Shown piece by piece: positions 1 through 64,000 of a stretch of 64,000 nucleotides of DNA (positions are counted from its first letter, which is position 1; the number at the start of each line of letters is the position of its first letter). Below the pieces are notes generated by a model. It was given only the letters and a program-made list of their open reading frames with translations. It searched no databases and was not told the DNA's origin. The translations under genes were made by a program, and so were the position numbers. Source of the stretch: a bacterium. Its GTDB lineage: Bacteria > Electryoneota > Electryoneia > Electryoneales > Electryoneaceae. The stretch lies in NCBI GenBank assembly GCA_963675295.2, contig CAXXKJ010000002.1, forward strand, positions 2,112,001 through 2,176,000. Reading direction: 5' to 3'.

Positions 1-1870
1 GCACATCACCGTCACGCTGCGTGATCCCCTGTTTGTCGAACCATTCGAGCAACGGTACGCCGACCTTGCGGGACGTGCCCACGGCGGCGTTGAATTCGGT
101 CAGCCGAAATTCTTCGGGTAGTTCAATCAGCTTCAGGAAAGCCATATCAACGGATTTTCTGGCGAGCACCAACTTGTCCTCGAGGATGACCACTCTGTCG
201 ATGTTTTTGAGCGCCTTCAACAGCGCCCGCACACGGTTTTCCGCTAAGCCGAGATCTTCGGCGATCTTGGACGGCACCGGCGGATTCATCCCTGCATCGA
301 CCAGCAGCGAGAGAATCCGGTCAGCGTCCGCCTGGTCCGGCTTGGCGATGGCTGGGACATGCCCCGGCAACAGTACGTATCCACTCTCCCGGATCAGTTT
401 GTGGGAATCAACTAGTTCATGCAGCACATTGTCAGCAATCTCATAGGGTACGCCAGGACCAAAGACCTCCATGCCTAATACAGGTTCCGGCATTCCCGGA
501 TCGTTTGGGGTGGAGTGATGATACGCCGCTACGTGCTCCGGGATGGCATCCCGCCAACGGTTGTACACCGAAACGGGTAGCAGTGTCTCGATGGATTCAA
601 CCAGAAGCAGCGACTCTTCAGCGACGAGCTCCTGAATTGCGTGATCCAACTCCGCCCGCGACACCGGCAACATCGCCAGCAACGCCGGGATCGTCATCAG
701 CTTTCGCGTCTCGACCAGCGTACTGAGGACGACGTTGAGGTCCTGGTGCAACGCGCTCAGCCGTTCGGCGAGTTTCGGTGCCGACCGTTTGCGGTTCACC
801 GGGGCCGGGTCGAGAACACGCACTCCGCCCAGCGTGTCGGTAGGGGAGTAAAAGCGCAGCACGCCGAGGTCGCCGTGCATCGCGACCACCGGTTCTTCGA
901 GCGCGAGGCGTACATCGGCGCGTTCGTCCGGCTGCAACAAGTCCCGGTCGATGAGCAGCAGCCGTCCAAGCACTTCCGCGGTGCCGAGGTGCAGCCGGAT
1001 ACGCGCGCGCTGCTTCAGCGGACGGGCGTCCGGAGCCATCGTCACCGCGACGTCAAGGAAGTCGGTGACCACTCCGCGTCCGGCGTTGACCAGCATCTGC
1101 CCGCGTTCGGGGTCAGCGTCGGTGGTCAGGTTCAGCGCGGCACGATCTCCGGCGAACACCGTGTCCACCGGCTGTTCGTGCGCCTGCAGGCCGCGCACCT
1201 TGACCTCCTGATCGCCGGGCAAAAGGCGCAGTTTGTCGCCCGCCTTCGCGGACCCGTTCCAGACGGTTCCGGTGACCACGCGTCCATGCCCCTTGATCAC
1301 GAAGGAACGGTCAATCGGCAACCGGAAGAAGTCCTCTTCGCCCGGGGGCGGCGTCTCGGCGATCAGCTTGTCGAGCTCAGCCCGAAAGTCGTCGATCCCG
1401 CGTCCGCTCAGGCTGTCCACCGCCAGTACCGGCGATCCGGCGAGTGCAGTGCCTTCCAGCAGTTCGCGTGCTTCCTCGACGACGAGATCGAGCCAGTCCC
1501 CCTCGACCAAGTCGGCCTTGCTGATGGCGACGATTCCGCGCTTGACGCCGAGCGCGTCCAGCACCGTCAGGTGTTCCCGGGTTTGCGGCATGACCCCGTC
1601 ATCCGCCGCGATCACCAACAGCGCCGCGCTCATTGCGGATGCCCCCGCGATCATCGTTTTCACCAGCTTCTCATGGCCGGGGACGTCGACAAACGCCGCG
1701 CTGTCGCCGTAAAATGCGAAGCCGAGTTCGATAGTGATCCCGCGCCGTTTTTCCTCGGCCAGTTTGTCGAGGTCACGCCCGGTCAGCGCCTTGATCAGGG
1801 AGGTCTTGCCGTGGTCGATGTGTCCGGCAGTGCCGATGACGACATGCCGTCTGCGTTCGTTCTCGCTCAT
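1..1870 (-). CDS. selB: Selenocysteine-specific translation elongation factor SelB (3' end just beyond window edge)
   Basis: Manual minus-strand translation from ATG at 1870: [54 protein letters not shown] (GTPase domain); near window start [24 protein letters not shown] (SECIS-binding winged helix 4). Absent from ORF track because there is no stop in the window. Confidence 0.96.
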
Positions 1871-1976
1871 GCAATGGAAAGTAGGATCTGGCCTCCGGGA
1901 GGGAAAGGGACGGTGGCGATTCCGGAGCGGTTTCGGGATTCGTAAGCTCTCAGACTCACCGAGGGGAGATACAATC

Positions 1977-2477
1977 ATGGATGGATTGACCATCATCGAC
2001 GCGGAAGAGCAGCACCTTGACGCCGTTGTCGAGTTGTGGAATGAGCTGATGCAGTTTCACGCCGACCGGGACGTACGCTTCACCACGCGCAAGGGTGCGC
2101 ATGTCCTTTTCCGGGAGCATGTGAAGCAGTACATCGAGCGCGACGACGGCAAACTATGGCTGGCGTTTGTGGAGGATCAGCCCGCCGCGTTTGTCTCCGC
2201 CCGCTTCTCAACCACGCCGCCGGTGTTCGTTGGGCAGGAATCGGTCATTCTCGAGGATATGGTGGTGCTGGAAGCGTTTCGCCGCATGGGCCTGGGCCGC
2301 GAGTTGACGCAACGGGTGATCGACTGGGCGCAGGCGGAGGGCCGGGATAACGTGCAGCTGCAGGTCGCCGAGTGCAATCCGGAGGGGCAAAAGTTCTGGA
2401 ATGAAATGGGCTTCCGCGACATCACACGCGTCATGCGATACGAACTCGGTATCCACAAGGGATGGGACGAGAAATGA
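1977..2477 (+). CDS. GNAT family N-acetyltransferase
   Basis: [17 protein letters not shown] acetyl-CoA motif [14 protein letters not shown]; ATG at 1977 after GGGGAG. Confidence 0.85.
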
Positions 2478-2995
2478 AGAAGCTGCTTGTTGAAATCAAG
2501 GCGCGCTGCGCGGACCATGAACCGATCCGTGCTGAGTTGAACGAGCTCAACGCCCGCCGTGTTGGGCTCGATCACCAGGTCGACACGTACTTCCGCGTGC
2601 CGGAGAACCGGCTCAAGCTGCGTGAAGGCACGATCGAGAAAAACCTGATCTATTATCATCGTCCAAACCAGGCAGGGCCGAAACGCAGCGAGGTCATCCT
2701 GCACAAACCAGCCGAGACCGACTCACTCAAGGCAATTCTCGAGCGTGTTCACGGTATCCTCGTCATCGTCGACAAGCAACGCGAGATCTGGTTCGTGGAC
2801 AATGTCAAAATCCACCTCGACGAGGTGGATGGACTGGGGCGGTTCGTCGAAATAGAGGCTATCGGCGCGCCTGATACGCACACAGAGGACCAGCTCCGCG
2901 ATCAGTGTGAAGCTCTGATGCAGCGATTCCAGATCCGCGAGGACGATCTACTCACCTCATCCTACAGCGATATGCTGCTGGAAAAAGATGCCTGA
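2474..2995 (+). CDS. cyaB: CYTH domain protein (class IV adenylate cyclase-like)
   Basis: N-terminal [39 protein letters not shown]. Confidence 0.85.
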
Positions 2996-3003
2996 ACGGC
3001 AGG

Positions 3004-3402
3004 CTACTCAGTGAGTTCCCGGGGTGCGTCCTGCTCCCGCGTCGAGTCCTTCACCGTCGGCCGTCCCAAATTACGATACTCTTCCAACTTGAACAGGAAG
3101 GCGTCAGCAGTGTCATCACCGATCGAGCGGCGCATCTCCTCGACCATCGTCCGCACTTCTGTTTCCTGTTCGGTAAGCCGCTGGACATAATCCGCGCCGA
3201 GCTTATTCTGAGCGTCTTCGGCGCTGATTTCGTTGTTACGCAGCTGGCTCATGGTGTCGGACAGTTCCATCACCATCGACCGGTACTTCTCCAGCGCGAG
3301 CTGGATTTGTTCCTCGGGCGTGTGTTCAGCGCATCCGGAAATGAAAACGAGCGAGAACAGAGCAACGACGATGAGCACATCAAAGCGGGGCAGCTTGATC
3401 AT
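3004..3402 (-). CDS. Hypothetical lipoprotein (helical)
   Basis: MIKLPRFDVLIVVALFSLVFISGC lipobox; GAGG upstream of ATG at 3402. Confidence 0.65.
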   Translation of the reverse strand: MIKLPRFDVLIVVALFSLVFISGCAEHTPEEQIQLALEKYRSMVMELSDTMSQLRNNEISAEDAQNKLGADYVQRLTEQETEVRTMVEEMRRSIGDDTADAFLFKLEEYRNLGRPTVKDSTREQDAPRELTE

Positions 3403-3530
3403 GGGGGGGACCTCGTAGCTGGTTTTACCGCTTGCAGGATTGGCACAATGAGGGTACTTTCCCATTCATGCCAAAATGACAGTTCCTCCTCAGGTCGAAC
3501 ATCCGAGTATAAGTCATTTTTGAGGGAAAA

Positions 3531-5542
<2,012 letters not shown>

Positions 5543-5549
<7 letters not shown>

Positions 5550-5631
5550 GGTATGAGGTGTGAGGTGTGAGGTGTGAGGTATGAGTGAAACACAAGGCAC
5601 CAAGCACAAAACACAAAGCACAGAAAAACAA
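5543..5631 (+). repeat. Heptamer tandem arrays (GGTRTGA)x6 followed by degenerate (AACACAA)-like units
   Basis: Read directly; the first unit contains the uvrB TGA stop. Confidence 0.9.
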
Positions 5632-5677
5632 GATATTATAGTTAATTGTTATCGTATCAAATTTTTGAAACATAGAG

Positions 5678-6049
5678 ATGGAGGGTACGGTGAGGGATCA
5701 TAGATCATTGAAGGCGTATCAACTAGCTGATAAACTATGTTTAGTGATATACAGAGAAACAAAGACCTTTCCGAAAGATGAGATATTCGGACTTCGATCT
5801 CAAATCCGACGCGCAGCTGTATCAGTAGTCTCAAATATCACTGAAGGCTGTGGACGCAATACAGATGCAGATTTCCTGCGCTTTCTTGATATGGCGTTCG
5901 GGTCAATTCGCGAGTTGGAATATCAGGTATCGCTCGGGAAACGTTTGACGTATTTCAACATGGATCGTATTGAAGAGGTAGAACTCATTCTTGAAGAAAC
6001 AATTCGTGTACTACGCGGATTGATCGATTCGTTTAGAAACAAGTTGTGA
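5678..6049 (+). CDS. Four-helix-bundle protein (23S rRNA intervening-sequence protein family)
   Basis: L.AYQ.A..L...IY..TK.FPKDE.FGLRSQIRRAAVSVVSNITEGCGR....DFLRFL..AFGS..ELEYQ; visibly AT-rich relative to flanks. Confidence 0.93.
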   Translation: MEGTVRDHRSLKAYQLADKLCLVIYRETKTFPKDEIFGLRSQIRRAAVSVVSNITEGCGRNTDADFLRFLDMAFGSIRELEYQVSLGKRLTYFNMDRIEEVELILEETIRVLRGLIDSFRNKL

Positions 6050-6072
6050 TACCGGGTGTTTGAGGGTTTTAC

Positions 6073-6100
6073 TCACACCTCACACCTCATACCTCACACC
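6073..6100 (+). repeat. Heptamer array (TCAYACC)x4, reverse complement of the array at 5543-5584
   Basis: tcacacc tcacacc tcatacc tcacacc. Confidence 0.9.
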
Positions 6101-6112
6101 TGAGAGGTCTTG

Positions 6113-7399
6113 ATGAAAATCCTCATCATCGGCAGCGGCGGCCGTGAACACGCCCTCGCCTGGAAGATTCGCAAGAGCCCGCACGTGACGTGGGTCGGTT
6201 GCGCGCCGGGCAACGGCGGCACAACCGCCGTCGCAGAGAACGTGCAGCTCGACACGTCCAACCCGGACGCTGTCGTCAAGTACGTCATCGACAACGAGAT
6301 CGGCCTCACGGTCATCGGACCGGAAGCGCCGTTGGCGGACGGAATCGTGGACGCGTTCCCCAACGACGGCCAGCACTTTGTCTTCGGCCCCAGCGCGGGC
6401 GCGGCGAAGCTGGAAGCGTCCAAGCGCTGGGCGAAAGAGGTGATGGCGTCCGCCGGTGTCCCGACCGCACGCTGGCGTGGCTTTACCGATGCCGACGAGG
6501 CGATCCGCTACCTCAAGCAACGCAACGAGCCGGTGGTGGTCAAGGCGTCCGGCCTCGCGGCGGGGAAGGGTGTCTACGTCTGCAACAGCGCCGAGGCTGC
6601 GGTGGAAGCGGTCAAGGCGATCATGGTCGACCGTACGTACGGCGATTCAGGCGCGGAGATCATCGTCGAGGAACGCCTTGTCGGCACCGAGGCCAGCCTG
6701 ATCGCGGTGTGTGACGGCACCGATCATTTGGTGCTGGTCCCGTCGCGTGACCACAAGCGTGTTGGCGAGGGCGACACAGGCCCGAACACCGGCGGCATGG
6801 GCGCGATTGCGCCGAATCCGGCTCTCGATGCCGAGACAGTCAAGCTGTGCAGCGAAACCATCATCGCGCCGATCCTGCGGGAGTTGAAGGCGGACGGCAC
6901 CCCGTACAAGGGCGTGTTGTACGCCGGCATCATGTTGACCGAGGACGGTCCGAAAGTGCTCGAATACAACGTGCGCTTCGGCGATCCGGAGACGCAGGTC
7001 GTGCTGCCGTTGCTCAAGGTGGATCTCGTTGACCTGATGCTGCTTTCGGTCGGGGAGAAGCTCGGCCAGTTCATGCAGCAGTTCAACTTGCACAGTGAAG
7101 ACTGGCAGAGTGTCACCGAAACGAAGCATTGCGCGACGGTGGTTTTGGCGTCGCAGGGGTATCCGGGCGCATACGACAAGGGCAAGGCGATCAGCGGTCT
7201 GCCGAAAGAGCAGGACGATCTCGTCGTGTTCCACGCCGGCACAATAGCGGGGGACGGGGGCGTTGTCACCAGTGGCGGACGGGTGCTGAATGTGACCGCG
7301 CTGGGTGAGTCACTCGAGGACGCGCTCGGCAAGGCGTACGCCGCCGCCGATCAGATCCAGTTCGACGGCAAGATGCTCCGTCGCGACATCGGGAAGTGA
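6113..7399 (+). CDS. purD: Phosphoribosylamine-glycine ligase
   Basis: IIGSGGREHALAW, VVVKASGLAAGKGV, DHKRVGEGDTGPNTGGMG, EYNVRFGDPETQ. Confidence 0.98.
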   Translation: MKILIIGSGGREHALAWKIRKSPHVTWVGCAPGNGGTTAVAENVQLDTSNPDAVVKYVIDNEIGLTVIGPEAPLADGIVDAFPNDGQHFVFGPSAGAAKLEASKRWAKEVMASAGVPTARWRGFTDADEAIRYLKQRNEPVVVKASGLAAGKGVYVCNSAEAAVEAVKAIMVDRTYGDSGAEIIVEERLVGTEASLIAVCDGTDHLVLVPSRDHKRVGEGDTGPNTGGMGAIAPNPALDAETVKLCSETIIAPILRELKADGTPYKGVLYAGIMLTEDGPKVLEYNVRFGDPETQVVLPLLKVDLVDLMLLSVGEKLGQFMQQFNLHSEDWQSVTETKHCATVVLASQGYPGAYDKGKAISGLPKEQDDLVVFHAGTIAGDGGVVTSGGRVLNVTALGESLEDALGKAYAAADQIQFDGKMLRRDIGK

Positions 7400-7439
7400 T
7401 GCTGTAACCCGAGAGACGAAAGACGCGAGACGAGAGACG

Positions 7440-8159
7440 ATGAGAATCCGCTTCCTCGGCACCGGCGCGGGCAATCCGCACCCCAGTCGCATGACCAGTT
7501 CGACCCTGATTGAGGGCCCGGACGGCGCGTTGTTGCTGGATGCCGGAGAGGGGTGTTCGCAGCGTCTGGTCGAACCGGACATCTGGTCACAAGAGGTGCG
7601 ATCGGTTGTGATCACGCACCGTCACGTCGACCACCTGTCCGGCCTGCCGATGTTGCTCAGCGGGTACAAGGGCGCGCAGCGACGGACGCCGTTGGAGATC
7701 CATGTGCACCCGGATCTGATGGAACCACTGCGGCGTTGGATCGATACTCTCAAGCAGGGTGATCAGCACCAGCCGTTCGAGCTGAGCTGGGTACCGTTAC
7801 ACGAGGGTGCATTTAACCCCGCCAGCGGCCACGACGGTTTCATCTGGAAGAACGATCACCTCGCGCCGGACGATCTCGGCGGCTGTCACAGCCTGGCGTT
7901 GAACCTGGATGGCGACCGTTGGGTGTTCAGCGGCGACATTGGCAGCTTCGCGTCGATCGAGCCGTACCTCGACGACACAACCGGGCTGATCGTCGAGTCG
8001 CGCCATGTCGACCCGGAGGAAAGCGTGCAGCGGGCGCGCAAGCGTGGCGTCGAGCACGTCATCCTGACTCATGTCGCCCGTGATCTGACACCGTTCCCGA
8101 TTGAGGGCGCGCGCTGGGCGAACGACAATCTGGTGCTGGATACAAAAGACTATTCGTGA
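7440..8159 (+). CDS. MBL-fold metallo-hydrolase (RNase Z-like)
   Basis: MRIRFLGTG, LLDAGEG, THRHVDH motif, FSGD, LTH. Confidence 0.85.
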   Translation: MRIRFLGTGAGNPHPSRMTSSTLIEGPDGALLLDAGEGCSQRLVEPDIWSQEVRSVVITHRHVDHLSGLPMLLSGYKGAQRRTPLEIHVHPDLMEPLRRWIDTLKQGDQHQPFELSWVPLHEGAFNPASGHDGFIWKNDHLAPDDLGGCHSLALNLDGDRWVFSGDIGSFASIEPYLDDTTGLIVESRHVDPEESVQRARKRGVEHVILTHVARDLTPFPIEGARWANDNLVLDTKDYS

Positions 8160-8164
8160 GGATC

Positions 8165-8393
8165 GTGCCCGTGTCTAACTGCAAGTGCCCGTGTCTGCTT
8201 GCAGACGCGGACCCGGGAAGGTGACTGCAACTTGTGCCCGTGTCTAACTGCAAGTGCCCGTGTCTGCTTGCAGACGCGGACCCGGTAAGGTGACTGCAAC
8301 TTGAGCCCCGTGTCGCAGAAGATGCAGACGCGGACCAGGTAAGGTGACTGCAACTTGAGCCCCGTGTCGCAGAAGATGCAGACGCGGACCCGG
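8165..8393. repeat. Tandem repeat (69, 69, 54 bp plus a partial unit) carrying REP-like hairpins CCGTGTCTGC-TT-GCAGACGCGG
   Basis: Units start at 8165, 8234, 8303 and 8357; no unique spacers. Confidence 0.85.
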
Positions 8394-8430
8394 ATAGACG
8401 AAAACGTTGGAACGCTGAGGTGGAGACCCA

Positions 8431-9564
8431 ATGACTCAGCAGGAAGCCAATCTGGCGGTACGTGACCGGTTGATCGGCGCGAGCGATGCGATCGAGGAGA
8501 TCCGTATCCTCGCGCGCCGTGTCGCCGGGACAAAGATCTCGGTGCTCATCATGGGTGAGAGCGGGACCGGTAAGGATGTGGTCGCGCGGATGATCCATGA
8601 CCTGAGTCCACGCCGTGACGCGCCCTTCGTGCCGGTGAACTGTGGTGCGATCCCGGAGACATTGTTCGAGTCCGAAATGTTCGGGCATGAGCGTGGATCG
8701 TTTACCGGAGCGGAGAAACAGCGCAAGGGGTTCTTCGAACAGGCGGACGGTGGCACGCTTTTCCTCGATGAAATCGGCGAGATGCCGCTCGAGATGCAGG
8801 CGAAAATGCTGCGTGCGCTCGAGACGGGGACCTATTTCCGTGTCGGCGGCAGCAAGGCGGTGAAGACGGATGTCCGGCTGCTCGCCGCGACCAACCGTGA
8901 CCTGCGCCAGGCGGTGGAACGGGCCGCGTTCCGTGAGGATCTGTACTACCGGATTCGTGCGGTAGAGATGAATTTACCGCCGTTGCGTGAACGTCCGGAG
9001 GACATCCCGCCGCTGGTCGATCACTTCGCCGATGAGTTTTTCCGCGACAACAATATTCCGCGCCAACGTATCCTACCGCGCGCGATGCGGGCGATTGTCG
9101 ATCATGACTGGCAGGGCAATGTGCGCGAGCTGAAACATTTCGTCGGCACCTTGCTGACCCTCGAGTATGACGGTCCGATCGACGAGGACGCGGTCCATCG
9201 TCACCTGCCGCAGCCGGCGTTCTCGCCGCGCAACCTGCCGGTGCTCGCAGCTCCGGAGCGCGGGTCGTTGGATGCGGACCTCATCTTGCAGCAACTTCTC
9301 GACTTGCGCCGGGATGTGGGTCAGATTCGTGACATGCTCGCGCAACTGTTGTTATGGGGTCGCATTCCGGGCCAGTTGCCGGAGAGTGTCAGCTACCATC
9401 CAATTGACGAGGAAGCACCGAAACGGCCGACGTTGGATGAAATCGAACGCGAACAGATCCGTCTCGCGCTCGAGGAATACAATGGCAACCGCCGCAAGGC
9501 CGCGAAGTCGCTCGGGATTGGTGAACGCACGCTGTACCGCAAGATCAAGGAGTACGACCTGTGA
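8431..9564 (+). CDS. Sigma54-dependent transcriptional activator (AAA+ and Fis HTH, no N-terminal sensor domain)
   Basis: GESGTGKD, ESEMFGHERGSFTGA, LFLDEIGE, WQGNVREL, GNRRKAAKSLGIGERTLYRK. Confidence 0.95.
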   Translation: MTQQEANLAVRDRLIGASDAIEEIRILARRVAGTKISVLIMGESGTGKDVVARMIHDLSPRRDAPFVPVNCGAIPETLFESEMFGHERGSFTGAEKQRKGFFEQADGGTLFLDEIGEMPLEMQAKMLRALETGTYFRVGGSKAVKTDVRLLAATNRDLRQAVERAAFREDLYYRIRAVEMNLPPLRERPEDIPPLVDHFADEFFRDNNIPRQRILPRAMRAIVDHDWQGNVRELKHFVGTLLTLEYDGPIDEDAVHRHLPQPAFSPRNLPVLAAPERGSLDADLILQQLLDLRRDVGQIRDMLAQLLLWGRIPGQLPESVSYHPIDEEAPKRPTLDEIEREQIRLALEEYNGNRRKAAKSLGIGERTLYRKIKEYDL

Positions 9565-10067
9565 GGCAACTCGGGAAGTGGACGGGGGTTCTGGCCCTGA
9601 CTTTGCTGCTCCTGCAGGTGAGCGGTTGCGGCGTTTATTCCTTCAGTGGTGCCGCGCCGAGTCACATCAAGTCGATCGCGGTACCGCCGTTCGACAACCA
9701 GACCGCGGAGTTTGGCCTGGCGCAGGATCTGGCCGATGCATTGATTGAGGAATTCGTTGACGACAACACCTTCAAGGTGTACGATCTGCGTCAGTCGGAT
9801 TCGGTATTATACGGCACGATTGTCCGCGTCAATGACGCGCCCAACACCATTACCGCGAGTGAAGCCGTTGAGGAGTATAAGGTTACGATCACGGTTCGCG
9901 TACGGTATGAAGATCTCGTGAAAGGCAAGGTTGTATGGGAAGAGACAATCTCGGCCTTCGGCATCTTCCCCGCTGGCGGTGGGTTGGCCGAACGGGAGGC
10001 GGGGGTGGAGGAAGCTACGAAGAAGCTGACCGAAGACATTCTCAACAAGACGGTGTCGGGATGGTAA
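9561..10067 (+). CDS. lptE: LptE family LPS assembly lipoprotein
   Basis: Lipobox VSGC then GVYSFSG, IAVPPFDNQT, C-terminal EDILNKTVSGW typical of FCB LptE. Confidence 0.8.
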   Translation: MRQLGKWTGVLALTLLLLQVSGCGVYSFSGAAPSHIKSIAVPPFDNQTAEFGLAQDLADALIEEFVDDNTFKVYDLRQSDSVLYGTIVRVNDAPNTITASEAVEEYKVTITVRVRYEDLVKGKVVWEETISAFGIFPAGGGLAEREAGVEEATKKLTEDILNKTVSGW

Positions 10068-11167
10068 TCGCCCAGGTAAAAGCTGGTGAGGCCCCGCCGC
10101 AGGTGGTGATGGACATCGTACGGCGTCTCGAAGCGGGACAGGTCCTCCTGTTGCCGACCGACACGGTGTACGGTCTCCACGCCCTCGCGCGCAATGCCGC
10201 GGCGGTGGATCGCATTCGCAAGATCAAGGGACTGGATGATAATCGTCCGTTCGTCAATTTGTTCGCCAGCGCCGTCGGTTTGGGCAAATATGTCCGTCTG
10301 CCTGAGGGCAAGGCAAAGCGGATGATCCTTGATGGCTGGCCCGGCTCGATCACCTGGGTGTTGCCGGCGGCGGAGGGCATGCCGAAGCATCTCGTCGGCG
10401 ACGACAACACGCTCGGCATCCGAATCCCGGACAATCAGTTGATCCGTTCCGTCTGCGCCGCATTGGAAGACCTGATCGTCTCGACCTCGGCGAACCGGCA
10501 CGGCAACCCGCCTGCATCCACCCGCAACGAGCTCGACCCGGAGATCCTGGCAGAGGTGGATGGCTCGGTGATTCAGATGGGACCGCTGTCCGGCCAACCG
10601 AGCGAAGTCAAACGCTGGACCCCGGCCGGGCCGGTGATCCTGCGTTCGCGTGACGGCAACGGCAACAATCGCAACCTGACCAAAATCCTCGTCGTCTGCA
10701 GTGGCAACATCTGCCGCAGCCCGATGGCGGAAGGCATGTTGCGTGACCGGCTCAAGAAAGTGGCGGGGGACAGGTTCGTCGTCCGCAGCGCCGGCACCAT
10801 CGCGACCGAAGGCATGCCGGCGTCGATCGCCGCCGCGCAAGTGATGGAAACGCGTGACGTGGACATCCGTTCTCATCGCAGCCGTCCCGTGTCCCGTGAA
10901 CTGATCGACTGGGCGGATGTGGTGCTGGTGATGACCAGCGACCACCTCGCCGAGCTGCACGAACGCTACGCCGATTCGACCCAGAAGGTGTTCCTCTACT
11001 CGGCGTATCCGGGAATGGACCTCGAAGGCAAGTACGGCGTCGCGGACCCGTACGGTGGCGATGTCGAGGCGTACGAACGTGTCGCGCAGGCGATCGAGAA
11101 GGAAGCCGGCCGTATTGTCGACCACCTTGCGCAGCAGGGCACGCCGGACAAACCCGAGGGAGCGTAG
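10061..11167 (+). CDS. Fusion of TsaC/Sua5 (YrdC) domain and low-molecular-weight protein phosphatase
   Basis: PTDTVYGL, WPGSITWVL, STSANRHG (YrdC); CSGNICRSPMAE and DPYGG (LMW-PTP). Confidence 0.9.
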   Translation: MVIAQVKAGEAPPQVVMDIVRRLEAGQVLLLPTDTVYGLHALARNAAAVDRIRKIKGLDDNRPFVNLFASAVGLGKYVRLPEGKAKRMILDGWPGSITWVLPAAEGMPKHLVGDDNTLGIRIPDNQLIRSVCAALEDLIVSTSANRHGNPPASTRNELDPEILAEVDGSVIQMGPLSGQPSEVKRWTPAGPVILRSRDGNGNNRNLTKILVVCSGNICRSPMAEGMLRDRLKKVAGDRFVVRSAGTIATEGMPASIAAAQVMETRDVDIRSHRSRPVSRELIDWADVVLVMTSDHLAELHERYADSTQKVFLYSAYPGMDLEGKYGVADPYGGDVEAYERVAQAIEKEAGRIVDHLAQQGTPDKPEGA

Positions 11168-12220
11168 TTGGAAACGCACCAGCGGATCTTGATTCTGCAA
11201 ACCGCCTTTCTGGGGGACGTGATTCTCACGCTTCCCCTGGTCGAGGCGGTTCGCTCTCTCTGGCCGGACGCGCGGATCGACTTTCTCGTGCGCGCCTCGT
11301 ACGCCGGTTTTCTCGAGGGCCACAAGGATATCAACACCGCGATCCCGTTCGACAAGCGCAAGTCGCACAAGGGGCTGGGCGGCATGCTCAACCTCGCCCG
11401 CAAACTCAGCGCGGTGAACTATGACCTCGCGCTGATCCCGCACCGTTCCTTCCGCAGCGGCCTGATCGCGGCGATGTCCGGCATCCGCAAGCGTGTCGGA
11501 TTCAAGGGAGTTGCCGGATCGTTGTGGTACACCGATTCCGTGATACGCAAGCTGGAAGCGCACGAAGGCGAACGCAATCTCACATTGCTGGACGTTTTCG
11601 AAGGGGCACGTTCGCAGGACTGGGATGTGCGCCCGTGGCTCGACCTGGACGGCCATCCGGCCGCGAACGAGGCTGCGGAGTGGTTGGACGACGCCGAGCT
11701 GCCGCGCCAGAGACGGATCGTGGTGCTCGCGCCGGGCAGTGTCTGGGAGACGAAGCGCTGGCCGGAAGCGCACTGGACCGAGTTGGTCCAGCAGATCGAG
11801 ACCGATCCCGCGCTCGTTCCGGTGATGGTTGGCGGCCCGGAGGACCGGGACTTGTGCGTCCGCATCCGGGAGGCGTCCGGAGGGAACGTGTACAATGCGG
11901 CGGGGCAGTTGTCCGTGGCGGGCAGCGCGGCGTTGATCGCACGGGCGGATCTGTTGATCACAGGCGACACCGCGCCGTTGCACCTCGCGCAGGCGGTGCG
12001 CACGAAAACGCTCGCCATCTTCGGTCCGACGGTTCCGGACTTCGGTTTTGCTCCCACGGGCGCGGAAGACCGGATTATCGGACTGGATCTGCCGTGCCGG
12101 CCATGCGCGATTCACGGCAGCCGTGAGTGTCCGCTCGGGCACCATCATTGCATGCGCTGGCTCGACGCCGGCATGGTCTGGAAGACGGCGCAAACGATGC
12201 TCGCTGCCTCAACCACCTGA
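11168..12220 (+). CDS. waaF: LPS heptosyltransferase II (GT9)
   Basis: QTAFLGDVILTLP, APGSVWETKRWP, DTAPLHLAQA, IFGPT, CRPC. Confidence 0.85.
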   Translation: METHQRILILQTAFLGDVILTLPLVEAVRSLWPDARIDFLVRASYAGFLEGHKDINTAIPFDKRKSHKGLGGMLNLARKLSAVNYDLALIPHRSFRSGLIAAMSGIRKRVGFKGVAGSLWYTDSVIRKLEAHEGERNLTLLDVFEGARSQDWDVRPWLDLDGHPAANEAAEWLDDAELPRQRRIVVLAPGSVWETKRWPEAHWTELVQQIETDPALVPVMVGGPEDRDLCVRIREASGGNVYNAAGQLSVAGSAALIARADLLITGDTAPLHLAQAVRTKTLAIFGPTVPDFGFAPTGAEDRIIGLDLPCRPCAIHGSRECPLGHHHCMRWLDAGMVWKTAQTMLAASTT

Positions 12221-12319
12221 TCTCGCCTGGCACCGATCCCTCGTTGCCTCATTCCGCACAACCGCTTCGTGTTCCTATCTTCCACGTAGTTTGCTCGCAT
12301 CAGCAGCTGGGACGGACGT

Positions 12320-14107
12320 GTGACCGATCGACCTCAAACCGTTGAATCTGAAGCGACCCTGGAACTCAAATCCGGGCTGCTGGCGGAATCGCCGGATGTC
12401 ATCACCGCACTCGCGGGGAAGATGGTGTCCACGACGTTGCAGCGGCATCGTGAGTCCAACCGTCGCGGCATCATCGACCCCACCTTCGAGCGCACACATT
12501 TCATCAACCCGCGCTTCCAGGAAAACGCGCTGCTGCTGGCGTTGGCGGGCACGCACGGCGTTGCGGTGCCGGACGGCATGCGCCCGAGCGAACTGCTGAC
12601 CGTCGCGGTGCGTGTGGTTGATGTCTGGCTGCGTGAGCAGCAACGTAACGGCGCGGTGCACAGCACGTTGGAAGGTGGATCGGACCCGATGGCGACGGCG
12701 TGGGGGTTGTACGCGATCTCACGTACCCTTGGGTTGATCAGTAATCAGATCCCGACCATCATGCGCCAGCGCGCGTTGAAAGGGCTGAAGCGTGCCGCGC
12801 GTTACCTGCAACGTGCGCACAGCCTGCCGGGCCCGGAAACCCGTCCGCTCCGCGCGGCGGCGGTCAAGGCGGCGGCCGAGTACCTCGAGTCCGGATCGTT
12901 GCACAGCGTCGCCGAGAATGTCAAGCGGGATGGCGACCGGCTGCTGCACGAACAGCTGCAGCGCACGCTGTTGCCCAATGACGCCGGCGCGTACGCCATC
13001 GCGCTGGCCTACCTCACCCTAAGCACGCCGGAACCGTCCGCTGAAGATTTGGAGCTGTGGAGCACGATCATCGAACGCTGCCGTATGTCGACCACGCCGA
13101 CCGGGATCATGGGCGGCGGGGCGGAGGTCTCGATCGCCTGCCTGCCGTTGCTCACCGGCTTCGGTCTCGCGGCAAAACACATCCCGGAAGCGGACGTTCA
13201 GGTCAAATTGCTCGAACGAGCGTGGGCGTCTCACTGGTACGACGGGTTGATCGACACCGAATCGCCGTGGCTGGTGCCGATGGGCTACCTGATGCTCGAG
13301 TACCGCATCCAACGGCCCTACCAGCCACCGGAGTCCGGGCTGCTCGCGTTCGAACGCGACCGTCTGCTCGCGGAAAACGGGTCCGGCATCTGGCGCGTCG
13401 GCGACTGGTTGCTGCGTCTCGGCGCGGGCGGATCGCTGGGTTGGATGCATCATCTGCCGACCGAATCGACACGCGTCTTCGGCTCGCCGGTGGGGTCGGC
13501 GTTGCGCGAGGGACCATGGATTCTCGAAGGCACACGCATGCGTCACCCGGCGTTGACCGGCCGTTTCCAGGTGCTCGAAGAAGAGGCGCTCACCGTCGAG
13601 GGCGAACTGTTATCGACCTCGATTCCGGGTGTCCAGAACATGCCGCGCACGACCGGTTTCGCCATGTTCCGCCGCCGCTACACGCGCGATGTTATCCGGC
13701 TTACCCCGCCGCAGCAACTGCACTCGATGCGGCTCAACAACCCGTTGCCCTACCGGCGCGAGATCGAGCTCAAGGACGGCGCGTTGACCATCGAGACGAC
13801 GGTTCCGGGACGTGTCACCCACCGTCTGCCGATGATCTGGATCGGCGGACCGTACGGCGAGATGTGGATCGGCAAGAGTAAGGCCCGGGTCGGCAACATG
13901 CTGCAGGAACGGCGGGTACGGGAACTGGCGTTCAAGGGTGGTTTGTGGCCGGATTGGGTGGTGCGTTTCGACCGGCCGGTGGACATTCTCTACGAACCGG
14001 TGAATGTGGCGTTAGCGTCAAGTCCGATGCGGTATCTGAGTGCGGCCTGCGGCACCGTCGACATCATGACCGACGATCGTCTCCACATGGCCTGGCGGGT
14101 CGGGTAA
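12320..14107 (+). CDS. Hypothetical protein (595 aa; helical N-half, beta-rich C-half)
   Basis: Long ORF with host-like codon usage filling the gap; no motif recognised. Confidence 0.7.
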   Translation: MTDRPQTVESEATLELKSGLLAESPDVITALAGKMVSTTLQRHRESNRRGIIDPTFERTHFINPRFQENALLLALAGTHGVAVPDGMRPSELLTVAVRVVDVWLREQQRNGAVHSTLEGGSDPMATAWGLYAISRTLGLISNQIPTIMRQRALKGLKRAARYLQRAHSLPGPETRPLRAAAVKAAAEYLESGSLHSVAENVKRDGDRLLHEQLQRTLLPNDAGAYAIALAYLTLSTPEPSAEDLELWSTIIERCRMSTTPTGIMGGGAEVSIACLPLLTGFGLAAKHIPEADVQVKLLERAWASHWYDGLIDTESPWLVPMGYLMLEYRIQRPYQPPESGLLAFERDRLLAENGSGIWRVGDWLLRLGAGGSLGWMHHLPTESTRVFGSPVGSALREGPWILEGTRMRHPALTGRFQVLEEEALTVEGELLSTSIPGVQNMPRTTGFAMFRRRYTRDVIRLTPPQQLHSMRLNNPLPYRREIELKDGALTIETTVPGRVTHRLPMIWIGGPYGEMWIGKSKARVGNMLQERRVRELAFKGGLWPDWVVRFDRPVDILYEPVNVALASSPMRYLSAACGTVDIMTDDRLHMAWRVG

Positions 14108-14120
14108 AAGACGGTACACG

Positions 14121-14186
14121 ATCGGTAAACGGTTATCGGTTACCGGTTACCGACTACCGACTACCGACTACCGACTACCGACTACC
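14121..14186. repeat. Heptamer arrays (CGGTTAC-like then CGACTAC) between convergent genes
   Basis: Read directly; the two halves are roughly complementary. Confidence 0.8.
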
Positions 14187-14194
14187 TGAAACCA

Positions 14195-14629
14195 TCACCC
14201 AACCACATCTTCCCCTTCATCATCCGCTTCGATCTGAGGAGTACCGGCCTGAGCACGAGCTTCCTCGAGACGGTCGCGCAGCAATTCCACATCCTGCCGC
14301 AGGTGTTCCTTCTCGGATTCGTTGTGCTCGGCTTCCCCGCGTAGCGTCTCCACCTCTTCCTTCAGCTCGTCCAGTTCGGTGGTCAGTTTCTTTTTCGCGC
14401 GCTTGACCCTGCCGAGTTCACTCAGGGTTTGCAGCTGTTGGAACACAGCGATCAGCAGAAACGAGATCATCCCCAGCGCAAAGGCGACGAACAGCGCGAC
14501 ATACAGCGGGATCGGGCCGGAATGCCAGTTCAACAACGTGATACCGTCGATCTGTGTCTGATTCTGCAACGAGAATCCGAGCACGGCGACGATGATAACC
14601 ACCAGCACGATCCAACGAATAATCCACAT
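14195..14629 (-). CDS. LapA-family membrane protein with coiled-coil tail
   Basis: Two TM helices around FSLQN..., then a long coiled coil. Confidence 0.75.
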   Translation of the reverse strand: MWIIRWIVLVVIIVAVLGFSLQNQTQIDGITLLNWHSGPIPLYVALFVAFALGMISFLLIAVFQQLQTLSELGRVKRAKKKLTTELDELKEEVETLRGEAEHNESEKEHLRQDVELLRDRLEEARAQAGTPQIEADDEGEDVVG

Positions 14630-14862
14630 AGTCCAGCCTCCACGGGGATTGCGAGCGTTCTCGCCTAATCTAATGGATTAAACAGCCCGGAGCCTCCTTG
14701 AGTTCCCGGGCTGAGCCGTGTTCTGAAGTCATTGCACGGTCCCAAACAAACACCGTCCCCAATCAAACGCGAGCCGCAAACGGTCATCACCCAGAAACCA
14801 TCACCACCCAAAAACATCACGGGGACACTTTCTCCGAAAGTGTCCCCGCTTGGGTTGCTCAT

Positions 14863-14889
14863 TTTACCACGGACTAAAGTCCGTGGTAA
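14863..14889. repeat. REP-like palindrome TTACCACGGACT-AA-AGTCCGTGGTAA (family also near 37234, 39855, 43119; related at ~25725 and ~61500)
   Basis: Near-perfect inverted repeat recurring in intergenic regions. Confidence 0.8.
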
Positions 14890-14896
14890 GTAGTTT

Positions 14897-14970
14897 GCTC
14901 ACAGCTCACAGCTCACAGCTCACAGCTCACAGCTCACAGCTCACCACTCACCACTCACCACTCACAACTG
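14897..14970. repeat. Heptamer array (GCTCACA)n/(CTCACCA)n abutting the M16 peptidase stop
   Basis: Read directly. Confidence 0.85.
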
Positions 14971-14973
14971 CCG

Positions 14974-17607
14974 TCAATGTCCCATGCCGCCCATGCCACC
15001 CATTCCTGGCGGCATGCCTTTCGGCATCTGCATCTCGCCCTCCGGCATGCCGTACACCGTGACAACGCCGTCCGGCTGGCTGAACAGGTCGAACGCGGCC
15101 TGCTTGACATCCTCGAGCGTGACCGTGCCAAGCTGATCGTACAGCAGCCATGTCTGGTTCGGCTCGTTGTACATCACCGCATCGGTGCCCAGCGCCATCG
15201 CGAGGTTGATCCGGCTGGAGTAGCGGCGCAGCATCGACCCGCGCATGTCGTTCCGGGCGATCTCGAGCCGGTCGGCATCAAAGTCACCGTTGGCGACGGC
15301 AGCCAGATGCTCATACACTGCGGTCCGGGCTTCCTCGAGGTGTTCTTCCGGCAGCGCGACACGGCTGATCCATGCACCCCAGCCATCCCGCATCAGCAGG
15401 CTCGAGCCGGCGCCGTACGCCCAGCCCTTCTTTTCGCCGAGGTCACGGTAGATCCGGTCGGAAACCATCACGTTCGCCAGCAGCGCGGCCGCATGACGGT
15501 CGAGCGGCAACTGTTCGAGCAGGAATCCAGTCGCGAGATAGCCCTGCTGTCCGGTGGCGCGGACGGTGTCCACTCCGGGCGACGCCATCGGTGGTTCGCT
15601 CAGCGGTAGCATCGTCGAGGTGCTCGGCAGGCCACGGAACGCCGCCTCGCTGACTTCCACGATCTGCGCTGCCGGGGCCGGGGCAATTACGCTCAGCACC
15701 AGGTTGCCGGTCGCGAACACTTCCTTGCGGAATGCGCGCAGCTCCTTCGCGTCGATATCGGTCAACGATGTCGAGTCGCCGTAGATCGGGGCACGGCGGA
15801 CATTGTCACCGTACAGCAGATCGTTGAACCGCGATACCGTTTCCGAACGCACGCCGCCGCCTTCTCGTTCGCTGATGCTCAGCTGTTCCTGCGCGGCGGT
15901 GGCGATGTCCTCGTCGGTGAAGGACGCATCGCCCAGCCGTTCCGCGAGGAATTCCACCGCCTCGGCCCAGTTTTCTGAGATCACCTGGATCCGGATGAAC
16001 GAGTACTCCGGCACGGTGCGGTAATTGTCCATCGGAACACGCGGATCGTCGACAACGTCCATCTCCATCCCGATTTCGGACATCCGGTCGTCCAGCGCGT
16101 CCGCATTTTCACCGGACAGCAGCAGCCGGTGCAGCAGGTCGACCCAACCGCGCTTCTCATCGTTTTCCCATGACGACCGTCCCGCGACGGCGAGGTGAAT
16201 CCCGGCGACCGGGGCGCCGTCCAGTTCCCGCGCGACGACACGCATCCCATTCGCGAGTTGCTGATCCTCGATCGGACCGATGCTCATGCTGCCGGAATCG
16301 GTTTCCTCTTCGTCAGGGAGGTAGGCGGTCGCGATCCAGATCGGATTCTCGAACCAGAACCGGTAGGCTGTGTCCAGGTCCTCGGCGGTCAGGTTATCGC
16401 GTGCTTCTTCGAACCCGTCCCAGAATCCCCACGGCGCGACGGCCAGCTTCGGCACCAGCAGGAACGATCCGTATTGCACCTGTTCGGCGAAGAACAGTTC
16501 GCTGCGGCGTTCGTCACGCAGCGCTTCACGGATCTTCGTCATCGTCATCTCGCCCGGCACCAGCGCACGCACAGCCGCCAGCATCTGGTCGGTCACCACC
16601 TGCGGGTCAGTGCCCGGCATCAGACCGGCGTTGATGTTGAGCACGCTGAAGTCCGGATCGTGGTCGATGGACGAGTAGACATATGTGACCAGCGGCATCC
16701 CACCGCCCTGCAGGCGTTCGGTCAATTCGTCGTCCAGCAGCAGCGTCAGCGCGGAATACGCCGGCATGTCGATCGCGTCATGCCGTGGCGCGCTGAGCGT
16801 CATCGCAATCGATCCGCTGCGGCTCGCGCCGTAGCTGATGTGCAGCTGGTTGCGCCGCCAGTCGTCCAGTCCGACCGGCCACGCTTCCGTCCGTTGCGGC
16901 AAATCTTTTGGCACCAGGTCGCCATAAATCTGCTCGGCCAGGGTTTCCATCTCGGCGAAGCTGAGGTCGCCACGCAGCACCAGCGTCATGTTGTTGACGA
17001 CATACCAGTCGTCATGAAACTGCTGCACCGATTCCGCCGGGATCGCGTTGATGCCCTCGACGGTGCCGATGGTCGAGAAACCATAGCTGGACGGGGAATA
17101 CGTGTTGCGCAGGTGAATGTCCTCGGCACGGGTGGACGAGCGTTCCTGCCCCTGCTTGATCTCGTTGATCACCCGGCCCTTCTCAATCACCAGCGTGTCT
17201 GGATCGATCACCGAGTTGAGGATCATGTCCGCCTGGATGTCCATCGCGTCGAGCGCGTGTTCGACCGGTGTGACGAGGATGAAGTTGGTGTACGTTTTCG
17301 AGGTCTGGGCGTTATAGTACGCGCCCATGCGGTCGAACGAATCGTAGATCTCGTCCTGGCTGCGGTTGGTCGTGCCCCGGAAAATCATATGCTCGAGCAA
17401 GTGTGTCGCGCCGGCGGTGGCCAATGTTTCGTTGCCGGACCCGGCACGCACGATCAGCAGGCTGGAGAGCAGGGGGGTGCTGCCATCGGGCATCATCACC
17501 AGGTCGAGACCGTTCGGCAGCGTCATGCTGCGCACCGGTTGCTCGGCGAAACTGGCGGATGCAACCATCAGGATGGCGAGCGCGAGGAGCAGCGTTCGCT
17601 TGATCAT
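14974..17607 (-). CDS. Secreted M16 (pitrilysin) zinc peptidase
   Basis: Signal peptide; HLLEH (HxxEH) motif, YNAQTS, duplicated M16 halves; ends MPPGMGGMGGMGH. Confidence 0.92.
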   Translation of the reverse strand: MIKRTLLLALAILMVASASFAEQPVRSMTLPNGLDLVMMPDGSTPLLSSLLIVRAGSGNETLATAGATHLLEHMIFRGTTNRSQDEIYDSFDRMGAYYNAQTSKTYTNFILVTPVEHALDAMDIQADMILNSVIDPDTLVIEKGRVINEIKQGQERSSTRAEDIHLRNTYSPSSYGFSTIGTVEGINAIPAESVQQFHDDWYVVNNMTLVLRGDLSFAEMETLAEQIYGDLVPKDLPQRTEAWPVGLDDWRRNQLHISYGASRSGSIAMTLSAPRHDAIDMPAYSALTLLLDDELTERLQGGGMPLVTYVYSSIDHDPDFSVLNINAGLMPGTDPQVVTDQMLAAVRALVPGEMTMTKIREALRDERRSELFFAEQVQYGSFLLVPKLAVAPWGFWDGFEEARDNLTAEDLDTAYRFWFENPIWIATAYLPDEEETDSGSMSIGPIEDQQLANGMRVVARELDGAPVAGIHLAVAGRSSWENDEKRGWVDLLHRLLLSGENADALDDRMSEIGMEMDVVDDPRVPMDNYRTVPEYSFIRIQVISENWAEAVEFLAERLGDASFTDEDIATAAQEQLSISEREGGGVRSETVSRFNDLLYGDNVRRAPIYGDSTSLTDIDAKELRAFRKEVFATGNLVLSVIAPAPAAQIVEVSEAAFRGLPSTSTMLPLSEPPMASPGVDTVRATGQQGYLATGFLLEQLPLDRHAAALLANVMVSDRIYRDLGEKKGWAYGAGSSLLMRDGWGAWISRVALPEEHLEEARTAVYEHLAAVANGDFDADRLEIARNDMRGSMLRRYSSRINLAMALGTDAVMYNEPNQTWLLYDQLGTVTLEDVKQAAFDLFSQPDGVVTVYGMPEGEMQMPKGMPPGMGGMGGMGH

Positions 17608-18674
17608 CGTCGGGCTCCTTGTATCGTGTCAGGGTCGTGGATACGGAATCCAGATCCCGGATGAGTGGACTCGGTGACGTTATACTGGGATTTGAACCGG
17701 TTGACCTGATCCTGCGACCCGAGCACCAGCATCCGATCGTGGTCGTGGATTTTCTCATTGCCATCGGGCTGAACAATCAGGGTGCCATCATCGTGGAAGA
17801 TGGCCATAATCCCGAGGCCGCCGGTAACCTTACGGAAATCCAGCTCCTTCAGCGTCTTTCCGTCAAACTTGGAATGTTCCGGCACATCGAGCTGCACCAG
17901 CATCAGATCATCGCCAAACATACGGCTGAAGATGTCGATGAAATCAACAATTCCCGGCTTCACCATCAACGCCGAGATCCGGCGTCCGCTGATCTGGAAC
18001 GGCAGCTCGACCCGGTCCGCCCCCGCGCGGCGCAGTTTCGCCCGGCTGTGGGTGTCAATCCCACGCGCGACGATGTGCAACTCCGGGTTCAACTCACGGG
18101 CGGAGATGGTAACCATCACGTTCGCCGCGTCACCAGTCAGCGCCGCGATCAGGCCATACGCCTGCGAAATGTTCGCCTCTTCCAGGATGTCGTCGCTGGA
18201 TGCGTCCCCCTCGATGACGAGATGACCGTCCTCACGCGCCTGCATGGCGTGCGCCGGTTCCATCTCAATGACGCAGAACTCGCGTTTCAGCCGCTTCAGC
18301 TCATCTGCGATTTCACGTCCCAGTTTGCCGTACCCAGCGAGGATGATGTGGTTCTTCATGGATCGGATCTTCCTGTACATCCGCCGGTTGCGGATTCCCG
18401 CCACCACTTCGCCGGAGACGAAGTAGCTGGTGATGTTGGTCAGAGCATAACCGCCGACGGTGATCGACGCGATGATCAGGCCGATGGTGAGGAACCGCCC
18501 GCCCTGGGTCAGCTCACCCACCTCGCCGAAGCCGACTGTGCTGATGGTGATGAAGGTCATGTACAACGAATCAGGCAGGGTCCAGCCCTCGATCAGGGCA
18601 TAACCGACCGTGCCCGCCCCGATCACGACCAGAATGGAGATGAAACTGAGGGTGATGCGATGTTTGAGGTTCAT
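17604..18674 (-). CDS. Potassium channel protein with TrkA-N/TrkA-C (RCK) domains
   Basis: TISTVGFGE filter, GYGKLG Rossmann motif, C-terminal RCK_C. Confidence 0.93.
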   Translation of the reverse strand: MNLKHRITLSFISILVVIGAGTVGYALIEGWTLPDSLYMTFITISTVGFGEVGELTQGGRFLTIGLIIASITVGGYALTNITSYFVSGEVVAGIRNRRMYRKIRSMKNHIILAGYGKLGREIADELKRLKREFCVIEMEPAHAMQAREDGHLVIEGDASSDDILEEANISQAYGLIAALTGDAANVMVTISARELNPELHIVARGIDTHSRAKLRRAGADRVELPFQISGRRISALMVKPGIVDFIDIFSRMFGDDLMLVQLDVPEHSKFDGKTLKELDFRKVTGGLGIMAIFHDDGTLIVQPDGNEKIHDHDRMLVLGSQDQVNRFKSQYNVTESTHPGSGFRIHDPDTIQGARR

Positions 18675-18863
18675 GCGCGTCTTGGCTTAGACCATGGATT
18701 CCGCCCCTGCCGGAAGATAAGACGGAGAAAGGCGTGGTGGGGTTGGTTTGACAGGGTTTGCCCCTGCTCGGGATGGGGATGGTGGTCGTCGGAGATCGAT
18801 AATCGGTGGTCGGTACTCGGTGAGTGGTAATCGGTGATCGGAAGGTGATACATGGTGTAAGGG

Positions 18864-19024
18864 TGTCATTCTGATTGGAACGAAGTGGAATGAAGAATCT
18901 GGCAGGATATTACGGAAACACGTATGAGATGCGTCATTCTGAACGGAACGAAGAGAAGTGAAGAAGGTCCAGCTTCGATAACGGTCAAATAAGCCCGATC
19001 TTCTTCACTTCGTTCAGAATGACA
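18864..19024. repeat. Cluster of GTCATTCTGAACG..AAGTGAAGAATCT-type palindromic repeats (further copies near 23961, 25597, 37140)
   Basis: Two direct copies (18864, 18933) and one inverted copy (18997-19024). Confidence 0.75.
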
Positions 19025-19052
19025 CCTCAGCCTATTGCCCATAGCCAATAGC

Positions 19053-20966
19053 CTACAGCCCCAGCAATTCCATCATCTTCTCACGCACCGCCTTCGATGC
19101 CACCCGTCCGCGCACGATGTCCATCGCGTGACCCATCGCCATCGCGAACACATTCTCCGGCAACCGTGGCTGTTCACCCTGCGCAAGGTCGATGGCTTCT
19201 TTTACCACGGCGGTCAGCTCGACGTCATCAACCGGCGTCCACTCGAGGAGTTCGAGCATCTCATCCAACGACAGTTGCGGGTGATCCACCCAATGCTGCA
19301 GCAGGTCGAAAAGGCCTTCACGGTACACACGTCCCGCGCCCAGTGCCCGCACGAGATCCTCGAGCTGTTCCAGCGACAAAGCTTCCACCGGATACTCACG
19401 CCGTTGCAATGCGGTCATCATGCGGCCGAGCAGTTCGCCCGAACGCATCGGTTCGACAGCCTGCTCAGCAACCAGCTTGTCGTGCAGCGACGCGTACGCC
19501 GTGATCGGCAGCAGGTCAACGATATCCTCCGGCAGGTTCTGCTCGCGGTACATCTCCTCGCGAACCCACGGCGCGACCGGTACCTTCGCCTTCGCCGCCT
19601 CGACACGTTCCGGCGCAATCTCATGCGGCGGGCTGTCGGTGTCCGGATACATCCGGTCCGGGCCGGGGAGGACGCGTTCGAAATCGTTCCAGTTGTTGCG
19701 TAACGCCTGCCGGGTTTCGTTCGGCACGCCCGCAATCGCCTGCGCGTAACGGTCGATGATCTCGTTGGTCGCGGTCAGCGTGTCTTCCTCAGGACCCCAG
19801 ACCACCACCGCGACATCGTCCGCGCCGGCGTCCGTCAGCTTCTCAAGCAGGGCGGTGTCGGCTTCATCCAGCCCGCCGGTGGGGCCGTCAGTGTGTAACA
19901 GGTTCGGCAGCATGTCGAGGCAGGCGACGACACGCACCTGGCCGGAGATGTCGTCCGCGAACCGGCGACCGTGCAAAGGCCAGCTGAGGACGCCTTTCGC
20001 ATTCGGGAACAAAACCACGCGCACCGAATCCCGCACCTGCACCGCGGCGGCGAGATCGGGGTTGTTGAAGCGGAGGCCGTCCAGGTCGAGTTCGACGACC
20101 CGGCCCGGCTTCTCGCCCGGGGTGAATCCGCGTTTCTGCAGCTCTTCGCTTAACGCAACCAGCCCGCGCTGACGATGGGCTTCGTAATCGGTGAGTTCGG
20201 CGATGCGGCTGATCGCCGGCACGCCCTTGATCTCGACACGGGTGGTGCCTTCGATCGAGACGTTCACGTCCTGCCGTCCCGCGCCAGCGCCACGCCGCAC
20301 CATCTGCGTCGCCCGCAGCATTCGCGCGATCCGCATCGCGGCTTCCTGCGCCTCTTCCGGTGTTTCCATCTGCTTCTCAGTGACCACCTCGATCAGCGGC
20401 ATTGAAAGACGATCGGCCATGAAAACAATACGGTGCCCATTGTCCGAGACTTCGCGGCAGGAATCTTCTTCCAGCCCGAGCTGGATCACGTGGATCATCT
20501 TGCCGTTGGAGAGCGGAAACTCGCCGTCCACACCGACAATCGCGGTGCGTTGGAACCCGCCGGGGATGGACCCGTCGAGGTACTGCTTGCGGATGATGTG
20601 CAGCTCGCCGACGATCTTGCAGTTGAATGCCTGCGCGATGGTCAACGCGATGTCGATCGCCTCTTCGTTGATCAGGAACGGCGGGGTGTCGTCCATCTCA
20701 TACGTGCAGACCGTTTCCCGGTTGAGACGGTAGATGATCTCTTTCTTCGTCTTGAATTCCATCAGCGCGGTGCCATCGTACTCACCGAGTTCGCTGAGGG
20801 TCGGGCGCATGTGACGCAATACTTCGGCGTCGTAATGATCCGAGTACTTCCCCGCCGGGCAATGGCAGAACAGTTTCTTTTCCGTCAGGATCTGGTGATG
20901 AATTTCCAATCCGCACCGGAACCCGTGCTGCTTCCAGTCGGTCTGATTGCCCGAATTACCGTTCAT
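19053..20966 (-). CDS. gatE: Glu-tRNA(Gln) amidotransferase subunit E (archaeal-type GatE)
   Basis: GLEIHHQ..KLFC.CP, RPTLSELGEYDGTALME, CTYEMDDTPP, RKQYLDGSIPGGFQRT, GLEEDS, GAGRQDVNVSI, AspRS-like insertion, RVLPGPDRMYPDTD; AAGGAG before ATG 20966. Confidence 0.92.
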   Translation of the reverse strand: MNGNSGNQTDWKQHGFRCGLEIHHQILTEKKLFCHCPAGKYSDHYDAEVLRHMRPTLSELGEYDGTALMEFKTKKEIIYRLNRETVCTYEMDDTPPFLINEEAIDIALTIAQAFNCKIVGELHIIRKQYLDGSIPGGFQRTAIVGVDGEFPLSNGKMIHVIQLGLEEDSCREVSDNGHRIVFMADRLSMPLIEVVTEKQMETPEEAQEAAMRIARMLRATQMVRRGAGAGRQDVNVSIEGTTRVEIKGVPAISRIAELTDYEAHRQRGLVALSEELQKRGFTPGEKPGRVVELDLDGLRFNNPDLAAAVQVRDSVRVVLFPNAKGVLSWPLHGRRFADDISGQVRVVACLDMLPNLLHTDGPTGGLDEADTALLEKLTDAGADDVAVVVWGPEEDTLTATNEIIDRYAQAIAGVPNETRQALRNNWNDFERVLPGPDRMYPDTDSPPHEIAPERVEAAKAKVPVAPWVREEMYREQNLPEDIVDLLPITAYASLHDKLVAEQAVEPMRSGELLGRMMTALQRREYPVEALSLEQLEDLVRALGAGRVYREGLFDLLQHWVDHPQLSLDEMLELLEWTPVDDVELTAVVKEAIDLAQGEQPRLPENVFAMAMGHAMDIVRGRVASKAVREKMMELLGL

Positions 20967-21218
20967 GCCGCCCACTCCTTGATCTCCCAAACCCGGCGCG
21001 CGGTTGTGCGCCGGCTGAGTCCGCCAAAACGTTGAAGTATAGTGCCCTTGGCGAATTCCCGCAACGATAACCTCGCGAGTCCGGGGCGGCGTCAGCGCGA
21101 GTCGGTGTGGGTGAGGGTTGGACTTGCTCACTTCGCCTGACCGCGCTACTTTGGCTCGGCGCGGGAGTGAAAAGGGGAACGCTTTCTCAATGAAGGATTT
21201 CTCAGTATCGGAACTGCC

Positions 21219-22241
21219 ATGATACCACGGACCTCAGCAACACGTATTCTGACCACTCTGCTGGTTCTCTCGCTTCTTGCCACCGGTTGCGGTTCGACCG
21301 GCGACAGCGGCCAGCCCCGTGAATTTACCATCGCGATGACCGGGTATTTGATGGGGCAGGTAGGGCCGTGCAAATGCCCCGGCAATCCGCTCGGTGGGTT
21401 CGCCCGCCGTGTCGCGGTGATGGAACGCGATCTCGACACGAAAGATGACGTGCTCAAAGTGGACACCGGCAAGTGGGTGTCGTTGGATCCGGATCGCGGT
21501 GTTGCCGATTCCCGGATCACCGCTGCCGTGCTGGCGGAACTGGGCACGGACGCGGTTAACATCACCATGCGCGACGCCCGTCTCGGCCGTGATCTGCTCA
21601 AGGATCTGCAGAAAGACTACAAGCTGCCATTTTTGTCGGCGAACCTGATCGACATGAATTCAGAGAAGACGATCTTCCCGGCGACGAAGCGGGTGACCTT
21701 GAAGTTCGCGGACGGCGGGTCGATGGACGTCGGCATCGTCGGTGTTTGCCGCGCCGGGACGAACAACTACATGCCGCCGGAGTCCGGGCTGGCGTTCGCG
21801 GATCCCGGTCCGGCATTGCTGGAAGCCTACCGGGAGGTTATGGACGCGCCGTGCGTGGTGCTGCTGACCGATGCCGACCGTGGTATCACCGCGGACTGGC
21901 TGGCGATGCTGGAGCAGGAAACCGGGTCGCGGCCGTCTGTGATCCTGTCCAGCAACTTGCACCCGACACGGTCCGCGCGGATTCTGATTGGCCAGACACC
22001 GATGACGACCACTGGCCGCCAGGGCAAGTACACCGACATCGTCACCATGGTACCGTTGGGTGAGGACGGTTGGGACGCGCAGAAGTCTGGCGTCGCGCTG
22101 AACTCGGAATCGCCGGAGGATGCGAAGACGATCGAGCTGATCGACAAGATCCTCGCGGACTACCCGGAGCTGGAAAACACGTCGTCAGCGCAGGAGGATG
22201 ACGACGATTTCGACGAGTACAAGGACCGGATCACACACTGA
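21219..22241 (+). CDS. Lipoprotein, 5'-nucleotidase/UshA N-terminal-like domain with CxC motif
   Basis: Lipobox LATGC; GPCKCPGNPLGGFARR, LKVDTG, PFLSANL, VGIVG. Confidence 0.75.
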   Translation: MIPRTSATRILTTLLVLSLLATGCGSTGDSGQPREFTIAMTGYLMGQVGPCKCPGNPLGGFARRVAVMERDLDTKDDVLKVDTGKWVSLDPDRGVADSRITAAVLAELGTDAVNITMRDARLGRDLLKDLQKDYKLPFLSANLIDMNSEKTIFPATKRVTLKFADGGSMDVGIVGVCRAGTNNYMPPESGLAFADPGPALLEAYREVMDAPCVVLLTDADRGITADWLAMLEQETGSRPSVILSSNLHPTRSARILIGQTPMTTTGRQGKYTDIVTMVPLGEDGWDAQKSGVALNSESPEDAKTIELIDKILADYPELENTSSAQEDDDDFDEYKDRITH

Positions 22242-22248
22242 GGAGCGG

Positions 22249-22686
22249 ATGAGCGAGCGGAAGCAGGCGGTTGATGCCATGCCCGAGGAAGTGATGAATT
22301 TGGTGCGTTCGGCCCGGCGTGCACGCCGGAACGCGGTGGTCCCCTTGACTCACCACGCGTTCGGCGCGGCGTTGGAAGATGACGAAGGCCGGATCTGGCT
22401 CGGTTGCAACATCGAGTCGCAGTTTCCCGGTCACGGGATGACTGCCGAACGTGTAGCGTTGTACGCTGCCCTCGCTCAGGGAGCTCGTGGATTCACCCGG
22501 ATCGCCATCGTCGGTGCGGCGGGCGACATCATGCCGCGGCCGTGCGGTGCCTCGCTGCAGGCGTTGAGCGAACAGGTCCGTGACCTCGACATCATCCTCT
22601 TCAATCCGGACCAGAGTGAGTGGGCGATGTACCGGCTCAGCGAACTGCTGCCGTCGCCGGAATCCCTGTCACAGGTGGACGACTGA
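22249..22686 (+). CDS. cdd: Cytidine deaminase-like protein (Zn ligands degenerate)
   Basis: FGAAL, GCNIE, TAERVAL, PCGASLQAL; adjacent to udk. Confidence 0.75.
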   Translation: MSERKQAVDAMPEEVMNLVRSARRARRNAVVPLTHHAFGAALEDDEGRIWLGCNIESQFPGHGMTAERVALYAALAQGARGFTRIAIVGAAGDIMPRPCGASLQALSEQVRDLDIILFNPDQSEWAMYRLSELLPSPESLSQVDD

Positions 22687-22687
22687 G

Positions 22688-23326
22688 ATGAAACCGATCG
22701 CGCTTGTCGGGATTGCGGGCGGAACCTGCAGCGGCAAAAGCCTCGTCGCCAGACGTCTCACCGAAGAGGTGGGGGAGGAGTTCGTCCTCCGCATCAACCA
22801 GGACAGCTACTACCGCGACCTGCGCGACCTGTCGCTGGAACAGCGTGCGCGAATCAACTTCGACCATCCGGACTCATTCGCGATGGAGGAAATGGTCCAG
22901 GCGGTCGACAAACTGCTCGCCGGCAAGACGATCTACGAACCGGTCTACAACTACGCCGAACATATCCGCGAAGAGGAACCGGTCAAGCGCACGCCGCGTC
23001 CGATCATCATTGTCGAGGGCATTCTCGTGCTCGATGACGCCGAACTACGCAAACGGATGGACTACAAGGTGTTCGTCGATGAGGACGCCGACATCCGTCT
23101 CGCCCGGCGCATCCGGCGGGATGAAGTCGAACGCGGACGCAGCGCGCAGTCGATCCTGCTGCAGTACGAGGAGTCGGTGCGTCCGATGCACCTGCAGTTC
23201 GTGGAATCCAGTAAACGATACGCGGACATCATTGTTCCCGGCGGTGGTGAGAATGCGGCAGCTGTCGAGATGCTCGCCAACCATTTACACGCGCTCGTCG
23301 AGCGCCGCAGCAAGAAAACCAGGTGA
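22688..23326 (+). CDS. udk: Uridine kinase
   Basis: GIAGGTCSGKS, QDSYY, NFDHPDS, IIVEGIL, RRIRRD..ERGR, PMHLQFVE. Confidence 0.95.
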   Translation: MKPIALVGIAGGTCSGKSLVARRLTEEVGEEFVLRINQDSYYRDLRDLSLEQRARINFDHPDSFAMEEMVQAVDKLLAGKTIYEPVYNYAEHIREEEPVKRTPRPIIIVEGILVLDDAELRKRMDYKVFVDEDADIRLARRIRRDEVERGRSAQSILLQYEESVRPMHLQFVESSKRYADIIVPGGGENAAAVEMLANHLHALVERRSKKTR

Positions 23327-23940
23327 ACGACACCATGCTGAATGTGGTCCCGAAGGGTACGGGCTGGCTGGAAGTGATCTGTGGCTGCATGTTTTCCGGG
23401 AAGACGGAAGAGTTGATCCGTCGTCTCCGGCGTGCCCGAATCGCGAGATTGGATGTCGTCATCTTCAAACCGGGCATTGACGAACGCTACGAAGTGGACG
23501 ATATCGTCAGCCACAGCGAACAGCGGTTGGAATCGATCCGGGTCGAGTCCGCGCGGGAGATCGAGGAACGGGCGGGAAACGCGCAGGTTGTCGGCATCGA
23601 CGAAGCCCAGTTTATCAGCGGCGATCTGGTTGGTGTCGTGAGACGGCTGGCCAACCGTGGCAAACGGGTCATCATTTCCGGTCTCGATACCGACTATCGC
23701 GGCGTACCGTTCGAACCGATGCCGGCGTTGATCTGCGAGGCGGAAGTAGTGACCAAGCTGCTCGCGGTCTGCCACCGTTGCGGCGCACCGGCACATCGCA
23801 CGCAGCGTATCCGTGGCGGACGCGACCGTGTCCAGGTCGGTGGCCAGGGCGAGTACGAAGCCCGCTGCCGAACCTGTTTCGAGCCACCCGATGACAGCGG
23901 TGAACTCGTCGGCCAGGGCCGGTTGTTCAATGGTGATTGA
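23323..23940 (+). CDS. tdk: Thymidine kinase
   Basis: GCMFSGKTEELIRR, IDEAQF, GLDTDYRGVPF, CHRC...YEARCRTC. Confidence 0.96.
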   Translation: MNDTMLNVVPKGTGWLEVICGCMFSGKTEELIRRLRRARIARLDVVIFKPGIDERYEVDDIVSHSEQRLESIRVESAREIEERAGNAQVVGIDEAQFISGDLVGVVRRLANRGKRVIISGLDTDYRGVPFEPMPALICEAEVVTKLLAVCHRCGAPAHRTQRIRGGRDRVQVGGQGEYEARCRTCFEPPDDSGELVGQGRLFNGD

Positions 23941-24049
23941 TGGTGCTGTGAAGTCAGGGGTGTCATCCTGAACGAAGTGAAGGATATGATGTGGCGTTGT
24001 GACCGAAGGTGGTGAACGGGCAATGGTATTCGGTTGGTGGTTGAAGCAG

Positions 24050-24238
24050 TGCAGTGGTCAGTGATCAGTAGTCAGTGCTCAGAAGTCAGTGGTCAGTTGT
24101 CAGCACTCAGTTGTCAGTAACTCACAACTCATCACTCACCACTCACGACCGCTGATTACCGACCACCGACCACCGACCACCGAGTACCTATAACCGGCCA
24201 TCCGCCACCGAGAGACGAAAGACCAGAGACGAGAGACG
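24050..24238. repeat. Compound heptamer arrays (CAGTGGT-like, then CACTCAC/CGACCAC, then CGAGAGA)
   Basis: Read directly in the tdk-nupC intergenic region. Confidence 0.8.
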
Positions 24239-24265
24239 GCAAACCTGCGGTTTGCCAAACCGGGA

Positions 24266-25567
24266 GTGCACGTGGAACGATTTATCGGCGTGCTTGGCGT
24301 TTTTGTCCTGATGGGGATTGCGTGGCTGTTGTCGACCAACCGTCGCGCGATCAACTGGCGTACCGTCGGCGTGGGTGTAGCCTTGCAGGTGGCGTTCGCG
24401 CTGCTGATCCTGCGCACCACCCCGGGCAAGGTGGTCTTTGAGGCGGCTCGGAGCTTCATTTCCAACATCCTCAGCTACACCGACCAGGGCGCCTATTTCA
24501 TTTTCGGCAACCTCTATCTCACCGGTGGCAACATCGCTTCGAACATCCCCGGCGCGATGCTCGACCAGGGCTTCTCGGTGCTCGATCCCCGCAGCGGCCA
24601 GATGGTCGAAATCGGGACGGTATTCGCGTTTCACGTCCTGCCGACCATCATCTTCTTCGCCTCGTTGATGGCCCTGCTGTATCACCTCGGTATCATGCAG
24701 CAGATCGTGCGCGTCTTCGCGTGGGTGATGAAGCGGACGATGAAGACCAGCGGCTCGGAATCCTTGTCGGCGGCGTCCAACATTTTCGTCGGTCAGACCG
24801 AGGCGCCGTTTGTCGTCAAGCCGTTCCTCGCGAGGATGACCAACAGCGAGATCATGGCGGTGATGACCGCCGGGTTCGCGACCGTCGCCGGCGGTGTGTT
24901 GGCGGCCTATGTTCGCTTCGGAATTGACGCCGGCCACTTGATGGCGGCCTCGTTGATGAGTGCGCCTGCTGCGCTGGTGATGGCGAAGATCATGGTCCCC
25001 GAAGTCGAGACCAGCGAAACCGCCGACTCGATGAAGATGCACGTTGAAAAGACATACAGCAATCCGATCGACGCTGCGGCGGGGGGTGCGTCCGACGGCC
25101 TCAAGCTGGCGGTCAATGTCGCCGCGATGCTGATCGCGTTCATCGCGTTGGTGGCGATGATCAACGGTCTGCTTGGCTGGGTCGGCAGCCTCTTCGGCGT
25201 CGAGAACCTGACGCTACGCCTGATCCTCGGCTACATGTTCAGCCCGCTGGCGTTCGTCATGGGTGTCGACTGGGCGGACGCGCTGGACGTCGGCTCGTTA
25301 CTCGGCGCGAAGATCACCATCAACGAGTTCCTCGCGTTCATCGACCTCGGCGCGTTGCACGGCCAGATCAGCGACCGCAGCTACATCATCGCAACGTACG
25401 CGTTGACCGGATTCGCGAACTTCTCATCGATCGCGATCCAGATCGGCGGGATCGCCACTCTGGTCCCGGAACGCCGCAAGGATCTCGCTCGCTACGGCTT
25501 GCGCGCGATGATCGCCGGTGCCCTTGCGAGCTGGCAGACTGCCGCAATCGCGGGGATTTTGTTGTAA
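24266..25567 (+). CDS. nupC: NupC/CNT family nucleoside transporter
   Basis: FAFHVLPTIIFFASL, NIFVGQTEAP, GFATVAGG, MSAPAAL, GFANFSSIAIQIGG. Confidence 0.95.
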   Translation: MHVERFIGVLGVFVLMGIAWLLSTNRRAINWRTVGVGVALQVAFALLILRTTPGKVVFEAARSFISNILSYTDQGAYFIFGNLYLTGGNIASNIPGAMLDQGFSVLDPRSGQMVEIGTVFAFHVLPTIIFFASLMALLYHLGIMQQIVRVFAWVMKRTMKTSGSESLSAASNIFVGQTEAPFVVKPFLARMTNSEIMAVMTAGFATVAGGVLAAYVRFGIDAGHLMAASLMSAPAALVMAKIMVPEVETSETADSMKMHVEKTYSNPIDAAAGGASDGLKLAVNVAAMLIAFIALVAMINGLLGWVGSLFGVENLTLRLILGYMFSPLAFVMGVDWADALDVGSLLGAKITINEFLAFIDLGALHGQISDRSYIIATYALTGFANFSSIAIQIGGIATLVPERRKDLARYGLRAMIAGALASWQTAAIAGILL

Positions 25568-25641
25568 GGCATGAAAGAGGTATAATCCAAACGAGGTGTC
25601 ACTCCGAATGCAGTGAAGGACTCTTCGTTATCAGCAATCTC

Positions 25642-25672
25642 AACCCGGCAACCTGATCGTTGCCGGGTTTTT
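25642..25672 (+). terminator. Rho-independent terminator after nupC
   Basis: AACCCGGCAAC-loop-GTTGCCGGGTT followed by Ts. Confidence 0.75.
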
Positions 25673-25773
25673 CCATTCGGATCGCCGAACTCCGTGCATG
25701 TACCCGTTTTCACCGTTAGCTTTCCGCCACGGGGTTGAATCCCGGGGGGCGGTTTTTTGAGGAGGACGGGACG

Positions 25774-27675
25774 ATGCGTGGATGGATCATGGTGTTGTGC
25801 CTGTTGCTGGCAGCTGTGGCGCAGGCTGGGAATGTGACGGTATCTGAGGCAGTGCGTGTCGCGGAAAACACACTCGCCGTCAAGGCGATACAGGGCGAGT
25901 GGGATGGTGCAACCGCGCCAAGTGCGACCTTGATCCGGACGTTGAACTGGGAAGGCGAACCCACCGCCTACTACTTCGAGGTTGAGCCCACAGGTTGTCT
26001 GCTGGTATCCGCGTACCGCGAGATGCCACCGCTGCGGGCGTATTCGTCCACCTCACGGCTGACCTACGACACCCCGGAATCCGCCGGGACGATGTTCGCT
26101 GAAATGCTTGCACAGAAGGCCAAGTGGCTCGAGCTGAATCCGTCCCACCCGGAGCTGGCTGAGCGATTCGCAGACCAGTGGACCGCCTACACCGCGCCGA
26201 CGCTTGACCAGTGCCTCGCCCTGCTCAACGCCAACCAGCTCGATGAGTACACGCCCGGCACCGTCCTGCTGCCGTCGATCTGGCATCAGGAAGCGCCATA
26301 CAACAACTTCTGCCCGATTGAGGACACGGAAAACTGCAAGGTCGGCTGTGTCGCCACCGCGACGGCGCAGATCATGTACTACTGGCGCTGGCCGTTGGCC
26401 GGGACCGGATCGCACTCATACTCGTGGAACAGCCAGGTGATCACCGCGAATTTCAGCGACCCGTACGACTGGGACAACATTCTCCCTGAATACGGGCAGC
26501 CGTGGCAACATACCACAGCTGAACTGAACGCCGTCGCCGAACTGAACTTCGAGGTCGGCGTCGCCTACGAGATGAACTACGGTGTCGACGGGTCCGGCGC
26601 ATACACCGACGACGCCATCGACATCCTGCCGCAATACTTCAACTATCTCGACACGATCTACGAGCTGAACCGTGCCGATTATCCCGATGACCAGGCGTGG
26701 TTCGACATTCTGTGTACCGAGATCGACGAGGAACGTCCAATCCTCTACACCATCCGCAACGCCGACTGGGGCCATGCGATCGTAATCGACGGCTGGCGGA
26801 TCGATAATCAGGTCAACGAGATCCACGTTAATTACGGCGGCTGGGTTGACATCTTCCTCGGTTGGTATGGCATGGACGGCATCCCGTTCGCCGACTGGCC
26901 AACCTCCGAATCGGCGTATCTCGGCATCGAGCCGGACGGCGACACGCCACCCCCGCCACCGGTCGCGGTGACGCTGACTCCGTCCGAGTACCCGATCATT
27001 TTCGTCAACCAGGGGGAGGCGTTCAGCTACGATGTCACATTATCCACCTCGTTGACTCAACCCCAGTACGGCTTTGTCTGGGCAGAAACGTTGCTGCCGA
27101 ACGGCTCATGGTACGGGCCGGTTTATCGCGCACGGATGCTGTTTGTGCCGGGCATGGCGATCACGGTGCAGGATGTCGCGCAACTGGTGCCCTCGGACGC
27201 GCCGCTCGGGTATTACCAGTGGTGGGTGCACGTTGGGCCGAACACGAACACGCCGCTCTCGTCCGACTTCTTCGCGTTTACCGTGCTCAGCGGATCGGCT
27301 GACGGCGCGACGGAGTGGGCCTCATCCGGCCACGAACGGTTGAGCGACGCGCAGAGTAGCGAGTCCCTGCTATTCGCTGAAACAAGCGGTCAACATGTCG
27401 CAATTCCAGACCAGTTTACCGTCAACGATGTCTATCCGAACCCATTCAACGCGACCGCCACGATCCGTTTTAGTCTGCCGCTCGCGTCCACGGTTCAGGT
27501 CTCGGTGTACAACACGCTCGGCCAACGGGTGCATCTGCTCGCGAATGAACACTACCAACCCGGTGCACATCACCTGACGCTGGATGCATCTACATGGTCC
27601 AGCGGGATCTACTTCGTCGAAACGTGCGTCGCCGGCCAGCAACGCGACCTGCAGAAGATCGTTCTGATACGCTGA
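25774..27675 (+). CDS. Secreted C10 (streptopain-like) cysteine peptidase with Ig-like domain and T9SS-type C-terminal sorting domain
   Basis: Signal peptide, WHQEAPYN, GCVATATAQIM (catalytic Cys), GHAIVIDG (His), YPNPFNA...GIYFV...KIVLIR. Confidence 0.92.
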   Translation: MRGWIMVLCLLLAAVAQAGNVTVSEAVRVAENTLAVKAIQGEWDGATAPSATLIRTLNWEGEPTAYYFEVEPTGCLLVSAYREMPPLRAYSSTSRLTYDTPESAGTMFAEMLAQKAKWLELNPSHPELAERFADQWTAYTAPTLDQCLALLNANQLDEYTPGTVLLPSIWHQEAPYNNFCPIEDTENCKVGCVATATAQIMYYWRWPLAGTGSHSYSWNSQVITANFSDPYDWDNILPEYGQPWQHTTAELNAVAELNFEVGVAYEMNYGVDGSGAYTDDAIDILPQYFNYLDTIYELNRADYPDDQAWFDILCTEIDEERPILYTIRNADWGHAIVIDGWRIDNQVNEIHVNYGGWVDIFLGWYGMDGIPFADWPTSESAYLGIEPDGDTPPPPPVAVTLTPSEYPIIFVNQGEAFSYDVTLSTSLTQPQYGFVWAETLLPNGSWYGPVYRARMLFVPGMAITVQDVAQLVPSDAPLGYYQWWVHVGPNTNTPLSSDFFAFTVLSGSADGATEWASSGHERLSDAQSSESLLFAETSGQHVAIPDQFTVNDVYPNPFNATATIRFSLPLASTVQVSVYNTLGQRVHLLANEHYQPGAHHLTLDASTWSSGIYFVETCVAGQQRDLQKIVLIR

Positions 27676-27862
27676 TTGATCAGGATCTTAGATACGGCTG
27701 ATTCATCTGGCCGGCCGGGGTCGTCTTGCGACCCGGGTGTCATCAACCCCAACAACAATGCCCCATCCAAAATTTCTGGATGGGGCATGTTTGCATCTAT
27801 CGTCATCCGGACGGCGGGCAATGGAGGTCAAGTGGATCGCCGTCCGGTCCGTGGGTAGTGCC

Positions 27863-28072
27863 GGGGGCACAGTGTGGCAACTGTGCCCCCGTGGTACGGC
27901 AGACTGATCGTCGGGGGGGAGGCCGACGGTCAGGGGATTGGGACTTTCTTTGCCTGGGGACACTTTGTCCCTAAAGTGTCCCCAGGTATGTCTTTCACAG
28001 GGACACGTAGCGGAGTACGTGTCCCCTCACAGGCTTGTCTATCCGGGGACACTGACCGGAATCAGTATCCCC
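27863..28072. repeat. Array of four 28-nt hairpins GGGRCAC-NNN-loop6-NNN-GTGYCCC
   Basis: Hairpins at 27863, 27956, 27999, 28045; a related one at 14821. Confidence 0.8.
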
Positions 28073-28111
28073 GGGTCTTCAGGGAAGGGTAAATCAGCTC
28101 AGGGTCGTGCC

Positions 28112-28552
28112 TCAGGCTTCGACCGCGTCGATCTGGATCTTGCGCGGCTTAGCTTCCTCGACCTTCGGGAGACGAATGGTGAGGACGCCGTTGTCGAACG
28201 CCGCGTGGATCGAATCGTGCTTGATGTTGTCGCGCACGGTGAAGCGGCGCACGAACTTGCCGTAGGCGCGTTCGCTGCTGACGCAACATTCGCCTTCCTT
28301 GCTCTCCGGGGCCGGACGTTCACCGCTCAGGGTGAGTACGCCGTCCTCGAGCGTGATGTCGATGCTGTCCTTGCTCACGCCGGGCAGGTCGGCGAGCACG
28401 CGGTAATCGTGTTCATCCTCGATGATGTCGACGCGCGGACTCCAGACACGGTTGACGACCTCTTCGTCGTTCCGGACTTCGTTGATCAGGTTCATCCAAC
28501 GGGCCATTTCACGGTTCGGGGCCCACATCTGACGGTTGTGCTGGCGATGCAT
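28112..28552 (-). CDS. Hsp20/alpha-crystallin small heat shock protein
   Basis: WSPRVDI.E, ADLPGV, LTLSGER, ERAYGKFVRRF, NGVLTIRLPK. Confidence 0.95.
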   Translation of the reverse strand: MHRQHNRQMWAPNREMARWMNLINEVRNDEEVVNRVWSPRVDIIEDEHDYRVLADLPGVSKDSIDITLEDGVLTLSGERPAPESKEGECCVSSERAYGKFVRRFTVRDNIKHDSIHAAFDNGVLTIRLPKVEEAKPRKIQIDAVEA

Positions 28553-28612
28553 GGGTGGTTCCTTTCGTATGATCAGCTTGAAAATGTGTTTTCGCTACTC
28601 GTCAGAAATGGA

Positions 28613-28628
28613 AGCAACCGCCGTGCCA
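28613..28628 (-). promoter_or_regulatory. Sigma54 (-24/-12) promoter upstream of hsp20
   Basis: Minus strand TGGCACGGCGGTTGCT fits TGGCAC-N5-TTGCW, about 60 nt upstream of the ATG. Confidence 0.75.
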
Positions 28629-28885
28629 TTTTTGTGCTCTCCCTCGGATTCGTAGACTATTTCATCGGATGCGGTTTCGCTTGATAGTTGCTGTCAGTAC
28701 CTTGGCATACGTGTTGGCAGGGAAATGCCGGAGTGGCAGAGGGGTGTCTGCAACATCGGCAGGCTTCCTCCGGAAGGCGGCAGAGTGGAGCGGCGAGAGC
28801 CGGTTCGGTGGGAACGCGGCGTTTTTTTCCGCGTGTACGAGCCGACGCAACCGAACCATATCCAGTTCGACAGGAGAAAAAAACC

Positions 28886-30346
28886 ATGAAATCGAGGCAA
28901 TGGGGATTGGGCATTGCGGGAACGTTGATCATTGCGATCACTGTCGGTTTGTTCGCTTTGCCGCATCCTGCGCGCACCCAGGACGTCAACCTGCAGGATT
29001 CACGCTATGTCACCTCGACGTTTGAGAGTCCGTTTGTCGCAGTCGCGGACCGGCTGAAGCCGAGTGTGGTCTTTATCAGCGCTGTACGTGAACGAGAGAT
29101 CCAGCTACCGTTTATCTTTGAGAACCATCCCTTCTTTCGTGACATGATTCCGGATCAGGGAGACGAGCCGCGCGTACAGAAGATCCCGTCCAGCGGTTCC
29201 GGCTTCATCATTGACGCCGAAGGCTACGTGCTGACAAACAACCACGTGGTGCAGGACGCGAAGGAAATCAAGGTCAAGTTGGCGGAAGGGGAAGAGCTGG
29301 ACGCTGAGGTGATCGGCACCGACCCGGAAACCGACCTCGCGCTGCTCAAGATCGACCCGGTCGATCCGGACCATGTCGCGCAGCTTGGTGACAGTGACGA
29401 TATCCGCATCGGCGACTGGGCGATCGCGATGGGCAACCCGCTCGGGTTGGACTGGACGCTTACGGTCGGCGTGATCAGTGCCAAGGGCCGCAGCAACCTG
29501 AATATCTCCGGCGGTGGTCCGATCTTCCAGGATTTCATCCAGACCGACGCTTCGATTAACTTCGGCAACTCCGGCGGTCCGCTGACCAACATTCACGGCG
29601 AAGTCATCGGCATTAATGCGGCGGTGAACGCCTCCGCGGATGGTATCGGCTTCGCAATCCCGATCAACCTCGCGAAGGAAGTCGTCGCGCAGCTCAAGGA
29701 CAGTGGACGCATCAGCCGTGGCTACCTCGGCATGATGCCGCGTCAACTGACCGGACTGCTTCGTGAAGCGCTTGAAGTGGAAGAAGGCGTGGACGGTGTC
29801 TTTGTCGAGTCAGTCGAATTGAACACCCCGGCGGCGGAAGGTGGTTTGCAGGAATCGGACATCATCATTGAGGTTGATGGCCGTCCGGTGGATGATGTCA
29901 ACGACTTCCGTTTCCGCATCGCGCGTCACGCTCCGGGCGAACGCCTCGACCTCAAGGTGTTGCGCGAAGGCCGCGAGAAGGATCTCAGCTTCACCCTTGG
30001 CGACCGTGCGGAATTCCTCGAGGTCGCCCAGACTCCGGCGGAGCAGGAAAGCCGCAGCTGGATGGGGCTGAATGTGGACAACCTGAACACGAATCGCTTA
30101 CGCCGTGGTGCGGAGCTGCAGGTCAGCTCGGGTGTGATCGTGATCAGTGTCGACAACGACAGCCCGGCGCAAGGTGTCTTGAGCCCCGGCGATGTGATTG
30201 TCGGTGTTGACCAGCAGGAGATCAAGAATCTCGGCGACTGGCGGGACGTAACCAGCAACCTCAAGGATGTCGACAAGGCGATTCTTGTCAAGTATCATCC
30301 GCAGGGCCAGGCAACGACTCGGTTCACGGCTCTGAAGAAAGACTAG
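28886..30346 (+). CDS. degP: DegP/HtrA serine protease with two PDZ domains
   Basis: SGSGFII, LTNNHVV, DLALLK, QTDASINFGNSGGPL; AGGAG before ATG 28886. Confidence 0.93.
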   Translation: MKSRQWGLGIAGTLIIAITVGLFALPHPARTQDVNLQDSRYVTSTFESPFVAVADRLKPSVVFISAVREREIQLPFIFENHPFFRDMIPDQGDEPRVQKIPSSGSGFIIDAEGYVLTNNHVVQDAKEIKVKLAEGEELDAEVIGTDPETDLALLKIDPVDPDHVAQLGDSDDIRIGDWAIAMGNPLGLDWTLTVGVISAKGRSNLNISGGGPIFQDFIQTDASINFGNSGGPLTNIHGEVIGINAAVNASADGIGFAIPINLAKEVVAQLKDSGRISRGYLGMMPRQLTGLLREALEVEEGVDGVFVESVELNTPAAEGGLQESDIIIEVDGRPVDDVNDFRFRIARHAPGERLDLKVLREGREKDLSFTLGDRAEFLEVAQTPAEQESRSWMGLNVDNLNTNRLRRGAELQVSSGVIVISVDNDSPAQGVLSPGDVIVGVDQQEIKNLGDWRDVTSNLKDVDKAILVKYHPQGQATTRFTALKKD

Positions 30347-30549
30347 CTGGTTGATCTGAGCAGGATTCGACCACAATTTATTGCTGAGCGACGCCGCTGG
30401 TGAAAATCCGGCGGCGTTTTTGGCGTTTGCAATGCGAAGTGGCTCAAGAGGTCAGATTGCACCGGAAGCTTGCTGAAATTGCAGGAATTGCTTGCGTGCT
30501 GGAAGGGCCTGCGGTAAGTTTCAATCCACTTTGTACCTGCTTGCACAAC

Positions 30550-31563
30550 ATGAGGATTTACGTCTCAGTGGATTCCCTCCATACACACATTGTCGAATCG
30601 CAGTCGCATGATCCGTGGCACAATCTCGCGCTGGAGGAAGCGCTGTTGGAGGATGTGTCGCCGAACGAGATCATCCTGTACCTGTGGCAGAACCAGAATA
30701 CGGTTGTCATCGGCCGCAACCAGAATGCATGGCGTGAGTGCCGTTGGAAGGAACTGGAAGAGGGCGGCGGAAAACTCGCACGCCGGCTCAGCGGCGGCGG
30801 GGCGGTGTACCATGATCTCGGTAACCTCAACTTCACGTTCGTAATGGACAAGAAGCTGAAGGACCTGCACCGTCAGCTGAAGGTGCTGCTCAACGCCGCG
30901 AAAGCATTGGGCGTGGAGGCTGAATTCTCCGGCCGGAACGACATCGTCGCGGACGGCCGCAAGTTCTCCGGCAATGCGTTCCACACTCGCGACAACGCCT
31001 ATTACCATCACGGCACCATCCTCGTCGATGTGGATTTCGCCAAATTGGCGCAGATCCTGACCGTCGATGATTCCAAGATGAAGTCGAAGGGTGTCACCTC
31101 GGTGAAGTCGCGCGTCGTCAACCTGAAGGAGCTCAGTGATCAGGTGACGATTGACGCGTTCAAGCAGGAGCTGCGCAAGGCGTTCTGTGCCGAATACGGC
31201 GGCAGTTGTGACGAGCTGAAGCCGGCGGATGTGACCGCTGATTTATCCGTGCTGTACGACAAATACGCGTCTTGGCAGTGGCGGTATGGCCGTACACCGA
31301 ACTTCGACGTGGAGCTGACGACGCGGTTCGACTGGGGAGGGGTCCAGTTCGGCTTCAGCACCGATCAGGGGCAGGTGGAGTCCTGCACGGTGTATTCGGA
31401 CGCCATGGACGCGCGGTTCATCCAGGAAATCTCGGCTCACCTCGAGCAGATACCCTACCGCTACGATGCCATCGCCGCGAAGCTCGATGAGTTGGCGACG
31501 ACGGACGATCGTAAGCCGCTGGTTTCCGATTTGAAGAATTGGTTGCAATCGGAACAGTTGTAA
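30550..31563 (+). CDS. lplA: Lipoate-protein ligase A
   Basis: NLALEE, VVIGRNQNAW.E, RRLSGGGAVYHDLGN, RKFSGNA, HHGT; start uncertain (30550 ATG or 30568 GTG). Confidence 0.93.
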   Translation: MRIYVSVDSLHTHIVESQSHDPWHNLALEEALLEDVSPNEIILYLWQNQNTVVIGRNQNAWRECRWKELEEGGGKLARRLSGGGAVYHDLGNLNFTFVMDKKLKDLHRQLKVLLNAAKALGVEAEFSGRNDIVADGRKFSGNAFHTRDNAYYHHGTILVDVDFAKLAQILTVDDSKMKSKGVTSVKSRVVNLKELSDQVTIDAFKQELRKAFCAEYGGSCDELKPADVTADLSVLYDKYASWQWRYGRTPNFDVELTTRFDWGGVQFGFSTDQGQVESCTVYSDAMDARFIQEISAHLEQIPYRYDAIAAKLDELATTDDRKPLVSDLKNWLQSEQL

Positions 31564-31629
31564 GCGTAGTGCTGGGGGTTCATTCCTGACAGCTCATCAT
31601 TTATCATTCACTCAACACGGTAGTCGCGC

Positions 31630-32268
31630 GTGAAAATCGCCCGTGATGAACGCCGGGTTTTTATCGGCGAACAGTTTGATTGCCGCGCAGCCACGCCTCG
31701 TGGGGCTGTGCGGTTTCGTGTGCAGGTTGATTCGGTTCAGGGGAAAGTGCTGATCGCCAGAACGTCACGGAACATGGCGACAGTGTTGACCCGTGGGCAG
31801 GAAGTCATCGCGGTATTTACCCGACCGGGCAAGGCATTTCGCTTCAAGCCAAAGGTGGGGGAACTCAAAACCTCTGGCGATGCCCTGTTGATCACCTTCA
31901 CCGGTTCGTTCAACGTCGAGCAGTTCGAACGGCGGGAGTACAGGCGCGGCACGGTCAAGGGTACGCTGGTCTTCAGCGCGGACACCTCCGGCAAGCGCAC
32001 CTACAACGGCAAAGTGGCGAACGTGAGCGAGGGCGGCATGATGTTCTCCACCATGTTCGGCGGCATGTTCGGTCCCGGTTCCAAGCCGGTAGGCAAACGG
32101 ATCCAGTTCGATCTGAAGCTGCTCTCGGAAAAATTTCCCGGACTGACCGGAACCGTGAAGCACGCCTGGCCCCATCCAAAGCTGCGGGAAATTGTACTCG
32201 TCAACATTGCATTTGACCACTTATCGCCTGGTACCAGCGGACGTATGATGAGACTATTGAAGCGGTAA
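31630..32268 (+). CDS. PilZ domain (YcgR-like) c-di-GMP receptor
   Basis: ERREYRR (RxxxR) and NVSEGG ([D/N]xSxxG). Confidence 0.8.
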   Translation: MKIARDERRVFIGEQFDCRAATPRGAVRFRVQVDSVQGKVLIARTSRNMATVLTRGQEVIAVFTRPGKAFRFKPKVGELKTSGDALLITFTGSFNVEQFERREYRRGTVKGTLVFSADTSGKRTYNGKVANVSEGGMMFSTMFGGMFGPGSKPVGKRIQFDLKLLSEKFPGLTGTVKHAWPHPKLREIVLVNIAFDHLSPGTSGRMMRLLKR

Positions 32269-32423
32269 CGAGATTTACCTCAAGTAGTGCTCACAGGCGT
32301 AGTACCTCTCAGTGTCTGCCTCGTTGACGGATTCGACATGATCCCGGGAGAACCGGGACATCTCGAATCCGTCCTGTTTCTGCGCTATCATTAGAACGAA
32401 TCCACCAACGCGCGGAACTCACC

Positions 32424-35400
32424 ATGCTCGAAACGCTTTCCCAGCTCTCGGATCACCTCGCCGCCTGGGCCTCTCGCCCTGAAAACAGCGAACAGCGCAC
32501 ACCGCTGGCATCGGCCGTGCTCGACGCCGCGGCAGCGACCCTGGACGACGCGAACGACCTGCTCACCGAACAGCAACGGGACATCCTGATCCAGTTCCTC
32601 GAGGATACCAGCCGTCCGGACTACCTTGAGGCGCTGCCTGATGACGATGCCCGCCACCGGTGGTCGGACGTCGCACTGGAAGCGGTGGAGCGCAGCGGGT
32701 ACACGCTCGAAACGATGCTCAACGCGCGGGTGCGGGAAATCCCAAGTCAAACCTATTTCGAGGAATTGAAGCCTGGCGATTCGATCCGCTGGAGCTACGC
32801 TCAGGTACAGCGCCGGGTCCAGGCTATTGCGGCAGTGTTTCTGCGCGATTCGGGGGAGGATACACCGCGTGTCGCATTGCAGGTCGACAACTCGCTGGAC
32901 GGCGCCTGCTGCGACCTCGCCTGTTTGTTGCACGATATCCTGATCGCGCCGTTGAACGTCCACTTCGACGCCGAGGAGCTGGCGTGGATTATCGAGCGGC
33001 TCGATATCAATACGGTTGTCGTTGATCGCGAGGATCGGCTCCGGCGGATGCACGAAGTCCGCAAACTGACCGGGAAACAGTTCCGCATCTACGCGATCAA
33101 CCTCGACCGCGAACGTGTTGAGGGACGAGCGATCTCGCTCGCGGAATCGGTGGCGCGGCTATCCACGGATGATGTCCGCAAGCTGCTCGAGCATCGGCCG
33201 CGATTCGGGCTGCACGACATCTGCACCGTGATGTTCACCTCCGGCAGCACCGGCCGGCCGAAGGGCGTCGCGTTTACCCAGTTCAATCTGGTCAGCAAAC
33301 GGTTTGCGCGTCATGCGGCGTTGCCGTCAGTTGGACGTGAAGAAGTCCTGCTCTGCTACCTGCCATTGTTCCACACTTTCGGCCGCTACCTCGAGATGCT
33401 CGGCATGCTGTACTGGCGCGGGAAGTACATCTTCGTCGGGAATCCATCCACCGAGGCTCTGCTCGCCGCGATCAAACGCACACGTCCCACCGGCCTGATC
33501 AGCATCCCATTGCGATGGACGCAGATCCGCGAACGTTCCCTCAGCAAGATGGAACAGCTGACCACGTCCGACGCCAAGCTGGAAGCGTTCCAGGACATCA
33601 CCGGCGGCCGTCTGCGCTGGGGTTTGTCGGCCGCGGGATACTTGGAACCGAAAGCGTTCCGTTTCTTCCAGACCTACGGCGTCGACCTCTGTTCCGGCTT
33701 CGGTATGACTGAGGCAACTGGCGGCATCACCATGAGCCCGCCGGGAGATTACCAGGACAACACGGTCGGCAAGCCATTGCCCGCGATGAAAATCAAGCTG
33801 GCGAAGTCGGGTGAGATGCTGATCGGCGGCGCATACGTCGCACGCTACCTGAAAGAAGACGGGGAAGGGCTCGAAGTCGAACCGGGCCAGGTCGAGGATG
33901 ATGGCGTCGAATACCTGCCCACCGGCGACATCTTCAAGCGGCTCAAGCACGGCCACCTGAGCATCGTTGACCGCATCAAGGACATTTACAAGAACAACCG
34001 CGGGCAGACTGTCGCCCCGCAACGTGTCGAGCGCAAATTCGCCACCGTGCCCGGCATCAAGCGCACCTTTCTCGTCGGCGATCACCGCTCGTACAACGTG
34101 CTGCTGATTGTACCGGATCTTGATGATCCAGTGCTCACGGACGCGCCCGACGAAGAGAGCCGCCGCGACTATTTCCGGCAGATCGTCACCGCCGCGAACC
34201 AGGATCTCGCACCCTACGAACGCGTCGTCAATTACACGCTGCTCGACCGCAATTTCGACGCGGATCACGGTGAACTGACCCCCAAGGGGACGTACAAGCG
34301 CAAGGCGATCGAGAAGAATTTCGAGGACGTGATCGCCAGCCTCTACGAGAGCAGCCACGTCGACCTCGAGGCGGCGGGGGTCAAGGTTCGCATCCCGCGT
34401 TGGATCTTCCGTGACCTCGGCATCCTCGAAAGTGACATCGCGGCGAAGGTCAGCCGCGAGGCGGAGTGCGATCAGGGCTGCCTGATGCTGGTGGACAACG
34501 TCCATCGCCGCTCGCTGCTTATTCGTCAGGACGAGCAGCCCGACTTTATCATCATCGGCGACCTCTCGTACAACATCCGCGACGGCGTACTCGACCTCGG
34601 CCTGTTCGCACGCCAACCCCGTCTCTGGATGGCGAACCCGGCGCTGATGCGTTTCGCACCCTGCCGCGAGGGCTGGGACGTTCCGTTTCACAAGCAAGTC
34701 GCGCCGCACGCGATGCTGCCGAAGAACGAGGACTACCGCAGCGTCGAACTGGTGCAGCCGGTGGAACCCCCACACCTCAGCGACACGCAGTTGCAGGAGT
34801 TGAATCTCGACCTGCAGGTGGCGCTGTTCGGTACCGTCGAACACGCGCTCGAAACGCTGGAGAAGTTGCGCGAGTCGTTGATTTCCTACGATGACCGTCT
34901 CGGCGGTGTCGCCCGGCTGCGCCTGACCGCGCTGGCGACGCATCCGGACGAACAGGTCCGTTGCACTGCCTACCGCATCCTGTTGCTGGACGAGCCGATG
35001 CTCGATTACAGCGTCTCGTTCCCGGCGTTCGTACAATCCGGACTGTCGTTCCTCAACGAAGAGTCGATCAAGTACATTTCGCGCGAAGGCTTCGGCAAAC
35101 GGCGGCTGGCGGCCCTGCGGCAACGTTTGTACGCCTACCGGCTGCACCTTAAGTGGCCGGCCGACCCGATGGTGCAGCGGCAGTTCAAGAACGTGTTCCG
35201 CCTGTTGGTCAACTTCGTCCGCTTCAACCCGGAGTACTACAAGACGGTCCGCGCGGAGCTGGCGAGCTGGTTGTTGCACCGTGTCGACCCGCAGATTGCC
35301 CGTTTCGCCGAGATGATGCTCGACCACATGGTTTCCTGGTTCGAGGGCCGGTTGGTCGAAAACGCGGCCTCGGTCCCGGAAACGCTGCTCGAGGAAATGC

Positions 35401-37136
35401 TCGTCTACGACGAGGACATGGACGCCCTCAGCCGTGACAACATCCAGGACCTGCTACTCTACACCACCTTCCTCAAGCAGTCGGTAATGCTCACCTTCCA
35501 CGAGGAAGATTTCGACATCGACCAGGTTCCGGCGGGGGGGATCTGGGTCTCGCGTGTGCAGGCGAGCGGCACCTTCAGCTTCTACCGGGTCAGCGTCAAC
35601 ACCATCGCCGGCAAGCATTTCGACTTGCTGCTGATCCAGCGGCAGGACATGAACGCCCGCGCGGTGATGGACACCAACCACTGGATGATCGCCATCGGCG
35701 GGCACCCGTACGGCCAGCGCGTCCTGCCACGCTTCGGCTGCATCCGCCCCGAACTGGCGACCATGTCGCTGGAGTACGTTAACGAGCTGACGGCATGGGA
35801 GAAAATCCGCGAATTTGCCGGCAGCGCCTACCCGAACAACCCGGCGATTCATGACGCCGACTGGCGACGGCTGTACGTCACCGCCATGGCAACCTTCTTC
35901 CGCGCGTGGAAATATTCCGGCAAACGCATCATCCCCGGCGTGCTCGCGCCAACCAATGTCGTCGTGCCGGAACTCGACTTCCGTGAGGAGGCATTGATCC
36001 TGTCGTTGAGCGGTTGGGACGATTACACCACTCCGCGCTCCCTGATCCGTCCGCTGTGGGCGAATTTCTTCCGCAAAACGTTGGCGCTTTACCCGATGTC
36101 GGCAAAAGTGCTAGACGACGAGTGGCTCTTCGATGCCGCCATCGAAGGGCTGGGCGCGACAGAGGGCGAGGCGTTCCTGCGTGAGTTCGCCGCCGAGCTG
36201 GACGCCCGCGAGGTACACTCGTTCCCCGTCAGTTTCGTGCAGGCGTTGGACGACTACATCGACGCGCTCAACAAGCAGTGGTATGTGCCGCAGCCGTTGC
36301 GCAATGCGATCCACCGCTACCACACGTGGGAACAGCTCAACCCGAACGTCACCGCGCAGGCCCGTGCCGAGCTGCTCGAGGGCCTGATCGGGATGTACCA
36401 CCTCGCGCGCGCCGGAGAATTGGCACGCTATCACCTCTACCGCTACACCTACTTCGAACACGCCAACGAGACGGTCAAAGAAGCGTACGATCTGCTGTTA
36501 CAGCAGTTGTGGGCCGAACCGGAATTGCACGCCACCCAGCGTGTTGAGCTGTCCGAGCTGCAGGCGGTGCTGGAAACGCAGGAGGACCGCGAGGTTTTCA
36601 GCCGGCTCGTCTTCCCGCGCGCGCACCGCTCGGTGAACGTCGAGGTGATGACCTACGGCGAAAAGGGCCGCCGGCAGGTGGTCGTGCGCACTGATCTCGA
36701 GGACAACCACGGGGAACACTACGACATCCGCGAGCCGATCGAACCGGAGGAGGTCGGGTCGCTGTACCGCCTGTTCTACCAGGAACGCTTCCCGAAATCA
36801 GTCAGCGAACAGGACCGGCACATCGTCGTCACCGACCAAACCGGCCGCGTCATCGCCGGGCTGACATTCAAGGATCAGGAGAAGGACGTGGTCCACATGG
36901 ACGGCCTCGTCACCTCCGGCCCGTTGATGGGGCGGGGGATCGCTACCGCACTGCTCGAGGATTTTGTCACCCGCATGGCCAGCCGTGGTGTCAAAGTGCT
37001 CAAAACCGACTTCCTGATGCGCGATTTCTGCGAACGGCGCGGCTTCACCATCAACAAGAACTGGGGCGGCCTGGTCCGCTTCATCTCCCAGGAAGAACCC
37101 GAGCTCGATCGCGGCGACATCCCACGGGATGACTGA
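32424..37136 (+). CDS. 1570-aa multidomain protein: acyl-CoA synthetase-like adenylation domain, helical region, kinase-like fold, C-terminal GNAT
   Basis: MFTSGSTGRPKG, YLPLFH, GFGMTEATG, TGD, DRIKD, LTPKGTYKR; C-terminal VTSGPLMGRGIATALL..FCERRGF. Confidence 0.85.
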   Translation: MLETLSQLSDHLAAWASRPENSEQRTPLASAVLDAAAATLDDANDLLTEQQRDILIQFLEDTSRPDYLEALPDDDARHRWSDVALEAVERSGYTLETMLNARVREIPSQTYFEELKPGDSIRWSYAQVQRRVQAIAAVFLRDSGEDTPRVALQVDNSLDGACCDLACLLHDILIAPLNVHFDAEELAWIIERLDINTVVVDREDRLRRMHEVRKLTGKQFRIYAINLDRERVEGRAISLAESVARLSTDDVRKLLEHRPRFGLHDICTVMFTSGSTGRPKGVAFTQFNLVSKRFARHAALPSVGREEVLLCYLPLFHTFGRYLEMLGMLYWRGKYIFVGNPSTEALLAAIKRTRPTGLISIPLRWTQIRERSLSKMEQLTTSDAKLEAFQDITGGRLRWGLSAAGYLEPKAFRFFQTYGVDLCSGFGMTEATGGITMSPPGDYQDNTVGKPLPAMKIKLAKSGEMLIGGAYVARYLKEDGEGLEVEPGQVEDDGVEYLPTGDIFKRLKHGHLSIVDRIKDIYKNNRGQTVAPQRVERKFATVPGIKRTFLVGDHRSYNVLLIVPDLDDPVLTDAPDEESRRDYFRQIVTAANQDLAPYERVVNYTLLDRNFDADHGELTPKGTYKRKAIEKNFEDVIASLYESSHVDLEAAGVKVRIPRWIFRDLGILESDIAAKVSREAECDQGCLMLVDNVHRRSLLIRQDEQPDFIIIGDLSYNIRDGVLDLGLFARQPRLWMANPALMRFAPCREGWDVPFHKQVAPHAMLPKNEDYRSVELVQPVEPPHLSDTQLQELNLDLQVALFGTVEHALETLEKLRESLISYDDRLGGVARLRLTALATHPDEQVRCTAYRILLLDEPMLDYSVSFPAFVQSGLSFLNEESIKYISREGFGKRRLAALRQRLYAYRLHLKWPADPMVQRQFKNVFRLLVNFVRFNPEYYKTVRAELASWLLHRVDPQIARFAEMMLDHMVSWFEGRLVENAASVPETLLEEMLVYDEDMDALSRDNIQDLLLYTTFLKQSVMLTFHEEDFDIDQVPAGGIWVSRVQASGTFSFYRVSVNTIAGKHFDLLLIQRQDMNARAVMDTNHWMIAIGGHPYGQRVLPRFGCIRPELATMSLEYVNELTAWEKIREFAGSAYPNNPAIHDADWRRLYVTAMATFFRAWKYSGKRIIPGVLAPTNVVVPELDFREEALILSLSGWDDYTTPRSLIRPLWANFFRKTLALYPMSAKVLDDEWLFDAAIEGLGATEGEAFLREFAAELDAREVHSFPVSFVQALDDYIDALNKQWYVPQPLRNAIHRYHTWEQLNPNVTAQARAELLEGLIGMYHLARAGELARYHLYRYTYFEHANETVKEAYDLLLQQLWAEPELHATQRVELSELQAVLETQEDREVFSRLVFPRAHRSVNVEVMTYGEKGRRQVVVRTDLEDNHGEHYDIREPIEPEEVGSLYRLFYQERFPKSVSEQDRHIVVTDQTGRVIAGLTFKDQEKDVVHMDGLVTSGPLMGRGIATALLEDFVTRMASRGVKVLKTDFLMRDFCERRGFTINKNWGGLVRFISQEEPELDRGDIPRDD

Positions 37137-37245
37137 GGGTGTCATCCTTATACCATCATCCTGCTGAACGAAGTGAAGGATCTCGTCGTTATCAGCCAAA
37201 TCAGCCAGGCAATCCCCATTGCCGGGTCTCCAGTTACCACGGACT

Positions 37246-38817
37246 TCAGTCCGTAGTTTTCAGCTCCGGCGCAATTTCGACCAACTGAGGCCCATCGAAC
37301 GGTGCGGCGACAACCCCGCGCGTGCGCGGCGGATCGAGATCGACTTCCGTGCCGCCGGTGACGGTGAGCGGGAAATACGCTTGGATGGTGTGTTGTGGGT
37401 TGTCAGGATCGTAGGTTCCGGCGCGGACGATATAGTTGTACTCACCGGATGCTGCGTCCGCCGGGACATTCTGCCGCAAGTCAGCTTCGTAGACGCCGTT
37501 CGCGGGGACGATGATATCTTCCCATACACGCAACGGTTCGGAGGGGTAGCCGTCCGGCCCGCGCACGATCACCCAGACGTCGGTGGTGAGGTCAGTATTC
37601 GTGTTATTGGTCATCACTCCGCGCCAGAAAAAACGACCAGGGGCTGGAATCGCACTCAGGTTACAGGTTCTGTCGATAGCAATCTCTAAATCCGTGTGCC
37701 AAGCAGCAAATTTAATAGCATAAAGATCGTCTTCAAAGGTGAAATCTGGCCGCATGTAAGTATATTTCCCATAAAGAATGGTCTCTCCATCTGGTGTGAC
37801 AAGTAGGATAGGATCTTCGACACTTGTTATTGCTGGCTCAAACTCTACTGTGTAGGTCCAATCCACAATGGGGGTTCCCATGGCATTAAAACGCTGCATC
37901 AAAATTTGATCATTAGTATCGAAATCTGGTATAGATGCAATATATCCACCATCAGGCAGGGGTTGCATCCTCTGCCGCGAATCACCCCAGTATCCATGTA
38001 CATCACCGTCTGGAGATAGCAGGAGTGCTGCGTATGTTAAGTCAGGTTCAATTGCAAAATCGCCATTAAGTAATAGGTTGCCGTCACAAAGTATATTGAT
38101 TGATTCAGCAAAATGAAGGGAATTGTTATTAGTACTTTCATAGCTCGTTGTATCAATAATATTTCCTGTTTGTGATGTTTTAACAAGATATACTTTATTA
38201 TTCATTCCCGTGTTTGAATAATTTATTGGCACATATATAATTCCAGCGATATTAGCAGCAATGTCATATGATGTTTCAGTACCATCCCAGTCAAAATGTC
38301 TACTCCAAACAATTTGGCATAAACTATCAAAATAATTAACATAGACTGATGCCTCTTGATTATTGATATAAACAGTACTGTTTATGTAACCACTGTAACG
38401 ATATTTGTGTGTATTATATGAAAAACCAAGGTATATATTAGACTGTCTTACGATATTATCTGGTTCAGAGTAAATAGAAAATGATGATTCTAAATAATTA
38501 CAATTACTGTCAAGTAAAAAATAGCCGGGATATAATAGTTCTAAGTTTAAAGCGTCTGTCGCATTTGATATTCCTTCAATCCATAAGATATCCCCGTCAT
38601 TTGTATACCTTGCACATTTAGCAATTTGATCAGAAGTTAGTGCTGTAAACAGTAGATCAGCATTGCTACAATATTCTAGATCTCCTCTAATATCGAACGA
38701 AGAGTCGCCAATTTGTATCTCCATGATAAGCTGGGGTTGGCTTTGTGAAGTTGATATGTAAGATACAATTGAAATAAAGCCGAGCAGTGTATAAACTATT
38801 TTGCCTTTACAGCTCAT
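37246..38817 (-). CDS. Secreted beta-rich protein with C-terminal Ig-like domain (paralog of 47592-49097)
   Basis: Signal peptide; AT-rich N-terminal three quarters, GC-rich C-terminal part very similar to the paralog (TDVWVIVRGP.GYPSE.LRVWEDI.VPANG). Confidence 0.8.
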   Translation of the reverse strand: MSCKGKIVYTLLGFISIVSYISTSQSQPQLIMEIQIGDSSFDIRGDLEYCSNADLLFTALTSDQIAKCARYTNDGDILWIEGISNATDALNLELLYPGYFLLDSNCNYLESSFSIYSEPDNIVRQSNIYLGFSYNTHKYRYSGYINSTVYINNQEASVYVNYFDSLCQIVWSRHFDWDGTETSYDIAANIAGIIYVPINYSNTGMNNKVYLVKTSQTGNIIDTTSYESTNNNSLHFAESINILCDGNLLLNGDFAIEPDLTYAALLLSPDGDVHGYWGDSRQRMQPLPDGGYIASIPDFDTNDQILMQRFNAMGTPIVDWTYTVEFEPAITSVEDPILLVTPDGETILYGKYTYMRPDFTFEDDLYAIKFAAWHTDLEIAIDRTCNLSAIPAPGRFFWRGVMTNNTNTDLTTDVWVIVRGPDGYPSEPLRVWEDIIVPANGVYEADLRQNVPADAASGEYNYIVRAGTYDPDNPQHTIQAYFPLTVTGGTEVDLDPPRTRGVVAAPFDGPQLVEIAPELKTTD

Positions 38818-38961
38818 GTTGCCTCCAAGTTGTACTCCGTTTAGGAGTGTCTAATTTCTCTTATTCCAAAGTTAGGCTTGACTGTAGAAAAAAAAAAGTA
38901 GGATCTTACTCAAAGAGCAACAATTGAGAGCATTTCAAATCCAACACAATGGAGATGGAGC

Positions 38962-39393
38962 ATGGCTTTACAGACCGTTTTGACGGACTACACAAACTAC
39001 TCTCTATGGGTTTCGGGAGAGTATACAGGTATTCGCGATTTCAGCGTAACCCCCACAAATTATGCCGGTTTTGCCTCAGCAATTTTGAAGATAAATACAA
39101 TTGCAAGTGTAAAGAGCATTGGTATGGAATGGAAGCCCGCGGGCACCGGCCTATATTTAAGACGTCTTCCTGTTTTCATTGATCTCGAAGCCGGGCGTTC
39201 GGATGGCAGTAATGACGGTGAGTTGCCGAGCTACGCACTGTTTCAAAATCAACCGATGGCCAGACTGGCTGAAGGCAATGTTCACTACCTGTATTTTGTA
39301 CATCCAGAAACACCGGCTGCAGTGCCATTGATCCGGGATGAGGCAAATCATCATAATAAACTAGGGACAGACGGTAGATTTTTTGTGAAATAA
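38962..39393 (+). CDS. Hypothetical protein, C-terminally truncated paralog of 45574-46071
   Basis: Shared RLPVFIDL, ELP.Y, YLYFVHPETPAAVPL.RDE.NHH; diverges after NHH. Confidence 0.6.
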   Translation: MALQTVLTDYTNYSLWVSGEYTGIRDFSVTPTNYAGFASAILKINTIASVKSIGMEWKPAGTGLYLRRLPVFIDLEAGRSDGSNDGELPSYALFQNQPMARLAEGNVHYLYFVHPETPAAVPLIRDEANHHNKLGTDGRFFVK

Positions 39394-39425
39394 AGAACGG
39401 AAAAACCACCATCTATCCCCGATTT

Positions 39426-39770
39426 ATGCTGCCGCAACCCTCTATCCTGCCGGACCCCTTGCCCAGCCTGCAGAAATTGAAGGGAGCTTTGCGCCGCTGG
39501 TTCCTCGAAGAATCGGTCGCGCGATTGTGGGATTACCCAACGACTACGAGCACGGGCGGACCCTGGCCGCTGCAGGTGCATCATGGAACAGCGGACACGA
39601 CGGTATCCGTGCTCAACAGCCGGTGGCTCGCTGAACAGATGCGACGGCATGAAGTCCCATTCGATGCAGATCACTTCCAGTACTTCGAAACACCATTCGT
39701 GGGACATGAACGAAATAAACTGAACTCGAGAGCTGCGATGGCAACGATTCTTGAAAACAACCTCGGCTAG
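39426..39770 (+). pseudogene. C-terminal fragment of alpha/beta hydrolase (paralog of 46068-47417)
   Basis: LRRWFLE.SVA, P.Q.HHG..D.TV...NSRW, FETP...H, AMAT.L.N.LG; N-terminal part with nucleophile missing. Confidence 0.7.
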
Positions 39771-39796
39771 CGGGCCTGCAGCGATTTGGGTAACAA

Positions 39797-39824
39797 GAAA
39801 ACGGGGAGCTCGAGGCTCCCCGTT
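39797..39824 (-). terminator. Hairpin terminator (repeated at 43061-43089)
   Basis: AAAACGGGGAGC-TCGA-GGCTCCCCGTT. Confidence 0.75.
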
Positions 39825-40009
39825 GCTCTATCTGCACAACTGGGCGATCATCAATTCCCACGGACTTAAGTCCGTGGTAAGAAACCTGGATGAGCGGCAA
39901 CCATCAATCGGCCACCGGTAACCATGTACCGATCACCGATCACCGATTACCGATTACCGGCAACCGATTGTCGTTTACCGACTACCGACCACCAATTACC
40001 GTCTACCGC

Positions 40010-42643
40010 TTACCTCACCAGCATCACTTTCTGCGTGTGATCGAGCTGGCCCGGCACCGTTGCGCGGACGAAATACAGCCCGCTCGCCAGCGAGGACGCG
40101 TCAAAGCTCAACGCGTGCGTCCCGGCGGCGATGCTGCCGTTGTGCAGCGTCGCGACCTGCTGTCCGGCGACATTATACACCGCGACGGTCAGCTCCGCCG
40201 TTTCCGGTAGAGTGATAGTCACTGTCGCTGTGGGATTGAATGGATTGGGGTAGACCGGTAGCATGGACCAGGTTCTGGGCAACGATTCGGTCACAGATCG
40301 GTGCATCGTGTTGCGTTGGCAGGTTGAGGACCAATCCGCGATCTCAGCTGAACCGGTACCGGTCTCGCTCTTGCTGAACGGAAGCGGTTCCACGATCTGC
40401 GGATGCAGGAACTGGGATTTGCCGAGGAACGCGTACAAGATGTAGTTGCCCGGTGGTGCGAAGTCTGGGACAAATTGTTCGACCTCATAGATCGAGATTT
40501 CGTTCGGACGCAACGTGAACCGGTCTTCAAATTGAATCGGCCGGTAGAGCCAGCTTTCCTCGTATTTCACCTTTGTGAACAGAAAAGCCGGATCAACGAT
40601 GAAGTCCAGATGGCTTTGCGCGTGGATTTCGTAGCTGAAGCTCCCTCCTGATGCCGGGATCTCCGTGGAGGAGGTGGGGACGAGTGTCAGCTCAACATCG
40701 TTTGGATCGCTGATGGCTTCGTTGCAATCCACAACGCTAAGCATGGGTTTGGTTGGGATTTCGTTGTAATTGTCGAGGGCATAGGCGTACCCGTTTTCAA
40801 CAGCGATCGAAAGGACACCTGATTCGGTGTCTGAATAGCCGACCTCATGGATCACGAATGGATCGCGTATGTCGAGGATGCGGACTTCACTCGCCCATTC
40901 GGTGTCGCTGTATTGATATCCGATGCCGACATAGGCGAAGCCGTTCTCGATGACCACGGAGGACGCCGAAGCTTCGAAATCATAGTATGCAGCAACGGTT
41001 GGGTTGTCTGCATCGCGAACGTCAAGAACCCGGATGCCGGAATAATCACCGTATTGATTGTGGTGAGTGACGTACACGAAACCATTCGCGTAAGCCAGGT
41101 CTGTCGGTTCCCACCAGCTGTCAATGGTGGCAACGAGTTCAGGCAGCATGGGATCGCTGGCGTCAATGATGTGTACACCATGATATCGTGTACTCAGGTA
41201 GACCATTCCGTCTGCAGCGGCTATGCCGTTAGTCTCTCCTTCGAGATCGAATTCTGTCAACAGGCTTGGCGTTGTCGGGTCGGACAAGTCATAGATCAGC
41301 AAGCCATCGTGGTTGCCCATATACAGGTAGCCGTCATCGACGGTCAATCGGTAGCCACGTCCGCCCGTTAGACTTAGTTGAACAGGTTCGACGGGATTGG
41401 ATACATCCAGAACATACAGGATTGAATGCGTCGCGCTGACATAAGCCAGGTCGCCAACCACCTTTACGTCATACCCATCTGCAGGTGACAGGTCGAAGTG
41501 GCCAACTTCATGAGGGGAGGTTGGATCACTGACATCCACGATACGCATGTTGCCGTATGCTGGAGATTGATCGAGAACGTAGAGGTAGCCAGCTTCAACG
41601 TCCGCCGCTGCGACGTTTGGTGGGTCGATGACGGAGCGGAAGAATGCGTTTGCCGGATCATGGACATCCAGAATGCGGTAGCCAGCGGGTTTTCGGCCAG
41701 ATTGGTCACCTACTAACACATGAGCGAACCCATCTTGCACAACGCAGTTCTGCACACTCCAGTCTTCACCAAGGTCAAACAGTTCGATGATGTTGGTGAG
41801 GGATGATATATCCAGGATATGAAACGAATCGTACTCATAGTAGGCATACAACAGCTCACCGACGAGCTGAATGTCCGTGTACGAATGGCCCGAATTGTAG
41901 GGTCGAATAAGACTTGGATTCAGCGGATCACTGATGTTGATGAATCGGAGGCCGTCTGAACCTACTGCGAGAACCGCATAGTCGCCGATGATTTCGATGT
42001 CGTGAACACGCCAGCCCGGGTTGTAATGGTTGATGATGACAGGGTTGGTGGGGTCGGACGAATCCAGAAATACGATTCCGGTTTCATCATCCGCCAGCCC
42101 CACGCAAACCGTTGTGCCCGTCACCGACATGCAATGCGCATCTTCAAATAATGAATTTGAGTAAAACAGTGTTTCAGGGTTAGCCCTGTCGCTAACATCG
42201 ACAATGATTAAACGAGTGCGGGTGGTCATGTAGAGAAGGTCGCCCACGAGTTGCAGACCTTCTGTGCCACCGTGCTGCGAGCGGCTTACATCCACAGGCG
42301 CTTCAGGATCGCTTACATCTACGATGACCAGATCATTACCGACGATCCAATACGCATAGTCCCCTTCCACGATGAGGTTGTCCGTACGGGAGAAGGGTAT
42401 GGATAGATCAAAATATCCGACGACGACCGGATTGTCCGGGTCGGAAATGTCAACGACAGCCAGCATGCCATAGAGGCCGATGTAAGCGTAATCACCTTGG
42501 ATATCCAGACTTTCATCATGGAACATGGCCTGGTACAGAGTTCCTGTAACTTCTGCGTTGAAGCCGCTTTGAGCAAATGCGGGTAACATGGTTAGAAACA
42601 GGACGATAAGGAACACGGGCAGCGTAAGTCTGGCAATATTCAT
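40010..42643 (-). CDS. Secreted LVIVD-repeat (beta-propeller) protein with Ig-like domain and T9SS-type CTD
   Basis: Signal peptide; repeated YAY....L.IVDVSDP..P..VG; YPNPFNP...ASGLYFVR...QKVMLVR. Confidence 0.9.
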   Translation of the reverse strand: MNIARLTLPVFLIVLFLTMLPAFAQSGFNAEVTGTLYQAMFHDESLDIQGDYAYIGLYGMLAVVDISDPDNPVVVGYFDLSIPFSRTDNLIVEGDYAYWIVGNDLVIVDVSDPEAPVDVSRSQHGGTEGLQLVGDLLYMTTRTRLIIVDVSDRANPETLFYSNSLFEDAHCMSVTGTTVCVGLADDETGIVFLDSSDPTNPVIINHYNPGWRVHDIEIIGDYAVLAVGSDGLRFINISDPLNPSLIRPYNSGHSYTDIQLVGELLYAYYEYDSFHILDISSLTNIIELFDLGEDWSVQNCVVQDGFAHVLVGDQSGRKPAGYRILDVHDPANAFFRSVIDPPNVAAADVEAGYLYVLDQSPAYGNMRIVDVSDPTSPHEVGHFDLSPADGYDVKVVGDLAYVSATHSILYVLDVSNPVEPVQLSLTGGRGYRLTVDDGYLYMGNHDGLLIYDLSDPTTPSLLTEFDLEGETNGIAAADGMVYLSTRYHGVHIIDASDPMLPELVATIDSWWEPTDLAYANGFVYVTHHNQYGDYSGIRVLDVRDADNPTVAAYYDFEASASSVVIENGFAYVGIGYQYSDTEWASEVRILDIRDPFVIHEVGYSDTESGVLSIAVENGYAYALDNYNEIPTKPMLSVVDCNEAISDPNDVELTLVPTSSTEIPASGGSFSYEIHAQSHLDFIVDPAFLFTKVKYEESWLYRPIQFEDRFTLRPNEISIYEVEQFVPDFAPPGNYILYAFLGKSQFLHPQIVEPLPFSKSETGTGSAEIADWSSTCQRNTMHRSVTESLPRTWSMLPVYPNPFNPTATVTITLPETAELTVAVYNVAGQQVATLHNGSIAAGTHALSFDASSLASGLYFVRATVPGQLDHTQKVMLVR

Positions 42644-43218
42644 GAGAATTCCCCCTTGGTCGTTGATAATGCAATTCAGAATAACACCTCAAGATCCAGA
42701 AATAATTAAGCATATGCAATGGTATAGACGATGTATTCTGTCTTTATTGAATCACGTGACTCCGGGGATACCCGTAACATGACAGCTCAGATTCACCCAG
42801 CCTGTTTGGCAGAATGCATGAAAAACCGATCAGCAGCAGCGTGAGCAGAACCTGGCTGGGTTCTTGTGAAGGATCCATCAAAAGAACACCTTCCGCGCGT
42901 CTTGTCCAAGTGACCGACAGCTTTGGATAAAATTAATCCTCCAGCGTCAACTGGCCGATTATCGCATGCAGATCCCACAACTCACCCTCACGGATGTCCG
43001 TGCGCACCTTGCCACGTCAAGTCGGGTTTTGCGGTGTTCAATGTAGAAGTTCAGAACCAGAAAAACGGGGAGCTCGAAGCTCCCCGTTTCTGTATCTGCA
43101 CATCTGCGCAGGTCATTCCTTACCACGGACTTAAATCCGTGGTAAGAAACATGGATGAGCGGCAATCACCAACCGGCAACCGATTGTCGTTTACCGACCA
43201 CCGAATACCGTCTACCGC

Positions 43219-44670
43219 TTACCTGACGAGCATCACTTTCTGCGTGTGATCGAGCTGGCCCGGCACGGTCGCGCGGACGAAATACAGCCCGCTCGCCAGC
43301 GAGGACGCGTCAAAGCTCAGCGCGTGCGTTCCGGCGGTGATAGTGCCGTTGTGCAGCGTCGCAACCTGCTGCCCGGCGACGTTGTACACCGCGACGGTCA
43401 GGTCCGCCATTTCCGGCAGCGAAACGCTGATCGTCGTCTCCGGGTTGAACGGGTTCGGATAGGCCGCGCCAACCGCGTACTCGTGCGGGAGTTGCGCGTT
43501 TTGCGTCGCGTCAGCCGTGACCTCGAAGCCGGAGGCCACCCAGTCGTCGGCGTCGAACGTGAACGCCGCGTCCGTATTCGCACCCGCCTTGGTGAACTCG
43601 AACGTGTCCATCACCATCAGGTTCGGATTGTTCGGCACGCCGGCGGTCGCCTGGAAGGTGTACGTGCCCGCGGGCGCGTACGACGGCACGTCCTGCGTCA
43701 GGCCGGTGACGGTGACGTCCATGAACGGCGTCAGGTTGAACGGAATGTTCGCCGTCGGACCGACACGGCTGCCGTTCGGCAGGGTGACATAGGTCCGGTA
43801 GCGTAGACCGTTCGCGGACATGGCTGTGTTGTTGACGAATGATGCGTCATAGACGACGGTTCCGCCGCCGACGGGGATGTCGGTCACCTGCGGGGTCAAT
43901 GTCAGCACCGCCGGATCCTGTTGCCCGGTGCCCGCCAATTCCATCGCCGATTGCACGATTTCATGCGAGGTATCGTTCTGCACGAACGCGACGATCGAGA
44001 TGTTGTCGTCCTCGATCAGGTCGTTGTTCAACGTGACTGGCCACGCGAACGAAACGTCGAAGGTCTGGACGTCGTTCGGCTGCATGTCGATGTCCTGCCC
44101 GGCGTGCGACGGTGCCATCTCGAGCATGTCATAATGCCATTCGCTCTGGCCGTTGTTGCCGGTCCAGTTGTCGTAGAAATTCTCGACCAGGCCGATACGC
44201 AGCTTGTAATTGCCGGAGAAGACGGCGTCACCGTTGGTCACGGTAATCGTCGCATCAACCGAGTTTGTACCAATCGTGGACGCGATTTCGATCTGGATCG
44301 GAGCCTCAATCGCAAGCCGGTTGTTCACGGCGGTCTCAAGCAGCGCTGGAGTGATCGGCCAGCGGTCGAGCAGACCGTCCACCATCAGGGTCGGTAGCAG
44401 GCTGACTGGATAGTAGTTGAATCGTCCGAGGTGATCGGTGGGGTTCAGTGTGGTCCACGGTTCGGGACCGTACCAGTTGGCATGGTAGACGATGTACGAG
44501 ACGTCGTCCATGTTGTCTTCGAAGAACGCTTGAACCGTCTGCGCCGCAGACGGACAGGTGCCTCAACCATGGCCCGTGTACTTCTCGAACATCACCTTGC
44601 GGGGGAAGGGGGTAGCTGTGGTCGCGATCAGCATGACGGCCATCAGCCCCACCGCAAAACGTGCGCGCAT
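43219..44670 (-). CDS. Secreted selenoprotein: Omp28-like thioredoxin-fold domain (UxxC), Ig-like domain, T9SS-type CTD; in-frame UGA at 44563-44565 read as Sec
   Basis: GGAGG + ATG 44670, signal peptide, RKVMFEKYTGHG-UGA-GTCP, in frame with the 43219..44511 ORF; hairpin after the UGA; selB in window. Confidence 0.85.
44535..44565 (-). promoter_or_regulatory. Putative bacterial SECIS element
   Basis: mRNA: UGA-GGCACCUGU-CCGUCUGC-GGC-GCAGACGG; 8-bp stem, G-initiated loop 17 nt after the UGA. Confidence 0.75.
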
Positions 44671-44783
44671 GAATGCCTCCTGTTCGTGTCGTTGTCTGGT
44701 ATCCAAACAACGGGTTCACCGTGCGAATAACTACCAAAATGTGTCTCTAGTCTAGGCGTTCGAACGGCAGTAGACAAATAAAC

Positions 44784-45306
44784 TACCCCGCAGCAAGCTA
44801 CGGGGTATCGACTACTCACAGCTCAAGTCGACTTTGATGTAGCGGCTGGTAGTTAGCTTCTGTACCTTGGTTCATAACGTATTTTCTGATTGTATTTTCG
44901 TCACCGTGCGGACCTACGGTGGATATATAATAACCTTTTGTCCAAAATTCCCCACCCCAGAGCTGCTTTTTAACTTTGGGTTGTCGGATAAACATCTCTC
45001 GTGCTGTTATGCTCTTTATAGTTCGTACTAATTTTGTAGCACTCATGGTTGGCACGGATTGCACTAAGAAATGCACATGATCTCTATCTATTCCAATTTC
45101 TATAAATTCTATTTCATAACGTTTTTGGATTTCAAAGCAGATATCCTTTAATGTTAAATCTATCTCAGGTTCATCAAATACAACACGACGGTATTTCGCT
45201 ACACATACAAGATGGTATAGCAATATCGATACGTTGTGTTGTTTTCGGATCAGCTCAGACATTCCACAAGAAACCAACTGCAGCTGGCCGAAGCAAGCTT
45301 CGGGGC
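44784..45306 (-). mobile_element. IS200-type insertion sequence (tnpA only) with subterminal hairpins
   Basis: AT-rich; hairpins TACCCCGCAGCAAGCTACGGGGTA (44784-44807) and CCGAAGCAAGCTTCGG (45288-45303). Confidence 0.85.
44816..45262 (-). CDS. tnpA: IS200/IS605 family Y1 (HUH) transposase
   Basis: YHLVCVAKYRR, DHVH (HUH), KSITAR, LWGGEFWTKGY, IRKYV.NQ. Confidence 0.95.
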   Translation of the reverse strand: MSELIRKQHNVSILLYHLVCVAKYRRVVFDEPEIDLTLKDICFEIQKRYEIEFIEIGIDRDHVHFLVQSVPTMSATKLVRTIKSITAREMFIRQPKVKKQLWGGEFWTKGYYISTVGPHGDENTIRKYVMNQGTEANYQPLHQSRLEL

Positions 45307-45573
45307 ATCAACCGCACTGGAGTGAAATTATCGACTTACGCTGATTCATCGCTCGGGAGATCCAATACCCCAGCAGCCTGGTCGCCGCTCCGCTGGCCAA
45401 GTGCCCGGCCCATGAAACGCGAACCGGGCTACCTCTAAACCACCAGCTCGCCTGGAACTGTCTCTCGGAAAAGACACCACCCTCATCTTGACAACAAGAT
45501 TGGATTGCAAGTTCGTTTATGGAACTCAGTTCAGCAGAAGCGCGGAACGTTTTACAATCAGGGAGAAGACAGC

Positions 45574-46071
45574 ATGGCGCAGGAAACGAGGATGACGATT
45601 CTCAGCAGCACCGGTGCGTTTGACTTTACCAACGGCTGGACCGGCACCGTCCCGGTCAACGGCGGCACCGGCTACTTGTCGGCGACGCTCGAGGTGCTCA
45701 ACTCAGCCGGTCTGAAACAGATCCGGTTTGGCTGGCGGCCGATTGTGAAGAACGACGCCAACCCGCCGCAACAGATCGAGACCCGCTGGCTGCCGGTGTT
45801 CATCGATCTGAAGGGGATCTCCACCGGCGAGGGCCATTTCGCCGAACTGCCGGACTACGGCTATCTCTACAATCTGACCAGTGCGGATCTCGAGTCAAAT
45901 ACCAACTATTACCTGTATTTCGTCCATCCGGAAACCCCGGCGGCGGTACCGTTGCTGCGTGACGAGGGCAACCATCATGACGGCATCGAGATCCGGGTGT
46001 ACGCGTCGAAAGATGTCGGCCTCAGCGCCTTCACCTTCCGGCTCAATGTGCTCGCCTCGGTGGAAGCATGA
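45574..46071 (+). CDS. Hypothetical beta-rich protein, no signal peptide
   Basis: GGGAG before ATG 45574; overlaps the next gene by ATGA; paralog at 38962. Confidence 0.7.
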   Translation: MAQETRMTILSSTGAFDFTNGWTGTVPVNGGTGYLSATLEVLNSAGLKQIRFGWRPIVKNDANPPQQIETRWLPVFIDLKGISTGEGHFAELPDYGYLYNLTSADLESNTNYYLYFVHPETPAAVPLLRDEGNHHDGIEIRVYASKDVGLSAFTFRLNVLASVEA

Positions 46072-47417
46072 GGGCGAACGCACCCGGACGGTTCCGTCAT
46101 GGTGTCCACGGTCCCGCCGGCCGGACCAACGGCCACGGCACCTGGTGGGAACCCGACATGTTTCCGTTGTACGACCTGCTCAACGATCCGCCGACGCTAC
46201 GCGAGGTGCGGGACTTGCGTACAAAACGGGCGAGTCTGCCGACAAACACCGTGGACGGCTTCAAGCTGCTCGCGACCGGCGGTGTCTGCACCACGGAAAA
46301 GGTGTACCGGATGTCGATGTTCCGTCATCGGCTGGAGTTCAACGGCACGAGCTATAACCACGCGGCGGTCGTGCGCGGCCCGGCGTATGGGTCTGTTCCA
46401 CCGGCGAACGGGGAGTATCCGATTCTGCTGCTGCTGCATGGCAACATCACCGACGCCATGCGCCGCAACAAGATCACCGACTGGGACCGGCTGCTCGCGG
46501 CGAACAAGTTCTACACCGACCAGTGTGTCGTCGTCTTTCCGCTGTATTTCGGCTACCGGATGGAACTTCCGGAAAGTAGTAGCTATGGGGTGGAGTGCGA
46601 GGAATCCCTCCACCAGGCGGGCTACCCGAAGTTCAACGGGCAATCCTTCGAGACGCTTCCAGTGGACGATCCACTGTTCAAATCCGACTATCTCGCAGAA
46701 GGGTTCAGCGCCGACGATGTCCAGATCATGGCGATCCTGCAGGCGGTGACCGCGGTCCGGCAACGAAGCCCGGAGTTCGGTGTTAGTTTGAATGGCGACA
46801 TCGGTCTGCTCGGCGGCAGCCTTGGCGCGAGCATGGTGTACAAGGTCGCGCCGGTGCTGCACGACAACGGTCTTCCCGCGACACTCAAGGCGACCATCGC
46901 GCTCTAGGGCGGAACGGATCAGTATGCGCCGTTCAACGTCCGCCGCGCGAAACGGTGGCTAAACAGCGCATTGTACTACCGCCGGCAGGACCCGATCTAC
47001 GGGTCGGTGATCGACCGTGGCCGCAGCTATTCCGACATCCTGTTGAATCAGAAACGGCGGTTGGAATCGGAGGGAGTGGTCGAATACATCCTCGGCCGGT
47101 CGGACCCGACACATTACGTTCCGCCTGATCTCAAGAAGATCCTCCGCCGCTGGTTCCTCGAGGACTCAGTGGCGTGGTACTGGCGGTACAATAGCGGCCC
47201 GTATCCGATTCAGATCCATCATGGGGTCTTCGACGACACCGTTGCGGTCGACAACAGCCGTTGGTGGGCGAAGGTGATGCGGCAGCAGGAAATCCCATTC
47301 GACCTGGACAACTTCTACTATTTCGAAACGCCGACCGGTGAGCACAAAGCGGGTTCGCTGAGCAACGCGTCCCGCGTCGCTATGGCAACCGTCCTGGCGA
47401 ACAGGCTGGGGTACTAG
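46068..47417 (+). pseudogene. Alpha/beta hydrolase interrupted by an in-frame TAG at 46905-46907 (nonsense allele or readthrough)
   Basis: PILLLLHG and GGSLGA nucleophile elbow before the TAG; HHGVFDDTV (Asp) and GEH (His) after it in the same frame. Confidence 0.7.
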
Positions 47418-47591
47418 CGGTTCAACCCGCACGTGTTTGCATGCAAGCGCAGGTTGATAACGACGGATGGCCCGGGTCGTTTTACGACCCGGATGTCCCC
47501 ACTCATGCCCACGACATTTATTTCGCGGATGATCCGCCGGTCGCACATGCCCCTGTGACCCGCGTGTCTGTGTGCGCGGATCGCAGGACTA

Positions 47592-49097
47592 TCATTGCTT
47601 CATTGCAAGCTTTGGTCCTTCGAACGGCGCAGCGACAACATCGAGGTGGCGTGGCGGATCGAAGTCAACCTCGGTGCCACCAGTGACCGTGAATGGGAAA
47701 AACGCTTGGATAGTATGCTGTGGTCCATTGTCTGTGTAGGCACCGGCACGGACGATATAGTTGTACTCGCCGGATGCTGTGTTCGCAGGGATACTTTGTT
47801 GTAAATCGGCTTCATACGTCCCATTTGCAGGGACAGTGATGTCTTCCCAGACACGAAGCGATTCGCTCGGATACCCTGCTGGACCTCGCACGATCACCCA
47901 GACATCGGTAACAATGTCAACATCCGTATTGTTGGTCAGTGTGCCATGCCAGGTGAATCGATTCGGAGGGTGAACACTGTTCAGACTACGATTGGGTCGT
48001 GCTGAGATTTCCAGGTCGGTGTGGCCGGCGCTGAACTTGGCGAGGAAGACATTGGTTTCAAATTCACCGACTCCGTATTCCCCGAATACGACGATCTCTC
48101 CCAATCGACTGACGGCTGCGATATCTCTTTCGATGTAGACGCAATCCTCGACAGTGCAATAGTAATCCCAAGTGAACAACGGAGTTCCAGTAGCATCGTA
48201 CCGTGTGAATTCCAAATTGCTTCCGTCGTGGTGTCTGTAGGAAATCGAACCGCCATCGGGCATACCGTATAGAGGAAAATAGGGTCCAAGGCTCATCCCT
48301 TGGTGCCCCCAATAGTTGATAATTTCGCCATCTGGGGAAAGGGTTAGTCCGCTGTACATCGAATCCGCATCCATGGCGAGCTGGCCAGCGATCAGTAGAT
48401 TTCCGTCCGGCAAAACCTCGGAATGGTAGGAGGCATGCACAGACAGACCATTCTGCCTGATGAACACAGTGGAATCCTCAATCGTACCGGATGGGGATAT
48501 GTCATAAACGATGATGCCATATGATGTAACAACAGGATGAATCAATCCTGTGACCGTTGAATTCACGCTGTAACAATGCTGGTTAACTATGCCTCCAAGC
48601 AAGGTTGTCCACATGAGCGAACCGCTATCACTGTATCTGCTTACAAATGTTCTGTGCGTCATATCTCCACAAGAGACAAACGTACCCTGTTGATGACGCC
48701 CAACATCGTGGATCCAACCGGGTGCGACGTCAGTCAGAAACTCAAATCCAGTTCGAAAGTTCAATACCGCCAGCATTGGTTCAGAATAAGTCGTGGCAAA
48801 ACGATTGCGGCCAATTCGTTCAAGAACACGTCCATGGTGACCCTGTGTTTGCTGTGTCCACAGATGAGCTCCCTCGGAAGACATCTTATCCAGCATCATG
48901 TCATTCGATTGCAGCCGTGACGTTACAAGCAGATCGCCATTCGCACAGAATTCGACATCACCCATGCCATCGTTATCGTCATTGCCAATCTGCACCTCCC
49001 ACAGCAATTCACCTGGTTGGGCCGATGAATCCGGAGGCAGCAATGCAAGCAGAAACAGGCACAAACTCAGCAAGGCAATACTACGAGAGGTGATCAT
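47592..49097 (-). CDS. Secreted beta-rich protein with C-terminal Ig-like domain (paralog of 37246-38817)
   Basis: Signal peptide; shared C-terminal domain; similar LPDGNLL and PDGG motifs. Confidence 0.8.
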   Translation of the reverse strand: MITSRSIALLSLCLFLLALLPPDSSAQPGELLWEVQIGNDDNDGMGDVEFCANGDLLVTSRLQSNDMMLDKMSSEGAHLWTQQTQGHHGRVLERIGRNRFATTYSEPMLAVLNFRTGFEFLTDVAPGWIHDVGRHQQGTFVSCGDMTHRTFVSRYSDSGSLMWTTLLGGIVNQHCYSVNSTVTGLIHPVVTSYGIIVYDISPSGTIEDSTVFIRQNGLSVHASYHSEVLPDGNLLIAGQLAMDADSMYSGLTLSPDGEIINYWGHQGMSLGPYFPLYGMPDGGSISYRHHDGSNLEFTRYDATGTPLFTWDYYCTVEDCVYIERDIAAVSRLGEIVVFGEYGVGEFETNVFLAKFSAGHTDLEISARPNRSLNSVHPPNRFTWHGTLTNNTDVDIVTDVWVIVRGPAGYPSESLRVWEDITVPANGTYEADLQQSIPANTASGEYNYIVRAGAYTDNGPQHTIQAFFPFTVTGGTEVDFDPPRHLDVVAAPFEGPKLAMKQ

Positions 49098-49185
49098 TTT
49101 CGTTACCTTCTCAGTTAAGTGTTCCGATTAGAGGAACAACCCACCCCCTCAGACGCGGATTAGATAACTTACATGTCCACTTCGC

Positions 49186-52128
49186 CTATTTCAGCAGCAT
49201 CGCCTTGCGGGTGACGGTTTCCGTGCCGTACCACACCTGCACCAGGTACAGCCCGCTGGCGAGGTTGTGTTGACCGGCGTCGAACGTCCATTTCGTCTGA
49301 CCCGCGCCACGCTCGCGCAGCGTTTCCGCCGCCACCTGCCGCCCGAGCACATCGACCACACGAATCCGCACGTCGCCGCGTGACGGCAGCTGCAATGTCA
49401 TCGTGAACGACGGATTGAACGGGTTCGGGGAAATATTCAACGTGAATGCCGCCGGCAGCATCTCTCCGCTTTCCAGTGTTTCGCTGTGTCTTTCCTTTTC
49501 TCTGGTCAAATCACGTGCGAAGGACGGCGGCGGATTCGGCTTATCCCAGCCGGTTAGAGCCCAGGTCTCGCAGGATTCATCAAACTGAGGGATTTCTGCA
49601 GGTGTCCTGGCTGCTCGCGATGCTGTTGTTCCTAATGCCAGCTTGGTAAACTGAAAAGTATCCTGCGTCGCTACCAGGTCCGGGTGAACACCAACTTTAG
49701 CGGTGAAGGTATAGGTTCCCGAGGGAGCGAAACGTGGTACGGCGAGTGACATCCATTGGCGAGCAAATGTTTGACCTGGAGTCAATTCCAGTGAATACAT
49801 CGCCACCGTTACCGTTGTGCCGCCGGGCAGTGTCGCCTCCGTCCAGGCATCAGCGATAAAGGTTTCCGGCAACGCATTTGTCAGTGTCACGTCGAAATAG
49901 ACTCGGCCGCCGAAGGGGGGAAGAGTCTGAGACGGTTCGAACGGGTCAAGCGTCAGGGTAACCGGCGCCAGCCAGTTAACTTCGGCAGGATCTGTGTGAT
50001 TCGATTCACCGCCGGCAAATAGGGCCGTGACCGTATAGCGAAACAGACCGTGGCCCGGTAACGTATCCAGGTACGTTGTAGTAGCCGACGTGCCGATCTG
50101 TATACCATTCCTGTAAATGCGATACTCGAGAACCTCCCCGCCACCTTGAGGTTCATCCCAGGCGATGGAGACTGTCCCATCTCCGTCAAGTACGGCCGTC
50201 AGATTCGACGGATCCTCGATACCTCCAATCACACTGGACAAATCGAGCTGGTAAAGACGAGTGCCAATGACAGCCCAGGCCGTGGGTCCCTCGGCGACAG
50301 TACGAATGACGTAGTTGGTACCTTGCAGACTGGCAATTTCCTGCGGATTTGTAAGCGTACTGACGTTGTAAACATGGAGGCCGCAGTCGTCGTACGGACC
50401 GACAATTGTAGCGTATAGCTGGTTCCCGTCGAATGCACCGCCGGTAAAATCCGCCTGCGAGCTGGTCAGTTCCGTGGCGATTGTCAAAGACGGACCTCTG
50501 GCGTCCACCAGGGTCAGACGCAAGTCATCCTGGCAGATCGCGATCCTGCTGTCCGAGACCGAAAACTGATGGGTGTAACGAGAAGTGCTGGATTCATAAT
50601 CGACATTGAGACTCTGCTCCAGCGTCGGATTCAAAGGACTGCTTACTGTGTATTTTCTCAAATATGGCTCATGCAATACGTACAGGTTCTCGTCTTCCAT
50701 CGCAAACCGGTCGGAGGGATCGAATCCGTTGACCTCGCCCAGAAGAGTCGGATTTGCCGGATTGGCAACATCGTATGCCTCAACTGTCCCGCCAGTCCTT
50801 AATCGGTAGAGGATCTGGCCGTTCGTTTCGATTTCGTACGTCGCACTCTGGAAGTAACGGATCTGTTGGGGGTTTTGCGGATCCGTGAAGTCAAAAACAT
50901 AGAGTCCGGTGGGCACAGGCGTGTAGTGATTGCACACGTACAGGTAGTTCCCAACCCAGACCATGTCGGCGATCCGCCCACCATCGAGAATATGAGTGTC
51001 GACCGGGTGTTCCGGGTCTGACCAGTCGCTGACCCAGACACCGTTCGAAGAACCGTATTCCTCAGCTGCCACCGCTATCAGGTTTCCCTGTCGTTCCACG
51101 CACGTCCTGAAGCCGGCTGTCCACCCGGCAGTTCCCAGCCATTCGGGATCTGAAAGGTTTGCGACTCCATGAACAGCGATAGCCTCCTTCTCAGAGGAGC
51201 TGTAGACCACATTTCCATTGGTCGGGGAAGGAATAAGAAAGTCCGCCTGGTGATTCTCAATCGTCCCGGTCAATACAGGCAGTGACGTTCCAGAAACGCT
51301 GAAGAGCTTTAATGAGTAGCCACTCTCAACCAGCAGACGATTGTTGGTTACCGTCATTGCCTTTGACCCGTCCGGACAATTGATGGTATAGACAGTACCC
51401 AGATTTGCCAGGTCCGATGCTTCAACCGCCCGGATCTGGTCCTCCAATCCACTCAAGTAGATTACTCCGGAATCATAGGCGACGGATTCCTCAGCATGGT
51501 CCACCGAATTGTCGAGTTCGACAATTTGAGCCGGATTGCTGATGTCCAGTGTCACGAGATGGTCGTAAATGTTGTGGGCTGCAATCAGAACGTTTCCATC
51601 GTCTGAGAGATCGTAGCTGTGCAGCTCATACAGGCCGTTCTGATAGACAGTCTGCAGGTTCAATGGATCCGAAATGTCATAGACCCAGAGACCCTCGCCA
51701 TCTTCCGACCTGTACAGGTAGCCGTTGATGAGTTCAAGGAAGTCCGTTGTAAACGGCAGGTTCGCCACCTCACCGAGGTACTGTGGACTAGCTGGATCAC
51801 TGACATCATAGACCGTGGCGGGATCTTCAGGATAGGAATTGGCGTACAGGTACTGGTCGTTGACCGCCATCTGCCAGATGATATTTCCGGGTTCAAGTTC
51901 CGCCACTGGTTCCGGGTTGAATGGATCAGTGATGTCGACAATGGTGATCCCGGAGTACCGCCCGGCATGGAACAGGTAATTGCCTTGAATCTTGAACTCG
52001 TAGGTTTCTCCATAGACCTGTTTTAAGCTTTCTCCGGTAACATCGATATTCCACAGTTCCCACTGCTGGGCGGATGCAACCGTTGCCACAACGATGAGGG
52101 CGCTGGCGACGAAAACTGAAAGCTTCAT
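49186..52128 (-). CDS. Secreted LVIVD-repeat protein with FN3-like and Ig-like domains and T9SS-type CTD
   Basis: MKLSVFVASALIVVATVASA signal; ITIVDITDP repeats; PSNLTA..W....YRIYRNG FN3; PNPFNP...RKAMLLK. Confidence 0.9.
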   Translation of the reverse strand: MKLSVFVASALIVVATVASAQQWELWNIDVTGESLKQVYGETYEFKIQGNYLFHAGRYSGITIVDITDPFNPEPVAELEPGNIIWQMAVNDQYLYANSYPEDPATVYDVSDPASPQYLGEVANLPFTTDFLELINGYLYRSEDGEGLWVYDISDPLNLQTVYQNGLYELHSYDLSDDGNVLIAAHNIYDHLVTLDISNPAQIVELDNSVDHAEESVAYDSGVIYLSGLEDQIRAVEASDLANLGTVYTINCPDGSKAMTVTNNRLLVESGYSLKLFSVSGTSLPVLTGTIENHQADFLIPSPTNGNVVYSSSEKEAIAVHGVANLSDPEWLGTAGWTAGFRTCVERQGNLIAVAAEEYGSSNGVWVSDWSDPEHPVDTHILDGGRIADMVWVGNYLYVCNHYTPVPTGLYVFDFTDPQNPQQIRYFQSATYEIETNGQILYRLRTGGTVEAYDVANPANPTLLGEVNGFDPSDRFAMEDENLYVLHEPYLRKYTVSSPLNPTLEQSLNVDYESSTSRYTHQFSVSDSRIAICQDDLRLTLVDARGPSLTIATELTSSQADFTGGAFDGNQLYATIVGPYDDCGLHVYNVSTLTNPQEIASLQGTNYVIRTVAEGPTAWAVIGTRLYQLDLSSVIGGIEDPSNLTAVLDGDGTVSIAWDEPQGGGEVLEYRIYRNGIQIGTSATTTYLDTLPGHGLFRYTVTALFAGGESNHTDPAEVNWLAPVTLTLDPFEPSQTLPPFGGRVYFDVTLTNALPETFIADAWTEATLPGGTTVTVAMYSLELTPGQTFARQWMSLAVPRFAPSGTYTFTAKVGVHPDLVATQDTFQFTKLALGTTASRAARTPAEIPQFDESCETWALTGWDKPNPPPSFARDLTREKERHSETLESGEMLPAAFTLNISPNPFNPSFTMTLQLPSRGDVRIRVVDVLGRQVAAETLRERGAGQTKWTFDAGQHNLASGLYLVQVWYGTETVTRKAMLLK

Positions 52129-52306
52129 TGATTGGTTCCTCCCGGAATAATGGAAATCGACGTCATCGAAACAGCGGGCGCCACACAGACCGGCTGACCC
52201 GGGTCGTCGTGCGCCCCGGGCTTCCTCGTTGTACCCCTTTAAACGACATGCCCCAGACATTCATGTCTGGGCTACTCCGCGCTTACATCCAGACGCAGGC
52301 GCCGCC

Positions 52307-54766
52307 TCACTTCAGCAGCATCGCCTTGCGGGTGACGGTTTCCGTGCCGAACCGCACCTGCACCAAGTACAGGCCGCTGGCGAGGTTGTGTTGACCGGCG
52401 TCGAACGTCCATTTGGTCTGACCTGCATAACGCCCGCGCAGCGTTTCCGCCGCCACCTCCCGGCCGAGCACATCGAACACGCGGATCCGCACGTCCTCAT
52501 TGGTCGGCAACTGCAATGTCATCGTGAATGTCGGATTGAACGGATTCGGCGTCACCGCACTCACCTCGAAGCGGGTGGGCAGGGCGGAGGACGCGGTGAC
52601 TGTCAGCGAAGTGACCGGCCGTTCCCCGAATCGGGGCTTCACACCCGCGATGACACAAGCCAATTTATTCTGATGGCTGTCCCGAATCTGGACGGTCATT
52701 TCCGACCCGGCGGCGAACCCCGGGATGCCCAGCGCACGGTCGCCTTCCCAGCAGATCAGCGTCGCGCTGCCGGTTTCGTCGATGAATCCACTGCCGACGA
52801 CGGTTCCGTCCGCCAGCAGTTCAACGATCTCCGCGTCACGCTCGATCAGGCTTTCGTCCACCTGCACCCGTGCCAGCCAGCCGATCCCGCTGGACGGTGG
52901 GGCGGAAGGGGCCGCTGGAAGCGTTGCACGCGGCGTGGCGATGATTTCCGCGTCTGTCTGTTGGCTGTTGTAAGTGAAGTTGACGTCATGGTTTACCCAG
53001 ATGCGGTAACCGTCGCCCGGCACCATCTCCGGCAGGGTCTGCATCACGCCCGGCCACCAGAACTCGCCGTTATCGTTCATCAGCACCACAACTTGATCCA
53101 CGATATCCGCCAGCGCCACCGCCGGATTACTCGGCTCGGACAAGGTGTACGCGAGGTAATTCCATTGCCCGGTCTCGAGCGTGTGGATCAGGTTTGGCGA
53201 GAGTGGAGCGCCGGTGAGGTGCAACGTGATCGGGGCGGAACTGTAAACTCCGTATCCCTCGCGCGGATCGGCAACGGTCAGGTTGCCCATCCCACTGGGT
53301 AGCCAGAGTCCGCCGTGATCGTTGACCGCCGCCTGAATGGTCGCCGCCGAACCGAACACGTTGTCTGCGTTCGTCCACGCTGGTCGCAAATTGAAAGAAA
53401 TCAGTTCCCATCGGTCACCGGACAGGTACACCGTCTGTTCCTGCTCCTGAAGGCCATGTAGCATCGACACGCTGGATCCGATTCCGGTACCGAAGTAGCC
53501 GTTGCCGACGGCGAACTCGGCGGACGCCGGGTGTTCTTGCTCTGAATCCCGGCACCAGATCCGGAACTGAATACGTTCTCCCGGCACAAAGCCTGGCAAC
53601 TCGCCGGGCTGTTGCTGCCATGCCATCACCGCCAGCGGCCACGTACCGGTTACACGTGCTGCGCCGACACAGAGATTATTGTCATACAAGGCGATCTCAT
53701 CGCCGGGTTGCAACGGTGTCCCTTCGAAATCAGCCTGCTGTATTGCCACCGGATAACCCAGCCCCGTCGCAGCAACGGGATTGAAGTGGGTGATCGGTGC
53801 GGATTCGATCGCGGGCAGGTAGCTGACGAGGTTGTAGTCCCAGGTATCGTCGGGGATATAGATCATGTACGGGCCGGCGTGGGCGGCATTTGAGTTGTAC
53901 GTGCTGAAGTTGAAGTTTCCGCGCTGAACGAGGTTGTCCGCGTAAGTCAGGTCAAAGATGCGCCCATCATAATAGCCGAAATTCTCATGAAAGTAGTCGA
54001 ACATAACCCAATTGTCATGTTGGCCCAATTGCACGAAATGATCGATGTTCGTGATTTCCATGATCGCCAGGAAACCGTAGTTGTACTCGTTGTTGAAGGC
54101 CTGGTAATAGAGTCGGCCATCCTGAATGCCCAGCTTGTCCGTGTTGCGGATGTGCAACGAATGGAAGGTTTCGGCCAGGTAGGGTGCGGTCGGATCATGC
54201 ACGTCGATGATGCTGATGATTTCATATCCTTCCTTTTTCAAGAAAAGGAAATCATCGTAAAACGCAAAATCACTGTAGGAAAATGTATTGATCTCCGACA
54301 AAAGCTGCGGATTCGTGTAGCTCGTATAATCGTAAATGCTGATCGAAGACGTAGAAAACGTGAACAAAAGGCTGTCTCGAAATACCATACGATTGGGATT
54401 CTCGACAAACAAACCAAGATCAACAGGATCACTCCATGAATTGACATAAAAGACCCGTGTTTCATTTGACATTCCCACATACAGAACATCACCAAACAAG
54501 TTGACTCGGTTGATCGTGTACGTCGTGGTTATCTCGCCGAGATAGATCGGGTTGAACAAGTCGGATACATCCCAGGCCCACAAATGCCAACCGAAATCGA
54601 AATACCAGGCCATCAGGACATCGTCCTCAAGTTTGATATCGGATGGAGCTTCCGGAAGTCCGAGATCGAGCGTTTGCACGATTTCCGTGTTCCAGTTCTG
54701 CGCATGCAGGGTGAGGGGCAGCAGAATGGCGGCGAACAGCAGCACAACAGCGGTGAGATGCTTCAT
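52307..54766 (-). CDS. Secreted multidomain protein with T9SS-type CTD
   Basis: MKHLTAVVLLFAAILLPLTLHA signal; LVIVD-like N-half; GDEIALYD..LCVGA domain; PNPFNP...RKAMLLK. Confidence 0.88.
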   Translation of the reverse strand: MKHLTAVVLLFAAILLPLTLHAQNWNTEIVQTLDLGLPEAPSDIKLEDDVLMAWYFDFGWHLWAWDVSDLFNPIYLGEITTTYTINRVNLFGDVLYVGMSNETRVFYVNSWSDPVDLGLFVENPNRMVFRDSLLFTFSTSSISIYDYTSYTNPQLLSEINTFSYSDFAFYDDFLFLKKEGYEIISIIDVHDPTAPYLAETFHSLHIRNTDKLGIQDGRLYYQAFNNEYNYGFLAIMEITNIDHFVQLGQHDNWVMFDYFHENFGYYDGRIFDLTYADNLVQRGNFNFSTYNSNAAHAGPYMIYIPDDTWDYNLVSYLPAIESAPITHFNPVAATGLGYPVAIQQADFEGTPLQPGDEIALYDNNLCVGAARVTGTWPLAVMAWQQQPGELPGFVPGERIQFRIWCRDSEQEHPASAEFAVGNGYFGTGIGSSVSMLHGLQEQEQTVYLSGDRWELISFNLRPAWTNADNVFGSAATIQAAVNDHGGLWLPSGMGNLTVADPREGYGVYSSAPITLHLTGAPLSPNLIHTLETGQWNYLAYTLSEPSNPAVALADIVDQVVVLMNDNGEFWWPGVMQTLPEMVPGDGYRIWVNHDVNFTYNSQQTDAEIIATPRATLPAAPSAPPSSGIGWLARVQVDESLIERDAEIVELLADGTVVGSGFIDETGSATLICWEGDRALGIPGFAAGSEMTVQIRDSHQNKLACVIAGVKPRFGERPVTSLTVTASSALPTRFEVSAVTPNPFNPTFTMTLQLPTNEDVRIRVFDVLGREVAAETLRGRYAGQTKWTFDAGQHNLASGLYLVQVRFGTETVTRKAMLLK

Positions 54767-54921
54767 TTCATCCTCCCTGGATGATGATTCATGGTGCGCA
54801 AAGATTCGGCACCGTGCGGACATTGGGGGTTCGTTGTAATGTGGGGGAAACGTGCGGCGTGGTCAAGCAAACCGGAAAAAATCATAGGATTCCCGGCCGG
54901 CGTGTCTCGGCTGCTGAGACG

Positions 54922-54951
54922 AAAAACGGGGAACCGCATGGGCTCCCCGTC
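54922..54951 (-). terminator. Terminator after rplT
   Basis: Minus strand ACGGGGAGCCCATGCGGTTCCCCGT followed by Ts. Confidence 0.75.
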
Positions 54952-54991
54952 TTGATCTCAGGGTACATAAGGATACAGCTGCCGTGTAGAC

Positions 54992-55339
54992 TCAGGCCTT
55001 GACCTGGTCGACGATCGCGGCGAAAGCGTCCGGATCGTGGTACGCGACATGGGCCAGCGCCTTGCGGTCGAGGCCGATGTTCTTTTCCTTGAGCGCGTGC
55101 ATGAACTGGGAGTAGCTCATCCCGTTCGCGCGCGTGGCTGCATTGATACGGGTGATCCACAGCTTGCGCATTTCACGGCGGCGGACCCGACGGTGCGCAT
55201 AGCTGTACTGGCCGGCGCGTTCGGTCAGCCGTGTCGCGGCGCGGATGGTCGATTTTCCACGTCCGAAGAACCCCTTGGCCCGCTTCAGTACTCTCTTGCG
55301 TCGCTGCTTGGACGCCGGGTTGTTGGTTGCCCGTGGCAT
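54992..55339 (-). CDS. rplT: 50S ribosomal protein L20
   Basis: MPRA...RRKRVLKRAKGFFG, LWITRINAA, MSYSQF, LDRKALA. Confidence 0.98.
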   Translation of the reverse strand: MPRATNNPASKQRRKRVLKRAKGFFGRGKSTIRAATRLTERAGQYSYAHRRVRRREMRKLWITRINAATRANGMSYSQFMHALKEKNIGLDRKALAHVAYHDPDAFAAIVDQVKA

Positions 55340-55365
55340 ATCTGCACTCCTTCTTGCTCGAAATC

Positions 55366-55566
55366 TTAGTGGGACGGACCGATCATCCGTTCAACGCGCC
55401 TGACGTCCACCTTGGCTACGAGGCCGGCCTTGGCCAGTTTGCGCTTGCGGTCGCGTGCTTTCTTCGTCAGCATATGGCTTTTACAGCTCTTGTGACGACG
55501 AATCTTACCGGTGCCTGTGCGACGGAAGCGCTTAGCCGCGGCGCGATTGGTTCTCATCTTCGGCAT
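55366..55566 (-). CDS. rpmI: 50S ribosomal protein L35
   Basis: [21 protein letters not shown]. Confidence 0.98.
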
Positions 55567-55651
55567 CTGACTATCCTTGCATGTGCAAACAAAAAACCGG
55601 TTTCGGTTGTTCTGCCCCGGGACCGGTTTCGATTATCCACCGTGATCGGGC

Positions 55652-56200
55652 TTACTTCTTCTGGAAGGTCATCACCATGTTTCGGTGGCCTTCCATACCG
55701 ATCGGGCCCTCCAGCTTCGCGATGTCCTTGACTTCTTCCACGAAGCGATGCATCACTTCTTCACCCAGTTCCTTGTGGGTGATCATGCGGCCCTTGAACA
55801 TCAAGGTGATTTTCACCTTGTCGCCATCTTCAATAAACGATCGGATCGACCGGACCTTGGTCTGGAAGTCGTGGTCGTCAATCTTCGGCGAAACTCGAAT
55901 CTTCTTGATTTGTACGCTGTGTCCGCGTTTCCGGCTGTCTTTTTCCTTCTTCTGCAGCTCGTAACGGAACTTGCCGTAATCCATCACACGGCAAACGGGC
56001 GGTTTCGCGTTCGGGGCGACTTCGACGAGATCGAGTTCGCTGCCTTCGGCGATTTCCAGCGCCTTTTCCGTGGGTACGATGCCAACCTGCGTACCGTCCG
56101 CGTCGATGAGGCGAACCTCGGGGACACGTATTTGATCATTCACCCGGTGGGTGGGAGCCGCCGGCTCCGGTTTCCGGGGATTACTGCGTCCGTAAGCGAT
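55652..56200 (-). CDS. infC: Translation initiation factor IF-3, probable ATC start
   Basis: NDQIRVPEVRLID, DLVEVAPNAKPPVCRVMDYGKF; in-frame ATC at 56200 lies 10 nt after GAGG. Confidence 0.95.
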   Translation of the reverse strand: MAYGRSNPRKPEPAAPTHRVNDQIRVPEVRLIDADGTQVGIVPTEKALEIAEGSELDLVEVAPNAKPPVCRVMDYGKFRYELQKKEKDSRKRGHSVQIKKIRVSPKIDDHDFQTKVRSIRSFIEDGDKVKITLMFKGRMITHKELGEEVMHRFVEEVKDIAKLEGPIGMEGHRNMVMTFQKK

Positions 56201-56236
56201 AGTTCATCGTCCTCGTGGTGAATCTTGCTGATACAG

Positions 56237-56310
56237 TGGGCGTTACTGGAGTCGAACCAGTGACCTCTGCCATGTCAAGACAGCGCTCTAACCAACTGAG
56301 CTAAACGCCC
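56237..56310 (-). tRNA. tRNA-Val(GAC)
   Basis: GGGCGTTTAGCTCAG...CTGTC-TTGACAT-GGCAG...GGTTCGACTCC. Confidence 0.93.
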
Positions 56311-56401
56311 GAAGGTACAACGAACCGGTGAATTCAGACAATGCCGGTCAGGAAGTTTGCAGAGCAAGCCGGGCGGATGGTATCCGGCCACCCGTTCCCG
56401 C

Positions 56402-56487
56402 TGGTGCCGGGAGCCGGACTCGAACCGGCACGGGGAAACCCCCGGGAGATTTTAAGTCTCCTGCGTCTGCCATTTCGCCACCCCGGC
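56402..56487 (-). tRNA. tRNA-Leu(TAA)
   Basis: GCCGGGGTGGCGAAATGGCAGACGC-AGGAGA-CTTAAAA-TCTCC, long variable arm, CCA end. Confidence 0.93.
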
Positions 56488-56585
56488 GTGTGCAGGTGGG
56501 GCGGGAAACGGAGGAGCCGGTGATGCTGGCCCATCCATGGTCGTCAAAGAACCGTCCGGCGTACTTTCGTGCCGCTTCAAACACC

Positions 56586-56661
56586 TGGAGGCGGCGGCCG
56601 GATTCGAACCGGCGAATAAAGGTTTTGCAGACCTTCGCCTTAGCCACTTGGCCACGCCGCC
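56586..56661 (-). tRNA. tRNA-Cys(GCA)
   Basis: GGCGGCGTGGCCAAGTGGCTAAGGC...CTGCAAA...GGTTCGAATCC, CCA end. Confidence 0.93.
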
Positions 56662-56755
56662 TTGTGGTCAGTATCGACCATTACCAAACGGTAATGTACC
56701 TCGGCGAGGTGGAAAAACCCCGGACCAGGCGTCCTTGGGGACCCTCACCCGGGGC

Positions 56756-56831
56756 TGGAGCGAGAGACGGGACTCGAACCCGCGACAACCACGTTGGCAA
56801 CGTGGAGCTCTACCAACTGAGCTACTCTCGC
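56756..56831 (-). tRNA. tRNA-Gly(GCC)
   Basis: GCGAGAGTAGCTCAGTTGGTAGAGC-TCCACG-TTGCCAA-CGTGG...GGTTCGAGTCC, CCA end. Confidence 0.93.
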
Positions 56832-56933
56832 TAGCTGTCAACCGTATGAGAAACCGAAAAACTCTCATACGTTTTTGCAACGACCGGAGAAGGTAACTCC
56901 GGCCATTCTGGAATGCAAGATCCCCTGAGTACG

Positions 56934-57006
56934 TGGAGCCTAGCGGGATCGAACCGCTGACCTCCTGAATGCCATTCAGGCGCTCTCCCAGCTGAGCTAA
57001 GGCCCC
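56934..57006 (-). tRNA. tRNA-Ala(GGC)
   Basis: GGGGCCTTAGCTCAGCTGGGAGAGCG-CCTGA-ATGGCAT-TCAGG...GGTTCGATCCC. Confidence 0.93.
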
Positions 57007-57106
57007 GAAACCACTCGCGGAAGTTCAAGCATCCCGTTTCGCGAGCGGCTGAGAATATACGAGGGGTGATACACCCTGTCAAGCGGAGCGACGGAGGCGA
57101 TTTGCC

Positions 57107-57547
57107 TCACCCTTGCACCACCAGCACTGGAATCGGAGAATTCCGTACGACTCGTTCCGCGACCGACCCCAGCAACATCTTGCCAATGTTGCCCCGGCCA
57201 CGGGTCGCCATCACTACGACATCCCCGGCAACCTCTTCGATCACACTGATAATCTTGTGGCGCGGGTTTCCCTCCCGAATCACGATCTCGATCGGAACAT
57301 CCACAGAGAACTGTTCGAGGGCTTCTTCAATCGACTTCCGGGCCTTGGCGGCACGTTCCTTGACCACCTCGTTGAAATGCTCAACGGAGACACGCAGGAA
57401 TTGCCGTTCATCGTGACTGATAAACTCCTCGTGCATGTTGATAATGGTAATCTTGCCGCCGTAGGTCTGCGCCAGGTTCAATGCGACCGGGAACGCGGCA
57501 AACGAGGCCTCGGAACCATCCGTCGGAAATAGAATATGCTTGAACAT
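57107..57547 (-). CDS. Universal stress protein
   Basis: MFKHILFPTDGS, DVVVMATRGRG, LLGSVAERVVRNSPIPVLVV. Confidence 0.95.
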   Translation of the reverse strand: MFKHILFPTDGSEASFAAFPVALNLAQTYGGKITIINMHEEFISHDERQFLRVSVEHFNEVVKERAAKARKSIEEALEQFSVDVPIEIVIREGNPRHKIISVIEEVAGDVVVMATRGRGNIGKMLLGSVAERVVRNSPIPVLVVQG

Positions 57548-57576
57548 GAAACTCTCCCCTTAAACTCTTCCCCGGA

Positions 57577-59184
57577 TCAGATGAAGAAGATGAAGGTGAC
57601 GATGGCAAACAGTGGCACCAGGATTCCGATCGACCACAACATGTACCCGAAGAAGCTCGGCATCTTGATGTTCTGCTCTTCCGCGATCGACCGCACCATG
57701 AAGTTCGGTGCGTTGCCGATGTAAGTCATCGCTCCGAAGAACACCGCACCCGCCGCAATCGCCCGCAGGACTTCACGGAACACAAATTCGGCCTCATGAT
57801 GCAGGTTGCCGGTCAGGATTCCATTCACCATCGCATCCGACAAGCCCAGCCGTCCCTCCGCGAGGTTAAAGAATGTCAGGTACGTCGGGGCATTATCCAG
57901 GAACGACGACAGCGCACCGGTGATCCAGAAGAACTGTACCGGTTCCTTCGTCGCTTCAATAATGAACGCCAGGTGTCCGGCCATCCCCGCCTTGAGCATC
58001 GCCAGCATCGGAATGATGCACATGAAGATACCCGCGAACAGGTACGCCACTTCCTTGATCGGGAACCAGTTAAACTCGTTGCCCTTGCGCACTTCCTGCT
58101 TCGTCGTCTTGATCGAGAGGAATACCATCAGCAGGATGAACACGTCGCGGACAATTGAGCTCCACGCGATGTGCAGCCCGGCAAACTCCAGCGACCCGAG
58201 TTTTGCGATACCGCTGAACAGGACGGCGCCGATGATTCCAGCGAGGAACAGGAAGTTGTGCGTGCCATGCAGGCTGAGCGGAATCTTCTCGCCTTCATGC
58301 TTGGCCAGCTCCGCCGCGAACTTCTCCTTCTCCTTATTGAACAGGATGGTGTCGAGGACGAAATAAATCAGCAGCAGCGCCACCACCATCACCGCCATGT
58401 GCGGGAACAGGTTGAAGGTCCAGAAGAACGGGACACCGTGCAGGAACCCGAGGAACAGCGGCGGGTCGCCGAGCGGCGTCAAGCTGCCGCCGATGTTCGC
58501 CACCAGGAAGATAAAGAACACGACACTGTGCACCTTGTACTGCCGGTTCTTGTTCGCGCGAAGCAACGGCCGGATCATCACCATCGCCGCGCCAGTCGTT
58601 CCCATCCACGATGCGAGGATCGTCCCGATCAGCAGCAGGATCAGGTTCACCACCGGCCGGCCAACCAGCGATCCCTTCAACAGGATGCCGCCGGAAGCCG
58701 TGAATAGCCCCCATAACAGGATGATAAAGGGTATGTAGTCGGCGATGTAGATGTGCAGGATCTCGTGCAACGCCGCACCTTTGTACGCGATCAGGAACGG
58801 AATCGCAAACAACAGCGCCCAGAAGGCGGAAATCTTCGGGAAATGGTGATGCCACCACACCGGCGCGAACAACGGGAACAGCGCGATCGAGAGCAGAATC
58901 CCCGCGAACGGGATCGCGCTCCACAAAGGCAGCATCGCACCGAGGTCACCATGGCCGCCGCCATGGCCATCGCCGTGCATCTCTTCGGCGGCATGACCGC
59001 CCGCTCCGTGTTCGGCAGTGTCGGCGCCGTGGTCGCCGGTCATTGCTTCATGACCGTCTTCCTGGGCCTGCATGTGGGACTCTTCGCCGTGGGTCGTAGC
59101 GTCTTCGTGGTGGTCCTGGGCAACGGCGAGTGGGGCGAGACAACAAAGTAACAGCACAACGCCAAGCGTCAGCATCCTGCTCAT
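57577..59184 (-). CDS. Putative Na+/H+ antiporter (IT superfamily) with signal peptide and His-rich N-terminal extension
   Basis: PFAGILLSIALFPL, GTTGAAM, ANIGGSLTPLGDPPLFLGF, SSFLDNAPTY, YIGNAPNFMV; ATG 59184 after AGGGAG. Confidence 0.9.
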   Translation of the reverse strand: MSRMLTLGVVLLLCCLAPLAVAQDHHEDATTHGEESHMQAQEDGHEAMTGDHGADTAEHGAGGHAAEEMHGDGHGGGHGDLGAMLPLWSAIPFAGILLSIALFPLFAPVWWHHHFPKISAFWALLFAIPFLIAYKGAALHEILHIYIADYIPFIILLWGLFTASGGILLKGSLVGRPVVNLILLLIGTILASWMGTTGAAMVMIRPLLRANKNRQYKVHSVVFFIFLVANIGGSLTPLGDPPLFLGFLHGVPFFWTFNLFPHMAVMVVALLLIYFVLDTILFNKEKEKFAAELAKHEGEKIPLSLHGTHNFLFLAGIIGAVLFSGIAKLGSLEFAGLHIAWSSIVRDVFILLMVFLSIKTTKQEVRKGNEFNWFPIKEVAYLFAGIFMCIIPMLAMLKAGMAGHLAFIIEATKEPVQFFWITGALSSFLDNAPTYLTFFNLAEGRLGLSDAMVNGILTGNLHHEAEFVFREVLRAIAAGAVFFGAMTYIGNAPNFMVRSIAEEQNIKMPSFFGYMLWSIGILVPLFAIVTFIFFI

Positions 59185-59417
59185 GGCATTCTCCCTGATG
59201 CTGCAATCTTTGTGAAATCCGCCAAAACTTTCGGCGGAATTTGTGAAACCATTCGCGGAAGATACGGGATCTGTTTGAGCACGGCAAGCCGAAGATGAAT
59301 AAGTCTCACGGCAACCCATCAACCGGCAACTCAGCCTTGCATTGCGCGTGTCAGGGTACAACTTGACGAGTCCCCTGATATCCTTGAACAGTTTGACGGC
59401 TGCACGGAGTGAGATCG

Positions 59418-61362
<1,945 letters not shown>

Positions 61363-61367
<5 letters not shown>

Positions 61368-61468
61368 GATGTGAGATACGAGATGTGAGACTATAGAGGA
61401 TGCTGTGTGATGTGCTGTGTGATGTGATGTGCGATGTGCTGTGAGATGTGTGCTATGAGATGTGAGCA
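61363..61468 (+). repeat. Heptamer arrays (GTGAGAT/GTGATGT/GCTGTGT) starting at the ligase stop codon
   Basis: Read directly; followed by palindromes CCACCGCGTAGCGGTGG (two copies) and GTGTGGCTTCAGCCACAC. Confidence 0.8.
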
Positions 61469-61617
61469 CTGACAGCCACCGCGTAGCGGTGGAACGTGGT
61501 TAGCGTGTGGCTTCAGCCACACGGACGGATGGACGAACTCATGAAGTTGCTGCAAACCACCGCGTAGCGGTGGAGCGAGGTTAGCCATCTTGCCCGTGTT
61601 GGCTTGCCCAATGCGGG

Positions 61618-61899
61618 TCAACTTCTTTCGGCCCCCGCCTTCCCCTGGTAATCCTCGAGCATTCCTTCCAGCCGCGCACGCAACCGCTCAACATACTCCG
61701 GTATCGCCTCAACGGTCGTCACTTTCAACCCACCCAGGAGCAGCGGACTGTTCTCGTAGGACAGCCGCTCCGGCAGGCTGGTCTTCAGGTCGACAACGAA
61801 CCGGTGCAGATGTGCGAGGTCCGCGCTGGCTGAAATGGTATCCAGTTCGGTTAACGCCGCCTGCAGCCGTTTGATCGTTTTGACGTAGATCGCGCGCAT
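61618..61899 (-). CDS. Small hypothetical helical protein
   Basis: ORF with plausible amphipathic helices; start uncertain. Confidence 0.5.
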   Translation of the reverse strand: MRAIYVKTIKRLQAALTELDTISASADLAHLHRFVVDLKTSLPERLSYENSPLLLGGLKVTTVEAIPEYVERLRARLEGMLEDYQGKAGAERS

Positions 61900-62279
61900 G
61901 GCTGAAAGATCGTGATTTTCGCCGGGAGATGGAATCGCTTTTCTCTCAGGATTCTGGCACTGAGGTTGGCGAATTCGCTCTCGCTGCATGGTTTGTGCGC
62001 CGTATCACAGAGAGCGCGGGCTTTTCAAGCTATTCTGAAACTGGGTATTACCCGTAAGGGCATACCCCGGACCCGCCGGCTACGTCACCCTCCTCCACGT
62101 ACGGCGGGTTCTTTTTATCTTGCGTATCTTGTCGTGGGTCTCCATCGTGCAGGATCGTGTCCGTCCCCCCGAATACCGGTCATCGAATTCGTGAAATGAA
62201 CCGCAAGGCGGCACCCGTTCTCTTGCAGCGGTTGTGGACTCGGGCTATATTGGCGCATTGTTTTCAAGGGAGGCGACTG

Positions 62280-63434
62280 ATGTCGGAACTGCGAGCCTGG
62301 ATTCGTGCTCAGCGGGAACAAGGGTACGGCACTCTCCACCTGTATCGCGCGTTGGCGTTGGCTGAGGCGGCGGTCAAGGAGGGGATTGGCAAGCTCACGG
62401 TAGTTACAGATGACGGCGGAGCTGACTATCTCCGCGATCAACTGCCGGACGGTGTGGAGATCGAGGTGATCTCCGGATCGTTGACCCAGGAGCAGGAATC
62501 CGCCCGTTTAATCGACATGATGAAGGAATATGTCCCGTCGCGTGTCGATTCCCGGCACCCGCGCCCGTTGGTCTATCTCTGCGGCCACAAGTACGAGGCC
62601 GACTACCAGCGTCGCTTGTGGAAGGCGGGGATCGAGGTCGTGGTGATTGCGGACGAGGGACAGCCGACCTTTGCGGACTACTACGTCATCCCGAAACCGT
62701 ACGGTGGCGAGCTCGGCATCCAGTCGATCAGCGGCTACACGCGGTTCCTGCGTGGTGGCCACTACGCGCCGCTGACCATCCGTGCGATGAAGGGCATTTA
62801 CCAGCATCACGACCACCGCACCTACGCCGAACATTTTTCCATCGCCACCGAAAATCTCGACACCGACAAGTGGTTGCCGGTGATCGGGGAAGCCATCGGC
62901 CAGCTGAAGCCGCCGGTGGACCGGGAGTTCAATCCGTCGATCATGCTGCTGCCGGGCGTGGATTGCCCGTCGGACGAAGAACTGCGCCAGAAGTTGGGCA
63001 ACACCGGCAGTGCGAAGGTGGAAATCGCCGCGGGACGCCGGGACCAGGTCAAGGAGCTGGTCGATACGGACGTACTGTTCGCGGCGGACGGCATCCTCTT
63101 GCAGCAGGCGCTGGCGATTGGGACCGTTCGGGTTGCGTTGCCGCGCCGTGGCGAGGAACACGACCTGATGTACGATCACCTGATTCGTCGTGAGGCGTCG
63201 CCGGTCATGCCGGACCCGATCAGCAACGATTTCAAGGACCGGATGGACGAAATGATGCGTCGAGTCTGTTTCGACGCGTCGTGGCGCCGTGGCCAGAACC
63301 GTATCGGGCAGTACCTCTGCGACGGCATCGGCAGCATCCGCATCATTCGCCAGACCGCGTTCAAGGTGTATGCCACGCCGCAGAATCTGATCCGCTTCTT
63401 CGAGATGGGTGATCCGCTGATTCCGAACCTGTGA
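62280..63434 (+). CDS. PseG/SpsG-like GT-B fold nucleotide-sugar hydrolase/glycosyltransferase (divergent)
   Basis: N-terminal IRAQREQGYGTLHLYRALALA, LRGGHYAPL, DVLFAADG...ALAIG, CDGIGSIRI; GGAGG before ATG. Confidence 0.6.
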   Translation: MSELRAWIRAQREQGYGTLHLYRALALAEAAVKEGIGKLTVVTDDGGADYLRDQLPDGVEIEVISGSLTQEQESARLIDMMKEYVPSRVDSRHPRPLVYLCGHKYEADYQRRLWKAGIEVVVIADEGQPTFADYYVIPKPYGGELGIQSISGYTRFLRGGHYAPLTIRAMKGIYQHHDHRTYAEHFSIATENLDTDKWLPVIGEAIGQLKPPVDREFNPSIMLLPGVDCPSDEELRQKLGNTGSAKVEIAAGRRDQVKELVDTDVLFAADGILLQQALAIGTVRVALPRRGEEHDLMYDHLIRREASPVMPDPISNDFKDRMDEMMRRVCFDASWRRGQNRIGQYLCDGIGSIRIIRQTAFKVYATPQNLIRFFEMGDPLIPNL

Positions 63435-63536
63435 TGCTCATCCTGAGCTTGATTCTGCGCCCGCGCCGTCTGACGCGGGCGTTTTTACGTCGTATGTTGG
63501 CGTACACTCAACCCGCTTTGATTCAGGAGACGTGAG

Positions 63537-63857
63537 ATGAAGCGTATGTTCGCGGCACTGCTGGTGCTGCTGCTGGTAAGCTTGCCGTTGACGCCCGTAC
63601 TCTCGCAGGAAAGCAGCAAGGAGTACAAGATTGAGACGATGGCCCAGAACGACAACTGGGTGCTGGTCGAAAAACGGGCGCGAATCGGCGCCGGAACGAC
63701 CAACTATTACCTGCACAAGGACAAGATCATCTCCATCGAGCTGCGTTACCCGAGTGAGGTGACGATCACGATGGAAGAGAAGGTCCAGTACAACCTCGAG
63801 TTCGTCAGCAATCTCGTGGCGAGCCAGTTTGTCCGTGACCTGGTCGCGAACCTGTAA
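63537..63857 (+). CDS. Small secreted hypothetical protein
   Basis: AGGAG RBS; signal peptide MKRMFAALLVLLLVSLPLTPVLS. Confidence 0.7.
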   Translation: MKRMFAALLVLLLVSLPLTPVLSQESSKEYKIETMAQNDNWVLVEKRARIGAGTTNYYLHKDKIISIELRYPSEVTITMEEKVQYNLEFVSNLVASQFVRDLVANL

Positions 63858-63868
63858 CGGGATCACCG

Positions 63869-64000
63869 ATGGGGGAAACGCCAGACAGAACGCAGGGTAG
63901 CGGCGAACCGGTGGTTGAGCCGGGCACGTTGTATGTCGTTGCGACACCGATCGGCAACCTCGGCGACATCACCGAGCGTGGCCTGCAGGTGCTAGCGGCG
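63869..64000 (+). CDS. rsmI: 16S rRNA (C1402-2'-O)-methyltransferase, 5' part
   Basis: Manual translation: GTLYVVATPIGNLGDITERGLQVL; runs off the window. Confidence 0.9.
   Translation, partial: MGETPDRTQGSGEPVVEPGTLYVVATPIGNLGDITERGLQVLAA

Follow-up and report, generated by a model that had tools for sequence, protein, structure and literature searches.

A four-helix-bundle gene between inverted heptamer arrays at a uvrB-purD junction: a candidate intervening-sequence-like hairpin cassette

Here we show that a gene of the PF05635 family and tandem heptamer repeats form together one insertable unit, found between uvrB and purD in the window analysed (64,000 nucleotides of contig CAXXKJ010000002.1 from a bacterium of the family Electryoneaceae). 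In the reading that we favour, at somewhat less than even confidence and by analogy, this unit is a hairpin cassette of the intervening-sequence (IVS) type that would be co-transcribed with the operon and whose RNA stem of 30-36 bp would be a substrate of RNase III. To our knowledge, the large family PF05635/TIGR02436 has no assigned function and has been met chiefly in a few intervening sequences of 23S rRNA, and we know of no explanation for tandem heptamer repeats in bacterial intergenic DNA.

Anatomy of the cassette and the encoded protein

The junction comprises the following features (G000 denotes the genome analysed, and those used for comparison are denoted G001, a sister species, and so on).

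3531..5549, + strand: uvrB, an ORF with UvrB_inter, UvrB, Helicase_C and UVR domains
5543..5584, + strand: 5' arm, (GGTRTGA)x6, G-rich (direct reading, TRF, inverted-repeat search)
5588..5631, + strand: inner period-7 array, degenerate and A/C-rich (AAACACA-like), within the 5' leader (TRF period 7, 6.1 copies, 71% matches)
5680..5685, + strand: Shine-Dalgarno (SD) sequence GGAGGG of the four-helix-bundle gene (direct reading; GGAGG kept in G001)
5690..6049, + strand: four-helix-bundle gene (PF05635/TIGR02436), probably 119 aa (Pfam, TIGR02436 and PDB 2GSC matches)
6050..6072, + strand: 3' untranslated stretch, sequence ending ...GTTTGAGGGTTTTAC (inverted-repeat search, G000/G001 alignment)
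6073..6100, + strand: 3' arm, (TCAYACC)x4, C-rich, reverse complement of the 5' arm (direct reading, TRF, inverted-repeat search)
6102..6107, + strand: purD SD sequence GAGAGG (direct reading, fold)
6113..7399, + strand: purD (phosphoribosylamine-glycine ligase), with GARS_N, GARS_A and GARS_C domains
7410..7439, + strand: solitary heptamer array, CGAGAGA-type, 4 units, outside the cassette and given for context

An earlier interpretation made from the letters alone (hereafter, the sequence-only reading) had described a discrete cassette with inverted heptamer arrays as its ends, and this layout was confirmed by direct reading, TRF and the inverted-repeat search. The uvrB stop codon, TGA at 5547-5549, lies inside the first of the six units of the 5' arm, which run GGTATGA GGTATGA GGTGTGA GGTGTGA GGTGTGA GGTATGA; the four units of the 3' arm, TCACACC TCACACC TCATACC TCACACC, end 12 nt before the purD ATG at 6113. 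TRF assigns period 7 to both arms, with 6.3 copies in the 5' arm and 4.3 in the 3' arm. The complementarity needed for the proposed pairing around a loop of about 490 nt is also present, in either of two registers: 30 nt at 97% identity (5542-5571 with 6072-6101, spacer 500 nt) or 36 nt at 92% (5556-5591 with 6066-6101, spacer 474 nt). The end of the 6050..6072 stretch lengthens the stem, GTTTTAC pairing with GTGAAAC (5585-5591). Chance level was set by matching 5' flanks to the 3' flanks of other cassettes, which gave a 99th percentile of 14 for the inverted-repeat score; the 30-nt arm match, with one mismatch, scores 27 on this scale. The cassette measures about 560 nt in total. The purD SD starts 1 nt past the last arm unit (6100), the foot of the predicted stem being at 6101. 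Units resembling AAACACC occupy the position in G001 that matches the inner array at 5588..5631, which is possibly a relic of an older arm. The solitary array downstream fills the gap between the purD stop codon (7397-7399) and the ATG at 7440 of a gene for a metallo-beta-lactamase fold protein.

The enclosed ORF (5678-6049) belongs to PF05635 by a wide margin (112.3 bits, Pfam cut-off 33.8) and matches TIGR02436 with 109.3 bits (cut-off 24). The protein is related to the solved structures 2GSC (E 8.1e-20, residues 2-116) and 2RLD (E 2.3e-4), its nearest solved relatives, each deposited with 5 chains. The gene is AT-rich, as the sequence-only reading had stated (GC 0.42 in the ORF vs 0.57 in the flank), whereas the 123-aa length then given, counted from ATG 5678, is to be replaced: translation probably starts at GTG 5690, giving 119 aa, because GGAGGG precedes this codon at 5680-5685, and because M/V-R/Q-D-H/Y opens the proteins of the five remaining copies as well as the orthologues. 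Between the uvrB-purD copies of G000 and G001, dN/dS is 0.02 at dS 1.58, indicating that the protein is under strong purifying selection.

Cassettes and free arrays in the genome and the phylum

The arrangement extends to every family member in the genome: all six PF05635 genes lie between inverted tandem arrays, of heptamers in five cases and of decamers in one, and in the phylum 71 of the 100 evaluable cassettes scored above the 99th percentile of the mismatched-partner null. Each of the six sits between two co-directional genes, and five of the pairs are named on both sides; the hosts are FliI-type ATPase/FliJ, TrkA/TrkH, SDR/Exo_endo_phos, riboflavin kinase/S15, PD40 protein/unknown and UvrB/PurD. 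Across the phylum, where the flank could be called unambiguously, the neighbour is on the same strand upstream in 26 of 28 cases and downstream in 31 of 35. Thus, the cassettes sit in sense orientation inside operons. The paralogues within the genome are 45-62% identical. Arms usually hold 3-6 units, and the period in the 71 phylum cassettes is 7 (49 cassettes), 8 (15), 9 (3), 10 (2), 6 (1) or none (1). A literature search found no description of array-flanked PF05635 cassettes as a class.

Two apparent regularities of the arms were considered and discarded. In 62 of the 71 cassettes the leading arm is the G-rich one, but this does not define an orientation relative to the gene because an inverted repeat is identical when read from either strand; the preference reflects only the handedness of the hairpin. 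Stops in all three frames are not a general rule either, being present in 18 of the 71 5' arms, with no stops in 21. The A-run and T-run at the inner arm edges are weak features (24 vs 10 and 14 vs 7 of 71, respectively).

Period-7 arrays are abundant outside the cassettes, with 440 arrays of 95 canonical heptamer words genome-wide; under strict scoring, 106 period-7 arrays were found, compared with 0-7 for each of the periods 4-6 and 8-12. Only 80 of the 440 fall inside kept ORF spans, which make up about 80% of the genome. A stop codon is abutted by 177 arrays, which are G-rich on the coding strand of the respective gene in 159 cases and carry stops in all three frames in 91. Units with a stop on one strand account for 299 of the 440 arrays vs 32-42% of random heptamers. 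An inverted partner within 1.2 kb was found for 31 arrays (15 pairs), and inverted pairs of heptamers without a gene, looping out 65-250 nt, also occur in the genome.

The arrays might be a general slippage product of intergenic DNA, with the gene merely lying between two of them. The 440 arrays are indeed scattered, mostly outside coding spans and often abutting stop codons, and the arm words of the cassettes are frequent among the free arrays (24 in the ACACCTC class). We give this explanation almost no credence, as it is already contradicted by the inverted-partner counts, the cassette flanks and the empty junctions: so few arrays are paired, yet all six PF05635 genes lie in such pairs; the pattern persists in G019, G024 and G027, whose 80-kb samples contained 0-1 free arrays each and which carry 6-15 PF05635 copies; and the empty junctions of sister species are entirely array-free.

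Array density correlates with PF05635 copy number in samples of about 80 kb from 24 relatives (rho 0.47, p 0.017, the relatives not being independent by kinship), but the samples of G002, G003, G005, G018, G045 and G049 came from contigs picked for a PF05635 match; in the remaining samples, zero-copy genomes have 5 arrays in 634 kb and copy-bearing ones 10 in 720 kb. A high density of free arrays seems to be characteristic of this genus and not tied to copy number.

Cyanobacterial STRR heptamers are intergenic heptamer tandem repeats, and the uvrB-purD flanks likewise consist of tandem, oriented, intergenic 7-nt units, as in repeats of the STRR or TAACTGA type. TAACTGA repeats have been reported in Beggiatoaceae, cyanobacteria and Bacteroidetes (MacGregor 2015, PMC4679880). 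As far as the available excerpts of that paper describe them, they share with the present arrays the short length (2-6 or more 7-nt units), the nearly exclusive intergenic location, the orientation with respect to genes and, in some cases, an overlap with the stop codon of the preceding gene that places a stop in every frame. They differ in that the genome described in these excerpts has 169 direct sets and one inverted set of essentially one word, without an associated gene, whereas here there are 95 words, and a PF05635 gene lies inside the inverted pairs. In the literature searched, the repeats of PMC4679880 were not found linked to four-helix-bundle or intervening-sequence terms.

Filled and empty junctions and the history of the arms

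Relatives show both filled and empty forms of the same junctions, indicating that the cassettes are insertions. In G019 and G024, which belong to other families, uvrB and purD are 1-7 nt apart. Sister species have array-free empty junctions at three of the other sites: an ATGA overlap at FliI/FliJ in G002 and G003, a 6-nt spacing at TrkA/TrkH in G001 and G002, and 69-78 nt without arrays at ribF-rpsO in G002 and G003. The description of the unit as mobile is therefore upheld insofar as it was gained and lost between species, but no mechanism, target duplication or recent intragenomic copy was found.

At the uvrB-purD site, the copies of four genus genomes form one clade (support 88/84) and, on this tree, the gene descends vertically within the genus. 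Over the stretch from its stop codon to the purD ATG, which includes the 3' UTR, the 3' arm and the purD SD, G000 and G001 agree in 62 of 65 alignment columns despite the dS of 1.58; the 5' arm in G001 has 4 units. The arms nevertheless exist in three versions, TGAGGTR/YACCTCA in G000 and G001, TGAGTKR/..ACTCA in G002 and TGAGCTR/YAGCTCA in G003. Position 5 of the unit covaries as G-C, T-A and C-G, with both arms altered in every unit; that is, both arms changed word together.

In an alternative view, the arms would act at the DNA level: the ends of a mobile cassette would form hairpins or cruciforms, on which an enzyme supplied in trans, such as a single-strand Y1 transposase or a nuclease of recombination or repair, would work. 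Template switching from one arm to the other, and not selection on RNA, would maintain the complementarity. Such a mechanism, which we regard as improbable, would agree with the gains and losses that distinguish sister species at several sites, with the joint enlargement of the G003 arms to 10 and 11 near-perfect units, and with relic units of another word beside current arms: GACNAGA on the outer side of the AGAGCCC arm in the G000 cassette at SDR/Exo_endo_phos, resembling the G002 arms at the same site, and ACTGAGT inside an ACCGANN arm in G001. It would also suit the 12 Y1_Tnp matches in the genome, 8 of which score identically, and the absence of a G.U excess among arm mismatches (see below). 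However, no transposase adjoins any cassette examined. The observation of the sequence-only reading that neither a transposase nor a reverse transcriptase is adjacent was borne out for the two families searched, Y1_Tnp, whose nearest match is 39 kb off, and RVT_1, whose only match is about 1.4 Mb off. Furthermore, comparison of the filled (G000) and empty (G001) TrkA/TrkH junctions revealed no target-site duplication, the paralogues are old by their identity, and no relative in the 79 phylum genomes exceeds 61% identity to the recently gained TrkA/TrkH copy, so that nothing resembles recent transposition. Strict sense orientation in operons is also unexpected for a DNA-only element.

The same observations bear on the comparison with MITEs and REP/BIME elements. 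Like these elements, the cassettes are small and intergenic, end in inverted sequences, occupy sites that are empty in some relatives, and have counterparts without a gene elsewhere in the genome, but they differ in that their ends are tandem short-unit arrays whose word varies by copy, and in the absence of near-identical copies, visible target duplication or a cognate transposase alongside. Of two features expected of a transposon or MITE, target-site duplication was not seen at the TrkA/TrkH junctions, and near-identical copies were not found among the paralogues.

Hairpin processing, protein binding and biological meaning

In the hairpin reading that we favour, the inserted unit is a PF05635 gene that carries a ribosome-binding site and is framed by complementary 7-nt arrays, placed exactly between the uvrB stop and the purD start region. 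It would lack a promoter of its own and be transcribed together with uvrB and purD; in the transcript, the arms would form a duplex of 30-36 bp closing a loop of about 475-500 nt, which would bring the uvrB stop and the purD SD and ATG to the foot of the stem. RNase III would then cut the duplex, freeing the four-helix-bundle mRNA and parting the uvrB and purD messages, which, we propose, would explain why an insertion is tolerated in a tight operon junction. The predicted fold has an MFE of -191.4 kcal/mol (z -6.4, none of 100 shuffles as good), with a stem of about 36 bp around the cassette, and the genome encodes RNase III. Between 5400 and 6250, a crude sigma-70 consensus gave no sense-strand promoter match, although the AT-rich leader could hide an internal promoter, and the only terminator-like feature detected on the sense strand is a weak hairpin within the ORF.

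The model for this process is the 23S rRNA intervening sequence. In Coxiella burnetii, such a sequence of 428 nt with an S23p/PF05635 ORF and a stem of about 28 bp is located in helix 45; excerpts of the report (Warrier et al. 2016, PMC4990558) describe cleavage of the stem by RNase III in vitro and heptameric direct repeats in the 5' region, argue that the ORF is decaying, and cite Ralph and McClelland 1993 for ORF-bearing 23S IVSs of Leptospira. Together with the profile matches, these excerpts substantiate the family link to intervening sequences drawn by the sequence-only reading. As in the 23S IVSs described there, a protein of the same family is encoded in the loop, the ends are terminal inverted repeats, the size is similar (428 nt in Coxiella vs about 560 nt here), a long predicted stem (30 nt with 97% identity, or 36 nt with 92%) surrounds the ORF, and the insert is co-oriented with a transcribed gene; direct heptamers in the 5' region, here (GGTRTGA)x6, are also shared with Coxiella. 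Unlike these elements, the cassette resides in an mRNA operon junction, between the uvrB stop and the purD start, and not in helix 9, 25 or 45 of a 23S rRNA gene, and its ORF, in contrast to the Coxiella ORF as characterized in the same excerpts, is strongly constrained. In an Rfam search of 5400-6250, no family reached threshold, with one chance match below it.

Several observations count against hairpin processing. Among the mismatches of the 71 arm pairs, 40 are G.U and 50 A.C (binomial p 0.34; 129 other mismatches), with no G.U excess that could point to pairing of the sense RNA, so the arms behave as arrays of like units rather than RNA-tuned stems. RNase III requires just a long duplex, which leaves the periodicity of the arms, the 7-10 range and the G-rich-first preference unexplained, and as an inverted partner within 1.2 kb is missing for all but 31 of the 440 arrays, a stem is not required by the process that makes or uses them. 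A candidate excised form, a joint of 5595 to 6072 obtained from four sequencing runs (assembled contigs only), was rejected: the 15,357-nt contig carrying it matches just 40 nt of arm with 6 differences and so represents a different locus that shares the word.

Some ring proteins recognize triplets set at intervals, such as TRAP with its GAG repeats. The arms could similarly be periodic sites for the encoded protein, a pentameric ring binding one unit per subunit on single-stranded RNA or DNA; binding of one arm would compete with the stem and thereby adjust the amount of the protein's own mRNA or the output of the downstream gene, which is compatible with RNase III processing. We consider this unlikely. 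In its favour, units combine a conserved core with variable positions, at which most arm mismatches fall (rather than in wobble pairs), and keep a strict period; arms usually hold 3-6 units; 2GSC and 2RLD are each deposited with five chains; and the constrained protein is nearly always accompanied by such arms. Furthermore, the copies with the same word, those at uvrB-purD and TrkA/TrkH, are each other's closest paralogues in the genome (58%), and the 849k and 3547k copies (62% identical) have words alike at 5 of 7 places. In the opposite direction, words change without a matching change in the protein: the G002 and G003 proteins at uvrB-purD are 83% identical with the words TGAGTKR and TGAGCTR, and at FliI/FliJ the proteins of G000 and G001 share 73% identity while their words, TCAGTNN and GTCGGTA, are unrelated. 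The genome also has 95 canonical words in 440 arrays, yet only six proteins. The evidence for a protein-word code is contradictory.

The sequence-only reading had further noted a structural likeness to Avd of diversity-generating retroelements, which is discernible as a weak match of a small four-helix-bundle protein (PF22296, E 6.3e-05; NF033474, E 1.9e-05), below the curated cut-offs (23.9 vs 40 bits and 24.9 vs 80, respectively). Unlike Avd, the protein has no reverse transcriptase adjacent, the only RVT_1 match of the genome (C2:3515028-3515576) being the distant one mentioned above. The upstream neighbour of that RVT_1 gene is a 294-aa ORF without a Pfam match.

The unit inserts where a stop and the next start lie close together in housekeeping operons (uvrB-purD, fliI-fliJ, trkA-trkH and ribF-rpsO), and it is evidently tolerated at these places. 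More broadly, and with low probability in our estimate, the cassette might be the self-contained form of a genome-wide system, in which pentameric proteins would recognize polar, G-rich 7-10-nt arrays behind stop codons (at least 159 genes) and at operon junctions, setting mRNA processing, stability or translational coupling, whereas the hairpins would spread by a mechanism that writes both arms from one template. If such a system exists, it would provide a function for a very large family of 'hypothetical' proteins and for the long-unexplained heptamer repeats, and the 23S rRNA intervening sequences would become a special case. The genus represents a natural experiment, with one site bearing three arm words, filled and empty alleles in close species and a constrained protein, so that stem cutting, repeat binding and joint rewriting of the arms are directly testable.

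The uvrB-purD cassette and its class

The PF05635/TIGR02436 four-helix-bundle gene between uvrB and purD, together with the inverted heptamer arrays that bound it, is well supported as a member of a class of hairpin cassettes whose insertion sites are tight operon junctions. Arrays, open reading frame (ORF) and junction positions, read directly, bear out the earlier description of the sequence.

Features of the uvrB-purD cassette
5543-5584: 5' arm, six GGTRTGA units
5547-5549: uvrB stop TGA, within the first GGTRTGA unit (UvrB, 672 aa)
5680-5685: Shine-Dalgarno GGAGGG of the cassette gene, preceding GTG 5690
6073-6100: 3' arm, four TCAYACC units
6102-6107: purD Shine-Dalgarno GAGAGG, directly after the 3' arm
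6113: purD ATG

Both arm arrays were also detected by TRF, and a repeat search recovered the inverted arms either as 30 nt at 97% complementarity with 500 nt between them or as 36 nt at 92% with 474 nt between them. The ORF scores 112.3 bits against PF05635 (cut-off 33.8) and 109.3 bits against TIGR02436 (cut-off 24), and matches profiles of Avd, the accessory protein of diversity-generating retroelements, below their cut-offs. The nearest solved structure is 2GSC (E 8.1e-20), a deposition with five chains. GC content is 0.42 in the ORF versus 0.57 in the flanks. The gene start is revised: the 123-aa frame of the sequence-only reading gives way to one of 119 aa that likely begins at GTG 5690, because every other copy begins M/V-R/Q-D-H/Y. 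Just inward of the 5' arm, at 5588-5631, lies another period-7 array, AAACACA-like, A/C-rich and degenerate, which may be a relic of an older arm; (AAACACC)-like units occupy the equivalent position in G001, one of the other three genomes of the genus (G001, G002 and G003).

The genome under study, G000 (4.81 Mb, two contigs), encodes six PF05635 proteins, and inverted tandem arrays surround all six genes, which extends the proposed array-ended cassette to every copy in the genome. Each cassette is flanked by two co-directional genes, with the cassette gene in their direction: FliI-type ATPase/FliJ, TrkA/TrkH, SDR/Exo_endo_phos, riboflavin kinase/S15, PD40 protein/unnamed ORF and UvrB/PurD. 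The repeat-unit sequence, or arm word, GGTRTGA is common to the uvrB-purD and TrkA/TrkH cassettes; the others carry TCAGTNN, GGTCTAT, GGGCTCA x13 versus AGAGCCC x8 and, in one cassette, 10-nt units. Pairwise identity among the six proteins is only 45-62%, so that they are old paralogs, not recent copies.

Across the phylum, PF05635 is present in 62 of the 79 genomes. The 104 loci examined, one of them without a match, yielded 105 ORFs, five of which were short of flank; among the 100 evaluable cassettes, the six in G000 and the eight from its genus are non-independent. In 71 of the 100, the inverted-arm score exceeded 14, the 99th percentile of a null that paired flanks of different cassettes; the arm period was 7 in 49, 8 in 15, 9 in three, 10 in two, 6 in one and none in one; several of the 29 below-threshold cassettes also have visibly periodic arms. 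Where a flank had only one strand open, the neighbor was co-directional in 26 of 28 cases upstream and 31 of 35 downstream. The G-rich arm precedes the C-rich arm in 62 of the 71 cassettes; since an inverted repeat reads alike on both strands, this order describes the handedness of the hairpin and holds no information on gene orientation.

Insertion, descent and arm turnover

Among relatives, uvrB-purD junctions, which the sequence-only reading proposed to compare, occur both filled and with the genes abutting. The uvrB-purD synteny is old; in G024 and G019 (another family), the spacing is 7 and 1 nt, respectively. In the other three genomes of the genus, this junction holds a PF05635 gene with arms, with 93, 62 and 63% identity to the G000 copy. 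At other G000 cassette sites, sister species have empty junctions without any array.

Empty junctions at G000 cassette sites
FliI/FliJ: G002 and G003; genes overlap as ATGA
TrkA/TrkH: G001 (flanks 97-100% identical to G000) and G002; 6 nt between genes
ribF-rpsO: G002 and G003; 69-78 nt

No target duplication is visible at the filled and empty junctions compared. Judging by these comparisons, the cassettes are insertions, and that of TrkA/TrkH is most simply explained as recently acquired by the G000 lineage; its empty sites may instead represent two independent precise losses. The closest relative of the TrkA/TrkH copy in the 79 phylum genomes is only 61% identical, so the donor is not among the sampled genomes.

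Repeat-bearing junctions without the gene were also observed. The uvrB-purD junction of G004 (L016), a genome with no PF05635 copy in the family search, contains (ACAGGAT)x3 and (ATCCTGT)x3 enclosing ~260 nt without a PF05635 gene, making it a gene-less hairpin at the cassette site, as well as a GTCATCCTGA...TCAGGATGAC inverted repeat, with a related motif in locus L011. In G001, the 259-nt gene-less junction downstream of a PD40/TolB-like gene (L159) carries AAATGGT AAATGGC ... AAATGGG units, either a cassette remnant or the site before insertion; at the equivalent site, the G000 cassette bears NNNATGG-type arms.

In a family tree of 26 rows (25 distinct sequences, L010 and one L141 row being the same G003 locus), the four uvrB-purD copies of the genus form one clade (support 88/84), as do the SDR/Exo_endo_phos copies of G000, G001 and G003 (100/99) and the FliI/FliJ copies of G000 and G001 (100/96). 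The G002 SDR-site copy groups apart from the other copies at that site and its arms differ from theirs, a combination that suggests replacement. At the same site in G000 (L006, right flank, ~1976-2035), a GACNAGA array outside the AGAGCCC arm is similar to the CTCTCGT/GACGAGA arms of the divergent G002 cassette, suggesting that one cassette took the place of another.

That class members are kept under selection, with two complementary periodic arms retained, is well supported. Between G000 and G001, the uvrB-purD cassette gene has dN 0.039, dS 1.58 and dN/dS 0.02; dN/dS is 0.02 for the SDR and 0.13 for the ribF site pairs. Over the 3' UTR, 3' arm and Shine-Dalgarno, between the stop of the cassette gene and the purD start, an alignment count gives 3 differences in 65 columns; the 5' leader is poorly conserved, with indels, and the 5' arms differ by two units. 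The uvrB-purD arm words are TGAGGTR/YACCTCA in G000 (6/4 units) and G001 (4/4), TGAGTKR/..ACTCA in G002 (4/4) and TGAGCTR/YAGCTCA in G003 (10/11 near-perfect units), so that unit position 5 is paired as G-C, T-A and C-G in three lineages, in all units of both arms. The FliI/FliJ proteins of G000 and G001 are 73% identical, with unrelated words (TCAGTNN vs GTCGGTA); in G001 (L147), a single ACTGAGT unit, the word of the G000 arms at this site, persists as a relic after the ORF stop and before the ACCGANN arm. Thus, arms turn over faster than the protein, and in concert, which selection for complementarity or an inter-arm copying process could explain.

Heptamer arrays across the genome

TRF detected 440 merged period-7 arrays of at least three units in G000 (16,952 bases, 95 canonical words). 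They avoid coding spans: by a crude gene map, 80 of the 440 lie within kept ORF spans covering ~80% of the genome. Array starts within 25 nt of a stop codon make up 177 array-gene pairs (176 in a second count), and on the coding strand of that gene, 159 of the 177 arrays are G-rich and 16 C-rich; 91 have stops in all three frames. One example, a solitary array, lies directly downstream of purD:

7410-7439: CGAGAGA CGAAAGA CGCGAGA CGAGAGA CG, filling the space from the purD stop (7397-7399) to ATG 7440 of a metallo-beta-lactamase-fold gene

With the 3' arm, it places heptamer arrays at both ends of purD. Further period-7 arrays with varied words lie at 14121-14186, 14897-14966, 18789-18841, 24052-24238, 39913-40014, 43192-43217 and 61364-61466. 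Tandem repeats of longer units, 69 and 54 nt with 96-97% matches, occupy 8164-8393 downstream of the metallo-beta-lactamase-fold gene.

An inverted partner within 1.2 kb was found for 31 of the 440 arrays (15 pairs), versus 5 of 440 in a one-sided control window 20 kb away; inverted pairing is therefore rare among arrays, yet present at every PF05635 gene of G000. Five pairs have cassette-sized loops (404-515 nt), four of them identified as cassettes; the other pairs are mostly 'empty', with loops of 65-250 nt. The 'empty' pairs at G000:C2 ~973253, 1093374 and 3949749 enclose a GC-rich, terminator- or REP-like hairpin of the form CCACGGACTnnAGTCCGTGG that recurs at several loci. In ~80-kb samples of 24 non-independent relatives (for G002, G003, G005, G018, G045 and G049, contigs chosen for a PF05635 match), the genus is rich in free arrays (per 100 kb, 6.2 in G001 and 9.1 in G000), which are sparse outside it, even in genomes with 6-15 PF05635 copies.

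Proposed processing of the cassette hairpin

The claim that no transposase or reverse transcriptase is adjacent to the cassette held up for the two families covered, Y1_Tnp and RVT_1: none of the 12 Y1_Tnp matches in G000 (8 with identical scores) adjoins any cassette, nor does the sole RVT_1 gene (318 aa, ~1.4 Mb from the uvrB-purD cassette, at G000:C2 ~3.515 Mb). The latter and its upstream neighbor, a 294-aa ORF with no Pfam match, give the impression of a retron-type pair.

44867-45232 (-): IS200/IS605-type Y1 transposase, 163-aa open frame, one of the 8 equal-score matches and the nearest to the cassette (39 kb)
L162 1237-2193 and 2373-3257 (both -): reverse transcriptase and upstream 294-aa ORF

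Folded as RNA, 5530-6125 reaches -191.4 kcal/mol (z -6.4), a value matched by none of 100 shuffles, with a predicted ~36-bp stem that closes the entire cassette and leaves the purD Shine-Dalgarno just outside. On the sense strand, a crude scan found no sigma-70-like site around the cassette, and the sole terminator-like hairpin, a weak one, lies inside its ORF. G000 has an RNase III gene. In the 71 arm pairs, 40 sense mismatches are G.U, no excess over the 50 that are A.C, and the majority (129) are of other kinds, which counts against an RNA-specific constraint on the arms. We tentatively favor, at somewhat less than even confidence, a mechanism in which the cassette would be co-transcribed with the operon and RNase III would process the arm duplex, because the design is shared with the single characterized case, the Coxiella burnetii 23S rRNA intervening sequence (PMC4990558), the stem of which RNase III cuts in vitro, and because of the geometry at the stem foot. 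However, RNase III processing leaves the arm periodicity and the solitary polar arrays unexplained, and two other models are therefore kept open. The encoded protein might read the arm repeats, an unlikely reading but one compatible with RNase III processing. The arms might also be hairpin ends acting at the DNA level, which we consider improbable.

In the full-text literature, with subscription journals mostly beyond reach, we found no PF05635 or other four-helix-bundle genes linked to inverted heptamer arrays outside rRNA. This analysis contributes the filled and empty alleles within one genus, the joint change of both arms at an orthologous site, the dN/dS values, the neutral G.U test and the observation that most heptamer arrays of G000 are solitary and polar.

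Follow-up and report, generated by a model that had tools for sequence, protein, structure and literature searches.

HBP35 of Porphyromonas gingivalis is a type IX secretion system (T9SS) cargo (accessible part of PMC3120885) and, according to the part of its functional study available to us (PMC2907840), binds hemin, is required for growth at low hemin, has a thioredoxin activity that needs C48 and C51, and reportedly complements an Escherichia coli dsbA mutant. On the selenoprotein side, the relevant catalogued family is NF045500 ('Omp28-related selenoprotein'); according to Table 1 of a 2026 review (PMC13188914), it corresponds to the 'Hypothetical protein GOS_C' reported in the 2008 GOS study. 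For GOS_C, a Trx-like fold was predicted, Cys homologues were described as numerous, and a SECIS element was placed directly past the UGA; the protein was listed as hypothetical, with no functional evidence stated in the accessible portion of the 2008 paper (PMC2398784). The same Table 1 includes exported UxxC selenoproteins, namely, DsbA-like, DsbG-like, and thiol:disulfide interchange proteins. Within the accessible text, the review mentions neither secretion nor HBP35 (hemin), and PMC2398784 mentions no signal peptide. Our literature search found no paper treating a T9SS-sorted selenoprotein, and the papers that name both terms looked, from their accessible text, unrelated.

The gene analyzed here lies in a window of 64,000 nucleotides, the whole stretch of DNA that was analyzed. 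Comparison shows that its product, with selenocysteine (Sec) at the first U-x-x-C position of a thioredoxin fold fused to an Omp28-type beta-sandwich, has the two-domain architecture of HBP35. It appears likely that the gene encodes a 483-aa selenoprotein in which UGA36 is recoded, which is sorted by the T9SS to the cell surface, and which uses the U36/C39 pair for redox chemistry there.

A reading frame through an in-frame TGA

The sequence-only reading had proposed that a 430-aa open reading frame (ORF) devoid of a signal peptide is the shortened version of a hidden gene that extends upstream, through a single TGA, to a GGAGG-ATG. Checked against the window, this extension holds: on the minus strand, the frame that opens with the ATG at 44670-44668 and closes with the TAA at 43221-43219 contains one in-frame TGA (44565-44563, codon 36), and its read-through product is 483 aa long, with U36 and C39 as the sole Sec/Cys residues. 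The shorter ORF begins, as claimed, past the signal-peptide-like segment, at Met54 (Table 1). A promoter scan gave no signal above chance near the gene.

Table 1. Features of the candidate selenoprotein gene and the selB gene in the window
Feature	Position	Strand	Description
Full predicted selenoprotein gene	43219..44670	-	483 codons plus TAA, UGA36 read as Sec; translation with TGA = U
Shine-Dalgarno-like GGAGG	44676..44680	-	5 nt upstream of start codon; read from sequence
Table-11 ORF	43219..44511	-	430 aa; begins at Met54; without signal peptide or redox motif
Signal-peptide-like N-terminus, residues 1-~21	44608..44670	-	two Arg, then hydrophobic run; by inspection
Predicted Sec codon UGA, residue 36	44563..44565	-	first position of U-G-T-C redox motif
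C39 codon	44554-44556	-	second residue of U36/C39 pair
Candidate bSECIS core hairpin	44535..44553	-	8-bp stem, apical loop GGC, loop begins 17 nt past UGA
Thioredoxin-fold domain, residues ~22-120	44311..44607	-	UxxC and invariant Pro93; AF2 model, profile matches, Foldseek
Omp28-type beta-sandwich, residues ~121-245	43936..44310	-	PF11551 and Foldseek 2r2c
Ig-like beta-sandwich, residues ~254-361	43588..43911	-	seen when residues 245-483 are modeled with AF2
T9SS type A C-terminal sorting domain, residues 404-483	43222..43461	-	PF18962, TIGR04183
selB (Sec-specific elongation factor, trans-acting)	~1..1843	-	TIGR00475, 324.4 bits vs cut-off 242.25

One challenge to this reading is that the TGA is a true stop. 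The gene would then be decaying or mis-started, with either a 35-aa peptide or the 430-aa ORF that begins with the ATG at 44511 as its product, and what lies in frame upstream would be a relic. This is what table-11 ORF calling returns, the closest relatives are represented in public records by the shortened form, and no other stop codon is as common as TGA in the window, where it ends 21 of the 33 ORFs of at least 300 aa. We nevertheless regard a true stop as very improbable. Among 26 homologous loci, 19 have TGA and 7 have TGY (Cys) at the position of U36: the TGA keeps to a single conserved codon throughout the 19, which are 27-92% identical, and alternates there with Cys. On a tree of 27 rows (the 26 loci and, in addition, L023, a paralogue without the first Cys), the Sec/Cys state switches at least four times. 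Both flanks of the TGA are kept in one frame among the homologues, and protein-level conservation extends over the 35 codons upstream, with the signal-peptide-like segment and an F-P-R-K-V-x-x-E-x-F motif preserved in frame. The 430-aa form, by comparison, would combine a secretion tail with no signal peptide and a thioredoxin fold with no active site. The covariation of the SECIS hairpin and the complete Sec machinery of the genome, both described below, likewise argue against a true stop.

Among the 21 matches listed from 61 related genomes that cover the N-terminal domain, 18 contain exactly one TGA and three contain none. Of 152 database relatives examined, 121 have CxxC at the U36 column, and approximately 23 begin no more than two residues after that column, as expected of Sec forms shortened by gene callers. 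These counts agree with the expectation that homologues would show either Cys or UGA at this codon. The TGA stretch is identical in contigs from two samples (X1 record 6 and X4 record 16), which belong to one study and one of which could be the source sample; given that it is unchanged in both and retained in separate genomes, the TGA is not a sequencing error, a concern that the sequence-only reading had raised. In the RNA-library run X5, a single 268-nt contig maps to positions 44088-44343 with about 97% identity, ending short of the UGA, and may originate in a relative or in DNA. A contig in run X6, approximately 90% alike, covers 43344-44777. Neither contig was counted as a sign of expression or habitat.

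The suspicion that gene callers would shorten such a gene is borne out by the database records. A word-indexed protein search recovered only three relatives, of 430, 424, and 386 aa, all without the N-terminus; a related-locus search with the single protein recovered one locus, 91% identical; and the nearest public protein is the truncated 430-aa form, which carries no name beyond 'T9SS type A sorting domain-containing protein'. The family becomes visible through an exhaustive profile search instead of a word-indexed one: among 1.84 billion representatives, such a search yielded 14,390 relatives at E<=1e-3. The front end of the gene is cut off by gene callers because Sec is encoded by an in-frame UGA; as a result, neither the active site nor the putative signal peptide appears in the public records. 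This branch also misses the curated selenoprotein model. Given these N-truncated records, counts of both the selenoproteome and the T9SS cargo are probably too low in these lineages.

The SECIS hairpin and the selenocysteine machinery

The perfect 8-bp hairpin noticed just past the UGA was confirmed. Its 5' arm (44553-44546) and 3' arm (44542-44535) form eight uninterrupted pairs around the GGC loop (44545-44543), with a stem-loop energy of -12.5 kcal/mol. The bacterial SECIS (bSECIS) model, as given in the accessible text of PMC13188914, calls for a loop of 3-9 nt with a G in its first two positions, a stem of 4-16 bp, a location 16-37 nt after the UGA, and an energy of -7.5 kcal/mol or better. 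The hairpin of this gene conforms to all four, with a 3-nt loop that has G first, 8 bp, 17 nt, and the energy stated above.

Similar elements recur in the family, and they follow the Sec forms. A G-loop hairpin with a spacing of 16-20 nt is present in 16 of the 19 Sec loci, and, when only the stem is scored, -7.5 kcal/mol is reached in 12 of these 19 as against none of the seven Cys loci. The three most distant of the 19 Sec homologues show no conforming uninterrupted hairpin, and four further Sec homologues are weaker than -7.5 kcal/mol by the stem-only scoring. Across the 19 Sec forms, 77% of the cells in the helix are paired, compared to 32-47% in slid controls, and double changes occur at seven of the eight pairs; the covariation score is 0.41 vs 0.16 in shuffles (0/500 shuffles as high). 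In the seven Cys forms, the helix is not preserved, with 41% of cells paired, which is inside the range of their own slid controls. When the 19 Sec regions are shuffled at the mononucleotide level, a model-conforming hairpin of -7.5 kcal/mol or better arises in 114/3800 cases and of -10 kcal/mol or better in 31/3800. The signal is confined to the local hairpin, which alone stands out: the whole 76-nt stretch folds no more stably than its own shuffles (z = -0.30). At gathering thresholds, Rfam assigns no family to the SECIS site, and five tRNAs are its only matches in the window.

The genome encodes the factors needed to use such an element. As the sequence-only reading noted, selB lies inside the window, on the minus strand; the match spans G000:C2:2111996-2113843, its 3' end being cut by the window edge. 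The other components for which a check had been suggested are present as well, all over their curated cut-offs, namely, selA (524.7 bits), selD (370.1 bits), which carries an in-frame TGA of its own, and tRNA-Sec (selC; 68.6 bits). ARAGORN detects no tRNA-Sec inside the window, and this tRNA is situated elsewhere in the genome. Taken together, the comparative sequence evidence, that is, the Sec/Cys alternation, the covarying hairpin, the sel genes, and the ordinary use of TGA as a stop elsewhere in this genome, supports the proposal of a hidden selenoprotein and indicates that UGA36 is a selenocysteine codon. In the mechanism that we envisage, UGA36 would be decoded as Sec through the hairpin 17 nt downstream together with SelA, SelB, SelD, and tRNA-Sec of this genome.

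Fold, and the probable route of export and site of action

The predicted thioredoxin-fold domain is modeled by AF2 with a pLDDT of 90.6; its profile matches are to HBP35, thioredoxins, and DUF1223, and its Foldseek matches are to 5y1a and 2axo. Judging from the alignment to thioredoxin 1fo5, Pro93 would be the cis-Pro. The adjoining beta-sandwich passes the Pfam threshold for Omp28 (PF11551, 43.1 bits vs GA 34.9, residues 85-244) and matches the Omp28 domain structure 2r2c in Foldseek (E 1.6e-4). The original idea of an Omp28/thioredoxin-like protein with U in place of the first redox Cys is corroborated by this score as well as by the fold and active-site alignment to HBP35. The motif cited in its support, which ends in C-P, fits HBP35 and the 483-aa protein; across the family, however, the consensus reads C-x-x-C-A. 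The C-terminal half (residues 245-483) returned only generic tandem beta-sandwich matches in a fold search. The Ig-like domain and the tail constitute one module, copies of which occur in many of the genome's proteins; residues ~245-483 are matched by at least 25 further loci at 42-60% identity.

The N-terminal segment upstream of the UGA is, by inspection, signal-peptide-like and conserved in frame, in agreement with the sequence-only reading. In the homologues, it closes with small-x-small ahead of a conserved F-P-R-K; the clean A-x-A of the homologues is, by eye, absent from the putative signal peptide of the 483-aa protein, and the AF2 model renders residues 3-15 as a low-confidence helix. 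At the other end, the suspected T9SS-type tail proved to be a type A sorting domain over both curated cut-offs (PF18962, 40.8 vs 27 bits; TIGR04183, 41.3 vs 23 bits). A check of the genome for the secretion system itself identified PorU (708.7 bits vs 420) and SprA (830.1 bits vs 200). The presence of the domain and of these genes suggests T9SS sorting in a host outside Bacteroidota. The preprotein would cross the inner membrane through the putative signal peptide, and the type A sorting domain would then direct it to the T9SS, with SprA as the translocon and PorU as the sortase, so that the protein would come to lie at the surface of the cell or outside it. In this location, U36 and C39 could cycle between a selenenylsulfide and a reduced form, engaging in thiol-disulfide exchange or in reduction of an external substrate. 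Compared to Cys, Sec is more nucleophilic and resists irreversible over-oxidation. These properties may be the reason why Sec is used in place of Cys outside the cell.

The protein could instead be a genuine selenoprotein that resides in the periplasm or at the inner face of the outer membrane and acts as a DsbA/DsbG-like folding catalyst, its tail not being a T9SS signal. The exported selenoproteins in Table 1 of PMC13188914 are periplasmic UxxC types, HBP35 itself is reported to complement the E. coli dsbA mutant (PMC2907840, accessible part), and T9SS function in the host phylum is a prediction from genes. We consider a periplasmic location quite unlikely, however, given the scores of the tail over both type A cut-offs, its presence in seven of the ten sampled relatives and on dozens of other proteins of this genome, including proteases and beta-propellers, and the fact that PorU and SprA are both encoded.

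A different possibility concedes the surface location and concerns the activity: the selenoprotein might mainly bind a ligand (hemin, a metal, or a metalloid), or else reduce peroxide or a metalloid. Hemin is bound by HBP35, without which growth under hemin scarcity fails (PMC2907840, accessible part), and Pfam describes Omp28 merely as an outer membrane protein. This alternative, too, is unlikely in our estimate, because what is conserved in the family is the U/CxxC pair, the Pro93 loop, and the core positions of the thioredoxin fold.

Some genomes of the phylum carry at least three to five Sec paralogues, and one has tandem copies. If the protein is a surface selenoenzyme, this multiplication of paralogues, together with the repeated Sec/Cys swaps, suggests an extracellular redox chemistry based on selenol. 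A more ambitious proposal is that the family represents the first bacterial selenoenzymes displayed on the surface by the T9SS, a Sec branch of the HBP35/Omp28 superfamily that multiplied in an uncultured phylum and was hidden by annotation; we rate the chances of this at about even. Should it be correct, candidate roles include external disulfide reduction, heme capture, and metalloid or peroxide handling, and a T9SS-sorted selenoprotein would bring selenol chemistry to the cell surface or past it.

The genomic neighborhood offers little guidance as to function. The suggestion that the oxidoreductase matures or protects neighboring secreted proteins found no support: neighbors differ among the three genomes of the genus examined, with no stable partner gene. 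In the window, the gene is flanked by an IS200-type transposase upstream and a T9SS protein with LVIVD repeats downstream; in one relative, it is located about 1.1 kb from a 1570-aa AMP-binding/GNAT gene, and in another, the interval from the 1570-aa AMP-binding/GNAT gene to an 873-aa T9SS-tailed protein is occupied by two Sec copies in tandem.

Relation to described families

Several described families resemble the 483-aa protein in part. DUF1223 (PF06764; Atu2684, 2axo) is the second-best fold match (E 1.1e-8), with the same thioredoxin-plus-beta-sandwich layout and a profile match that takes in the CxxC, but the Pfam score is under threshold (14.6 vs 30.7 bits), and DUF1223, whose function is unknown, has neither Sec nor a T9SS tail. 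The Omp28 outer membrane lipoprotein of P. gingivalis (PF11551, 2r2c, NF033782) has in common the beta-sandwich at residues 85-244. The lipoprotein model NF033782 is not reached (39.9 vs 150 bits), and, unlike Omp28, the 483-aa protein contains no Cys before residue 36 and hence no lipobox Cys; the T9SS tail and Sec set it further apart. The periplasmic UxxC selenoproteins resemble it in being exported thioredoxin folds with Sec first in UxxC, but belong to other families, are periplasmic, and lack both the T9SS sorting domain and the Omp28 domain.

The notion that the gene represents an uncharted kind of selenoprotein was not borne out, given that Omp28-related UxxC selenoproteins are already catalogued as GOS_C/NF045500. 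The Omp28-like/Trx-like domain is homologous to that of NF045500 (E 6.6e-15, with residues 17-243 aligned to profile positions 32-265), and the two have in common a single Sec in the UxxC of a Trx-like fold (U36-G-T-C39 here). The score of 55.3 bits is below the NF045500 cut-off of 200, which is reached in none of the 79 genomes of the phylum, and the C-terminal part of the model (profile positions ~268-374) is unmatched by the 483-aa protein. We considered whether the NF045500 model might also end in a T9SS tail and rejected this, as the sequences matching that part are thrombospondin type 3 repeats; the two C-terminal architectures differ accordingly, with these repeats in NF045500 and the T9SS tail in the 483-aa protein. 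On the profile evidence, the gene is a distant relative, and apparently a new branch, of the NF045500/GOS_C family.

The best structural match is HBP35 (5y1a), with a Foldseek E value of 2.1e-13 and a TMq of 0.75 over the N-terminal 250 aa. The likeness extends to the whole plan of the protein: both have a signal peptide (putative in the 483-aa protein), a thioredoxin fold, a beta-sandwich of the Omp28 type, and a C-terminal domain for the T9SS, and, in the profile alignment, C48/C51 of HBP35 fall on U36/C39. The similarity is remote (approximately 16% identity, profile E 8.2e-7), and there are differences: HBP35 has Cys where the 483-aa protein has Sec at the redox site, only the latter carries an additional Ig-like domain ahead of its tail, and the hosts are, respectively, P. 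gingivalis and an uncultured bacterium of another phylum. Through this match of fold and active site, the GOS_C/Omp28-related selenoproteins acquire a characterized Cys counterpart and, with it, an obvious assay.

Reading frame, sequence reliability and selenocysteine machinery

The gene that had been called a hidden secreted selenoprotein is well supported as a real selenoprotein gene. Read through its single in-frame UGA, the frame encodes 483 residues, with selenocysteine 36 (U36) in a U-G-T-C motif in which C39 is the sole cysteine of the entire protein; the coordinates, length and hairpin proposed in the sequence-only reading were all reproduced when the window was read again (see table). 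The anticipated truncation by gene callers is also apparent: the table-11 ORF comprises only 430 aa, and the nearest public proteins (430, 424 and 386 aa) are all N-truncated, one of them being named merely "T9SS type A sorting domain-containing protein". The 430-aa product would carry a secretion tail without a signal peptide, a further argument for read-through.

Sequencing error is excluded because the UGA stretch recurs letter for letter in contigs from two samples of one study, one of which possibly supplied the assembly, and because the TGA is kept in separate genomes. A metatranscriptome contig ends short of the UGA and says nothing on it. Nor is TGA reassigned in the source genome G000 (4.8 Mb, 2 contigs), given that it is the stop codon of 21 of the 33 window ORFs of at least 300 aa, some with clear Pfam domains. 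The genome encodes selA (524.7 bits), selD (370.1), tRNA-Sec (selC; 68.6) and selB (324.4), the last within the window as originally noted, all above the curated cut-offs; the in-frame TGA of selD implies that selenophosphate synthetase is itself a selenoprotein in this organism.

Coordinates of the selenoprotein gene, its surroundings and related features (window positions unless a genome or contig is named; C2, contig CAXXKJ010000002.1 of G000, on which the window spans 2112001-2176000)
Feature	Position	Strand	Remark
GGAGG	44680-44676	-	five bases 5' of ATG
Start ATG	44670-44668	-	read from sequence
In-frame TGA (codon 36)	44565-44563	-	sole interruption of frame
Stop TAA	43221-43219	-	frame end
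Table-11 ORF	43219-44511	-	begins at Met54
Hairpin stem arms	44553-44546 / 44542-44535	-	8 bp uninterrupted, starts nine bases past UGA
Hairpin loop GGC	44545-44543	-	3 nt, 17 nt past UGA
Contig X1 record 6	43441-44800		identical at UGA stretch
Contig X4 record 16	44433-44629		identical at UGA stretch
Metatranscriptome contig	44088-44343		~97% identity
Ig-like + T9SS-tail module	43222-43938		residues 245-483
Module examples elsewhere	C2:3574881-3575588, C2:4057854-4058546, C2:4356819-4366554
Several module copies in a row	around C2:4.356-4.366 Mb
selB	~1-1843	-	3' end cut by window edge
selD (locus L002)	G000:C2:1038834-1039763		one in-frame TGA
Peptidase C10 protein	25735-27675	+	streptopain-type
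AMP-binding/GNAT protein	32424-37136	+	1570 aa
Large T9SS-tailed proteins (3)	40010-42643, 49186-52260, 52307-54823	-
10-bp hairpin	44784-44807		comes after transposase
IS200-like Y1 transposase	44816-45277	-	Pfam 124 bits
ORFs of 188, 279, 501 aa	45505-49097		no Pfam match
tRNA cluster (5)	56236-57006	-	Val-GAC, Leu-TAA, Cys-GCA, Gly-GCC, Ala-GGC
Tandem Sec copies (locus L089)	~7461-10520 of G002:C14:48000-64000
Sec codon of locus L057 (G012:C17)	907-909		motif U-G-G-S

The hairpin downstream of the UGA

The bSECIS criteria drawn from a 2026 review (PMC13188914) call for 3-9 nt in the apical loop, with a G at one of its first two positions, 4-16 bp in the upper stem, a UGA-to-loop distance of 16-37 nt and a folding energy no weaker than -7.5 kcal/mol. 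The hairpin that follows UGA36 (-12.5 kcal/mol) falls within these ranges in loop, stem, spacing and energy. In a strict search restricted to uninterrupted stems, a G-loop hairpin at 16-20 nt spacing was found in 16 of 19 Sec loci, -7.5 kcal/mol being attained by 12 of the 19, and was absent or weak in the three most distant ones; the best hairpin among 7 Cys loci reached -2.1 kcal/mol. Among 3800 mononucleotide shuffles, 114 passed -7.5 and 31 passed -10. The 76-nt stretch overall is no more stable than its own shuffles (z = -0.30), and an Rfam search gave no match at the hairpin site.

The helix shows covariation in the Sec forms and is not maintained in the Cys forms. When the 19 Sec forms are aligned over 48 nt without gaps, the helix columns (13-20/24-31) are paired in 77% of cells, against 32-47% in slid controls, with both-sided changes in 7 of the 8 pairs and a covariation score of 0.41 versus 0.16 in shuffles, a value reached by none of 500. 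Among the 7 Cys forms, pairing of these columns amounts to 41% of cells, no better than their own slid controls (23-45%), and in one Cys form the peptide that follows the motif is nearly that of a Sec form, with different codons and no hairpin.

Selenocysteine and cysteine among homologues

When 61 related genomes were searched in six frames for the N-terminal domain, 21 matches were listed; by manual count, 18 contain exactly one TGA and 3 none. The codon aligned to U36, located in 26 loci, is TGA in 19 and TGT or TGC in 7; a further paralogue in the source genome lacks the first Cys. The 20-35 residues that precede the TGA are kept as protein, in the same frame, in homologues, and consist of a leader with basic and hydrophobic parts, a small-x-small site and F-P-R-K-V-x-x-E-x-F-T. 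Searched exhaustively with a profile, 1.84 billion cluster representatives yielded 14,390, 6,823 and 1,306 relatives at E thresholds of 1e-3, 1e-10 and 1e-30, respectively. CxxC occupies the U36 column in 121 of the 152 proteins examined, and about 23 begin no more than 2 residues past it, a pattern typical of Sec proteins truncated in gene calling, the remainder being multi-domain or carrying other residues at this column. On a maximum-likelihood tree of 27 aligned domains, a non-random sample of the best matches fetched, the Sec/Cys state changes 5 times, at least 4 of these changes being forced by well-supported branches.

The Sec homologue L057 lacks the resolving Cys but retains a hairpin of 7 bp with loop GUU, one codon out of register; L089 holds two tandem Sec copies (62% and 51% identity to the window protein); and other genomes of the family (G005, G008, G012) contain at least 3-5 Sec paralogues.

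Fold, secretion module and relation to known families

The protein belongs to the HBP35/Omp28 thioredoxin-like superfamily, within which it combines Sec with a T9SS tail, in keeping with the Omp28-like UxxC domain and sorting tail proposed at first. Pfam Omp28 covers residues 85-244 (43.1 bits, cut-off 34.9) and Por_Secre_tail residues 404-469 (40.8, cut-off 27), the NCBIfam T9SS type A sorting domain scoring 41.3 (cut-off 23). SprA (830.1 bits, cut-off 200) and PorU (708.7, cut-off 420) are both encoded in the genome, and the selenoprotein would probably be exported. The last ~235 residues, an Ig-like domain plus the tail, have counterparts of 42-60% identity at no fewer than 25 other source-genome loci, among them window neighbours with LVIVD repeats or a C10 peptidase; of 10 relatives sampled for the N-terminal domain, 7 have the tail, and these comprise Cys proteins as well as truncated ones that presumably contain Sec. 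This module ends dozens of otherwise different proteins in G000 and its relatives, a pre-tail domain conserved and shared to such a degree being unusual.

T9SS cargo is abundant around the gene: LVIVD beta-propeller repeats occur in two of the three large tailed proteins, and the C10 peptidase combines a Spi-inhibitor-like N-terminal prodomain with a T9SS tail. Immediately upstream of the selenoprotein gene is the transposase, in a place where the closest relative has a different gene, and the only neighbour common to the window and the two relatives examined is the protein with an N-terminal AMP-binding enzyme domain and a C-terminal GNAT acetyltransferase. The three genomes compared within the genus do not share a conserved neighbourhood, so that the suggested role towards neighbouring secreted proteins finds no support.

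In the AlphaFold model of residues 1-250 (27-row alignment; pLDDT 90.6), a leader helix is followed by a thioredoxin fold (~22-120) and a beta-sandwich (~121-245); residues 245-483 are modelled as two beta-sandwiches (pLDDT 80.3), the second being the sorting domain, with generic fold matches only. Pro93, invariant in the alignment and aligned with the I-P-T loop of thioredoxin 1fo5, is probably the cis-proline of the fold. Foldseek against the PDB ranked HBP35, the 35-kDa hemin-binding protein of Porphyromonas gingivalis, first (5y1a; E 2.1e-13, TMq 0.75, both domains), ahead of DUF1223 (2axo; 1.1e-8) and an Omp28 domain (2r2c; 1.6e-4), and HBP35 also topped a profile search of PDB sequences (E 8.2e-7), which aligned the family C-G-x-C with its C48-G-Y-C51. 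HBP35 is reported to bind hemin and to reduce insulin faster than E. coli thioredoxin, the latter activity being lost in the C48S/C51S mutant (Shoji et al. 2010, PMC2907840). U36 thus takes the place of an active-site cysteine that experiment has shown to be essential, HBP35 having the pair C48/C51 where the window protein has U36/C39.

Full-text searches found no literature that links omp28, or a "C-terminal sorting domain", with selenoproteins; the sole co-mention of selenoprotein and "type IX secretion" concerns rabbit diet, and the two of selenocysteine and T9SS, in the text retrieved, use each term once. The portions consulted of PMC13188914 and of the 2008 GOS paper (PMC2398784) contain no mention of Omp28, HBP35, signal peptides or T9SS. 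Apart from the corrected annotation, "hypothetical" selenoproteins of the GOS_C type, predicted in 2008, gain a characterised Cys analogue, with the prospect, if true, of a predicted selenoenzyme at the cell surface. The NCBIfam family "Omp28-related selenoprotein" (NF045500), the link of which to GOS_C comes from a table of PMC13188914, matches in 62 of 79 genomes of the phylum, over its cut-off of 200 in none; by eye, ~30 of the ~120 matches listed carry one TGA. The window protein scores 55.3 bits and is only a distant relative, ending in a T9SS tail where NF045500 has thrombospondin type 3 repeats. It represents a new branch, with a new architecture, of a kind of selenoprotein that itself is not new, having been predicted since 2008.
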